From NCBI GenBank assembly GCA_039621445.1, contig CP154954.1:22084954-22148953 (forward strand): DNA of 64,000 nucleotides. Direction: 5' to 3'. This DNA is from Euglena gracilis (Eukaryota). Under the pieces are notes generated by a model that was given only the letters and a program-made list of their open reading frames with translations, was not told the origin of the DNA and did not search any database. Made by a program: the position numbers and the translations under genes. This document shows, one piece after another, positions 1 through 64,000 of this stretch; position 1 is the first letter of the stretch, and each line of letters opens with the position of its first letter.

Positions 1-73
1 GGGTGATGTTGAACGAATTTCGGACCTTTTCCAAGTGGTTGGTTCATTGTAACAAAGTATCCAAGATTTTGCA

Positions 74-2113
74 TTGAGTTTGGATGAGATTCCTGCAAAA
101 TCCCGCAACCCCCCGCACTTTGCCCCTGAAAACCGTGTTTTCGGTAGTCAAAATGCAACTTCCAGCTCACAACGCGCTTTTCGCACATCAACCGAAGCAT
201 CTTCGGATGCCCGACATCCAACTCGCGACTTTGTGCATCAAATTCGTGATTCGTTGGATGCCAATCCTTCCAAAAGCGCAATATGTGCACCCTTACAAGC
301 ATCTTCCGATGCGCATGCCCTACAAGCATCCACGGATGCACATGATCATGAACATGCCTACAATCGCGATTACAATCGCCCGTTTATACCACAACTTAAG
401 ATTCCCCCCCCTAAGGGTGAATCTTCGGATGATGAACCGGTTTTTACCACAAATACCGCGAATCATCCGGTTTACAACAAGAAATTCGCGAATCGGGACT
501 GATTCGCGGTATGAGCCATACCCCTACCCCAGGTATTGGCCATGGATCGCGAATGCGAAACACGGAATTCACCGCGGTTCCCCGATTTGCGGGTGAACAA
601 CGGGCTTCCTACCCCCCTGGTATGTTGCCACACCCCGAATCGCGGAATCGCGACCCTTTACAATCCGAATCGCGGTATCGCGAACCACAACCATACAATT
701 CGCGGAATTGCGATGTACCAAATACCCATGGTACCTACGGTACCATGAGTATCATTATGGATGCGTATTCGCGCATGCCACAACAACAACCTTACCCCAA
801 CAATTACGATGTAAATCGCGGTCTACAACGCGATTTAAAAGGTACAATCACAATTGCCAACAAGGTTAAGCCACAATGGGACGGAGATCCCACAACTTGG
901 GAACAATTTTGGCGCGACTGGACATACTACTGGGACTTGAAGGGTTCAACCCCAGACGGGAACCCTGAGGTAATCAAGATAGAATTCATTGATTGCCTCC
1001 CCAACGAAGAAAACGATCGTGCCCGACAACTTGTGATCCGGAATCGGATTATTTTTGATGAACTGGTTGACCAATATGCGTCAACTTGTTCAAGCCTAAT
1101 TTCGCGAATTACGCTGGAGAAAAAATGGCGGCAATTCGCGCCCAGTGACCGAAAATGGAAGTCAATCGACCTTTGGTATTCCAAATGGTTGGGATTGGCT
1201 TCTGAGGTTGATGAACTGGGAGAGAACCAAATGAAAGAACAATTCGATGCGGTTCTCCTCCACTTCATTCCTACAATTATCAAAGACATTCACCGTGAGG
1301 AACTCGCGGACAACAAACTTACACTTGAACAACGATGGAACTATGTTTCCAAACAAATGAAACTCTCACAACTTTTGGGACAGATACAATCGGCTTACAC
1401 CCACCACCCTACCGCTAGTCTCCCTAGCGGTACGGTAAGTGCCCTACAAAAGACTTCTTCTCCAAAATCCCCACGGGGATACGGTAAACATACAAACTCC
1501 CCAAAGGGAGATACAAAAACGCGCTATCCGCGCTCATCTGACCAATCCTCTGACAAAACTTGCTTTTTGTGCAACAAATCGGGACATACGTCCCGTGATT
1601 GCCCCCACCCTGATACGCGAAAGCGGTATCAGAGTCTAAGGGGTTCACAAACCTCCCGGAGCTCGCGCTCCTCCGGATATTCGCACAAATCTGGACAATC
1701 ACAATCGTCGGGTTATCGACAAAGGTCTTGATCACCGTTCCGCGACCGCGGACGCGATCGCGCACCTCCTGGTCGATCACCCCGACCCCCTTACAAACGT
1801 GATACAAATCGCGACTCATCGCGATCACGTTCGCGAAGTGGATCATCTTCTTCGCGATCGTCATCCGGGAAACCGGATTACAACAAGAACCGTGGTCGAA
1901 CGGGATTCCGTTCACCAAGACCTCCAAGGGGTAAAAGCCCATCACAAAACCGACAACAGTCACAAAACCGACAACAGTGTTCCCTTTGTGGATCACATAA
2001 CCACCATTCGTCCAAATGTTACCGTTCTCGCTCTCCCTGCCCGAACCAACGTCACCACAATGATACAAAACACAACAACAAACACAAGGTCGGGTTCAAA
2101 ATCTCCTCTTTAG
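74..2113 (+). pseudogene. gag: Gag of element A (main open segment 511-1731) with CCHC zinc knuckle and R/S-rich tail
   Basis: KPQWDGDPTTWEQFWRDW capsid-like start; CFLCNKSGHTSRDC knuckle; interrupted by stops at 502 and 1731. Confidence 0.8.
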
Positions 2114-2559
2114 AGGAGGGAACCCCGGCTTCGGGCAGGGAGGGGGATGAGAACTCCGAATCCTCGTTGGAGGACGACCGCAATGCGGTCCGCGCATTGC
2201 GCGCTATCTACTCACACAAGAAAACGATAAACAGCCGAAGTGCTGAATCGGACTTGGAGTAGGGGAGCCCGAGGTCTGTGGGCACGGACCTCTGGGCTGA
2301 TGAACAGACGGAAGTAGGACCTGATCAACCTTACTTTCCCTGCCCATTTGCCTTTTTGGTCGGTACCCGGAAAATTTTCGGGTCCCCCACCCCCCACTCC
2401 AAATTTCTGCCTGGAATGCTGAGCAAAGTAGGAACGGGATCCTGGAATAGTTGGAGAGACAACAACTTCACACCGGATCCTGCACTTTGCGTACCCCCCA
2501 TGGAACGTTTGGTCCAAGCGGAAATCTGAACACAAAATTTTTCCACCAAATGCAAAATT

Positions 2560-2880
2560 TTGGTCGACACAGGGTGTCGAATTCCCCTTCTCTTTCGAAC
2601 GGGATTAATTCACAACTCCCTCTTGGTGAAAGCCAAGTACCCCATCAAAATTATGACTGCTGACAACAGCCCCATGTGTGGTGGTGACTTGGGATGCTTT
2701 TTGGACATACTCCTCCCCATCATCGCCAAGCACCACTCACAGCCCCCACACATACAAAATTTTCTGGGTACCTGGAGTTACGAATCGGGTATTCGCGGCT
2801 CTGACGTAATTTTGGGTTTTCCGTTCTTGCGTCAGAACCGCCTTATTGTGGATTGCCCCTCCCTCGGTTTGCGCACTACT
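2560..2880 (+). pseudogene. Aspartic protease domain of element A
   Basis: LVDTGC catalytic motif, IMTADNS flap region, DVILGFPFL C-terminal motif. Confidence 0.85.
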
Positions 2881-3811
2881 TCACGCACACAACCCACACC
2901 ACCGAATTTCTCCCCCAAGACATCTTCCCAGATGTCCCCCCGCCTTGCCACAACGTTTTCTACAGCAGAAAAAACCGTTTACTACCCTAGGGGTAAAGAG
3001 AAAGCTGCCCCCCTGCCCACTACACTTTTACCGCACGTTTCCCATGCGGTAGGGAAAGCGAGTAGCCTAACCCCCCACGTTTCACTTGGTTTCAAGGCGA
3101 AAGCCCAAATGCCTGAAGAAAATTCGGTGTGGAGTAGCCGCCCAGCTGCACAACTTTTACGTTTTCCGCCAGGTGTGTCGATTTGGGACACCCCTGTACA
3201 CCCCCCCAGCAGCTACAACTTTCAACACCCCCATACACACACTACACATGACTGACATGCACTACCAGACCGACACCTCCTACCAATGCGCACATTGCCG
3301 GAGAATTTCCACACAACCTGATTTCGACTGTGGATGTATTGTTGAACCTTCCAAACTAATCGTTTTACACAACAACCAGAGTACACTTGGTACCGGAACC
3401 GGTACCGAGTTTACCCTGACCGCTGAACGAGAACACAACACACCGGGTTGTTACCCGTTGTGTGTCGAAGTACATCGACAATTGGACAAACGCGGAATCG
3501 CGTCCCTGTTCGGAATCACGAGAATCGCGCAGCGGGACCTCCAATGGCAGAAAGCCAACCTCTCTGACCCCGAATGGCAGAATGCCAGCCCCTCTAATGC
3601 CCCTGCATACAAGTGGCAGAATGCCAACGACAATCGTCCTCTACACAATACACCTGATACACCTGGTATAATGCCTGGTGAAGTGTCTTCGGACACAACG
3701 TATTACTGATGTGGCTCGGTAAACTGTGTTTCAGCCCTCCATAGGGCTGAAACCGCAACAGTTTTCGCGAACCGCATCTGGAATGCGTTCAATTTTGGAC
3801 AATACCGCATT

Positions 3812-4250
3812 TTGGAAACTTGGTTTTCCAAAATGGCACAAATCACGAAGTCGATGGACCTACAATTGGAGATTGACGCATTCTCGTCCAAAGCGCATTC
3901 TCGTTTATCCAATTACTGGTCAAGCCATACAAATGCGTTTGATAAGTTTTGGGGTGATGTGGTCCTGTGGCTACATCCTCCTCTGAAACGTATCCCTCTT
4001 GTTGTTGACAAGATCCTTCGGGATCAAGCACGCGGTGTGCTGCTCATTCCTATAAATCCCGAAGCGGAATGGTTCCAACAACTGACGTATGTCACTTTTC
4101 AGTGGTGGGATTTACCGAATGACACCCCTTTGTTTGAATATTTTTGCGGTGTCATGTTACCACCATTGAAAGAAATCATTTTTCGTGTTTGTTTCTTTGA
4201 TGCATTCGGAACTGTTGACCACACTGACAAATTCCTACGGGATGAAGGTC
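3812..4250 (+). pseudogene. Dam-like N6-adenine DNA methyltransferase domain inside pol, between PR and RT
   Basis: IDAFSSKAHSRLSNYWS...NAFDKFWGDVVLWLHPP...VVDKILRDQARGVLLIP...AEWF follows the phage-Dam/DIRS MT layout; motif IV reads HPPL rather than NPPx. Confidence 0.75.
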
Positions 4251-4299
4251 AGAATGACCAAATATACCAACTATCCGCAGTGATAGAAAGCGGTGGTCA

Positions 4300-5153
4300 A
4301 CATCCCAAATCACAAGAACTATGTACAAAGATCAATCGCGAATTCAGTGATGTTTTAGAACAACCCATCTATGCCCATGACGTAGATCCTGCAATTTGCG
4401 GACCTTTTGGTGTCTGAAAAATCGAACTCAAAGAAGGTGGACAGCCCATGCACCGAAAATTCTTTCGCTGTTCAGGCGAAAGAGAACAAGCTCTCAATAC
4501 AATGATCGAAAAACTGATTGAACGAAAATGGATCATACCCTCCAAAAGCGAGTGGACCTCACAAGCTTTTGTTGTACCCAAGCCTCCCGATGCTTCTGGA
4601 GAGAAGAAGTAGAGACTTGTGCTGGATTACCGTTACTTGAACTCAGAGACAAAAGACGATCCATTTCCGTTACCACTTATCGAGGACCTGATTACAAAAC
4701 AAGCGGAAAACCGACTTTGGTCGATTTTCGACTTAGAGGATGGTTTTCACCAGATGCACTTACACCCTGACTCACAACCATACACCGCATTTGTAACCTC
4801 CCGCGGAGTTTACCAGTGGACGGTGTTACCAATGGGTGTTAAGAATGGCCCAGCCATGTTCCAAAGAATGATACAATGTATTTTACGAGACTTACCGTTT
4901 GCAATGGTATACATTGATGACGTGCTGATTGGCACACCTCCTCCACTTACAAATTCGGGTAGAGATATCCTTGATATTCACTACCGCGATATACGTTCCG
5001 TACTGACAACGTTTCACAAGCATTTGCTTTTCGTCAAAGGTGCAAAAATGCATTTGTTTCGCGAAACGATAAAATATTGTGGACACATTCTTAATAACGG
5101 ACAACGGAGAGCATCTCCAAGCAAACTCGAAGCTATAAAGAAGTGGACACCTG
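4300..5153 (+). pseudogene. Reverse transcriptase of element A, cut off at WTPE
   Basis: LDYRYLN, FDLEDGFHQ, LPMGVKNGPAMFQR, YIDDVLI, YCGH; stops at 4417 and about 4612. Confidence 0.95.
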
Positions 5154-5665
5154 AAAAGCGCGTAGTCGCTATACATTTACAAAAACAAAAACAATTCTAA
5201 CAAGATTACAAATCACAGATATACAACCCAGGTGACCGCGTGTGGGTTCGGAACAGCAGAACCCGCATGCAATCCACGAAGTTGGACCCCCTCTGGATTG
5301 AACCATGTGAGATCCTCGATCGGTTGGGTACAAGTGGGCGTTACAAAGTCGCTTTACCCAACGGGGTTGAGGATGTGCACATGGATGACTTCAAACCATA
5401 CCTGACTCCACCAAACGGTAAAGCAATACCCTGCCTCTACTTTAAACCACGGTCAAAACTGCCCGAAACAGGTGATTTTGTCGTTGACAAAATCCTCGAC
5501 CACAAGGTAGACAGGGGTATACATTACTGGAAGGTGAGGTGGAAAGGCTATGGTCCCGAAGAGGACACCTGGGAACCAGCAACTAGTTTTGTTGGTTACA
5601 TCCAACAAGACTGGAAGCTATGGAACAAACGAAACAACATTGACATTTCTGTAAATACCTTCTAA
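5154..5665 (+). pseudogene. Integrase C-terminus and chromodomain (duplicated copy)
   Basis: PGDRVWV...[16 protein letters not shown]...[18 protein letters not shown]. Confidence 0.9.
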
Positions 5666-5964
5666 GGGAGGATATACAAAGATGTCCAAGATTTTGTCCA
5701 TAGCATGGACTTTTGACAACATGTATAATGGACGGATGCCAAACCATTTTGTCCCTAGCGAAGGACTTTTCGCTAAAGGACTACGGTCCTATACAACCCA
5801 TTTTTACACTTGGAGCTACAATTTTGATTTTACAATTATTGCAAACATACAAATATTTTTGTGTTTGTGTACACTTGGTTGCATGCGTACAATGTTACCG
5901 TACAATGCCTTATTTCTCTGTTTCCCCACAGCTCAGCACTTGCTACTATCTGCTTTTTTTCCAG

Positions 5965-8900
5965 ATGGATGCTGGAGGAATGGGACCTGGTCCCCCATCC
6001 TCCCAACCGTATGTTCCCCCTGGACAACCTCCTACGGGAGGACCCCCTCACCCACAACCTCCTTCGGGAGGACGAGGACTTGCACTCCCTTGCGGAGGGC
6101 AAGTCGCCGTTCGGCATGTACAAGCTGCTCCGGCAGCAGGGCCCGTAGTGGCAAATCCCCCTGTGACTCAACATGCGGTTCCGCATGTTGCTCCAGAGCA
6201 AACGACACTTGGTGGCTTACAATCTTGACCTATGATTCCACAACAAACGGAATCTGCCTATGAACAGTTTGCGGTGCCGCAACCGCGGCCCCCGAGGAGA
6301 TACGATCTGGCTAGTAGCAGTAGCCAACGCGCTGCTTTTGCGGCGGTAGAACAACAATATATCCAATCTGAACAACGACAATGGGCTGAACAACTACGTA
6401 GTCATTATTACCCCGCACAACCTCCACAAGGGCAGTATGCCGCACAACCACCACAAGGGCAGTATGCCACACAACCAGAACCTCCACAAAGGCAGTATGC
6501 CGCTCCCGTTATGCCTCGGTTCCCCAAGAACATGGGTGAACTGACAACGGCATCAACAGATACAATTCGTGACGCTCTGCGCATGTGCGCAGAGGACAGA
6601 TCGGATCCCTTCATCCGAGTGATGTGGGATTCGTACTGCCGACAATTGCTTGCAATCGCCAACAAGCCTATCGCCACCTGGGGCATGTGGTCCCAGAGTA
6701 CGATAGCTGGTAGAATCTTCTTCCAATCCGGAGAATCCGGATTTCCAGACAACGTAACCCTCAGGGACCTGGGAGTCCTGGTCCCGCCTGAGCTCCGCGG
6801 AGTGCACCCAGTGGGTGCTTACGCGGAACACATGCGCCGCTATACTCCTGAACTCACAGAAAGTGAGATGGGTGATGTCCAAATGCAAGAACCAATATAC
6901 TTACCACAACAACGTTTTTCCTCTCCCGCACGCATGCCACCTGCCAGGAACTGGGAGGTTGGTATGCCATCACAATAGGCTATGCAGGCCGAAGAGCCAT
7001 ACGATGAAAACTATACCGACGAGATGGCCGAAGAGCCTTATGACGAGTATACAACGGCAGAACCAGAACCGGAGTATACCACGGAAACAGACGAATCACC
7101 TCAACCAGCCGCCAAACCACTACAACCCGTACAAACTCAACCATCGGTACAATCTCAACCGCAACCACCGACAACCCCCGCCGTACCGCTGCCGGAACCG
7201 ACAGCGATACGGGTTGTCGGAGAAAACCCCCTGCGTCCCGTAGTGGACAATATTCACTATGAACGAGTACCACAATCTGCGGTTTTCGCTTACACAACCA
7301 AGGGCGAACAATACCTTCCCCTTGACAAAATTTACGAACTTTGATCCCATTTGGGAGCCATCAACGTAAAAGGAGTGATAATGGATGGCATTGGTCCAAA
7401 CTCCAAAATTTTGGGTATACCCACCTGGGCACTACCCGAAGTTTTGCGTTTGAATGCACCACCACATCCACCTGGTCCAATGGAACAACTCGCTTCGGTG
7501 TCGAACCTTGTGCCGCCAGTAGCTCAACCTACTCCCGCGCCACAAACAAAACCGGTACAAGCAGTTTCCACTGCACAGTCAACATCTACTCCGCCTGCCG
7601 CATCAGCAGCAGGTTCAAACCAACCTGTACCTTTACAAAGAACAGGACCCCCTGCTCAAGCCGCGCAGTCGGCACGTGCAAATGCACCCGCACAATCTAC
7701 AATTCCTGTTCGAGCACCTCCTGTTACAACCGTTTCACAACCGACACCTTCACAACCGGCTTCGGCTGGACAGACACAACCACCTGTTGAACCGGGACAA
7801 CCTTTCTCGGGTCAACCCAGGTTTGAGTCGCCAGCACAACGCGCCACGTACAAGGAAGCTCTACAACATTTGACGGCCCCAGCAAAACCTTACAATGTTG
7901 ACGCGCGCAAACGTCCGCGTGGACCGGAGTTTGCAACACCACCACAAACACGTCCAACACCAGACACACAACGTCGTCGTTTGGACGATGCCCCACAAAG
8001 CACGCAGTCGCAACGGGATCGTCAGGAAAGTGATGACCTGCCGATCCCGCCCAACGTACAACGATCTTTATACGAAATGTATCACCAACTGCGTCCAGAC
8101 AAACCGTCCGTTGACATTGCTGGACATTACACCGCTGGTGTAACCGTTACAATGTGGAGAAAAACACGAGCATTCCGGAAAGACGGTGCATACCGTTGGA
8201 ATGAACAAGAGCGCGAAGCCGCAAAAAGACAGAAAGGCCAGAAAGGCAAAGGAAAGAGCGAAGGCTCACAAACGGGTTACGACCTGGACGTACAATTCAT
8301 GATTGACCATCTGTTCTAGATCTCAGACGGATGTGATACAATCATGCACGAGTACTATGAGGAACAACACCCTTCGGTTGTTGCTCCTGAAGTACATCAC
8401 AACATGGTCAAACTCTACAAGGAAAAAGCCCGTGGCTTTTTCTTCGACGGTACAATTTCCTGTAGGATGGCATCGACAATTTGCTGGGTTTCTGGCAACT
8501 ACTTTTCTGGCTCGGATTTCATTGCATGAACTTCGGTTCATTTGCAATGCCCGCCAGCAAAGCGCACTACTTGCCACATCCAAAGCTACAATACGGATGG
8601 GAATCGTCCTTTGATGCACTGAAGACAATGTTCGACAATATCCGAGAAATCGGACCACAAGGCATACAATGGGAAGTATTCCCACTTCCAAAGGATATAC
8701 AATTGGTGACACACGAAATGTTCTGTTACAATTACCAAATTTTCCTCAACGAACACTAGGGCCCCCACTTCCAAGTGGTCGGAATCGACCTGACATACCA
8801 ACAAAAATTCGTCGTTTGGTGCACCCACTGCCTCCACAAGTTCCCGGTGGACTTCTGGGGTTTTGGCGTGCGCGGTCGGACAACCGACCGCCCAAACGCA

Positions 8901-11900
8901 CAAAGGGCGCAGCCCCACCAACGCGAATGGGTGGAGGCCCAACAACAACGAAGACTGCTTGGACACATCTGCCACAATCCCCTCGAAGTCAGGGAAATCG
9001 GATACGCCAGACGAAACCACCGACAAATGCTTCTGCACATGCAGACGTTCCAATGGAGAGCATGGGTGTCCTATGCTCTGGAAATCTACAATTTATTCAA
9101 CCCAAAAAAACTACTCCCACAAGAATACCTCCCTCTTCGACCTGAATGGGACGAAGACGGAAAACGGAGTACATTAAACGCCTATTTGGCGAAACCCTCC
9201 GAAGAGAGGACTTTGCCCCATTTTTCAAGGGCAAACGTACAAATAAGGATGGGTTGGCCATCCCAATACTGGACTGGCTTCCTCGCGGATCGGGAGGAAA
9301 CAAATTTGTCGGATGGCAAAACTTCCGTCTGCGACCACGTATAAAACTCCCTGAACCCCAGCCGGCGCAGTCCGAAGCAGCGCAGTCTGCAGTTGAACAA
9401 CCTCCAACGGCTGCATCATCTACAACGACAACAGCCAAAGCAGCAGCGAAACCTGCAACCAAACGGTCGGAAGAACGTTTGCCACAACCTCCACCTTCAC
9501 CTACAATGTCTGTGGAACACACTCCCGTACATTCTTCAGACTCTTCGTCCGTTTCCTCCTCTGGGTCATCCAGCGATGCGGAAATGGAAGAACGGACAGA
9601 CCATGAACACAGTACACGATCCGTCTCCTCCGAATCTGTGGAGTCTGAACCCGAAGATGCCGGCGTACAACATGCTCTAAGGGCCGAAGGGCCAGCTACA
9701 ACGCCTGCTCAAACACGGCCACAAACACCATTGCCAGACGCGGAACCTGACGCGCCTACATAATTTGCAATGGCCGAAGTGCCTGCAGACTCCATAACGG
9801 CCGCAGCGCCTTCGGCAGACGTGGTTCCACCTACTCCCACACATGCGGAAGCTGGACAGGAAGCAACTGATGCTGAGATACTCGCATTTCGCGAACTGAT
9901 CACAAGACAACAACGGTAAGGTATCGAAAGATACCAAGACCCCGACGACTTTATACTCATACCACCACAAGTTGGACGTGCTGCCAAACGCGTCCTCGGA
10001 AGCGTCCGAAGTGGCGTGGCCTCGATGGTTGCAATGGTGCGATCGAGGTCTTCTTCTTCAACGCGAAGTCCCCGTACACGGGACTTGGAGAGAAACCCAC
10101 ACCAGAAGCTACGGCTTCCACCACAGCACCGGCAGCAGACGCGGCCAGTTCTACTCCCGATGTCCAAACACCAGAAGTGGTGACAACCACGGCATCGACT
10201 ACGGTCGAAACAACACCACCACATGATATAACACCCGTAGTGGTACACACACCTGAACAGGTGGTACCGACGGTTCCTGACGTACCACCTACCACCACAC
10301 CAACGGTCAAACCTGCTCCAAAGTCGCCTGCAGAACGCCTCCTTCCGCCACAGCGGAAAGAGAAAGGCAGTAAGCCTAAGGCTAAACCACAGCCTGCAGA
10401 ACTGTGCAAACCTGCTGAACGACACAACGAACCAAAACCACCTCCACCTGGGAGTGGTAGCAAATCAGGAAAGCGGGAGAAGACCCCAGCTGCTACCATA
10501 CCAGCACCAACATATACCGAAGTGGCCGGGAAAAGCCGGGTCACTTCTACCCTCCGAGGTAGAACTCGACAAGATACAACGTCTGAGACCTCGCAAGAGG
10601 AAAACATGCCGGTTGACGATAATGCCACCCTTTGGCAAGAGGACATTATCTCCAACCTGCCGAGCGTCGAAGAACGCATTGCCATGATACTATCAGCCCG
10701 CGAACGCGGAATTTTGCTGAACAAGTGGATTGAACCACTCTTCTTCATCGACCAGAAGCATAACTATTATGTTCGCCATATTTGGCGATTCTACAATGCC
10801 AGATCACCAAGAGTGTTTGCCCAATACCTTGGGGAAACATTCCTGTTTGACAATAGGCCGAATGGTCAAACAACTTGGCTCTGTACTGTCTGTCACAACA
10901 TTCGTAACAGCATGCCAGCTGTGCATGTCTGTTATGCTGACAACAAACGGAAAAATTTTCACCACAACGAGTTCGTTCCAAATACAGCCGCTTTGATTTG
11001 CGGTGATTGCATCCTTCCCTGGAGGAAACTGAACAACTTCCGGTGGTCGGAAGAAGACAGAGACCGTCACGTACCAGTTTTCTGTGTCAACTGCCTACGG
11101 GCAGACATATGGTTGCCCGCAGATGGCGGAAATCTCAAGATCGTACCCGGAAGCGAGGACGTTCTGGAAGATTTCCTGAATTTCTACAAAACAAAACGAC
11201 AAATGTACCAACACAAAAGTTTCAAGAAAGCTGAGGCTTTTGACCGCGGCGGAATCGCCTTTGACTTCCAAACTGATTCTGGCGGAATCAGACTTGCTCT
11301 GGAATGTACAAAAGCGCGATTGCCCCTACTCTTCAATGATGATGACTGGAAACGAGTCATTTACCCAATGTTTACAAAGCCTTCAACGGTTTCGGAAACC
11401 ACACAACGATGGTTATTGCCTGACTATTATATATAATACATATAATATATTATTGGTGGAGGAGAGATGGGAGAGATTAGAGTGTCGAGAGATAGAGAGA
11501 GATAGCGATAGGAGCGGAGATGATATATACATATACATATATATATATATACATATATATTATATGTATATACATATATATGTATACATATATATGTATA
11601 CATATATATATAATCCACCTGAACGACATGATTACGAACATTATTCAGAATGGGTTGGAACCATTCTGAAACCACACATAACCCGCTGTGCCTGTGCATC
11701 CCGCGCGCACAACGTTGATTTCAACGCTCTGCCTGGGATGCCACCACAGGTACCAGCAAACCATCCAAGATGGAACTATTACCTATGGCCTGCAACTTTT
11801 CCGAGAGTTTTCTGGGAAAATTTGCAGTTTTACCTCCACAAGCGAGCTGAAACGCTCAAAACCGAACTGCCCAAGGAAATACAAGAAATCAAAAGTTGGG

Positions 11901-12197
11901 TGATCCCACGGATCAACATGGATGATCCTGACAAGGATACCCTAGACTTACGTCCAACTGAAATGACCTTGGTACAAGACCCACACATGGGTGAGTACTT
12001 CAAGAAAACCCACAAACGTTGAGGGTTTTCTGCCTCGTACAAGCAGCTACGGCTGAACTGGGCGTAGTCCCACATAACGAGCGAAGTCTCGAGCGTGAAT
12101 ACGCACTTCACCATCGCGTTCAACACCGCTTCAAGACACAATGGCGGAATCGCCTTAAGTTCGGTCGATAACACGTTGATCGCGAAGATTCAAGACT
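5965..12197 (+). pseudogene. Accessory coding region of element A, copy 1 (P/Q/T-rich spacers, Cys-motif globular domains)
   Basis: Chain of same-strand ORFs; several stops are sense codons in copy 2. Confidence 0.7.
11428..11612. repeat. (TA)n-rich low-complexity tract interrupting the accessory ORF
   Basis: Splits PDYY/NPPERH; equivalent tract at 20277-20394. Confidence 0.85.
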
Positions 12198-12198
12198 T

Positions 12199-14496
12199 TT
12201 AGCGCAATATTACGCGATTTACATGAAGGATTTCGCGAAAATCGCGGTACCACTGACGCGACAACTCAAAAATCGCGCTTCTGACAATACAAAGATACAA
12301 TGGTATGATACAATGCGAGAGTCGCTAACGACAATTAAACAACTGATGTTGGACAATGTTGTACTTGACATTGCTGACCCGTACAAACCATACGTACTGG
12401 AGGTCGACAGCAGCGACTATGCTGTCGGCGGTGTGTTGAGTCAACATAACTCGTCCAATGAACTGCGCCCTGTAGCATTCTTCAGCAGAAAACTACAAGG
12501 TGAAGACGGAAAAGGACAAGTCAAATGGAGCATACGAGAAAAGGAGACATATGCCATTGTCCTTATCCTACAAAAATTCCGAAGTTGGGTCGCCAGTTCA
12601 CTCGTACAAATGCTAGTGTTGACAGACCATGAGTCTCTCCAACACTGGTACACCGAAGACTTGAACAAAGCCATGTCCTCAGTTGGCCGAAGATGCCGAT
12701 GGCACGAATTTTTGAGTCAATTCAACCTGGTGGTAGTTTACACACCAGGTCATACTCAAAAAGTTGCTGACCTACTCTCCCGTGCACCCTGGCATTACCC
12801 TGGTAACCCTGACGAGGGTGATGCCACGTTCCAACGAAGTCGTGAAGCCGATGAATTCGCAAGGCGCGCGGACGCCGCTGACAATTTACTTGACAACTTT
12901 CCTGTCTCGCGGATTTGGCGGCGGATGCTGATAGCCCCCGTACGGGGAAAACGACAACGCGGCAGAATGCCGGGCCCCCGCCGGGTCACGCGATCCGAAT
13001 CCCCATCCCCTCTCTTCTTTCGAGAATGAGATTATTCCAAGGATGATTTTTACAATGCTGTCGTACAAGGATTGCGTAATGGTGAATTGGTTGAGATTTA
13101 TACCTTATCGCCTTTACGTTTGATTTTTCGGAATGATACAGGTTACAAGTACTGCGTACCCTGTGACTTAGTTGTTGACGTACTTTTATGTTATCACAAC
13201 CACGGTCACCCTGGGGCCCCCAAACTTCTTTCTTTGGTGGGTCGCAGGTATTGTACAACCCTGACCGAAAAAGATTTGTACAAGCGCTGTTTACAAATTT
13301 CGCAACGGTGCCAAATTTGTCAAGCTGTGAAACCGCGCAGAGGTACCCCCCCTGGTACGTTGGACTTCTGCCCCGTACCAAATGACATTTTTACATCCCT
13401 CTGCGTGGATTTTCTGGAACTTGAACCTTGCAAAGGAACAGATGACAAAATTTACGATTACATTCTTGTTGTCGTCTGTCGGCTGAGTGGGTACATTGTA
13501 GCCATTCCATGCCAGAAAGCAGGGTTGACAGCACAAGTTTTGGCACAAATGTTTTTAGAAAGATGCATTTGCCTCATAGGTTTACCGAATGAAATCGTGA
13601 GTGATCAAGACCATTTGATGTCTTCCCGATTTTTTACAACTCTTTGCGGTTTACTCGGAATTGAGCAGCATTTTTCTATCATTTATCGTCCAAAAGGCAA
13701 TGGTCGCGCTGAAGCGGCAGTGAAAGCTGTAGTCAACATGCTAAGACTTTCACTGGCCGAATCGCACAATGCCTGGCTACAAGTATTACCCTGGTGTTTA
13801 TTTTATATTAACACTTTACCGGGTCTGATATTACTCACCATACAAAATTTATACTCACCGTACAAAATCGTCTTCGGACGTGATCCCCCAGCCATTGGCG
13901 ACATCCCGTCAGAACGACCTGCTCGTTCTAGCGTGAGTTGCGAAACATGGTTCTCCGAAGTAGAATCATTGCGCACGGATGTGCAAAAGCGCGTAGTCGC
14001 TATACATTTACAAAAACAAAAAAAATTCTTACAAGATTACAAATCACAGATATACAACCCAGGTGACCGCGTGTGGGTTCGGAACAGCAGAACCCGCATG
14101 CAATCCACGATATTGGACCCCCTCTGGATTGGACCATGTGAGATCCTCGATCGGTTGGGTACAAGTGGGCGTAACAAAGTCGCTTTACCCAACGGGGTTG
14201 AGGATGTGCACATGGATGCCTTCAAACCATACCTGACTCCAGCAAACGGTAAAGCAATACCCTGCCTCTACTTTAAACCACGGTCAAAACTGCCTGAAAC
14301 AGATGATTTTGTCGTTGACAAAATCCTCGACCACAAGGTAGACAGGGGTATACATTACTGGAAGGTGAGGTGGAAAGGCTATGGTCCCGAAGAGGACACC
14401 CGGGAACCAGCAACTAGTTTTGTTGGTTACATCCAACAAGAGTGGAAGCTATGGAACAAACGAAACAACATTGACATTTCTGTAAATGCCTTCTAA
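12199..14496 (+). pseudogene. pol: RT connection, RNase H, integrase (HHCC, DDE) and chromodomain of element A
   Basis: LAQYY, LEVDSSDYAVGGVLSQ, EKETYA, TDHESL, VADLLSR; HNHGHPG...CQICQ; VDF, IVSDQD, NGRAE; chromodomain. Confidence 0.95.
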
Positions 14497-14793
14497 GGGA
14501 GGATATACAAAGATGTCCAAGATTTTGTCCATGGCATGGACTTTTGACAACGTGTATATAGGCGGATGCCAAACCATTTTGTCCCTAGCGAAGGACTTTT
14601 CGCTAAAGGACTACGGTCCTATACAACCAATTTTTACACTTGGAGCTACAATTTTGATTTTACAATTATTGCAAACATACAAATATTTTGTGTTTGTGTA
14701 CACTTGGTTGCATGCGTACAATGTTACCGTACAATGCCTTATTTCTCTGTTTCCCCACAGCTCAGCACTTGCTACTATCTGCTTTTTTTCAAG

Positions 14794-17700
14794 ATGGATG
14801 CTGGAGGAAGGGGACCTGGTCCCCCATCCTCCCAACCGTATGTTCCCCCTGGACAACCTCCTACGGGAGGACCCCCTCACCCACAACCTCCTTCGGGAGG
14901 ACGAGGACTTGCACTCCCTTGCGGAGGGCAAGTCCCTGTTCGGCATGTACAAGCTGCTCCGGCAGCAAGGCCCGTAGTGGCAAATCCCCCTGTGACTCAA
15001 CATGCGGTTCCGCATGTTGCTCCAGAGCAAACGAAACTTGGTGGCTTACAATCTCGACCTATGATTCCACAACAAACGGAATCTGCCTATGAACAGTTTG
15101 CGGTGCCGCAACCGCGGCCCCCGAGGAGATACGATCTGGCTAGTAGCAGTAGCCAACGCGCTGCTTTTGCGGCGGTAGAACAACAATATATCAAATCTGA
15201 ACAACGACAATGGGCTGAACAACTACGTAGTCATTATTACCCCGCACAACCTCCACAAGGGCAGTATGCCGCACAACCTCCACAAGGGCAGTATGCCGCA
15301 CAACCACCACAAGGGCAGTATGCCACACAACCAGAACCTCCACAACGGCAGTATGCCGCTCCCGTTATGCCTCGGTTCCCCAAGTACATGGGTGAACTGA
15401 CAACGGCATCAACAGATACAATTCGTAACGCTCTGTGCATGTGCTCAGAGGACAGACCGGATCCCTTCATCCGAGTGATGTGGGATTCGTACTGCCGACA
15501 ATTGCTTGCAATCGCCAACAAGCCTATCGCCACCTGGGACATGTGGTCCCAGAGTATGATAGCAGGTAGTATCTTCTTCCAATCCGGAGAATTCGGATTT
15601 CCAGACAACGTAACCCTCAGGGACCTGTCAGTCCCGGTCCCGCCTGTGCTCCGCGGAGTGCACCCAGTGGGTGCTTACGCGGAACACATGCGCCGCTATA
15701 CTCCTGAACTCACAGAAAGTGAGATGGGTGATGTCCAAATGCAAGAACCAATATACTTACCACAACAACGTTTTTCCTCCGCCCAACGCATGCCACCTGC
15801 CAGGAACTGGGAGATTGGTATGCCATCACAATAGGCTATGCAGGCCGAAGAGCCATACGATGAAAAATATACCGACGAGATGGCCGAAGAGCCTTATGAC
15901 GAGTATACAACGGCAGAACCAGAGCCGGAGTATACCATTGAAACAGACGAATCACCTCAACCAGCCTCTCAACCACTACAACCCGTACAAACTCAACCAT
16001 CGGTACAATCTCAACCGACAACCCCCGCCGTACCGCTGCCGGAACCGACAGCGATACGGGTTGTCGGAGAAAACCCCCTGCGTCCCGTAGTGGACAATAT
16101 TCACTATGAACGAGTACCACAATCTGCGGATTTCGCTTACACAACCAACAATACCTTCCCCTTGACAAAATTTACGAACTTGGATCCCATTTGGGAGCCA
16201 TCAACGTAAAAGGAGTGATAATGGATGGCATTGGTCCAAACTCCAAAATTTTGGGTATACCCACCTGGGCACTTCCCGAAGTTTTGCGTTTGAATGCACC
16301 ACCACATCCACCTGGTCCAATGGAACAACTCGCTTCGGCGTCGAATTTTGTGCCGCCAGTAGCTCAACCTACTCCGGCACCACAAACAAAACCGGTACAA
16401 GCAGTTTCCACTGCACAGTCAACATCTACTCCGCCTGCCGCATCAGCAGCAGGTTCAAACCAACCTGTACCTTTAAAAAGAACAGGACCCCCTGCTCAAG
16501 CCGCGCAGTCGGCACGAGCAAAAGCAACCGCACAATCTACAATTTCTGTTCGAGCACCTCCTGTTACAACCGTTTCACAACCGACACCTTCACAACCGGC
16601 TTCGGCTGGACAGACACAACCACCTGTTGAACCGGGACAACCTTTCTCGGGTCAACCCAGGTTTGAGTTGCCAGCACAACGTGCCAGGTACAAGGAAGCT
16701 CTACAACATTTGACGGCCCCAGCAAAACCTTACAATGTTGACGCGCGCAAACGTCCGCGTGGACCGGAGTTTGCAACACCACCACAAACACGTCCAACAC
16801 CAGACACACAACGTCGTCGTTTGGACGATGCCCCACAAAGCACCCAGTCGCAACGGGATCGTCAGGAAAGCGATGACCTGCCGATCCCGCCCAACGTACA
16901 ACGATCTTTATACGAAATGTATCACCAAATGCGTCAAGACAAACCGTCCGATGACATTGCTGGACATTACACCGCTGGTGTAACCGTTACAATGTGGAGA
17001 AAAACACGAGCAATCCGGAAAGACGGTGCATACCGTTGGAATGAACAAGAGCGCGAAGCCGCAAAAGGACAGAAGGGCCAGAAAGGCAAAAGAAAGAGCG
17101 AAGGCCCTACAACTGGGTTACGACCTGGACGTACAATTCATGATTGACCATCTGTTCTGGATCTCAGACGGACGTGATACAATCATGCACGAGTACTATG
17201 AGGAACAACACCCTTCGGTTGTTGCTCCTGAAGTACATCACAACATGGTCAAACTCTACAAGGAAAAAGCCCGTGGCTTTTTCTTCGACGGTACAATTTC
17301 CTGTTACGAAAGCCAGGATGGCATCGACAATTTGCTGGGTTTCTGGCAACTACTTTTCTGGCTCGGATTTCATTGCATGAACTTCGGTTCATTTGCAATG
17401 CCCGCCAGCAAAGCGCACTACTTGCCACATCCAAAGCTACAATACGGATGGGTATCGTCCCTTGATGCACTGAAGACAATGTTCGACAGTATCCGAGAAA
17501 TCGGACCACAAGGCATACAATGGGAAGTATTCCCACTTCCAAAGGATATACAATTGGTGACACACGAAATGTTCTGTTACAATTACCAAATTTTCCTCAA
17601 CGAACACTACGGCCCCCACTTCCAAGTGGTCGGAATCGACCTGACATACCCACAAAAATTCGTCGTTTGGTGCACCCACTGCCTCCACAAGTTCCCGGTG

Positions 17701-20700
17701 GACTTCTGGGGTTTTGGCGTGCGCGGTCGGACAACCGACCGCCCAAACGCACAAAGGGCGCAGCCCCACCAACGCGAATGGGCGGAGGCCCAACAACAAC
17801 GAAGACTGCTTGGACACATCTGCCACAATACCCTCGAAGTCAGGGAAATCGGATACGCCAGACGAAACCACCGACAAATGCTTCTGCACATGCAGACGTT
17901 CCAATGGAGAGCATGGGTGTCCTATGCTCTGGAAATCTACAATTTATTCAACCCAAAACAACTACTCCCACAAGAATACCTCCCTCTTCGACCTGAATGG
18001 GACGAAGACGGAAAACGGAGTACATTGAACGCCTATTTGGCGAAACCCTCCGAAGAGAGGACTTTGCCCCATTTTTCAAGGGCAAACGTACAAATAAGGA
18101 TGGGTTGGCCATCCCAATACTGGACTGGCTTCCTCGCGGATCGGGAGGAAACAAATTTGTCGGATGGCAAAACTTCCGTCTGCGACCACGTATAAAACTC
18201 CCTGAACCCCAGCCGGCGCAGTCCGAAGCAGCGCAGTCTGCAGTTGAACAACCTCCAACGGCTGCATCATCTACAACGACAACAGCCAAAGCAGCAGCGA
18301 AACCTGCAACCAAACGGTCGGAAGAACGTATGCCACAACCTCCACCTTCACCTACAATGTCTGTGGAACACACTCCCGTACATTCTTCAGACTCTTCGTC
18401 CGTTTCCTCCTCTGGGTCATCCAGCGATGAGGAAATGGAAGAACGGACAGACCATGAACACAGTACACGATCCGTCTCCTCCGCATCTGTGGAGTCTGAA
18501 CCCGAAGATGCCGGCGTACAACATGCTCTAAGTGCCGAAGGGCCAGCTACAACGCCTGCTCAAACACGGCCACAAACACCATTGCCAGACGCGAAACCTG
18601 ACGCGCCTACATAATTTACAATGGCCGAAGTGCCTGCAGACTCCACAACGGCCGCAGCGCCTTCGGCAGACGTGGATCCACCTACTCCCACACATGCGGA
18701 AGCTGGACAAGAAGCAACTGATGCTGAGATACTCGCATTTCGCGAACTGATCACAAGACAACAACGGGAAGGTATCGAAAGATACCAAAGCCCCGACGAC
18801 TTTATACTCATACCACCACAAGTTGGACGCGCTGCCAAACGCGTCCTCGGAAGCGTCCGAAGTGGCGTAGCCTCGATGGTTGCAATGGTGCGATCGAGGT
18901 CTTCTTCTTCAACGCGAAGTCCCCGTGACACGGGACTTGGCGAGAAACCCACACCAGAAGCTACGGCTTCCACCACAGCACCGGCAGCAGACGCGGCCAG
19001 TTCTACTCCCGATGTCCAAACACCCGAAGTGGTGACAACCACGGCATCGACTACGGTCGAAACAACACCACCACATGATATAACACCCGTAGTGGTACAC
19101 ACACCTGAACAGGTGGTACCGACGGTTCCTGACGTACCACCTACCACCACACCAACGGTCAAACCTGCTCCAAAGTCGCCTGCAGAACGCCTCCTTCCGC
19201 CACAGCGGAAAGAGAAAGGCAGTAAGCCTAAGGCTAAACCACAGCCTGCAGAACCGTGCAAACCTGCTGAACGACACAACGAACCAAAATCACCTCCACC
19301 TGGGAGGGGTAGCAAATCAGGAAAGCGGGCGAAGACCCCAGCTGCTACCACACCAGCACCAACATATACCGAAGTGGCCGGGAAAAGCCGGGTCACTTCT
19401 ACCCTCCGAGGTAGAACTCGACAAGATACAACGTCTGAGACCTCGCAAGAGGAAAACATGCCGGTTGACGATAATGCCACCCTTTGGCAAGAGGACATTA
19501 TCTCCAACCTGCCGAGCGTCGAAGAACGCATTGCCATGATACAATCAGCCCGCGAACGCGGAATTTTGTTGAACAAGTGGATTGAACCACTCTTCTTCAA
19601 CGACCAGAAGCATAACTATTATGTTCGCCATAGTTGGCGATTCTACAATGCCAGATCACCAAGAGTGTTTGCCCAATACCTTGGGGAAACATTCGTGTTT
19701 GACAATAGGCCGAATGGTCAAACAACTTGGCTCTGTACTGTCTGTCACAACATTCGTAACAGCATGCCAGCTGTGCATGTCTGTTGAGCTGACAACAAAC
19801 GGAAAAATTTTCACCACAACGAGTTCGTTCCAAATACAGCCGCTTTGATTTGCGGTGATTGCATCCTTGCCTGGAGAAAACTGAACAACTTCCGGTGGTC
19901 GGAAGAAGACAGAGACCGTCACGTACCAATTTTCTGTGTCAACTGCCCACGGGCAGACATATGGTTGCCCGCAGATGGCAGAAATCTCAAGATCGTACCC
20001 GGAAGCGAGGACGTTCTGGAAGATTTCCTGAATTTCTACAAAACAAAACGACAAATGTACCAACACAAAAGTTTCAAGAAAGCTGAGGCTTTTGACCGCG
20101 GCGGAATCGCCTTTGACTGCCAAACTGATTCTGGCGGAATCAGACTTGCTCTGGAATGTACAAAAGCGCGATTGCCCCTACTCTTCAATGATGATGACTG
20201 GAAACGAGTCATTTACCCACTGTTTACAAAGCCTTCAACGGTTTCGGAAACCACACAACGATGGTTATTGCCTGACTATTATATATAATATATATAATAT
20301 ATTATTGGTGGTGGATTATAATATATATAAACAATTGGTGGATATATATATATAGAGATATAATCTAGATATATTGGTGGATTATATATATATAGTCCAC
20401 CTGAACGACATGATTACGAACATTATTCAGAATGGGTTGGAACCATTCTGAAACCACACATAACCCGCTGTGCCTGTGCATCCCGCGCGCACAACGTTGA
20501 TTTCAACGCTCTGCCTGGGATGCCACCACAGGTACCAGCAAACCATCCAAGATGGAACTATTACATATGGCCTGCAACTTTTCCGAGAGTTTTCTGGGAA
20601 AATTTGCAGCTTTACCTCCACAAGCGAGCTGAAACGCTCAAAACCGAACTGCCCAAGGAAATACAAGAACTCAAAAGTTGGGTGATCCCACGGACCAACA

Positions 20701-21050
20701 TGGATGATCCTGACAAGGATACCCTAGACTTACGTCCAACTGAAATGACCTTGGTACAAGACCCACACATGGGTGAGTACTTCAAGAAATCCCACAAACG
20801 TTGAGGGTTTCCTGCCTCGTACAAGCAGCTACGGCTGAACTGGGCGTAGTCCCACATAATGAGCGAAGTCTCGAGCGTGAATACGCACTTCACCATCGCG
20901 TTCAACACCGCTTCAAGACACAATGGCGGAATCGCCTTAAGTTCGGTCGATAACACGTTGATCGCGAAGATTCAAGACTACAAAGACACTACGGTGTCAA
21001 GTAAGAAGACGCACAAAGCACAGCATACGCGCCAGAATTCTTTTGCGCTT
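14794..21050 (+). pseudogene. Accessory coding region of element A, copy 2 (longer open segments: 14566-15834, 17026-18195, 18621-19787)
   Basis: Homologous to 5965-12197 and lies directly after the chromodomain stop. Confidence 0.7.
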
Positions 21051-21149
21051 TGTGCTCCAAACACGGTAACCGTAATTGGGAACCAGACCATGGTATTCTG
21101 GTACTGCCTCCCTGAACCTGGGTTTGTGCCTGGCATCCCGACGGGCCTG

Positions 21150-24100
21150 GTTCAGAAGGGAAATCAGGCAGAGCCCTGGGAGGGGGATGTGTTCCAGGCA
21201 GCCATTCTGCCATGGCACTGTGTACCAGATACAATGGGATACGGCCTACAATCTGGCAACGGCCGGGCTGTACACAGTGGCATGGTTAAACCATAAGACA
21301 AAGAGAGAATCTCAGAGCTAGCGAAAGCTTAGCGAAAGTAACTGGTTCCTAATTCAAGGTTATTGGGTTTGGTGCTTTGCAATTCTGTTTTAGAATTCTG
21401 AGGGCGAAGTCCCATTTGAATACAAGTTTTATTTCTTTCTTTTACAAAGCTCGAAAGAGCAAAAGTCACTTTCATATAAGGGACTGCGGTCCCACCAATT
21501 CTTCTGCTTGTGTGCTTTGCATTCAAAAGGGGAAAAGGGAAGCAAATTTTATTGTTACTCCCCCCACGGGCTTTTCGGGAGGAAAGCATAATTAGAAAAT
21601 CCGGGGTGGGACGTACACTTCGAGACCCAGGTCCCGCCGTGTGAGTCCTGAACGATCCTGTACGGGCAGAGGGCATACCGCGGGGATTGTTCGGCGCGCG
21701 CAATTGCGCAAATGGACTGGTTGGCCGGACCATGTGCGCAGTTCCCTGCCTGAGGACGAGCCACGGCAAGGAATATGAGCTGACCCGTGGCCGTCCAACG
21801 GCGGGTGGTGACAATCAACGTAAACAGGTACTCGCCGCGGTACTCTACACCAAGCGGTGTACATGGCGGTCCACACTCTACCCCGCAGCCTCACAATTTT
21901 TGTGGTAATTGATCTCACCTACTCGGAACTTCGGCTCGGAGTGATCCTCCTTGGCCGGCCCCCCCCCAAAAAAGTCACCACTTTCTCCCCAGGACGATGT
22001 CACGTTGTGTTGTAAATGGCTCTCACCCAACGCGAACGGGGTGCACTTTCTCACCTTCCCAAAACTTCGGCTCCGAGTGTTCCTCCTAGGCAGCGTCGTC
22101 GAAGAGATGCCATTTTTTCGATGTATCATTCTTTTTCGTATTGCAAATCCGAATCCGAGTTTTGCGAATGAGCCCCGATGTTGAGGCATAAACTGAAGCT
22201 CCAAGTGCGACAACAATCAGAAGACGATGGGACAGGGAGGGTGGTGAAGATGAAGACTTCGACATAAGCTGCCAAGTTGAAGCTTGGGTCACTACAAGAT
22301 GATTGCTCAGTGATTGTCGACACATGGGTATGTGCTGGTGATGTTGTTGCTCTCCCTGCCACTGCACAGGAATTAGTGCTCCCTCAGGGAGGAACATTTA
22401 GATTTCTCCTCTCTCTGAGTTCCCCTTAGTCAGTCTTTTTATTTCCCACGCATCAAAAGCCAATTTGTTTCAAAACAGCTTTTCGGCAAAACGGCAAGAA
22501 AAGCCTTTTCGCCTACGGCAAACCGGCGAAAATGCGTTTCGCCTCTCGGAGAACGATGGAAAAGCCTTTTTGCAACCAAAATGTAAGAAAAATGTCAAAA
22601 GGCATAAAAGCCGAAATGACAAACATACGGGTGAGAACATTTCATGGGTGACATTCCCTCATGATACGAGGCCTTCGGCCACCTCCATTGTCAGTTTATG
22701 ATGTAACAAGTTGCTTCACAGGCATCTGTGAGTGTTTGACGAAGGTAGGTGGTCAACCAGACAAACCTTTCAAATTCAAGGTTATAGATTCTGGTGCTTC
22801 GCAATCTTCTTTTACAATTTGTGGACGACGATCAATTTTGAAATATAGTTGAATTCTTCATTTGACAAGGCTCGAAGGAGCAAAAGTTACTTTCATACAA
22901 CGGACTGTGTTCCCGCTCTTCCCCCTTGGTTTTGTGAATTGGAGCAAAAGGATAAAACGGAAGGTAACTTCATTGTTACTCCCCCCCGGGCTTTTCGTGG
23001 GAAAGGGATAAGCGTAAAAACGGGCTGGACATACACTTTGTAGCAGAACACTGTTTAGGTAAAGGAAAATTAGAGTATCAAAAGTATCCCTTTGTTTCAA
23101 TTCCCTTATGCTAAGGCAAAACACCAGGAAAGACGGTGTGAAAGGATTTTTCTTCACAATCGTGTTCGGCTTGTTTTGAGGGGCTTCCGCTTGCTTGGAA
23201 TTAATCACAACTTGAAGAATAAGCTCACGCGACAACGTGAGGTACGTGTCGCGACATCCCATAGGATCTGCCATGATCGTCACGGTGTGCACGTACACAG
23301 CCGTAGGACTGGGACAATCCAAACTCTGTAGGTCTCCCAAATAGATGGGATTGTGCTTGGTACACATGCCTCCCAGGGCTATGCCCAAATTCCTTCTTGG
23401 ACCAGGTCTTCCCAGGTCCCGCCAGAATTTCAGACACAGTCCTGATCGGGTTCCGTTTTCCAAAACACGGGATCCATTTTCTCCGCAGGGGCGCAACCCA
23501 AATCCGAAAAAACGCAAAAGGGTTACCGCTTATCGCGGTTACCTATTAGCCGTTTCGACTTAGGGGTGCAAATAAGCCCAGTGGGGGGAAATGGGGCTGG
23601 CAGGTTTCCTGTCACAGAAGCATCCCATCCAAAGACACGCAGGGTTGGTCAAGCGTATTCGCTGAATGCCCGAGGGGAGACGTGGGCAGGCTTCTGTCCT
23701 GGTCATACCCGGATAGGGCGCCAAGGTAGGAGTGGTAGGCAGGCTTAGGCCAAATAGAATTTTTGATTGGCAGCCTTATGGGGCCTTGGGGACCAAAGTG
23801 ACAACTTTGGCCCATTAGTCCATCCTGTGCCATGTGACACTTATCGGTCAACCATCGATTTCCGGCTTCCAAGGTCTTCACACCAGAACCTCGTTCAGGG
23901 CGGGATAAGAGGCACTTGCATCCCGTAGACGGTTTCCATGCACACGGTGGTTGAGTGCGAGGTGCACCAGGCAACCATTCTGCCATGGCACTGTGTACCA
24001 GATAGAATGGGCTACGGGCCTAAAGTCTGGAAACGGCCGGGCCGTACACACTACTATGGTTAAGCAAAAGACAAAGAGAGAATCTCAGAGCAAGCGAAAG

Positions 24101-24780
24101 CTTAGCGAAAGTAAATGGTTCCTAATTCAAGATTACAGGGTTTGAGTGTACGTCCAAAGCTTTCCCTTTTTCCCCTTTTGGGACTTTCTGTAAAAGCCTT
24201 TCGCTTTCGCCTTGATGCGCAGCCTACTTATGAAAGAGAAAAGTCTTTGGAGTACAAAAAGTGGTTTTCCCCTTTTGTTCCCAATTCCCCAAGAGGCAAA
24301 GCATAAGACAACGACTTCAGATGTTTCCTCTGAAGTCAAGTTCAGTTGTTCGAAAGTTTTTCCCTCTGACGAATGAAACTGTGAAACTTGTGAACAATGA
24401 AACAAAGGAATACCACCTGTGGGGGAAGGAGAGAAAAGTGCTGACGTGTCCAGTGGCAGATCCCAGAAGGGTCGGCCACGATCTTACCAACTGTGGTTTC
24501 CACAGTGGTGCCATCGTCACTGAACCCACTCTGCAGATATCATATAGAGCTGGGACACGCCTGGTACACATCCCCCTCCCAGGGCTACGCCCGATTTCCT
24601 TCATGGACCAGGGATTCCCAGGTCGAGACAAGATATCTGATGCTTCCCCGGTGGGGTTCACTACTACTCCATTTGGTGTCTCTCCTTTCCGCACAGTGGC
24701 ATCCACCCAAAGCCCAAAAACGCGCAAAAGCCGCGTTTCGCGGTTACCTGCTAGCCGTTTCGGCTTAGGTGGGGTGTGAA
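21150..24780. repeat. Mosaic of fragments from an unidentified degenerate repeat family
   Basis: 21193-21370 resembles 23967-24143; 21360-21620 resembles 22775-23040; 23355-23565 resembles 24558-24772; 21160-21198 is inverted relative to 24560-24598. Confidence 0.7.
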
Positions 24781-25469
24781 AAAGAGTTCTCTGAGTGTCA
24801 CTTTTCACTGAAATCCTTCGAAATGCCAGATTTGACATTCAAAATACCAAACTTCTGAAATTCTTCCTCCGGAACTTCCACCAGTAAAAACTGACCAGAG
24901 GCATCAAATCAAAGTCTTCCAAGACGAATGAGGCAAGGTATTCAGCTTTGTTGCCACCTACAAAGATAGGAGGCATTTTTGCTGTATGTGAGTGGTCCAG
25001 GTGCATTTTTATAGTCACATGAAATCACAGGCTGAAGCCTAATTCAAACAGGCAGATCATATTTGACACAGAAAATGATGGTGCTGTCTGTAGGTGGCTG
25101 TCAACATACACTGTTCACTCTGTTGTCGGGATTACTTTCCTGAGATTTGATTTGTTTCATTTTGTCTGCGGCGCAAGTTTATTTCAAGTTTGGTCATTGC
25201 TACTTGAAGTGGCAATTTGGGACAGAGATTTCAGTGAAAGGGATGTCAAGTAAAGGAAGGGGCTCCAGAAGTCAGGTCCGTGGTAGGGGGACCTCGGACT
25301 TTCATGAACAGTGTATTAGGACTGTACCCCGGTCCAGTTCGAACAGGGGACGCCATCGAGATGTACAGCCAGATTTGGTGAGATGTCGTTCTGTTGCCTG
25401 CCAGACAGATTCTCTGAGACTGGAATCCGTGGCTTGCCAGACATCTGGCAAAAGGCGGACAAGGGCCAG

Positions 25470-26300
25470 TGTCGGCCGCCGGCTTTCGCCGGCAGCCAAA
25501 AATTGCCAGAAAGCGCAACTTTCAAAGTCGCGGGTAACAGCCAATCAGTTAGAGAAACCCGCGACACAAATTGGAAGCGGGTCAAATTACTTTGCGCTTT
25601 CAAATTCATCTTTTTTACAGAACTTGAGGGGTTTTCCCCATTATTTGGCAAAGAGGAAATACATTGAATTGGATTTGATCAATCACATTGTTGAATTGGA
25701 ATTGACAGATACATTGTTGGGTCATTACATTGTTGGTGGAGTTATTGAAGTCAATTTGGTATTGAAATCAAGAAGCAGACCCTACAACACCGCCACCCTC
25801 ACCGCCGCTTCTATTCCCTATACCCCTCTTCCTTGCCCCAGGTTGTTTTTTTACAACATTCAGTCACTCTCACAGATTTCCAACAGTTTGATTGCTTCTC
25901 CAGTGGGTTGGGATTCATTTCAGATTCAGTGGGTCGGTTTGTGGGTTGGTTTGTGCAAGAGAGTGTGTGAGAGAGAAACAGAGAAAAGTGAGATTTCAGA
26001 GAGAAAAGTTCGATTTCATTGCAAATGGCAGATTTTTCGGTGTTCACCAAAATTTGGAAACCCATAAAAAAACGATCCTACGCGTCGGCTGGGGTAGGGG
26101 GAACACCTGGGTGAAAAAAAGGGAGTTGGCCTGAGCCCACCAATTCTCAGAAAAAAGCACAGGCCCCACCCCGGAAACACCCACCCCCCTGCTGTCGGTG
26201 GTTTTCCACGACGGCGAGGACCGCCCCGGGCCCTCGGCCCACCGGGACTCGCCGGTCGCGGGGGCGACCGGCGGCGCACAGGGGGTGGGGCCGGTAAACT
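25470..26300 (+). repeat. 5' LTR of element B
   Basis: tgtcggccgccggctttcgcc...ggggccggtaaac, nearly identical to 37188-38016. Confidence 0.95.
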
Positions 26301-26313
26301 TGGTTAGCAGAGG
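26301..26313 (+). promoter_or_regulatory. Primer-binding site, initiator tRNA-Met-like
   Basis: TGGTTAGCAGAGG directly after the LTR; resembles TGGTAGCAGAGG, the complement of an iMet tRNA 3' end, with one extra T. Confidence 0.7.
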
Positions 26314-27169
26314 TCGGCTCACTGACTTCGTCAGTGAGGTTTTTTCAGATTCGGTGAACGTCGTTTGTTCCGCTGCCTCTGCCAGCAGAATCAGTGCAAA
26401 GTTTTCAGATTCGGCTGACATCGCAAGCAAAGGTTGTTTCATTGACCCAGTCAGTGAAAATTTTTCAGAGACGGTCGACACAGTCACAGAGATTTGTTCT
26501 GGTGGCTGTGCCAGCAGAATGGTACACGAGGGCAGTTTAACCAACCCAATTGTCTGTGAATTTTCAGAAGAATCTGCAGAAATCTGCTCGTTTTCAGGTC
26601 AATCTGTCCGAAATTCAGATTGTGGTGAAAATTTTCTGAGATATGTGGCAGAAAGCTGTTTTCAGAACGAAAAAGAAACTGAATTTTCTGCAGCCCAGTT
26701 TTCAGAACCTGTGGCATTATTGCAAATCATGACGGAATCTGTGGCAGAAAACAATTTTCAGGCTGCAGAAACTTTATCGGCTTCAGGATTTTCAGAAACG
26801 ACACAGGAATCAGAATCTGATTCTGATTCGGAGAGGGGGTTAATTACATGCATAAGGCCCATCACGGTGGCAGGGCCAGAAAATTTTCAGCTGGTTCCAC
26901 TGCACAGCAGTGATGAGGAACCAGACCCCCAAGCTTACGAAAGCGAATCAGAGGAAGAAAAACAAGCTGAAAACGCCATAATTCAGGAAATGGTTATGCA
27001 GAGAATGAAAGCTGCTGGCATGTGACCAGTAAATTTTTCAGGTTTTCAGCAAATTTCTGTGTCATCACGAGACAGCAGCCCAGGGCCAGAACAAAACATT
27101 TTGTGTTTAACAGCCCAGCCAGAACCATTGCTGTTAACACAGAGTTCAGAATCACAGTCAGCACAGCCA

Positions 27170-27730
27170 GCTGCAGCCCGGCTGCAGGTCTTTCAGCCAG
27201 CCCAGCCGTTTTCGGCTGAGATATCTGTCCCAGCTCAGATGACATCACAGGTTTTTCACCCAGCCAAGCAGTTTTCGGCTGGGTCATCTGTCCCAGCAAT
27301 CATGGGGCCAGCCCAGATGACTTCACAGGTTTTTCAGCCAGCCCAGCAGTTTTCGGCTGAGTCATCTGTCCCAGCAATCATGGGGCCAGCCCAGATGACT
27401 TCACAGGTTTTCAGCCAGCCCAGCAGTTTTCGGCTGAGTCATCCGTCCCAGCAATCATGGGGCCAGCCCAGATGACTTCACAGGTTTTTCAGCCAGCTCA
27501 GCAGTTTTCGGCTGAATCATCTGTCCCAGCAATCATGGAGCCAGCCCAGATGACTTCACAGGTTTTTTTAGCCAGCCCAGCAGTTTTGGCTGAGTCATCT
27601 GTCCCAGCAATCATGGAGCCAGCCCAGATGACTTCACAGGTTTTTCAGCAAGCCCAGCAGTTTTCGGCTGAATCATCTGTCCCAGCAATCATGGGACCAG
27701 CCCAGATGCATGGGCAGGTTTTTCAGCCAG
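27170..27730 (+). repeat. 78-bp coding tandem repeat, about 7 units (AQMTSQVFQPAQQFSAESSVPAIMGP)
   Basis: cagatg recurs at about 78-nt spacing from ~27236 to ~27703. Confidence 0.9.
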
Positions 27731-30568
27731 CGTTAACAGTGTCTTCAAACACAGGCCCAGCACAGGGTTTTCGGCCAATTCAGCCAGATTTTCCACAGAC
27801 CCAGCCAAAAAATTTACAGCCAAACACCAGTTTTTCTGCAGAAACTGGGTCCGAAAACCTGAAAATCAGCATGATGTGGAAATGGAATCCGGCTATGGCC
27901 AATCTGATGATGATTCGAACAATTGGGGTGAAGAAATCAGTTGCAAAATTGAATCTTTACATGACAGACTTTTGGTGCAGGAAGGAAAAAATCCTGAGAA
28001 AATGGCTGAAAATCTGGTGGGTGAGGCAGAAAATAGGCTAAATCAGGCATTTGCCATGTCACAGGGGCAGGGATTGAACCTGGTGAATGAGGCTTTGGGC
28101 ATGCATGATCAACGAATGGCTGATCAGATTGCCATTGTGAAACCTGAAATTCAGGCTGAACTGAGTGCAACCATAAACGACTTGCTTTTTGCAGTTTCAG
28201 CAAAATGGTGAAATGGTGCAAAATCTGGCCCAATGCCAAAGGCATTTGTTGAGTGTGGAAATGGAACGGCAGTTTGCCGAAAAAGTGAAGAAAGTGGAGG
28301 ACGGAGTAAACACGTTTTTTGAGGCCCAGGTTGAGGGGTTGAGAAAAAATGAGAGGGATTTTTCTGAGAAGCTGTCGTTTTTGGAAAAATCTGTGGGGGA
28401 GATGCACGTGGTGGTGCAACAAGTGGGGGAGAAGGAAAAAAAGCAGGAAATTGCTGTTAATCAGGTCAAATCTGCAGTCGGTGAGCTAAGCTCTGGTCTG
28501 GAGGGACGTTTCGGGATCATTTTTCAGCAATGTAAAAGTTTGGGGGAGACTGAGTGTGCCAAATTTCAGGCACAGGCTGAGAAACTGAAGGAATTTTCAC
28601 AATCCCTGGAGCGAGAGAGCAAAGCTCTGAATGACCGTTTGGGGAGGTTTGAGAATTTTCTGGGTCGGAAAGATTTTCCCATTGAGAAAGTCTGTGACCT
28701 GATTAACAAGAGTGAGGAAACAATTCGGTTGGAGGTGCAAAGGGAGTTGGGGCTGCAAACGAGAAAGAATTTGGAGGTCATTATCAGTGAAATGTTGCAG
28801 GAAAGGTTGAGGCTGAGTGAAAGGGAGGGGCAGTTTGAGAAAGTTCGGGCTGAAATGGAAAATTCGATGAAACAGCAGGTTGGAGTTTTACTGCAACAGC
28901 AGTCCAGTGAACTTTTTAAAGAACAGCAGGAGCGGAAAAAATTGCAACAAAAGCTGGATTTATTTCAGGCTGAGTTTTTGGTGATGAAAAATCAGCAAGC
29001 TGAATCTGCCAAATCTGCGACAGTGGATCTGACAAAGGAAACGAGAGAAAAGTCAGCTAGAAACCCAGAAATCGAGGAGTTTGATCTTTTTGGTTACAAC
29101 GATTTACCTGTGATCGAGAAAAATCCGGTTGAAATTGAAGGCTATGAATACGCTGAACCAGGATCACATGCGACACGTGTCAGGCAAGTTTGTGCACGAC
29201 CTGTGGGGGCAGTGCCTGCAGGTGCAGAGCTTGTTTCATCAAATGCAGTGGCAACACATCAATTGATGAAAAACCTGGTAGCTCCAAATTTTTCTGGACA
29301 GCCAAAAGACAGGTCGTCCTTTGTGCGGGATTGGGATCAATATTTCAGGACGTTGGTTATTTTGCAAAATGGACATGTATCTGATCCACTCAAACTTCGG
29401 CTTTTTGCAATGACTCTGGACGACACAGATCAAAAGGAGTTGCAATTCCGACTGGAATTGAACGGAAAAACATCTTTCGAGGAGGAATTTGACAGGATTG
29501 ACGGGAAATATGCTGGAACTCAGTCCGACTGTGCCAGAAAAAAATGGTATGATGTGAACCTCGTGAACCAAGGGAAAATTACCGTACGGGAATGGCGAGA
29601 CTTTGTCATAAATTTCAGAATAGCCGGGAGACAGGTGAAAAGCGTCACTGACGATGAGGCAGAAAGACTGGTCAAAGGAAAACTGCCAAATTTCGTTTTG
29701 CATTGGGTTGCCGATGAGGAGGAAAGAAAATCAACGTGTTGACCGAAAGTCAAAATGTACCCTGGAGTGCCTGCAACTGAGGAACACATCATGTGTGCCG
29801 TGGAACGTGTCACTGGGGAAAAGCCCTGCAAGGTTTCGAAAGTTTCACCGCTGGAGTTCGAAGTCTTTTTGCCCAATATTACGATTTGCGACAAACTGAA
29901 AGAGGTCAGTGGGAAACCAATCACAGGCACGGATAAAACAATCAAAATTGTGGAGGAAAAGCCAAAAATGGGAGCTGAAGAAATTTTTCGTTTTGTTGAG
30001 CGAAAATTGTCATCCAGGGATGATCAAGACATGATACACAGTTCCAGAGAGCCAAATGGATCCGGAAACCAGAGGGCCAGGTCTGCAAAGGCAGATCGGG
30101 CCAAGGGGTCCAGGACACCCTTCTTAGCACGGTCACCAAAGGGGGGCGAAACGGTGACAAAACCGTCCGTTGGACAATCAGATTAACAGGTGGCAGCTCC
30201 TACGAACAATGCAGACGTGAACCCCCCATTGCAAAATCCAGTGCCAGTGATTCGATCACAGTCATTGCCACCCCCCCAGCAATCTCAATTTGGCAATGGG
30301 GGGGGGATGGAGAAACGATTCTAGGTGGAATTCCAATGCCAATGCCAATTTTCAGGGAAATCAGTGGTGGCACTCAAATCAACAGAATTTTGATTCACAG
30401 TCTGGTGGTGGCAAAGGCAAAGGCAAAGGAAAAGGCAAAGGAAACAATTCCTGGGGGAAAGGAAACAATAGAAATGACTGGTCTAGGGGAAGGCGCCAGG
30501 ACGGTGGAAAAGGCAAAGGCAAAGGAAGGGGGAAAGGAAACCAATGCTAGGATAGCCGGGGTGGACCG

Positions 30569-31900
30569 TTGGGGGCGGGAGCCGCCCCGGGCTCGCATAC
30601 CCAGCCCCACACAAAGACATATGCAAATCCCAGGTGGCAAGAAAAATGTCGTGCGAGTGAAAGCACGATGAAAAATCTGCCATCCCAGGAGATCTCTGCA
30701 CAAGGTTTGTCCAGTGTGTCGGGTGCGTGTGTGCGTGACGTGCAAATCTGTGACTCGGCCCAAATCTGTAAAAAACCAGACCTCATAAGAGGTCGTGCAC
30801 AGCCTTCCGTAAAGAAAAGAGCTTTAGACCTTTTTTGCGGTAAAGGCTCGGTTGGGGATTTCCTGAGAGAGCAGGGGTTTAAGGTTGTGTCAGTGGACAT
30901 AAACCCCAGATTTAACCCAACCCACTGTGCAAATATTTTGGAGTGGAGATATTGGAGGTACCCCCCCGGATATTTTCAGATCATCGCTGCGGGGGTGCCC
31001 TGTACAGAATATAGCTTGGCCAAAACGTTGGGAGTCAGAAATTTGGAGGGGGCAGATCGGCTGGTCAAAAAAACTTTGGAAATTGTCAAATATTTCAAAA
31101 CAAAGTTGTGGTGGATTGAAAATACCCGTCATGGGTTGCTTCGAAAAAGACCCTGTGTTCAAAATCTGACTTTTGTCGATGTTGATTATTGTCAATTTTC
31201 AGATTGGGGATATCAAAAACCCACCAGAATTTGGGGGAGCGAAAATCTGAGCAAGCTACAAAACAAACTTTGTGATGTCCAGACCTGCCCGAATTTGATT
31301 CCTGGGGGGAGGAGTCACCGTGAAAAGTTGGGAGGGTATGGAATGACAGTTGGCACCCAGAAAAAATGGAGGATGCCCAAACAACTGGTGGAGTATTTGT
31401 TAACCGTGTTGGAACGAAAAAGTGGATATCGTAGGGAGGATTATGCTGTTAGGAAAGTTTGTATGGAGGAAATTGAGAAAGTTTTTCGGGTTAAGGCAGA
31501 ACGGGATTGTTTTGCAACCAGCCAAAATGCCAGGTGTGAAAAGTTTTATGGGGAGGATGATGATGCCATGAAAAAGGATTGGGGGGCGGAGGAAACGTTG
31601 TGGATGAACCCCCCCTGGACTTTGTGGCCTGAGGTGGCTGAAAAATTGCAAAATTCCAATTGTCCGGCAATTTGTATTTTCCCAGACTGGAATAGGAGGT
31701 GGGTGAAAAATCTGGTGGCTATGGCTGTCAAAAAGATTTATTTTCCCAAGGGGACAAAGTTGTTTGAGGCTGATGGGAGGATTTTGAGGGGTACCCGTTG
31801 GGGGGTGTGGGCCTTGTTGATTGATAGAAGGCAACCCTCCCAGGGGGGGGGGCAGCCCCAGGAAGGAAAAAATTGGTTCGGCGGAAGAAAAGAATGTTGA
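30569..31900 (+). CDS. Fused C5-cytosine DNA methyltransferase (~30821-31410) and Dam-like N6-adenine methyltransferase (~31430-31830)
   Basis: C5: LDLFCGKGS (I), VSVDI (II), GVPCTEYS (IV), WIEN (VI), YQKPTRIW (VIII). N6: DCFATSQNARCEKFY...DAMKKDW...LWMNPPW...ICIFPDW. No stops across either domain. Confidence 0.9.
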   Translation: MGAGAAPGSHTQPHTKTYANPRWQEKCRASESTMKNLPSQEISAQGLSSVSGACVRDVQICDSAQICKKPDLIRGRAQPSVKKRALDLFCGKGSVGDFLREQGFKVVSVDINPRFNPTHCANILEWRYWRYPPGYFQIIAAGVPCTEYSLAKTLGVRNLEGADRLVKKTLEIVKYFKTKLWWIENTRHGLLRKRPCVQNLTFVDVDYCQFSDWGYQKPTRIWGSENLSKLQNKLCDVQTCPNLIPGGRSHREKLGGYGMTVGTQKKWRMPKQLVEYLLTVLERKSGYRREDYAVRKVCMEEIEKVFRVKAERDCFATSQNARCEKFYGEDDDAMKKDWGAEETLWMNPPWTLWPEVAEKLQNSNCPAICIFPDWNRRWVKNLVAMAVKKIYFPKGTKLFEADGRILRGTRWGVWALLIDRRQPSQGGGQPQEGKNWFGGRKEC

Positions 31901-32350
31901 GGGGGACGAAAACTCGGGGAGGATCGAAGAAACTTGGGGAGGACAGACAACTGCTGTTAAAAACCCAGATTAAGTTGGCAAATGGGGAGGAAAAAATGGC
32001 CAGAATTTTGATTGACACGGGGGCTGAGGCAAACCTCATTCGACAAGGGTTGATAGGGGACCACCTAATGTATCCTGCTAAGGACCCGTTAAGGTTTGAA
32101 ACTGCCAATGGGCAAACTTTGGCGGGGGGGGAGCAGATGTACAAAGGTGAAAATGATCCTTCAACAAAATTGGAATGAGGAAACGGAAATTGAGAAAGTG
32201 GTATATGAGGTTGAATTTTATGAGGCAAACATCAAAGTTGATGCTATTCTTTCTTATCCATGGTTGGCAGAAGCAAAACTGGGAATTTTTCCACACCACA
32301 AGGCATTGGTGAAAGACAGCCCCGACCTGATTTTTTTGCGGGGTGTTTAA
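31873..32350 (+). pseudogene. Aspartic protease of element B (frameshift in a G-run near 32125)
   Basis: ILIDTGAEANLI, FETANGQ, DAILSYPWL. Confidence 0.9.
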
Positions 32351-32395
32351 AGACGGAGGGGTCCGCAAAAATTCAGGGATGACACAAATTTTTCA

Positions 32396-35300
32396 GTGGA
32401 CAGTGTGGCTGTGGCGGACGGGTCTTCGTTTGGGTTGCAAAAACTTGGTCTTTGTTTGCCTTTGGAAGGGTTGGACCAGGAATTGCAATTTTTTAGTGAC
32501 GAGGACTTGGGGGAGGTCGCCACAAATTTGGAGGGAAGTGACCCCCCAGTGCAAGTTATCAACCGAGTGATAATTGCAAGGGAGGGGGAGGACAAAAAAG
32601 AGGATGAACGGGTAGTCAAGTTGAGGGAACAAGTTTTGGAAGATTACGGGGGGACGGTATTTCGGTCATCGCCATTTCCAGACCCCCCCGAAAGAGGACA
32701 ATATGGTTATGCATACATACCGCTGAAGGAGGGGGCAAAGCCAACCAGACAGAAGCCTTTTTTCATGCACGGTGAGAGGAAAGAGGCACTTGAAAAAATC
32801 ACCCAAGACTGGCTCGACAAAAAACACATTGAGCCAGCCACAGCCAAAAATTCTGAATGGCTGTCCCAGACTTTTCCAGTTCCAAAAAAATACAACGATT
32901 TTCCTTGGAGGGGGGTGGTGGACCTCAGGGGGCCAAACAGCCAAACAAGGCGATGCAACTACCCCCTACCCAAAATTGAAGACATTTTGGTCAAAAATGG
33001 GGCAAACCAAATGTTTTCGATCATCGATTTGAAGCAAGCTTTCCACCAACAACCCCTACACCCAGAAAGTCGGCCCATAACGTGTTGTTTCACCCCCAAA
33101 GGCATTTTTCAGTGGAGGGTGAACGTAATGGGTTTGACAAATGCCCCCCAGCAATTTCAGCAAATGATCGATGACCCTTTGACACCAGTAAGGGATATCG
33201 CCACAGGGTATATAGACGACATACTGGTGGGGACAACGGTCGGGGAAGGGGAGGACCTGGTGGGGGCACACGAAAAAGATTTGAGGAGGGTGTTGGAGGT
33301 ACTCAAAACAGAACTTTTGGTGGCTGATGAATTCAAAGCCAACCTTTTTGTGGAGGAGGTTGAATTTTGTGGACAGATTTTAGGAAATGGGACTAGGAGG
33401 CCTGCACCGGGTAAGCTACGAGCGATCGAAAAGTGGGAGGTTCCAAAAACAATTACGGCTTTGAGAGCCTTTTTGGGATTCACAAATTATTACAATGCAT
33501 ACATTCACATGTATGCGGAAGTAGCAGCCCGGTTGCAAGACAAATTGAAAGTCCCCAGGGAGGTGGGAAAGAAAGGAAGTCGAAAACCTGTGGAATTTGA
33601 TGGGGAGGATTTAAAAGCTTTTGAGGAGCTGAAAAAGAGGTTGTGTTCGGGCCTAATGTTGCAACGGGTAGACCCGGATAAACCCTTTGTCCTAAGGGTT
33701 GATGCCAGTGGGTACGCCGTGGGGGCAACGTTAGAGCAAATGAAGGAGGGGGGAGGAAGACCCACAGCCCAAGATGTGATTGAGAAAAAAACTGTGCCAG
33801 TGGCTTTTATGTCTCGAAAATTGACCGAGGGGCAAAGAAAATGGACCCCCAGGGAGTTGGAGACGTACGCCATAATTTTGGCACTACAAAAATGGGAAAG
33901 TTGGATTGGATTGCAACCCGTTTTGGTTTTAACCGACCACCAAAGTTTGGAGTCTTGGACAAGGGAAGTCCTAGACACCCCCAGTGGTCCGGTTGGGAGG
34001 AGGGCGACATCGCACCAAATTTTCTCCAAGTACGATTTGACGGTGGGATATATCCCGGGTAAAGAAAATACCATAGCGGATATCCTTAGTCGGTGGGCAT
34101 ACCCAGCTTCACAGGCCCTAAGGGATATAAGTAAGCATGGGTCAGCCGAAGACAAGGATGAAATGGAAAATTTTATCCGGGAGGTAAAAGAAGAGGAAAA
34201 ACAGTGTTTGGAGATAAGAATCAAAAACCAGCCCAATTTACGTAATGCCTGGATACGGGGGGTGACAACCCGTAGTGGCAAAAACGTAACACCTGAGGAG
34301 GAAAAAGGAGAGTGCACAAGGAGGGGAACCGAGGGTGGGGTAGACCCAGGAGGAAAAGACACCCCTGTGGACACCCACTCACAAGGGCCCAGGAAAGAAA
34401 AGAAACGAGTTCATTTTTGGGATGAGAAAGTGGGGGGGGAGACGACCCCTGTCCCGGAGACGGCTGAAAATTCGAGGGGGGACACTCGTATGGAAGTGGG
34501 GGACGCCCTGCCAAGTACGACCCCTAAGGATATTAAGCCCGTATGGGAGCGTGATTGGGGGGAAGCATATTCCCACTGCCCCACATGGAAAGAAAAATGG
34601 GTAGCTACCAAAGGCGATTCAATTTGGCCAAAGGGCTTCAAAGTGCTAAATGGCCAATTGTTTTTTGAGGAAAAGTTGTGTGTGCCTGAAAGTTTTCAGC
34701 ACTTGGTGATTCAAGAAAATCACGACTTTCTGGGGCACGTTGGCCCTGAAAAAAGTTTGGAAACACATGGCAATCCGTTTTGTTTGGGCTGATGAAAAGG
34801 CTGCAAAACAACTCAACCAAAATTGCAGCAAAAATTGTTCCACATGCCAAGCGAGTGTGAGGGGGGAGAGTTTGAAAGGACCGATCGAGTCCACACCCAT
34901 ACCCCCTGCACTAATGACAAGTGTTGCCATCGATTTGTTTCGAATGACAAGGGTTTTACACGACGGGGGGGGGGAGTATGACACCCTTTGTGTGGATAGG
35001 CATTCGGGATGGATTGTGGGGGTTGCATGCAAGGACAAGGGATTAACCGGTGCCAAGTTGGCTAAGGAAATGGTGAAAAATCAGTGGAGGCCTTTTGGGG
35101 TTCCCTCGGTTATCTCAAGTGACCAAGGGAGCCATTTTACAAGCACTTGGTGGAAAAATGTGTGTGCGCTTTTGGGGATTAGGCAAGCGTATTCTCAAGC
35201 ATACCACCACCAAGCAAACGGGAGGGTTGAGAGAGCCGGACAACAGGTAATGGAGGTGTTGAGAAAATTGTACGTGGGGGAAAAAATTAATTGGGTTGAG

Positions 35301-36020
35301 GCTTTACCCCAAGTTTTGGACCGAATTCATGACGTAAAGGGGGAAAGCGGATTGAGCCCATTTGAAATTTTGCATGGAAGGGAACGACCACTGGCAGGGG
35401 TACCCTACCAACCACCCAAACAATGTGAGGATTCGGTGGAGTTTTTCCAAAGGATGCAAGACATTGATGGGAGGGTGGCTAGGATACTCAACAAAAAGCA
35501 TGAGGAGGAGGTGGCAAGGATAAATAAGGGGAGGAAAGAAATGGAACCCCTAAAGGTGGGGACGACAGTTTGGTATAGGAGACCCGAGGGGTCGGGTGAG
35601 AAGCTTGACTCTAGGTGGGTGGGACCTGGGGTCGTGAAGGGTAGAGAAGGGGAACGAAGTTATGTAGTCAAATTGAAACCTGGGGTGGAGACAAAAGCTC
35701 GTAGGAGTTTTTTGAAGGAGTATCGGGAACCCCAAGTGGAAGGTAAGGGGGTGCCTCTTTTTTATTATAAACGGACCGAAAAAGAAGAAGAGGCATTACC
35801 TGATGAGTGGGAGGTGGGAAAAATTCTAAGGCACCGAAAAGCAAAAGATGGAAAGTGGGAATTTTTGACCAAGTGGGTCGGATATGAGGACGGGGAGGAG
35901 ACCTGGGAACCGGCTGTAAATTTTTTTCACAGATTCAGTGGAGAGTTTGTGAAGTATTGCCGTGAGAAAAAAGTGAAAATGGACATAATGTCCGAACTTA
36001 AAATTGACGGTGGGCCGTAG
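32396..36020 (+). CDS. pol: Pol of element B: RT, RNase H, integrase, chromodomain (frameshift near 34750 in an A-run)
   Basis: WRGVVDLRGPN, IDLKQAFHQ, YIDDILV, FLGFTNYY, VDASGYAVGA, ELETYA; HDFLGH/CSTCQ; IDLF, SSDQGSHF, NGRVER; WEVGKILRHRK...KWVGYEDGEETWEP. Confidence 0.95.
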
Positions 36021-36436
36021 GCTCTAAGGTGAGCCATAAGGCCCTGTCCAAGGCTCTACGGTGAGCCTAATGGAAAGGCAAAGTGCTGTTTTTAAAATTC
36101 AAAAACCGGATTTGCACGTCTGTGTGGGTGTGAGCGCACGCACACACGCATGAGCGTGTAAAGGAGAGAATGTACAAATGCAAGGATTTACAAGGAGAAT
36201 GGAGAATGGTAGAAAAAGGCCCCGCAGGGGGGCCGGGGCACCACAGTATATTCGCTACCCATTCGCTATATTGCCGTCCGCTGTCCCTCTTCCCTTCCCT
36301 CCCTCTACCTTACCCCGCTGCCCTACCTTACCCCACATTGCCGTCACGCGGTGGTGTTGTAAGGATTCCTTCTCAAACATTCGGATATGTGGATGATATG
36401 GTTGGGAGTCCATGGTCACATAATGAGCCCCCCTTC

Positions 36437-36915
36437 GGTTTGACAAAAATCCCCCGGCCCGAGGAGGGCGGGGGGCGCTTGATTTTTGGACAAAAATCCC
36501 CCCGGCCCGAGGAGGGGGGGGGGCGCTTGATTTTTTAAAAAAATCCCCCTGCCCGAGGAGGGGGGGGGGCGCCTGACTTTTTTGGCAAAAATCCCCCGGC
36601 CCGAGGGGGGGGGGCGCTTGATTTTTTGACAAAAATCTTCCCGGCCCGAGGAGGGGGGGGGGCGCTTGATTTTTTGACAAAAATCCCCCCGGCCCGAGGA
36701 GGAGGGTGGCGCTTGATTTTTTTGACAAAAATCTCCCCGGCCCGAGGAGGGGGGGTGGGGGCGTTTGATTTTTTGACAAAATCCCCCCGGCCGGAGGAGG
36801 GGGGGGGCTAGACAAATTTGAACCAAAAATCCCCCCGACCCGAGGGGGGGGGCGCCAACCGGATTTTTACCAAAAATCCCCCGACCCGTTGGAAAGGGGG
36901 GGGGAGGGCAGATTT
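36437..36915 (+). repeat. ~40-bp tandem array (ttttgacaaaaatccccccggcccgaggaggggggggcgcttga), about 11 units, in the 3' non-coding region of element B
   Basis: Direct reading of repeated units. Confidence 0.9.
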
Positions 36916-37176
36916 TGGTGAAGACCCTCATTCCACCCGTGAGAAGCGGGGGGGGGGGAGCCAAATATTCATTGGTTGGTGAACCGAGTCTTTCCCAAGG
37001 GTTTGAAGGCACTTGAAAGCCATAGTCCCTGAATTTTGTTTCCCATTTGTTGATTCAAGGGAGAATGGGTGTGGGACATAGGCTTTGGATGAAAGAGTGC
37101 CGAATGGAGGATTTCCCCCCCCCCCGTTGTTGAGGAACGGGGGGGGGGCGAGTTTTTGGTGTCCGACTAAGGTCGC

Positions 37177-37187
37177 AAGGGAGGGGG
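37177..37187 (+). promoter_or_regulatory. Polypurine tract of element B
   Basis: aagggaggggg directly before the TG of the 3' LTR. Confidence 0.85.
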
Positions 37188-38016
37188 TGTCGGCCGCCGG
37201 CTTTCGCCGGGGGCCAAAAATTGCCAGAAAGCGCAAATTTCAAAGTCGCGGGTAACAGCCAATTAGTTAGAGAAAACCGCGACACAAATTGGAAGCGGGT
37301 CAAATTACTTTGCGCTTTCAAATTCATCTTTTTTACAGAACTTGAGGGGTTTTCCCTATTATTTGGCAAAGAGGAAATACATTGAATTGGATTTGATCAA
37401 TCACATTGTTGAATTGGAATTGACAGATACATTGTTGGGTCATTACATTGTTGGTGGAGTTATTGAAGTCAATTTGGTATTGAAATCAAGAAAGAGACCC
37501 TACAACACCGCCACCCTCACCGCCGCTTCTATTCCCTATACCCCTCTTCCTTGCCCCAGGTTGTTTTTTTATCACATTCAGTCACTCTCACAGATTTCCA
37601 ACAGTTTGATTGCTTCTCCAGTGGGTTGGGATTCATTTCAGATTCAGTGGGTTGGTTTGTGAGTTGGTTTGTGCAAGAGAGTGTGAGAGAGAGAAAGAGA
37701 GAAAAGTGACATTTCAGAGAGAAAAGTTCGATTTCATTGCAAATGGCAGATTTTTCGGTGTTCACCAAAATTTCGGAAACCCGTAAAAACGATCCTACGC
37801 GCCGGCTGGGGTAGGGGGAAACACCTGTGTGAAAAAAGGGAGTTGGCCTGAGCCCACCAATTCTCAGAAAAAGCACAGGCCCCACCCCGGAAACACCCAC
37901 CCCCCTGCTGTCGGTGGTTTTCCACGACGGCGAGGACCGCCCCGGGCCCTCGGCCCACCGGGACTCGCCGGTCGCGGGGGCGACCGGCGGCGCACAGGGG
38001 GTGGGGCCGGTAAACA
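37188..38016 (+). repeat. 3' LTR of element B
   Basis: tgtcggcc...ggtaaaca followed by the ccag TSD. Confidence 0.95.
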
Positions 38017-38502
38017 CCAGACGACTACAGCGGAGATGGCTCGACCACCAAAAAAGATTGGAAGATTTGAAGACTGGTGGACAAAATTGGGGACCAGATT
38101 GGACATTGCAAAGACATTGTGATTGGTAATTACAATTTGATGCAACTTTGATTGTGGTCGGCTGATGGGTATTTGTCTTTGGCTGTGGCCTGACGCCGCA
38201 GTTCTGTGTGTACACCTGTGGATCGGCTGCGAAAGAATTTATCCGATGTGGCCTGATGCCGCAGAAGTGTGCTGCAATTTGGCTGCTAATCACTCCTTGG
38301 CTGTAACATAGTCACTCAGATCGTGTCACTCCTGTGTGCTGTGTAGTGTGTCGGTGGCAGGTGTGAAGGCAATCATCCAGGACAGTACCACTGCAATTTC
38401 AAATGGACCACTTTTTTGCCTGGCCCCTCAAAAAAATTCGATGCACCTGGCCCAATTTGGAGTCAGGTCAGATTGCCGAGGGCAATCTCTTGAGCAGGGG
38501 GG

Positions 38503-39930
38503 TGTGAGTGCTCCAGGTGCATTTTTATAGTCACCATGAAATCACAGGCTGAAGCCTAATTCAAACAGGCAGATCCTAGTTCACAGAGAAAATGATGGTG
38601 CTGTCTGTAGGTGGCTGTCAACATACACTGTTCACTCTGTTGTCTGGGATTACTTTTCTGAGATTTGATTTGTTTGATTTTGTTTGTGGCACAAGTTTAT
38701 TTCAAGTTTGGTCATTACTGCTGGAAGTGGGATTTTGGGATGTCAAGTCAAGGAAGGGGCTCCAGAATTCAGGTCCGTGGTAGGGGGACCTCGGACTTTC
38801 ATATGTGAATTAGGCTTCGCTCTTCCTAATTTTGGCTGTGACCGGCTAAGTCGGCCACCTCTGTGCCAGACGGGCCGCCAACACTCCCCTCCCAGGCCGC
38901 TTGCGCCCTGCCTTTGGCAATTTTTGCGGCCCGTTTTTGGTAATTTTTGGTGGTCATGTCTCAAAATCATGGCACTTTTTCCCCAAAATTGTGCAGCATT
39001 GTTGTCGACTCGTGGTCAGAAATGGAACAAACACAAAGGAATTAAATCGAAGACCTTGGTTCCACACCACAATTAGATGGAAATGGTAAAGGTCACCCTG
39101 GGGTGCATCCTCTTTCCCCATGAGCCTCAACTGGGGCTCACAGTGAGCTTATCCAGGGGCATCACACTGGGAGCCATCCAGGGGCATCACACTGGGAGCC
39201 ACTGCCAGTGCAAAACCTTTGGCATCACCACAACCTCCAAGCCTCAACTCCAACCAGAAAGGAGGGGCATTGAAGGGGGAGCCATCACCAGAAATTCTGC
39301 ATTACATCCCAACCCTGCAAGCCTCAACTCAAATTCATAAAATGAGGTGCATTGAGGGGGGAGCAATCACCAAACAAAACTGTAAATTGTGGTGAACCTG
39401 ATGCCGAACCAGGTACCAGTGGTGCATCGCATGGTTGGCTCAAAATAAAACAAATGTTCAGTGAATGTTGCTGGACTGCTGCAAGGATCAACCACAGCCA
39501 ACATAAAACTTAAACCTCTTCAACTTCAACAGCTGGATCCAGCATATCCTTTCCAGCTGAGGCATCTGCCACATCTGGCTTCCAAAATCTTCAAAATCTT
39601 CCCACATCATGGACCAAATCTGCCAAAATCTGCCAAATTTGCTTGCATCACAATCTGAAATGTCTTCTTTCGATGAACCATTCACTGATACTTGTCCTCC
39701 ATGCCTTGGCAAACCATGAATACCTTGAGTTCTCTGAGTGTCGCTTTTCACTGAAATCCTTCAAAATCCCAGATTTGACCTTCAAAATACCAAACTTCTG
39801 AAATTCTTCCTCCGGAACTTGCACCAGTAAAAACCAACCAGAGGCATCAAATCAAAGTCTTCCAAGGCGAATGAGGCAAGGTATTCAGCTTTGTTGCCAC
39901 CTACAAAGATAGGAGGCATTTTTGCTGTGT
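38503..39930. repeat. Second copies of two blocks found at 24784-25304, in swapped order
   Basis: 24986-25304 resembles 38503-38801; 24784-24985 resembles 39727-39927. Confidence 0.85.
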
Positions 39931-40437
39931 GAATTAGGCTTCGCCTAACCGCACCCAAAAAGCCAAACCCCAATCTACATATCGCCATAACCCTGGAAAA
40001 ACTCAAAAAACCACACCCCCCGGGACATAGAAGAGATCACGCAGGTGGTTGCCAAAAATCGGCGGACCGAAATGCCCGGAACCTGAAAATACGGAGAAGG
40101 TCCCCTCCCCCGGCTTTCCCCGGTTTTCCAATGCACAAAGCCAATACACGAGGATCTCGACGTCGTCATCACCCAGGTCCGACCACGTGCGACCTGGTGC
40201 GGAGGGTGAGGGGGGAGGTACAACACCGAAGCATCCATTGCCGGTGAGTGGGCCGGACAACACGAAAGTACAAGGAACCTCTCGTGTAGCAATGGCTCAC
40301 AAAGGCCCATCAACCACATCATTTACTGGCAGACGAGCTTGGGGGGGGGCGATTCTTTGCCCAAATTGCTCTCCCTCGTGCGGGAAAAGGAAAACCATCG
40401 AGACGTCCTGAACTATGTCAACGTCGAGCAAAACCCT

Positions 40438-42290
40438 TGTGGGCGCTGGGAAAGCGATTAAGATTCCAGCAGAGGGAATTAGGAATTACACAAAATTCTG
40501 TCTGTTTTTGTGTTTACAGTGGCAAGCAGCATGTTCAGTTTGACTTTGGTTGTTCAGTTCTGTGAAGTATTGTGATTTGTGCCAGCGCTGGGAATTGGGA
40601 GGTGGGATTACAATGAAAAGTTACAAGGAAAGTCCCAGGTGGGTGCCAGGCCCCCTGGGTTAATTGATGGATCCCAGCCAATGGCAGGGCCTGCAGGCGC
40701 CAGGGGCCAGCCGCCAGGGGGTTGTGGGAGTGGTGAGGCCCACACCCCCTACACAAACTGAACACTGCCAGTCAAACAACATGCCTACCAGCCACGTGGC
40801 GGCTGTCCGCCATGCCGGGATCAGGCATGGCATGTGCCTGCAGGAGATCATCAAGAAGGCGTGGACTGAAGGAGTGAACATCAACCTGCTGGAGTATTAT
40901 TCAAGTTTTGATGCAGAGTGTGGCTGTTCGTGGTGTGCCAGTCGTGCAGCAGCTGCTGCTGCTGGCAGGCTCAGGGCCCATGGCAGGGGGGCCTCTGATG
41001 CCAGGCTGGTGGATGCTGTGGAAGGACATGTCAGAGACGGGAATGCCAAGGATGGAAATGCCAGAGATGCGAAGGCCAAGGATGGAAATGCCAGAGACGG
41101 GAATGCCAAGGATGGAAATGACAGAGATGGACATTCCAGACCTGCGGATGGGCGATATGGACATTCCAGACATGGAGATGGTCGAGATAGACATTCCAGA
41201 CATGGAGATGGTCGAGAAGGACATTCGGGAGATGGTGATGACGGAAGTTGGCATTGGGCCCCAGTGGGGCATGGCGAGGGCGGAGGCTCGCCGGAGAAGT
41301 CAAGAGGAAGGAGAAGGAAGGAGCGCCGACAGAAGGCGAAGGAGGCCTTGAGGGGCTGAGGCCGAAGCCCTGCCTGGGATGGTGTGGGCTGGGTCCCCCT
41401 CCCGCGTGCCCTGGGCCGAAGCCCTCACCAGCTGTGGCCGAAGCCCGCCGGGATGGTGTGGGCTGGGTCCCCCTCCCGTATGCCTGGGCCGAAGCCCTCA
41501 GGCGTTGTGGCCGAAGCCCGCCGGGACGGCGTGGGCTGGGCCCCCCTCCCAGGCCTGTGGCCGAAGCCCTCCCCGCGGTAACCCCCTCCCGCTGCACCTG
41601 CGAGCCCCCTCCCCAGGACCCCCACCAGCCCCTGGACCCCCATCTCTGGACGGGCAAAAAAGAGGGGGAAAACGAGGGAAAAAAAATTCCTGAGATGACG
41701 GTCCAAGGGGTATCTTTGGGCTGTTCTGGGGGGGAACCCCCGCCAGAACGGCCCAAGGCGGTGCGGGTGCCTGCTGCTCCCCCCTGCTGCTGTAGGAGAC
41801 CGACCCCCCTAAGGGTCGGCCTTCGACCCCCGCCCCGCCCCACAGAGAAAAAAAATAAAACAGACAGACAGAAAGAAAGATTCAAGATTGTGTTCGTGAA
41901 CGAAAAAAAAAACTCCCAGCGCCTTTTTGCCGAAGGCAGGTTTAGCTGCCCGGGGCAGCTTTTTAAGGAGGGGATTGTGGGCGCTGGGAAAGAGATTAAG
42001 ATTCCAGCAGAGGAATTAGGAATTACACAAAATTCTGTCTGTGTTTGTGTTTACAGTGGCAAGCAGCGTGTTCAGTTTGACTTTGGTTGTTCAGTTCTGG
42101 GAAGTATTGTGATTTGTGCCAGCGCTGGGAATTGGGAAGTGGGATTACAATGAAAAGTTACAAGGAAAGTCCCAGGTGGGTGCCAGGCCCCCTGGGTGAA
42201 TTGATGGATCCTAGCTAATGGCAGGGCCTGCAGGCGCCAGGGGCCAGCCGCCAGGGGGTTGTGGGAGTGGTGAGGCCCACACCCCCTACA
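40438..42290 (+). mobile_element. Non-autonomous LTR element (TRIM-like) with ~315-bp LTRs at 40438-40753 and 41976-42290
   Basis: Both repeats read TGT...TACA; CCCT TSD on both sides; purine tract aaggagggga before the second repeat; no pol motifs. Confidence 0.85.
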
Positions 42291-43156
42291 CCCTGGGCCA
42301 TTTCCACGGGGCCACTGGGCCATCCGCCACTCCTCATGCCGGATCAGGGATGGGAAGAACTCTATTGGAACGGCCAACGCTGGAGGTGGGCACGGGTCCA
42401 CCAACCGGAAGTAGAAGGCCCATCGTCTGCCTCGACCAAAGATCCTCGTCATGCGCGGAGAGAGTACGCCAAGTGCCTATTGTGTGGCGAATTTTTCAGC
42501 TTGGACTCCCTGGCGGCCCTGAAATCGCTCCAATGCCACTTGGGCAAAGAAGTGGGGTATATCTTCTCCATCCATCAGTGAGGAGTTTTCCCCTCTTGCC
42601 GGTTCGGTGACTGTGCGCGGAATGGGCTCCCCGGCAAGCCGAGTGGGGGAAAACAGTCACCCACCGTGTACTGAATGACATTTACTCTTTCAAAAAAAAA
42701 CAGGGAACAGGCCTCTCCCGCCCCTCACCCCTCCTCTCTCACCGCGGCCGACCAAACCACGTGGGCTACCTGCCGGTGACCCTAGCTCCGCCACGCCCCC
42801 TTAGCTCCCCCGCGCACACTATATTGAAGATGGGCCTTGCCCACTTTCCTCCCGCCTTGCCCTGTGTCAGTTGTAAAATACCATAACCTGCAGGGGACCA
42901 TCAAATCCAGTAGAATGCGCCACTGGTTGGTGGATTCGGTTCGCGCCACCACCGTTTCTAATCTTGGCGGTATTACAGGGAACAAGCCCGACACAGCTCC
43001 ACCGGCGTACACCACACCGCCTCACCCTGCCACCACCCGGAACAGGGAACACACCGGCACAGGGCAGGCCCGACACAGCTCCACCGGCGTACACCACACC
43101 GACTCACCCTGCCATCACCCCCCACGCCACACACGCACCAAGTGGCGACAAACCAA

Positions 43157-44860
43157 ACCGTGCCCCGGGCCCAAGGAAACGTCTCTTTTGGCCCTCGCCA
43201 CAAGAAGAACCTCCTTGTGACTCCCTGTGCCGCCACAGGTCGCGGGGTGCTTATACTGTGGGTGTAATGTACAAAAGATTGCTGAGTGATACTTGTTCAG
43301 GGTGCGGAGGTTAGTGGTTAAAGGAAGATGAGCAAATGTCACCTTCAATATATATTGGGCGGGGTGGGGGGCGTTTGTACCTCTTTTGCCACAGGATGGC
43401 GTGTTTATGTCAGGTTTTTGGTTTTTGTGTGCTTTGCTTCCTTCCGCGTCTTTGTGACCCATTGATTTGTCTTTGGCTCGGCGTGTGGCTCTGCCCAAGG
43501 GGTAACTAGGGGTAACTGAGCTGTGTCTTCTTTGCTCATTTTGTAATCTCTGACCTTGGGGTGCAAACATAGCAGGTGAGAGTTTGTGCTCAAAGGTCTT
43601 CAGACAGAATATGCTGAGTGGGCGGAAGACAGGGTGATCGTCTTTTTCATCTCATCTTTGGAAGAATACAAGCTCCAAACGAGCTGCCTGCTGATTTCTC
43701 TGATTAGTGTGAAGGACAGGCCTTGCCAAATGTCTGCTTCTGCGGCCGGCCGTTGCCACCCTTCCCGCTGCCCCAGAAGGGCCTTGAGGAGGGTGGCCGT
43801 CAAGGAGCGCGCTTCTTGTCCCATGCCCCCGTAGCAATCCATGACAAATGGCATCAACCGCCAGCCCAGTCGTTGGCATGTTGCATCATATTTGGCATGC
43901 TTTTCAGCCTCCTGACGTGTTTGCCATTGTGAAAGGCTCTCTGCACTCCGCAGTGGATGACTTTGTGCAAGGGTGTGGCGGATTGTCACATCCACTGCAA
44001 CGGTCCAAGCGAGGAATGAAGATGTCTCCGGGCCGGGAACGGTCATCAGCTCATTGGCTTGCAAAGCGTATAGCAGGTCCATTCAATGTGTCCCAAAGTG
44101 TTTTCTGGCGGGCAAGCATGCTCTGCTGATTCCACCAACGTTGTGAATTGTGTGGAGACTGTGCCTGAGGGATCAAGTTTTTGTCACTGGCCCATTGTGG
44201 TAGTGGGGCCATTTGACCAAGTTCGTTGAGGGCTGTCCCTAAACAATCGTCGGCGTTCTTGGGAAGGATGTCCATGGCAGCGGGCAGGCCCAACACAGAG
44301 GGAGCTCTAAAGTCCACCACTTGAGACAATCTGGCAGGCACACGTTGAAATAGTGGATCGGAGATTCCCAGTCCACCCCATCTGATGGCCATGGAAACTT
44401 GCAACCATTCTTCTGGGGTGCAAGGGGGGCCGAGCATGCCACTGAATGTTTCCCGAATAATTCCTGACAATGTCTTACATGCCGCTCTTGCAGAAGTGAT
44501 TTTGCAGGCGCGCAAGAGGTCATTCACTTTGCAAGAGGATAAACAAAAACGAAGCAAGGTGAATTGCACATGCGATTGAGGTAGGTGCTGAAGTATTGTG
44601 CAAGAACGTCAGATGTCTTCAATGCGCTTACTCCAAACTTCTTCACAGAAGCGGTCATCTTGGGTGTGGTGAACAGGGACCCCCAAATCTTTCAAACCAG
44701 AACCAGCAACAAAGGCAGTCAGTGGTATTTGATGTAAGGGGCTGTCCTGTGGCGTGCCAGGGAGAATGCAAGGGGCACCTTCTGTTGATGTGAACGCTGG
44801 TCCCCACGATCGACATTTTGCGGGGCTCGCGGCCAACCCAAGCGTGGCAGCCTCGCTTGT
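43157..44860 (-). mobile_element. 5'-truncated, decayed CRE-like non-LTR retrotransposon (RT end, endonuclease, 3' UTR)
   Basis: LLRFCLSSCKVNDLLR, RWGGLGI, VDVTIRH, EAEKHAKY, PFVMDCYGG. Confidence 0.8.
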
Positions 44861-44923
44861 TCTTTTCCCTGTGCTGGTGTGAGAGGAAGACACATTCACG
44901 GCGGGTAGCACAGCTTCACCCAG

Positions 44924-47896
44924 ACCGTGCCCCGGGCCCAGGGAGACGTCTTTTTTGGCCCTCGCCACAAGGAGAAACTCCTCATGACTCCCTGTGCAGC
45001 CACAGGTCGCCGGTAGATACTATGGGTGTAAAGTACAAAACGTTGTATGGAGTGCCGTGCATGTCCCGCGGTCAGTGGTTAGAGGAAAATGGGAAAGTCC
45101 CATCTTCAATATATACGGCGGGGAGAGAGGGGTGTGTGTGTGCTTTGCTTGCCACTGTTGGCGTGTTTGAGTCATTTGCTGATTTTTCTTGGTGTTTTTG
45201 GTTTCAGAGCCGTCCGAGTGTGGCAGGTAAGAAAGATGGCCCCATGGCCATTGTTCTGTGTGGGCCACCGAAGGTGGTAGAGGTGATAGAGGTGGCAAGC
45301 GCACTGGATGAAGTCACACTCAGAAATACGGGGAATGCGTACCAGCGCTACTGCAATCAAGCAGTTGCTCAGGACACTGTCCCCATGCCAGTTGTCGTGC
45401 CAGCTCGCGCATCAAAGCCATTCCAAGCCCCTGCCATGCACTGGCCTCCACACCCCGCCACTCCCAGCCGTTATGTTGGCTTGTTTGGAGGCGGATGCAT
45501 GTGGAGGCGAATCCTTGGCCTGCTTCACTCATGCCACCGTGGCAGTCCATCACCAGTGGGATAAATGTCCAAACTCGTCGCTTGCAAGGCTCCCCATATT
45601 TGACGATTTTGTCTTCTTCCTGTCGATTGTGCCAATTGTCCACCGGAGCTGGAGGTGACCTAGAAGGTGCAAGTGGGTGCCTCACTGTGACATCAATGGC
45701 TGCGGGACCATTTGCGTCGAATCGAGTGATAAAATCATCACCCGGTCGTGTTCCATCCTCAGCTTTTTCTTCTCGACGTGCAGGAAAGCCAGCTCGTTGT
45801 GCCAGATTCAAGACAAAGCTTTGCACTGCCCCGTGCCGCCGAAAGAGGTTGTTACGGTGGCAGCAGACGAGGTGGTGGCCGGCTGTGTCAAGTGGGCTCA
45901 TGCATCGAGGACATCCAGGAGAGTTGCTTTCTTCTGTTTTTACCACAGGAGCGCCAAGCGTCCATTGGAGGAGGGCAACAAACTCTTTTGTGGGAACAAG
46001 GGTTTTTGTGCCAGCAGAGGGGACTGCACATGTCCAGGCCATGGCATGAGGCCTTGTTTGGCAGGAAAATCGAACGGCATCGGATCCGGACAGGGACTTT
46101 TCCAGTTTCTTTTGGCGCAGAATTGAGCAGACGTTTCTGTGACACCATTTCTCGTGGTAATTGGGTGGCACGGGTGCAGTAATCTGTTAAGCCTGCATGG
46201 GCTGACCTTCAAATCTTCAAATCCGGTGGATTCATATTGCGGATTACAAAGTCTGGCAGCCCCAGCATCGTTTCAGCCCTTTGGAGAAAGTCCAGTTGGG
46301 CTGACCACCGTGCAGCGAGTCGGCATTCCTGCGGATCCTTGATTCCTAGTCCCCCCAAACGGGGTGGCAAGGTGGCCTGTGACCATTGGTTGTCATCAAC
46401 TGGTGCTGTCATGATGCAACTCAGTGTGTTTCGTAAACAGTGGCTCAGCAACAAGCATTGATCCCCAGCAAGAGGCAGTGGAGTTCCCCTTAATAAGTCA
46501 TTGACGCGACACGCATCCAAACACTGTCGCAAAAGGGTGTACTGGACATGGGCACTTGGCACAAGCTGTAGGAGATTGCATGCCTTCAGAACCATTTCAA
46601 CTCGTGGAGCCCAGACAGTGGAGGCGAACCCCCCCCTTGCTGGGTGGCAGACTGGCGGTCCAAGGACCTTGAGGCCACTTGCTTCAGAATATGACTGCAC
46701 TGGGATTTGTTGGGGCGGGGTTGTGTTGGCTGGGAGGCTGGACCATTCCATTCCAAAGGCAGGTCCCCACAACCGACACTTGCACCTATTCAGGGAAACC
46801 CCAATGAGGGGTCCTTCACACAGAATGTATCGGACTGCTGTTTCCAGTTGTTCTGGGGTGCCCACGAGATGGGCATCGTCCAAGTACCATGCTTGCCATC
46901 CGACCAGCTCACCCACTTTTTCAACCAGATTTTGAACTGCAATTGCGAACGCCGCAGGACCGCATGGGTCACCTTGTTGCACACCACTTTTGCTGCGGAA
47001 GGAGGTTGAACCGCAGTACAAAGTGGAATGCTCACTGTAGCAGCTCTCCATCCATGCTGTCATCTCAGGGCAGCGTTCTCGAACAGCGTCCAACATACCT
47101 TCACAGCGCAGGCAGTTGAAAGCATTTGCAAAGTCCAATTGCAGCACACCCCAATCTTGAGCACCTGTGTGATGGAGACAGCCAACAAGCTGCTGAAGCC
47201 CAATGGCGACAATGGAACAAGGATCAGAATGGCCAACACCGAACTGTCCAGGTAGATTGTTGCAAACTGCTGTTCTCACCACTTCCGGTCTCATGATCAC
47301 TTTTCCCACCAGACGACGCAGGCACTCGCCCGCTGCTATGGGCCTGGTTCCCTCTTCTTCTGGAGTAGGTGGGCATTGGTTGCCAAAATCATCGGTGTTT
47401 TTGGCTGCCCTCACTTTCCGCAAGGCTGTCAGTCTGACTGCTGCCATGATTGCGGCAGGTCCTTTTGGCAAACCATTGTCAATGGTGCGGTAACAGAAGG
47501 CCGTGAGTTCGTCCAAAAGGTCATCTGCATGGCGTCCTGCATCATGACCCAGCAAACACCGAAGGTGGTCGGGCATCAAGCCAGAGGGGCCTGGGGAGGA
47601 TTCTGGGCCAAAGCTGAAGACTGCCTATAGCATTATGGTCCAACGTTGTTGCATGTCTTCCTCGGAAGTGGCAGCTGGTAGCGAACGTCTCATGGTCGCC
47701 GGGCCAAGTCCAGGAGGTGGTTCATGTGGATGTAATTGCCGGAGGCGTTCGCGTACCAAAGGGTTGTCGGGATCTTGAACGCCATCCGAAGTGAACAAAT
47801 TGCAGGCTTTGGATACTGCACCCCTGCCGACCAGTCGTTCCAGTCTGGAGACAAATTCTTCTTTTGTTACACAATGGCTTTCGATGATTCTTTTTG
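44924..47896 (-). mobile_element. 5'-truncated CRE-like non-LTR retrotransposon with RT and restriction-like endonuclease
   Basis: RPIAAGECLRRLVGK, DFANAFN, GVQQGDPCGP, WYLDD; CPRC...HHLVCC, RH, RPGD, IDVTV, EEDKIVKY, PLVMDCHGG; stop at 45320. Confidence 0.9.
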
Positions 47897-50000
47897 CACC
47901 ACCGTTGGGAAGTGTCGCTGCCGGATGCGCTCGCGAAGGCAGCAGGGTTTGTCAGGCGGCTGCTTTCCGGGTGACGGGCCCCAAGCGTTGAGCACAGATC
48001 GTGGGCGGCTTGCTGGCACATGCGATCGTCCGGCGCGGCGGCATAGTCGGGGCACGCAACTTTCTTATGACCGTGCGTATGAAATTGGCACAGCGCTGCG
48101 GCACGCGCTGCTCCTTGATGGAATGCTGGGATTCGGAGGCCACAGCCACCCAGGGAGAGCGGTAGCGCCGCTTGGAGCCGCTGGTCCGAACCCAGGGCCT
48201 GCCCCAAGATGTCCTCGAAGGCACCGAAGATGATTTCGCCGCAGCGAGTGACTTCACGCTGCGCTTGGTAGGAGTCCGAGGCGCGCAGGAGGTGGTTCAC
48301 ACGGCAGCCGTCCAGGCAGTACCGCAAGAGGTGGTGTGCCAGCTGAGGATCGGCGACATAGGTAACGAGGTCCGCAGCTTGCTCAATCCTCTCCGTTGCT
48401 TCAGCCCAGGTGGCGCTGGTGTGGTCCGTGGAGGCGGGGAAGTCGACTGGGCTGCCTAGGACCGTGATTCCTGACCCCTCACACCAGGGTACTGTTCGCA
48501 ACTGCTCCCGGTCGGGGAGGCCGCCCGAGGCCGGCCCCCAGAGGACGCACTTTGCCAGGTTCAGCTGCACCCCTGTGCGTGTACTCTCGCTGCGTAGGAA
48601 GTCGAGGCACTTTTGAAGGACCGGTGGCTCCCCAACAAGGATGCCGTCGTCCAGGTACCAGCAAGACCACAACAGTTCCGCTTGGGTGCTGATAGCTTCA
48701 GCAATGGATTGGAGACCCACCGCGAAGCCAATCGGTCCAAGGGGGCAGCCTTGGTGCGTGCCTCTGGTGGATGGCAAAACGCGGCCGTCGCTGAAGAGGG
48801 GAGCTGGTTGACCGTACGCAAACCGCAAGTAATTGAAGAGCGCGGGTGTGCGTGCTTCGGCCTCCCGCAGCGAGACCCCCCTGTCTAGGGAGTTGAAGGC
48901 GTTAGCCAGGTCCACTTGAAGGACCGCCCAATTCCCTTGGGGGCTCAGCTTCCTGATCAGGTTCTGGGTTGCCAGGGCGACGGCCTCAGCTGCATTGGAG
49001 ACCCCCACACCTACCTGCAGCGGGCTCAGCTTGCCAACCTGATCCTTGGCGGCCCCAGTGTGCAGTAGCGCCTTGCCCACAAGGCGGCGAATGGTGTCGC
49101 CCACGGCGATCGGACGTACGCCGTCACCCTTCTTCCGCAAGGGCGTAAGGTTGGCGGCGCACCACCAGGGCGCCTGCTCCGTGGGGAGTAAGCCGTCCAC
49201 CCAGGAGAGTTTCCCCAGTGCCGTGAGCAATCTGGCTCCATGGCCTGGTCTGCGGACCGCGTCTTGGAGGTGGCATGGACGTGACCCCGATGGGCCAGGC
49301 GATGAGGTCCGAGGGAACCTCAGGATGGCTTCCCGCAGGAGCTATTCCCACCGAACTTCCTGGCCGTCAGGAAAAGGGGGTAGTCTTCGTGAGATGGTTC
49401 AGGGTGCAGCGCCTCCAGTTTGGCCCAGACAGCCGGGTCGCTGGAGCGGTGTGTCCCTTCGGACAGGAGGACTTGAAGGGCCTTCGCTGGGGCCCCTTCG
49501 CCAACCAGTGTCCGTGCCTGCCGAAGCGTAGCGTCTGGGATGGCAGCTGGCTCGGTGCGAGCCTTTTTCGCCGCGCGGGTCTCTACGGCTACCGGTGGCA
49601 GTTTGGTAGAGTTCTGCAGGTCACTCCAAAGGGTGGTGTAATCCCATTGCCTGAACAGTTTGACCCGCCGCGTGATCGCAGAGGAAATGTCTTCCGGCGC
49701 TTCTCTCCCCCCGCTGGGGACGGTTCGTAGGACCAATTTGGGGAAAGCCAACACTGCGAACAGGGTGTCCGCCGTTGGCCTTCCGACATATTCCAGCAAG
49801 ACGTCGGACAGGGTCTCAGATGCATCCCGTTGGTTCGCAGCCGGCACGTGGAGCACTGTTTTCACGGCTTAACAGGATGTCTTGTATAGCGACCGGCGCT
49901 GGGGGCACATGATGCGCGGCAGAACGACGTGCCGCAGGTCATTGTTGTTGCCGCTGGGGTCGATGATCATGGTGGCCTGGGTGTCGTCCGCAGGGTGAGC
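47897..50000 (-). mobile_element. GC-rich CRE-like non-LTR retrotransposon RT region lacking its endonuclease and 3' end; 5' boundary approximate
   Basis: GVRPIAVGDTIRRLVGK, DLANAFN, GTHQGCPLGP, WYLDDG, LGGCGL; ends at SQRW. Confidence 0.88.
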
Positions 50001-50069
50001 GAGGTCAGTGGTGTTTTCTGGTGCGATGAATTAGCGGAATGAATTAGGATCGACGCAGTTTGAGCAGAA

Positions 50070-50364
50070 ATGGTGTGGGCGTCCTGTGTTTTCCATACGC
50101 CTACCAATATTTTGACTTTCAGCCTGGTAAACCAAGGACAATTTCCAAGAGGTCTGATAAATACAACGGCCAAATCGGAAAGAAAGTTCACCCAGAGGAT
50201 AAGAAAAAGGCTGATAAGGTCGCTGTTGGTCCTGTTGTCCTTGGCGTCCTCCTTTTTGTTGTACTTGGTTCAGGTTCAATTCCGTCCTGTGATCATGTTG
50301 TCTTCGTATTTCTTCAGCACTCCTTCAAATCATTCAGAATGCGAGGACTGCTTCCTTTGCATAG
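50070..50364 (+). CDS. SERP1: RAMP4/SERP1 ER membrane protein, 66 aa, 3 exons (50070-50072, 50123-50273, 50318-50364)
   Basis: GT-AG introns of 50 and 44 nt join in frame to MPGKPRTISKRSDKYNGQIGKKVHPEDKKKADKVAVGPVVLGVLLFVVLGSALLQIIQNARTASFA*; VGPxxLGxxxFVVxGS is the family signature. Confidence 0.92.
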
Positions 50365-52733
50365 ACTTTCAAAAACGTTTGCCATTTCTTCTCCCTCCCA
50401 TTCCCCATTTCTTTGCTCCTTGTGAACCGCATTTCCTGGGTTTCGAACATTTGTTGTAAGTGACACTGCTGGTGGTTTTTTCAATGTTCCTGAACCCCAC
50501 CTTAATAGGATATTAATTCACTTCAAGGGATGAAATTAGAAAAAAAACGGAATGAAATAATTTCCATACACTTCTGTTCATTTTTCGAGGTGAACATTGT
50601 AAAAGCAAAAAAAAATGCAGAAAAGGTAAAAACCATAGACTCATTGGCCACAGGATGCTAAAGCAGGGGCAAAACATCTTGACACACTGCAGAACACCAC
50701 TTTCAAGCAATTACCTCTAGTTAAAAAAAAAACTGAAATGTGAAACAGTGAGAAAAAAGTTTTTGCTCAAATTTGAAGGTGCATTTTTCCATGATTTGGG
50801 AGAATCTGATAAATGTGGGGGGCCTCCCTGTCATCTCTGGACCAAGAATGGTGTTTTCACTCTTTTCAGTATTTGGGCAAAGTTTCCGTCAAAAGGGATT
50901 CATCTGGGGGATTGAAAATTATGTTATTGAAAACGCGGTTCAACGACAGTGCACAGCTTTTTCATTCTTTTCTCAAATCAGGCAATTTTTCGGGGCTCCC
51001 ACCTAACCACAACCCCCCCTTGTTTGGGGGGGAGTCAGAAATTAAGAGAGGACGAAACCCAGACCCAATTGCTCACTTAAGGGGTCAAATGAGGGGGGGT
51101 TGTGGTACTTTTCCCGTCGACCATGACCTAAACAACTGGGTCAGGCCGAAAAGGTTTGCTGAAACGTCAAAAATACAGAGTTGCACCTCGAAAACATCCA
51201 TTTGGCGTTGGTTTGGAGCTTTACAGGAACCAGAGCAACAAAACCAACCCAAAACGAAATCCAGTTTCTCCCTTTGGTCACAAAGGTTTCCACCAGTGCT
51301 GCTGAGTGAAGTTAAGGGGAACGGAAAAGGGGAGGGGTTTGACACACATTTTCTGCCACTTGGGTTCATTTTTACCATTCTTTGAGGAAGTGGAAGGAAT
51401 ATGTGCAGAAATCGCCGCATTTGTCGTCTTTTGCCGAAGTCCATTTTAGAAAAGGTTCCGCTCACAGACTTAAGAGCCTTTGCCTTCAGTCTGTGCGCCA
51501 CCTGGCTGGTGTCCGCTGGCTCTCTCATCCAACGATTGTTTCCAGAGCAGGGAAAAAGATCACAGGTTTCAAGGTCAGAACTTTTTTCAAAGCCGCGGTG
51601 CCCCCAAAAAAAAAGGCCGCATAGTTCGACAAAAAAACCGGTGTGCTTATACTCGCTTAGGGTGCGTGGGGATCGGGACGCTGTCGGCTGCATTTTTGGT
51701 TGGGTTTTTGGTTGCGAGCTGAGGGTATTTGTTTGTGTCGTTCCCCCCCGGAGGCAAGCCAACTCCAGTGGGTCACTGAATCCATGGTTTGGTCGTCCAC
51801 CCCCCCCTCCTGGTGCTGGGCCGGAGCGTTTCGGCCCCCCACCGCCAAGGCGGGGGTCCTGACCAACCCAAAGGGTGCACGGGACGTCTTGAAAAAGGCC
51901 CGGCTGCCCCCCTCCCGGCAATTTGGGGGGGAAAAAATGTTGTTTTCCCCAAAAAAGTGGCCGATTTTTTTTTGGGAGGCGCCAGGCCACGAAATTTTGC
52001 AGTAGGGCCCACCCCTTTCTTAGACTGGAGGGGGTGTGCCCCTCCCCCGAAAAAGGACTAGGGGGCGGGGGAATATGATGCAGCAATTTTCGACCCATGC
52101 AAAGTGGCTGAAACTTTTGAGTTCTTAATTTGAAATTCTTGGTGCGATTGCAGCGTAGGAAGGTGACCGCCGCTGTCTTTCTTTAAGTGTTCAAGGGGCG
52201 TAGCAAGGGACAGGTTGAGAAATGGTTGCAAAATCCCCCCTCAAAATTGTGCCAAAAATTCCGCGGCACGCCGCATGGCCTCCTGAACGAGGTCGGGTGC
52301 CAGGGAGGATTATTTTTTTGGAACGAAAGAAATTTTCAAAAAAGCAACGCCAGTCTAATCCTTTGAGGGGCACCTGGTGTCTTCTTTTTTTTATAGCTTT
52401 TGAACATTTATTTTTTTCAGCCTTCCGGAGTGCTTTGTGTTTTTTCCCCGCCTGTCCCTGTCCCCGTGACTTTCGTTGCAAAAAAAAATCGGTTTTTTTG
52501 ACGAAACAGTTTTTTTCTTCTTCAAAAAACACCCAAAAAAAGCAACAAAATGTCCAGGTGACAACGCAAGAAAACCATTCCCCCCTAAAAATGCATAAAA
52601 ATGGTGCAAAAATGTGTTTATGTTTCCCCCCGCTTCCTCATTGGTCGGTCAGGGCACCTCGGACGTTTTTTTTTTTTTGCAAAACCTCACGTTGACGTGC
52701 ACAGGTTCCTGACCACATCAAAGGCTGTTGTCA

Positions 52734-55700
52734 TCAACCCGTTGTTGGTAAACAGGCGCATAATCTGCGAGCTCCTGGATCGCTGGCGCGGCACGTTGGC
52801 ATGGTCGCTGGGTTGTATAAGAAGTTGATGAAGCACTGGGAGGATTTGGGCTGGAGCCACGGGGTCGGTGAGGCAGAGGTGGATCAACCACATACAACCC
52901 TTGTTCATCAGCCGCAATCACCTTGTTGTGTCACCACCTGGGGACATTGGAGGGGATTGGCTGGGCCCTCTGGTCAGATGCAGGCAGGTGCAAAATTTCT
53001 TGGAAGGAGGGGGCTTTGGAGGGGGGACATTGGTCACGAGAAAACTCGGCGCAAAATGGCAGAAAACTTTTTTCGGGCATAAACCCTCAAAATCACGTTT
53101 TTACGCACTTTTAAAAGAAATTGGCAAAAATGTATTCAAAACTTCACTTCCCAACACAAAGTGCCGGGGAAGGAAAATTTCAGAGGTCCTGGACCCCCCA
53201 GAGGGCAACCCCTGTGACTGGGAGGCCTCCAACCCAGGTGGGGTGGTCAGGAAAAAAAGAACATCGGAAAAAACTAAACCCCCCCAAATAACACCCCCCC
53301 AACCCCCCCCCCCAAATAACACACCCCCCCCTCGAGGGCCGATTTCGAGCACCCAAATAACACCCCCCCCTGTTTTCCTTTGGTTTTCCATGCAAAAATA
53401 ACCCCCCCCCCCCAAATAACACCCCCCCTGGGGCCCCAGTTCGGGTGCCCAAATAACACACCGGGGGGGGTGTTATTTGGGGGGGTTTACTCAACTCCCA
53501 TTTTTGAAGGTTTTGGGTGTACAGTAGGGAAACTAAATAGTGGGACGGCCCTGGGAAACTAAATAGTGGGACACCCCCAAAAAATGCTGATCCCTCGGAG
53601 ACCGTCAGCGCGTTGCAAAGGGTTTTCAAATTGTTGCAATATCAGGAGGCTTCAATGTGTGGCATGTATAAGGTGTACCCAGTACCGTCCAATGGATGGC
53701 CTAGGGCCGTGGGGGGCCTGTCATTAACGGGTGGGACCAACATCAGCGTCGAGCACAGCAGCAAGACAGCTGGGCATCGACGCGTGTATACCTCGAATTT
53801 GTTCGGGAGAAATGTCAGCAAAAGCACGCTGCAGAGCTGCCCAAGGTTTGTTTCGGTTAGGGAAAACACATCCTTCGAGCTTTGTGAGCAAGAAGCACGA
53901 CGTCCTGGCTGCAATGCTGTGAAGATGCTGGATGACGGGTCCTGCACAAGCTTCTGCTTGGAGATAGCGGATCTCCTCGGTTTGCCAGGCGTAGGAGTGG
54001 GGAGGTCTCCGCGGTCCATTGCAAATGATGCATTTTCCAAGCTCCCATTCGAAAACCGTTCCCCCTGTGAACTGTGAGGCACAGGCTTAGCAAATGGGAG
54101 GAAACGATGGGCTGGGGCAGATGCAGCTCTCCTAGATAAGAGGTGGATTGAACACCCTGCCCCCCTCCCCCCATGCAAGGCGAAGAAACGAGGCCTGTTT
54201 GCGGCCCGCAATGAGCCCGGAACTCAACCCGATCGAGCACCTGTGGGTGCTTGTGCTCGCAAAGCTCGAAGGATGTGTTTTCCCTGACCGAAACAAACTT
54301 TGGGCAGCTCTGCAGCGTGCTTTTGCTGACATTTCTCCCGAACAAATTCGAGGTATACGTGCGTCGATGCCCAGCTGCCTTGCTGCTGTGCTCGACGCTG
54401 ATGTTGGTCCCACCCGTTAATGACAGGCCCCCCACGGCCCTAGGCCATCCATTGGATGGCACTGGGTACACCTTATACATGCCACACATTGAAGCCTCCT
54501 GATATTGCAACAATTTGAAAACCCTTTGCAACTCGCTGACGGTCTCCAGGGGATCAGCATTTTTTGGGGGTGTCCCACTATTTAGTTTCCCTGGATCGTC
54601 CCACTATTCAGTTTCCCTACTGTATTTGGGGTTGGCCATATTTAGAATAAGCTGATATCTGCCGTTTTTATACCGTTTAATGCAAATTCCTTCATATCAT
54701 TCAGAGTCATCAGAGGTTGATTCAGAGTCATCATATCATCAGAGGTTGATTATATTTGGGGGTTGCTTATATTTGGGGGTTGCTGCAAGAGGGGGTTGCT
54801 CACATGGGGGAGGGGGTTACAGGACACCAGGAGGTCACTGTGGGGCTTTCAAAAAAAGAATTGAAGAAATATAATGGTGAACTGTTTGTAATTCCTGCAA
54901 CCAGTGCCTTGCGGCGGACGTCTGCCCCTGGGCATTGCGCTGGAGCGGTCAACGATGCATTCAGAGCACGCTGTCTGGAAAGCCAAGGCAGGGGGTTCCT
55001 TGACAACCCATGGAGAATGAAACAGCAACTGGTTGGACGGAGGTGGATGGAGGTGTGGGGGGGTGGTTTAGTGCCACTGGACTTGGCAGCCTGGCTGGGA
55101 AGAAACAACCCCTGGCCGGCTGGAGCCCCTTGGGGGGGGGTCCTCTCCGGCCTGAGAAATCCTCTGGGCCTGGCTCAGTGCCGCGCAGGAGTTGACGGGG
55201 GTCAGCGTCAGCAGCCGGGGAGGGAGGGGCCACCGACCAGTGTGTCTCGGGGTTGCGCGTTGGGGGGGGGGGGGGCTGGAGCTGTGGCAGTGTGTCAGTA
55301 CGGATTGACAAGGATTCTCAGTCCGTGCGACCCTTCAGTGACAATGTGGTGGCCCCATTTTGGGTCAAGTGGGGAAGTTGTGGTCAATGGTCAATTTTGG
55401 GTCCAAATTGAGCCTTCTTCCCAAGCATGTATCGGGGCACCATCGCAAAAAAAGCAGGCAGATGGCAAAACACATCTGCAGATAAAAAACAACATGTGAG
55501 AAAACACAGAGCAAAGATGATGTGAAGTCGTTCCTCTTGCTACTGTCACTTGCAGGGCTTTTTTTGCAAGAAGTAATTGTGCACATCAAATTCAAATTCA
55601 GGGCATCTCCCCTCGGTCAGTGCATGACTCATTTAAACGGCCGCAGACACTGGTACAAGAATGACCTGAGACGGGCAGGTGGGGGGGGACCCCACCGACC

Positions 55701-58700
55701 TCAGGGCGATGAGGTCCATTCCATACACACACACACACACACACACATGCACACACCACGACACAGACAAAACATCCAGAAAGGGAGGGAAGGAAGAGGC
55801 ACACGGAGAGCATTGCAAATGATGGCAAACCACCGATACCCCAATATCCTCATTGAAACTCATCTGCTTTTGGAAGCAGCCCAATGCAAAAGAGTGAAGG
55901 GGCCCCAAGAGCTGGTGCCGCTGCTACAAAAATTTTTTGCTTGTAAGAATTTCACGAACATTGCCTACAAATTAATGTTGTGATTGTCGACTTTTACGTT
56001 GGTGGTATTTTTTCTGGGACAAAACAAACTGATTTTCAGAAACAATGAAAATTGAAAAAGAAATTCCCGTGGAAGCGAACAAAAGGTGAAAGCACTTCGA
56101 CCTTAAAAAAAAATCAGAACAAACCCAAGAAACAGCTGTTAAAACTGGGCATGTCGCTTCTGTGATCATCGACATGGATGTTGAAGGGAGACCCATGAGC
56201 ATGATCTACTGATTGCATCACCTGCATCAAAATTTGGACGGTGGAAATCGAAACTCAGCTTTGGGCTGCTTGACCAAAATTTTGTCTGGCAGGCTTGGAA
56301 TCAATTGCCTCTCGTTTGGCGGCACAATTTGATGCACCGGCAACGTTGCAAAAACAAGAACACCCGCCTGCCGAAAAGTGGAACCCCAAAGGGCATGGCC
56401 ATATGGCTTCGGTGGCAAACGTGCGAGGGCCACCGGCCCAGCGCCACACGCCTTCGGGCCCGGGGCGGAGGGCCATCCCCGCGTACGTCACGTTGAGCCG
56501 CCGCAGCACCTCCGCCCGCAGGGGCTGCACGTACGTCCCGGCGCTGTACCGCAGCATCCAGACGTGGGTGGCCGGGTGCCCCCGGCAGACGGCGGCGCGC
56601 CATGCCGCCGCCTGGGCCCGCGACGGCGGCCCCGGCGCCCCACCCCTCGGCGGGCTCGTGGCCCCGCCCGTACTCGATGCGGTGGAACTGCTCGTAGTGC
56701 TCCGGAAGGGGCCGGCGCTCCCCGAGAACGCCGCGGCGCAATGCACCGCCGCCAGACATCGTCACACCGACCCTTGAGCGGGGCAGCCCCGCAGCAGGCA
56801 CACACCCCAGCAGGGCCAGACGCCTGTTGCGAGGAGGCCTGGTGGGTGTGGGTGGAAGCCCCCCTGGGAGGTGGGGACCATGCCATTGCTTAACGACCCC
56901 CTGGGGGGAGGGGGGACACTTTCCACTTTCAAAAAAACCAGTCACTTTTTAAAAGCTAGTCACCCACTGTTTACCCCACTCCGGGGGGGGCGGTCAGTCA
57001 CTTTGACCACTCGGCCAAAAATGCCTCAGAATCAATGGGTTTTGGCCAAAAACACCAAATTTTCCACGCCGAAAGCGAAGGCGCCAGGTAGCCACTTTCG
57101 GGCAATACTGGCCGACCCCCCCCCCCCCGGGGGTCTGGAGCCACAACCAAAAAAAACCATTCAGTCATCCTCCGGGGGTGGGTTCGAATGCAACTTGAGC
57201 AATGGTGTGGTCGGGACCCCCCCTCCCCCACCTATCATTGACTCCGCAAGCGAAAAACCATTCGGCACCACAAGTGTTGAAGAATCTTTAGCTGACAAAT
57301 TGGCAACACAGCAAAATGAGACGTGGTGGGGGGCACCCTCTTCCTCGACGCAACCCAAAGGATTTCCGGTTCCCTGTTCATGCCTCAGTCAGCGGTGTTG
57401 GTGTTGGTTCTGGGACTCACCATCGGCACAAAAAGATTTCTCTTAAACATAATCGATTTCTTTGGCCAGCGGTTTCAAAATGCATCCCCTCATTCTGCCA
57501 CAGCCCCCCAGGAGTGGGACCTTCCATGCCGCCTTGCAACGCAGTGCAAGAACCCACAGGATTCTTAAAAAATCTCCGTAATTGGCAGAATGTGCGTTGC
57601 AGATTGCAGAATGGCGAACAGGTGGTGGCTGGCCCATGCATTGAGGGGTGGTCTGTGGTTTGGCTGGCTGTGGGGAGGGAAACCATTGATCCCCCCCCAT
57701 AGACCCAAGAGGGGAGGGCACTTTATTCAAGCAAAAGCCCACCTGTCCACTTCTTCTTCTTCTTTTTGAAAAACCACCCTCCCTCCCTTCCTGGGGGAGG
57801 GTCCACCCACTCACCCAGCCCAAAACCACCCGAAACCAGCCAATCCTTGAAAATTCTCCAGGCAAACCCGGCGTAGTTGGGCGTACCTGTGGCACACCCC
57901 ACCCCTGGGGTGGGGGTTCTGCGGCCCAAACCCACCACTCTCTTGAAAAAAACCCCCATCCATCTTGGGACTTGGTTCGCACGAGGTGAATGCACCCACA
58001 CAGCACAGTGCACAGCACAGCGCAATGCAGCAGAACGAGATACTACCCGACACAATGTAACAAACAAACACATCAGCAGCAGCAGCAGCAGCGTGACGAC
58101 GGTCATTTTGTTCATTTTGTTGGCTGTCAGAAGGGCCGTCCCCGGCCCACCACAGCCGATATGCCGCACCGAACTCCAAGCCACCCACAGAGATTCTTTC
58201 TCCCCAGCATCCTGTCATCCTTCCTGACCTGGGGGAGGTGCCTCGCTGGAGGCAGCGTTCTTTTTCTCGAGGAGGAACTTCAGCGGAGGAAACGATGAGC
58301 CACCTGGTTTGCTGAAGCCAGCCCATCCCCCCTGGCAACCACAACAAAAAATCCCAGGCCTCCACCAGATGCAGATTTCCGCAGGTTCTCTGGCCTACTC
58401 TTGTCGAACCACGGCTTGACTCCTGAGGAAGGAAAGAAAATTGGGTCGCAAAAATTCAGAGTCCGAATGGTAGAGCGCATAGATAGAACAATGGCGAAGG
58501 GGAGGCGTCGTCTCATCTGGACCACAATTGAACACACTTGTTTGGGTGTTGTTTTGCAAATTGAAATTGAAAATCGCAAATTGCAAATCAAAAATCAAAG
58601 CACCCAGCCCTGGAAATGTGCGCCGGGTGTTCCATGCAGTCACACCCATTTTGCAGGCTGGCCCTGCTCTCACAGAACCCCAAATGCATGCCGCACTTGC

Positions 58701-61700
58701 TTCTGAAATTCATGTGCCGTCAGGGGACGCACACACCGCGGAAGTGGAACAGCTTCACCTTGGTCAGCGGCTCAGATGCGGCCCGATGCATGCTGTAGTA
58801 ATTCGAGAGCCGCACGAAGCGTGGCCCGAAGAATGCCCGGGCCACCTCCCCGTCCCTCGCGTCCACGGCAGGGGCACGCCGGAGTCGTCACCAGCCCGTC
58901 GGTGGCTTTGGGACTTCCGGCAGGGGAAAATGCATCGTCAGTGTATGTTGGACGTAGAATATCACATATTCTTTTGATTGTGTAGATTTCAGAGGTTGTG
59001 TTGCATTCATGCTGTTTTATCCCGTCGCACTTCAGCAATTTTTGGAGGGCTGGCCCAGCCAATATACACTTTTTTTTTTGCAATTACAGGTCTGCCGGGT
59101 GTTTAAAAAAAACACTGGGACAGGCGAGGCGAGCTGGGACGTTTTTGACCTCGCCAACATGGTTTCCTCCTGGGCCACATGTTTTGAAGCAAAACAGGCA
59201 GGGAAAAAAACAAGGAAAAAAGATTCTGCAACTGAAATATACTGGTCGGGGCAAGCTCCTGGCCGACCCCGCGGTATCGGCCTGTCCGGACGCCCGCGTG
59301 GAAGTGGCGGACCAGCGCATCAAACACGTCACGGTGGGGCAGGATGGTCATCATGCCTGTCTGGAAATACTTCTTGTTTCCTGTGGAAAGATCAGAATGA
59401 GAACTTCTGTGATTAGAGGTGGGGTGGCCAGGGCTGTATGGGAAGGGAACCTGAAATTGGTGGACCAAGAGAACCGGGAAGGCTGGGGGGGGGTCGACGC
59501 CCACCACTATCCAAGGGCTTCGGAGAATCTCGTACAGCCCTGGGGGTGGCGGACCAAATGGTCCCCCAGTTGCTGCATGGCGGCGGCAAGACCAACAACA
59601 AAAGCACCCCTGCGTGATTCCGACCGCAAAGCCACAGCACCTTCGTGCCTTTTCAGCTTCCATTCAATGACTGAGAAACTGACCCCCCCCCAGCACGGCG
59701 CTGTGGGTCGGGGTTGCGCCAGCGTGGTCGTGATTTGGATGGCACACCGGAGCCCAGGGCACCGACGAACGTCTCATTGGGGAGGGGGAAGTTGAAGACG
59801 GAGTCCGGCTCGTCGAGGGCGAGCATGTCGGCGTCGAAGAAGGCGACCATGGCGTACTCCGTGAGGTTCCACAGGTACAGCTTGTCGAAGGTGTCCCGGG
59901 CAGGGCTTGCCGCCCAACCCAGAGATCCCCTGTCCACTCCAGACCTGTGTGTCCACCCCCCACCCCCCACCGTGTTGGTATGCCTGGTACAGAACGAGGG
60001 CCAGGGGCCTGCTCATAGCTTCACTTGGTGCTTCCGGGGGGGGGGGGGGCTAAGGATGGTCTTCCAACCGACCCAACCACCCCAAAGCCCGCCCCAATCG
60101 GTACCAAATCCAAAAATTTGCGCTCGGCCCAGCCTCCAACTGGTGCAGACTGACCCTGAGGGAGTGGGTCCAACAGCCCAAACCCACCCACCAATTGAAA
60201 ACCACTCGAATCCCCACCACAAATCCCTCTTCTTCTGCTTTGACTCCTGTAACGATGCCGCTCCCTTTGCACCATTCATCAGCTGCCCGCTTCTTCAGAG
60301 CAGAAGAACGGTTGACAGTCCTTCCGTACTTCAAATGGCCACACATCGCCCCCTCCGGCTTCTCATGGCCCAGACCTCACGACCTATGCAACTGCGACGG
60401 CGGCCCACGCATCCCCCCGACGGACGTGCACCTTGAGCCGCATATGCATCGACCCCCGCACGGACCCCCCAGGGATGGTCAGGGCTGGGCCCCCCCCCAC
60501 CCACCACCCTGGCTGTTTTGGCCTATTCCCGCACTGCCCTGGAGATGGGGGAGGGCCGACTGGAGTGGCGCTCTGCAGCGGTGGGGCCCTGGCACCGCCA
60601 GCGGCTCTCCGGCACGAGGGGGGCCAGGCTGGGGACGCTGCGCAGGTGGCGGTAGCCCACCGCCAGGCGTGATTTTTTTTTACCGCGCCTTAAAAAACTT
60701 TAAAATGGCTTAAACTGCACCTGAAAAGTTCTGGCCAAAATGCCTCAAAACGCCTTAAAAATCCGGACTGGTGGAATTTTCTCTGACCAAGCAAACATTG
60801 CAAATTAAAATCGCGGCAGAAACAGACCAACTGTGGGAAGAAAACCGATTTCTGGCATCGCTGGAACATTGTCTATCCAATAAAACCCAAGAAAATTTTT
60901 TTTGACTCATCTGAATTTGGACGACATGTAAAATCAGAAATGTTGGCTCGATGCCCGGATAGCCCTTGGACAGCCCTGGAACATAACGACTTAAAAAGTC
61001 TTTAAAAGCCTTTAAATACCTTAAAAGAGGCGTTAAAGCTTGAAATTTATTTTTATAAAATTTCCTTAAAAATAATGCCTGCCCGCCGCTCGCAGCCGCC
61101 GCTGGCTCTCCGGGTGGAGGGTAGGTGGGCAGAGCAGCACGAGCTCACACAGACCCTCCTGCAGGAGTCGAGGTGGATCATGATGGACCGCCCCCCTTCA
61201 GCGTTACCAAACCGATCTTTTTTTGCCCGTGCCGCCGTTTGGGCAATGCCACAAAACTACTGCTTCCTCCATTCTCCACTTTTCCTTAACAAGCTCTAGT
61301 TTTTGTTTTATATTACGCCTGTCGAATGCTTCAGATGGGAAAGCAGGTGGCCCAGGTGGGGGGACGTCATTTTGTTGAACTAGTGGACCGGATTTAGACA
61401 GCCAGGTAAGGCAAGGCAGGCAACTGGTCCCGGGACGCAAAGGCTCCGCTCAAAGAGGGACCTCCTTTTTGACATCGATTTCCTCCTCCTTTTTGAAATA
61501 ACCATCGTCTGAGCAGAAGGAGCAGAAGGAAAGAATAACAAATCAATTGTAGGTGCACAGCCAGTGTGCCCATCCCCTCCCCAACAATTGCTGCAGTCCC
61601 ACGCCCCTGTGGCATGCAGGAACTCCTGGCCGACGGGCAGATTCCTAACCGCCTTGTGTAGGGGGGCCAGGCAACAACAAAAAAAAAGGAAAATGGCCCC

Positions 61701-61990
61701 CCAAGGAGGGATAAAGACCGGACCACCAAGGATCTGACGGGGTGGGGACTCCACCACATCCAAATCCCAGACACCCTGCCGACGTTGAAGACTGGCGGGA
61801 CGTTTAAAACCGAGAAACTGCCTGGAAGAAGGGGCCCACCTGCAACAGGTAAGAGGTGTTGAGTAGCGACACAGCGAGGACGATCGCCCCGTCCACGTAC
61901 TTCTCGTTGCTGATGACCGAGACAAAGGCATACTTCCAGCAATCGCCCCACTTCGCCGCCAAGCTTGGTTGACCAAATTTCAGAACAAGA
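52734..61990 (-). CDS. Multi-exon glycosyltransferase family 8 (glycogenin-like) protein with Cys-rich C-terminal domain; N-terminus unresolved
   Basis: Exons ~61990-61840 (KYAFVSVISNEKYVDGAIVLAVSL), 61158-61085, 60658-60595, 59895-59748 (DTFDKLYLWNLTEY...FDAD), 59380-59265 (YFQTGMM), 58863-58737 (KLFHFR), 58422-~58366 (GVKPW), ~58200-58145 (YRLWW), ~56700-56453, 55665-55615, 55216-55170, 54983-~54930, ~52865-52734 (RRLCAC...stop); junctions given with exact coordinates are phase-compatible. Confidence 0.85.
53273..53491. mobile_element. Small MITE-like element with taaacccccccaaataacaccccccc inverted ends and internal aaataacacccc repeats
   Basis: Left end is the reverse complement of gggggggtgttatttgggggggttta. 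Confidence 0.6.
53522..54622. mobile_element. Palindromic Tc1/mariner derivative with ~370-bp inverted arms and TA TSD
   Basis: TA|CAGTAGGG...CCCTACTG|TA; transposase C-terminus SPELNPIEHLW...ASMP at about 54205-54420. Confidence 0.9.
54984..55169 (-). other. Non-conventional intron gccCAGaggatt...aaccccCTGccttg
   Basis: Joins NSCAALSQ to AFQTACSEC in frame. Confidence 0.75.
58864..59264 (-). other. Non-conventional intron ggcCAGgagc...gcccCTGccgtg
   Basis: Joins RYRGV to DARDG; in-frame stop just upstream of the exon with no AG in between. Confidence 0.75.
59896..60594 (-). other. Non-conventional intron tgcCAGGGC...GCCCTGcccgg
   Basis: Joins SRWR to DTFDKL in frame; no AG at the acceptor; 6-bp terminal stem. 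Confidence 0.8.
60659..61084 (-). other. Non-conventional intron formed by a hAT-like MITE (60664-61081)
   Basis: TIRs match 12/14; 8-bp TSD cccaccgc/cccgccgc; removal restores RRLRAAGYRHLRSVP. Confidence 0.85.
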
Positions 61991-62633
61991 CTGACGGTTA
62001 TCGGACTCGTCGAAGGGTCTCAAAAGGTCTACCAACGCTCACTCAATACCCTGTGCCCCCATCCCCAACGGGGGGGAGGTATCCCACCCGAGTGACCAGC
62101 CGACACCAAAGGGGGACGATGGGCCCGGGAGGCGCCACCCTTCACCGCCTCCAGAACGGCACTGCGGCGAGGGGGAGGGAGGCGCCGGCGGTGGCAGCGG
62201 CCCCCCAACTGGCCTGACCGAAGAGGGGAACCCCCACCCGACAGGGAGGGTTGGGGTGTGGGTGGGGGCTGCTGGGCGTGGGGGCGCGGAGGGGCCCCCG
62301 GCCTCCCTCGGCGGTCCGCCTGGGCGGGGGGCAGCCGCCGGCGGGGAGGGCTCCCCGCGCTGGGCCGAGGGCTGCCTGTGTCGTCAGGCGAGACCCCCCC
62401 TGACGACTTCACCTTTCGCTGGCTCCGGAACGGTTGGTTTTTTTGCTGATTTGGGTCCTACACACGAGTGGGTTTGCCGCATGGGGCACAGGCAGGGGGT
62501 GGTCGGAGGCTGGGGGAAGGGCGCACGAGGGGCGTCACCCGAGTGTGGGAGTAGCTGGGCAGCGGCGGGCCTCCGGCTCGGCAGCAGCGTCGGCGAGCAG
62601 GGACCCCCCCCCCTTGGCACGGCCGATCCCAGC

Positions 62634-63032
62634 GTAAACCCCCTCCCTAATAAGTGCGCGGTGCCCTAATTGTGCGCAGTGCCCTAATAAGTGCGCACCC
62701 CAAGGGTCCGAAACTACCTCCCTAAAAAGTGCACACCTCCCAAAGAGAAACCGTTGTCACATTTCAGGTCGGAAAGCAAACACAATTCTCAGAACGGTCC
62801 TTCTCAGACCAGATATTTCCATCGTCCAAACCCAACTTTGACACATAACCACTTGAATCATAGCTTGACATCACAAGAAGGGGGAAAACTGAAAAAAGAG
62901 TGGTGGAAAGTCAAGCATTGTGAGCTTTGCCCTAATAAGTGCGCAGTGCCCTAAATAAGTGCGCACCCCTTGGGGTCCGAAACTACGTCCTTAAACTGTG
63001 TGCACCCGTGCACTTATTAGGGGGGGGTTTAC
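62634..63032. mobile_element. MITE-like element with gtaaacccc...cctaataagtgc TIRs and internal ccctaataagtgcgc repeats
   Basis: Left end is complementary to gcacttattagggggggggtttac; internal direct repeat 62664-62720 resembles 62930-62990. Confidence 0.7.
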
Positions 63033-63289
63033 CCTTTGAGGGTTGCGAGCCACAGCGGTGCAGTTTGGATTCTGATTGGTCTTTCCAGTGAAGTGGATGT
63101 AGCTTGGGAAGCACCTTACTGGCCATGGGAAGGTGGGAGAGCTGCGACTGGGGGGCAAACATAGGCTGCCAGCGTGCCAGACCAAAAGGAAAGGGAAGCG
63201 ATCGAGAGAGTTGCCAAAAACAGGGAGCTCCCTGACGGAGGCTGTTCCGGACGGCGTCTACCTGTGATGAAAACATGACAGCTGGAGTG

Positions 63290-63477
<188 letters not shown>

Positions 63478-63762
63478 GGCGTAGGGTTAGGACCGGCCCA
63501 CCGGAGGGCTCGGCCGAGCGTGCGACGCGCATCCTCCTGGGCCCTGCCTGGCAGGCAGGAAGGGGGAAAGAAAGATTAAGGCCAGCTGATGGTCCCACAA
63601 GGGACTTAGCCCTGCCGGCATTTGGAGTGGCCCCAAAAGGGCCGGTGCTGGGATTTGTGGTGCGGGCAGTCAGCAGTGAGGCCCGCACGCGCAGGGTGGG
63701 GATGCGCGTAGCACGCGCAGCCGAGCCCTCCGGCGGGCCGGTCCTAACCCTAACCCTACGCC
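63478..63762. repeat. Foldback element with ~57-bp inverted arms tipped with telomere-like TAGGGTTAGG / CCTAACCCTAACCCTA
   Basis: 63478-63534 is the near reverse complement of 63699-63762. Confidence 0.8.
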
Positions 63763-64000
63763 TCTCACCAACCCCAGCTTCACTGACCGCAGGGTGTACC
63801 CCGTGGCCAACCCGAACCCCCCCCCTGGGGGGGGGTTACTAAGCGAAATAGCAGCAAAGATATCGGCCCATATCGGGTTTATCGAAAATCTTAAATTTAT
63901 CGGGTCCCGAAAAAATATCGTGAAATATCGGCTTTATTGGGGGGGGGGAACATACTTCTTTGATGTTTTGGGGGCGATTTTGGGACTCTGCAAATCACAA

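Follow-up and report, generated by a model that had tools for sequence, protein, structure and literature searches.

The window, a 64,000-nucleotide stretch of Euglena gracilis DNA, carries on its minus strand a conserved exon block of a GT8 glycosyltransferase gene, the family being the one that homologues P0007 and P0010 match in Pfam. The block is split by an AT-rich, MITE-like insert of 418 nt (60664-61081) with CAG...CTG ends. Half-exon B1 (61085-61158, minus strand, 74 nt) and half-exon B2 (60595-60658, minus strand, 64 nt) are both colinear with seven homologues; each has an open frame and keeps the conserved residues. The G+C content of the insert is 0.376; it is 0.745 over the adjoining 200 nt on the left, 0.615 over the adjoining 200 nt on the right and 0.512 in the whole window.

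The insert ends in 14-nt terminal inverted repeats, at 60664-60677 on the plus strand and 61068-61081 on the minus strand, which are complementary at 12 of 14 positions. It is flanked by an 8-nt repeat, the target-site duplication, with copies at 60656-60663 and 61082-61089 that are identical at 7 of 8 positions. Short motifs are concentrated near both ends. On the plus strand, motifs resembling (G)CCTTAAAA form a left subterminal array at 60686-60760 (repeat families D1 and D2), and a right array of CTTAAA-type motifs, recognised from repeat and motif counts, lies at 60987-61075. CTTAAA occurs six times in the 418-nt insert and seven times in the remaining 63.6 kb; 11 of the 40 occurrences of TTAAA in the window are in the insert. 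The insert, inverted ends, flanking repeats and subterminal motifs that had been described in an earlier sequence-only reading of this DNA were all reproduced.

Could such a structure arise by chance? The window was scanned for CAG...CTG pairs 40-3000 nt apart with ends matching at 11 or more of 14 positions and 8-nt flanks identical at 7 or more of 8. There are 72,564 CAG...CTG pairs, of which 185 have ends that reach this threshold. Only two of these 185 have matching flanks, the 418-nt insert and a shorter element at 59429-59542. When the right flank was moved by 1 to 5 or by -1 to -3 nt, each of the eight shifted controls gave 0 of 185. The structure of the insert exceeds chance expectation. 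Additional matches that appeared at looser thresholds were artefacts, all within a 78-nt tandem array at 27230-27731. When the 64 possible end trinucleotides were compared, CAG was not uniquely enriched, with 2 of 185 pairs against about 11 non-microsatellite matches among 7,358 pairs passing the filter, a comparison based on a small sample.

Excision of 426 nt from 61084 to 60659, that is of the insert plus 8 nt, yields a product whose alignment to seven homologues has no gaps; excision of the 418 nt alone gives a frameshift. The 426-nt-excised model is gap-free against P0003 over 89 residues, six more homologues are gap-free across the joint, and the joint falls inside a conserved R-L-x-x-x-G-Y/W block. 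The peptide that had been proposed across the joint was obtained again. It had also been proposed that removing 3 nt of one flanking copy and 5 nt of the other deletes exactly one target-site duplication, and only the loss of the insert plus 8 nt restores colinearity with the seven homologues. This colinearity demands the loss of exactly one 8-nt copy, and the flanking repeat looks like a real target-site duplication. In gene sense, the first 5 nt of the copy at 60656-60663 are predicted to be intronic and the last 3 nt are exonic, while the first 5 nt of the copy at 61082-61089 are exonic and the last 3 nt form the 5' spacer of the predicted intron. The single mismatch between the flanks sits in the predicted intronic copy, and the exonic copy keeps an alanine codon that is also present in P0003.

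P0003 is an ORF of 128 aa on a 1.35-Mb contig of a relative. It is uninterrupted at the site of the insert and at the site of the next intron, and then continues into apparent intron sequence, which suggests a genomic ORF with no insert. It had been suggested that orthologues be checked for absence of the intron, and in one relative the intron is absent. The absence of two adjacent introns from P0003 could instead reflect intron loss in that lineage. Among proteins close to it in length, P0003 matched itself and P0002, and no others. A metagenome scan for the P0006 locus gave 595 pattern matches, none of which was confirmed.

The available portions of PMC12501133 describe a genetically tested code for Euglena nonconventional introns: CAG at +4 to +6 and CTG at -8 to -6 (or a complementary CD'G/CH'G pair), a 3-nt spacer on the 5' side, a 5-6-nt spacer on the 3' side, a downstream purine and paired ends. 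Fully synthetic 50-bp introns with these features alone were spliced (PMC12501133), and the consensus can also be found in the accessible text of PMC4770533 and PMC3935182. The intron predicted here (60659-61084, minus strand, 426 nt) is composed of the element, 3 nt and 5 nt. It has CAG at +4 to +6 behind a 3-nt spacer and CTG at -8 to -6 before a 5-nt spacer, so that both positions of the rule invoked in the sequence-only reading were found. It begins with GG and ends with GT, and the downstream exon starts with a purine, G. The weaker published consensus is also present: the upstream exon ends in a pyrimidine, the intron has a purine at +1 and a pyrimidine as its last base, and G/C stand at +7/-9. 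In the MFE and centroid folds the CAGGC of one end pairs with the GCCUG of the other, and the fold energy of the whole intron is unremarkable relative to shuffled sequences (z = 0.64). The insertion neither makes nor co-opts the GT/GC-AG boundaries that characterise a spliceosomal introner. Judged on its sequence, the layout matches all cis features of the published code, and its removal from RNA is predicted. Nonconventional introns are reported to become circular RNA once excised, which for this one would be a circle of 426 nt.

Two more introns of the same gene are of the nonconventional type. The next one (59896-60594, minus strand, 699 nt), whose junction was set by gap-free alignment to P0003, and a further one (58864-59264, minus strand), whose junction was set by colinearity with P0004 and P0007, both have CAG at +4 and CTG at -8. 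In both, the 8-nt flanks are identical at 4 of 8 positions. The second CAG...CTG element recovered by the scan (59429-59542) is 114 nt long, has ends matching at 12 of 14 positions and lies 1.1 kb from the 418-nt insert, nested in GT-AG intron 4 of the gene. Its flanks (59421-59428 and 59543-59550) are identical at 8 of 8 positions and can only be read as 8 nt. Its DNA depth is near single copy (147.7 in bin 59126-59500 of run X5).

A very abundant repeat family includes the inner and subterminal parts of the 418-nt insert; this repetitiveness concerns those parts, and not the 14-nt ends or the 8-bp duplications of other copies. Reads were mapped from 4 of 24 runs, the DNA run X5 and runs X15, X17 and X21, with X15 to X20 taken as RNA by guess. 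In X5, single-copy depth is about 145, and summed depth reaches 80,226 in bin 60626-61000. At position 60699 it is 121,446 over 44 contigs, with C in most copies and T in the window. For the inner and subterminal parts, these depths contradict the single-copy case that had been named as evidence against the sequence-only reading. An X5 contig covering 60501-60873 spans the left junction at single-copy depth with no mismatches. Many genomic copies have in common a 33-nt core (60847-60879), at the borders of which X5 records have loose ends, 106 of them before 60847 and 131 and 97 behind 60879/60880. The same borders recur in raw RNA reads of X21 (20, 20 and 21 reads). In eight X5 DNA joints the left arm is connected either with the centre or with the right arm, which points to internally deleted family members. 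Joints from 60755-60761 to 61057 fuse the left arm directly to the right-end region in other copies; both arms are therefore in one family. Most family contigs resemble the insert in short cores only, at 80% likeness. This, together with ends that differ at 2 of 14 positions and flanks that differ at 1 of 8, does not bear out the earlier description of the element as young.

Within the window, blastn at word size 7 found no second copy, only matches of 12-22 nt. The end pattern, when two mismatches were allowed, had four matches against 2.56 expected by chance, two of them exact and being the insert's own ends. A 29-nt core had no matches in metagenome contigs. Rfam gave no matches in 59000-62500 at E<=1 and none across the whole window at the gathering score; by this measure the 33-nt core belongs to no known RNA family. 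A likeness of the core to Euglena spliced-leader RNA was considered and dropped, as the likeness is interrupted by long gaps and finds no Rfam match.

The explanation that we favour, with a probability of roughly 0.6, is that a MITE-like transposon inserted into the GT8 exon with an 8-bp duplication and then came to be excised in the nonconventional manner. A short, non-autonomous DNA transposon would have entered the exon and duplicated 8 bp of its target. In the pre-mRNA, pairing of the inverted ends would bring the junctions together. The nonconventional-intron machinery would cut 3 nt ahead of CAG and 5 nt past CTG, and the 426 nt removed would be the element plus one copy of the duplication, restoring the frame that existed before insertion. 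We infer that this copy of the insert is spliced in this way and that it was placed by a transposase making 8-bp staggered cuts. The features expected of a MITE are present: terminal inverted repeats, a target-site duplication, and a short AT-rich sequence too small to encode a transposase. The MITE assignment made from the sequence stands as regards the inverted ends, the duplication and the repeated inner and subterminal parts, for which 44-131 distinct records were seen; other copies would be expected to have the same termini, each with a duplication of its own.

Has the insertion instead simply broken the exon? The gene would then be a decaying duplicate, or be expressed only with the exon skipped, and the fit to the code would be a by-product of the end sequences. 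The RNA data are where this alternative draws its evidence. Among the 15 of 221 joints listed, the only RNA-type joint over the region is 61865|59896, which bypasses B1, B2 and the insert by skipping 59897-61864 (1968 nt, minus strand). It is found in one contig each of X15 (depth 223.8) and X17 (depth 67), runs that come from different studies, and in none of DNA run X5. The depths of the skip contigs are greater than those of the downstream exon contig at position 58786 (99.2 in X15 and 24.5 in X17). These runs also contain transcripts of paralogues (loose ends at 59822, 61874 and 61916), and a search with the B1 half-exon protein against longer proteins gave no match at E<=1 among 188 candidates and hence no spliced product. 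Against this alternative, the junction of the skip misfits the code, having CAA at +4 to +6 and CTG at -7 to -5. The skip is in frame, yet it drops 54 residues that are conserved in 7 of 7 homologues and include part of the GT8 fold, whereas both half-exons have retained open frames and conserved residues. The expected joint 60658|61085 is absent among the 15 of 221 joints listed; this gap counts as missing data, not as evidence against splicing, and the joint may lie outside those 15. We consider a broken exon unlikely.

Still less probable, in our estimation, is that the insert is an older nonconventional intron which arose without transposition, for example by break repair, and acquired its repeat sequence later, with the flanks being a scar or chance matches. 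Break repair has been invoked for the 8-nt repeat of a recently gained intron, according to the available part of PMC4770533. High copy number at the insert is proven for inner and subterminal segments only, and its flanks are rich in CCGCC, with similar motifs recurring close by (repeat family D13). Against such an origin, AT-rich, motif-laden sequence reaches both inverted ends, the fusion of left arm to right end in other copies indicates one family, the shifted-flank controls were all 0 of 185, and the second element combines the same type of ends with a flank repeat of exactly 8 nt. A different question is which transposon was involved. An element of another superfamily with 8-9-bp duplications (Merlin, P or Mutator-like), for which the number eight would not be specific to hAT, is a serious contender, if one that we would sooner bet against. 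A 9-nt flank (8 of 9 identical) can also be read at the insert if the terminal G is taken as flank. The hAT superfamily prefers T as the second and A as the seventh base of its target and has the end motif YARNG. In both 8-nt flanks these bases are missing at the two positions, whichever strand is read, which is a weak criterion, and the insert agrees with YARNG at 4 of 5 positions, with C in place of G at the fifth. Among the 10 longest of the 83 window ORFs of at least 170 aa, only retroelement domains were found and no hAT transposase. The second element, however, has flanks of exactly 8 nt and agrees with the end motif at 5 of 5 positions, and Ac/Ds-type elements typically carry short repeats near their ends. 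The hAT assignment made from the sequence thus keeps its 8-bp duplication (7 of 8 identical, and 8 of 8 at the second element) and loses its support from the target consensus and from a transposase among the 10 longest ORFs. Membership of the insert in hAT is unproven.

Where euglenid nonconventional introns come from has been debated since the 1990s, and a MITE-like source was proposed from inverted ends alone. A MITE origin, repeats resembling target-site duplications, and a recently gained intron with an 8-nt repeat are all in print, as seen in the available portions of PMC3935182, PMC11282704 and PMC4770533. We found no printed source for the '3+5=8' link or for the hAT assignment. This locus joins a code-compliant insert, an abundant repeat family and a demonstrable 8-nt duplication. 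Returning to insertion of a transposon followed by nonconventional excision, we put forward tentatively, at somewhat less than an even chance, that the 3- and 5-nt cut distances are the RNA-level counterpart of an 8-bp staggered cut of the target and that most nonconventional introns descend from such elements. If this is true, insertions with CAG...CTG ends in the right target orientation would be erased from mRNA without a scar. A single account would cover the +4/-8 rule, the direct repeats that make most junctions 'slidable', and the published pyrimidine|purine consensus, whose occurrence at both junctions would reflect the two copies of positions 5|6 of the duplication. The 418-nt insert would be a member of a source family that is still recognisable. 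It is predicted that in young nonconventional introns the length of the flank repeats, counted from CAG/CTG, has its maximum at exactly 8 nt, and that this maximum is strongest in lineage-specific introns. Should this prediction hold, splicing geometry would be tied to the cut geometry of a transposase, and it would show how a genome tolerates exonic transposon insertions at massive scale.

Several known systems resemble this locus in part. Like the insert, Ac/Ds-type hAT elements have an 8-bp duplication, short inverted ends that start with CAG, subterminal repeats and internally deleted derivatives; the insert differs in missing the target consensus, and no transposase was found among the 10 longest window ORFs. 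Removal of Ds from transcripts uses cryptic spliceosomal sites and is imprecise, and a study of Ds as a de novo intron in maize is among the references of PMC3935182. The introners of Micromonas, Aureococcus and dinoflagellates are likewise non-autonomous DNA transposons in exons that use the target-site duplication and are spliced without a scar (PMC11282704). In contrast to the insert, they supply or co-opt GT-AG boundaries for the spliceosome (PMC11282704); the insert is without GT-AG, and its predicted excision is set by distance from CAG/CTG. With the euglenid nonconventional introns, which make up about 72% of the introns of the Euglena agilis genome according to the accessible text of PMC12501133, the insert shares the CAG/CTG positions, the 3- and 5-nt spacers, the downstream purine, the paired ends and the lack of GT-AG, as well as direct repeats flanking the junctions, through which the cut becomes 'slidable' (available portions of PMC12501133, PMC4770533 and PMC3935182). 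It differs from them in that its own excision is predicted and in belonging to an abundant AT-rich family with subterminal arrays, a feature not described for them in those portions. Intron 4 of gapC in E. agilis ACOI 323 was recently gained and bears an 8-nt repeat that has been read as the mark of double-strand-break repair, and the available text of PMC4770533 reports no repeat family for it. In comparison with this intron, the inverted ends, motif arrays and copy number of the 418-nt insert point to transposition.

The gene for a GT8 glycosyltransferase that contains the insert is on the minus strand, and its homologues P0007 and P0010 score above the Pfam GT8 threshold. Exons were located by tblastn with the homologues P0003, P0004 and P0006, followed by inspection of the junctions. 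On the minus strand the gene model runs from exon A (61931-61840, 92 nt) through a GT-AG intron (61839-61159, 681 nt) to half-exon B1 (61158-61085, 74 nt), the insert and the 8 nt to be removed with it (61084-60659, 426 nt), half-exon B2 (60658-60595, 64 nt), a nonconventional-type intron (60594-59896, 699 nt) and exon C (59895-59748, 148 nt). Its translation aligns with P0003 over 89 residues without a gap. The B1|B2 joint, which falls inside a conserved R-L-x-x-x-G-Y/W block, is also gap-free against six further homologues.

The insert itself (60664-61081, 418 nt) is AT-rich, with a G+C content of 0.376 as against 0.745 in the 200 nt to its left and 0.615 in the 200 nt to its right. The ends are 14-nt inverted repeats complementary at 12/14 positions, and the flanks 60656-60663 and 61082-61089 are identical at 7/8. 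CTTAAA is present six times in the insert and seven times in the remaining 63.6 kb, and motifs of this type are grouped in two subterminal arrays. The ends, flanks and motifs were thus reproduced as the sequence-only reading had described them. Excision of the 418 nt alone leaves 8 bases too many and shifts the frame. That reading had proposed that taking out the element with 3 nt of one flank and 5 nt of the other is scarless, and indeed this regains the frame and aligns without gaps against seven homologues. Since one 8-nt flank copy is surplus relative to every homologue, the flanks are best read as a target-site duplication. Their sole mismatch falls in the would-be intronic copy; the exonic copy retains an alanine codon in common with P0003. 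A transposon very probably inserted here and genuinely duplicated 8 nt of the target.

How often would such a structure arise by chance? All CAG...CTG pairs 40-3000 nt apart were scanned across the whole 64-kb window. Among 72,564 pairs, 185 had ends matching at 11/14 or better, and just two of these 185 had 8-nt flanks identical at 7/8 or better: the 418-nt insert and a G+C-rich element of 114 nt at 59429-59542. In each of eight controls that displaced the right flank, the count among the end-matched pairs was 0/185. Additional pairs found at looser thresholds were tandem-array artefacts. When all 64 end trinucleotides were considered there were about 11 non-microsatellite matches among 7,358 filtered pairs, so that the enrichment of CAG is modest in 64 kb. 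The 114-nt element has ends matching at 12/14 and perfect 8-nt repeats at 59421-59428 and 59543-59550. Its host is a conventional GT-AG intron within the GT8 gene, the next but one after the insert, and the depth of the element is close to single-copy in the DNA sequencing run X5. Its ends have CAGG alone in common with those of the insert.

No second copy of the insert was found within the 64-kb window. Fourteen sequencing runs under 11 study codes, presumably DNA or else of unspecified type, contain 62-71% of the sampled words of the region; the copy-number data are from one of them, X5, aligned at 80% likeness. X5 contig depth is approximately 140-200 at single-copy parts of the gene. Summed depth reaches 80,226 in the bin 60626-61000 and 121,446 in 44 contigs at position 60699, although summed depth is not copy number and is taken here as many copies rather than as a count. 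Nearly all of the depth at 60699 and 60708 has C in place of the window's T and G, so that the motifs of the family form a cleaner CCTTAAAA series. At a 33-nt core (60847-60879) loose ends are stacked at the borders (106, 131 and 97 X5 records). Past these borders the loose-end consensus is similar to the sequence that adjoins the core in the window, so homology reaches beyond the core at less than 80%. Eight X5 DNA joints, from 60714-60761 to 60815-60847 or 61057, mark internally deleted family members, some with the left arm straight onto the right end region. An X5 contig at single-copy depth (60501-60873) spans the left junction with no mismatches; the right-side contig listed, which starts at 61062, covers just 20 nt of the element and does not formally bridge the right junction. 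A single-copy insert, which would have counted against a mobile element, is contradicted for the inner and subterminal parts, present in many copies in X5.

The intron had been expected to be absent from orthologues, and in one relative the ORF P0003 appears uninterrupted at the insert site. P0003 is a 128-residue ORF on a 1.35-Mb contig, 66-73% identical in exon C. Its start coincides with a valine position in the window's protein, and it reads unbroken across the insert site and the next intron site and into unrelated sequence past the end of exon C. We take it to be a genomic ORF call, which points to a relative without the insert. Or has that lineage lost its introns? On this evidence alone intron loss is a possible explanation, as two neighbouring introns are both missing from P0003. 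Among proteins from a relative, the genomic-looking P0006 contains approximately 38 residues, immediately before exon C, that P0004 does not have; the difference is either a removed small nested intron or an insertion polymorphism.

The code for Euglena nonconventional introns has been defined by knock-in genetics. It needs a CAG/CTG pair, with spacers of 3 nt in front of the CAG and 5-6 nt behind the CTG, a downstream exon that opens with a purine, and pairing beside the motifs; synthetic 50-bp introns with these features alone were spliced (PMC12501133). Every one of them is present at the predicted intron 61084-60659. So are the features of a weaker consensus, given in PMC4770533: an upstream exon ending in a pyrimidine, a purine at intron +1, a pyrimidine as the last intron base, and G/C at +7/-9. 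The ends of the insert are paired in both MFE and centroid folds. Two further introns of the gene, at 60594-59896 and 59264-58864, have junctions fixed by homology; both follow the same +4/-8 geometry, and the 8-nt flanks of each are identical at 4/8. Introns of this type are thus in use in the organism. Judged on its sequence, the insert is perfectly poised for removal as the predicted nonconventional intron. Given the fit to the code and the intact, conserved half-exons, we put the probability that it is excised as predicted at about 0.7.

The expected joint 60658|61085 is not among the 15 joints listed of 221, which is missing data and no negative result. Among those 15 the sole RNA-type joint of the region is 61865|59896 (minus strand, skipping 59897-61864), represented by a single contig in X15 and another in X17, putative RNA runs from different studies. 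DNA run X5 does not have it. The joint keeps the reading frame and drops 54 GT8-fold residues conserved in 7/7 homologues; its donor is within exon A, its acceptor is 1 nt away from the normal one, and it is off the CAG/CTG code, with CAA at +4..+6 and CTG at -7..-5. Because its contig is deeper than that of a downstream exon (223.8 versus 99.2 in X15, 67 versus 24.5 in X17), it is no trace product. Paralogues may contribute to this signal in both runs. A protein search with half-exon B1 found no spliced protein product on record. The full-length homologue P0007 lacks 15 residues of an otherwise invariant N-terminal GT8 block (the I-S-N-E-K-Y-V-D-G stretch); this gap ends near the start of the skipped isoform, so internal nonconventional splicing of the exon may recur in the family.

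The window contains other repetitive sequence. At 53541-54603 two near-identical ORFs lie in inverted orientation; with a weak, below-cutoff match to DDE_3 (18.6 bits) and an NPIEHLW-like stretch, the pair looks like a Tc1/mariner-type transposon remnant in a large intron of the GT8 gene. The DNA depth of this stretch is 14,000-19,000 versus approximately 145. Very high-copy repeats lie in or beside this gene at 53126-53500 (summed DNA depth 621,298), 56876-57250 (58,397) and 62501-63250 (270,000-497,000), the last containing 18-20-nt tandem units (62645-62697, 62928-62965). Positions 1-50000 are mostly retroelements (e.g. 32351-36020, 13030-14496, 46209-49341), with ORFs for Ty3-type reverse transcriptase, RNase H, integrase and chromodomain and further reverse transcriptase ORFs. 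There is an apparent duplication here (tandem units at both 6413-6501 and 15242-15359), and ORF 30551-31900 has Dam-like and cytosine-methylase-like matches. At 58786 all aligned runs, DNA included, have G where the window has A; this and several more fixed differences elsewhere are strain differences or assembly errors.

To which superfamily might the insert belong? The sequence-only reading favored hAT. The 8-bp duplication agrees with this, and the hAT end motif matches the insert ends at 4/5 positions and the 114-nt element at 5/5. The hAT target preference is absent, and hAT is a candidate assignment. No transposase was found among the window's 10 longest ORFs, all retroelement-type or unassigned. 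Another superfamily with 8-9-bp duplications is possible.

Removing 3 nt, the element and 5 nt deletes exactly one 8-nt duplication at this locus, as had been calculated, and the 114-nt element, with the same type of ends and flanks of exactly 8 nt, fits this arithmetic. That nonconventional introns derive from MITEs is, as the earlier reading stated, in print: proposed in 2014 (PMC3935182) and repeated in the discussions of PMC12501133 and PMC12621601. PMC11282704 describes 'TSD-like' repeats and calls CAG/CTG inverted ends, and PMC12501133 gives junction direct repeats in 84.4% of introns. For a nonconventional intron of one E. agilis strain only, PMC4770533 mentions 'eight nucleotide direct repeats', which also fit the arithmetic; its authors attribute them to break repair. 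Full-text literature searches found no paper in which the 3+5 spacers are equated with a duplication of 8 bp; no paper names hAT, and none shows a nonconventional intron as a repeat-family member. The insert supplies a testable, quantitative explanation of intron geometry that these searches found in no paper. Under it, the two copies of duplication position 5 would end the upstream exon and the intron, respectively, and the two copies of position 6 would be the bases that open the intron (+1) and the downstream exon. In PMC4770533, a pyrimidine is present at the first two sites in 49/55 introns each, and a purine at the other two in 51/55 and 55/55. From these numbers we infer that the published pyrimidine/purine consensus fits duplication positions 5 and 6.
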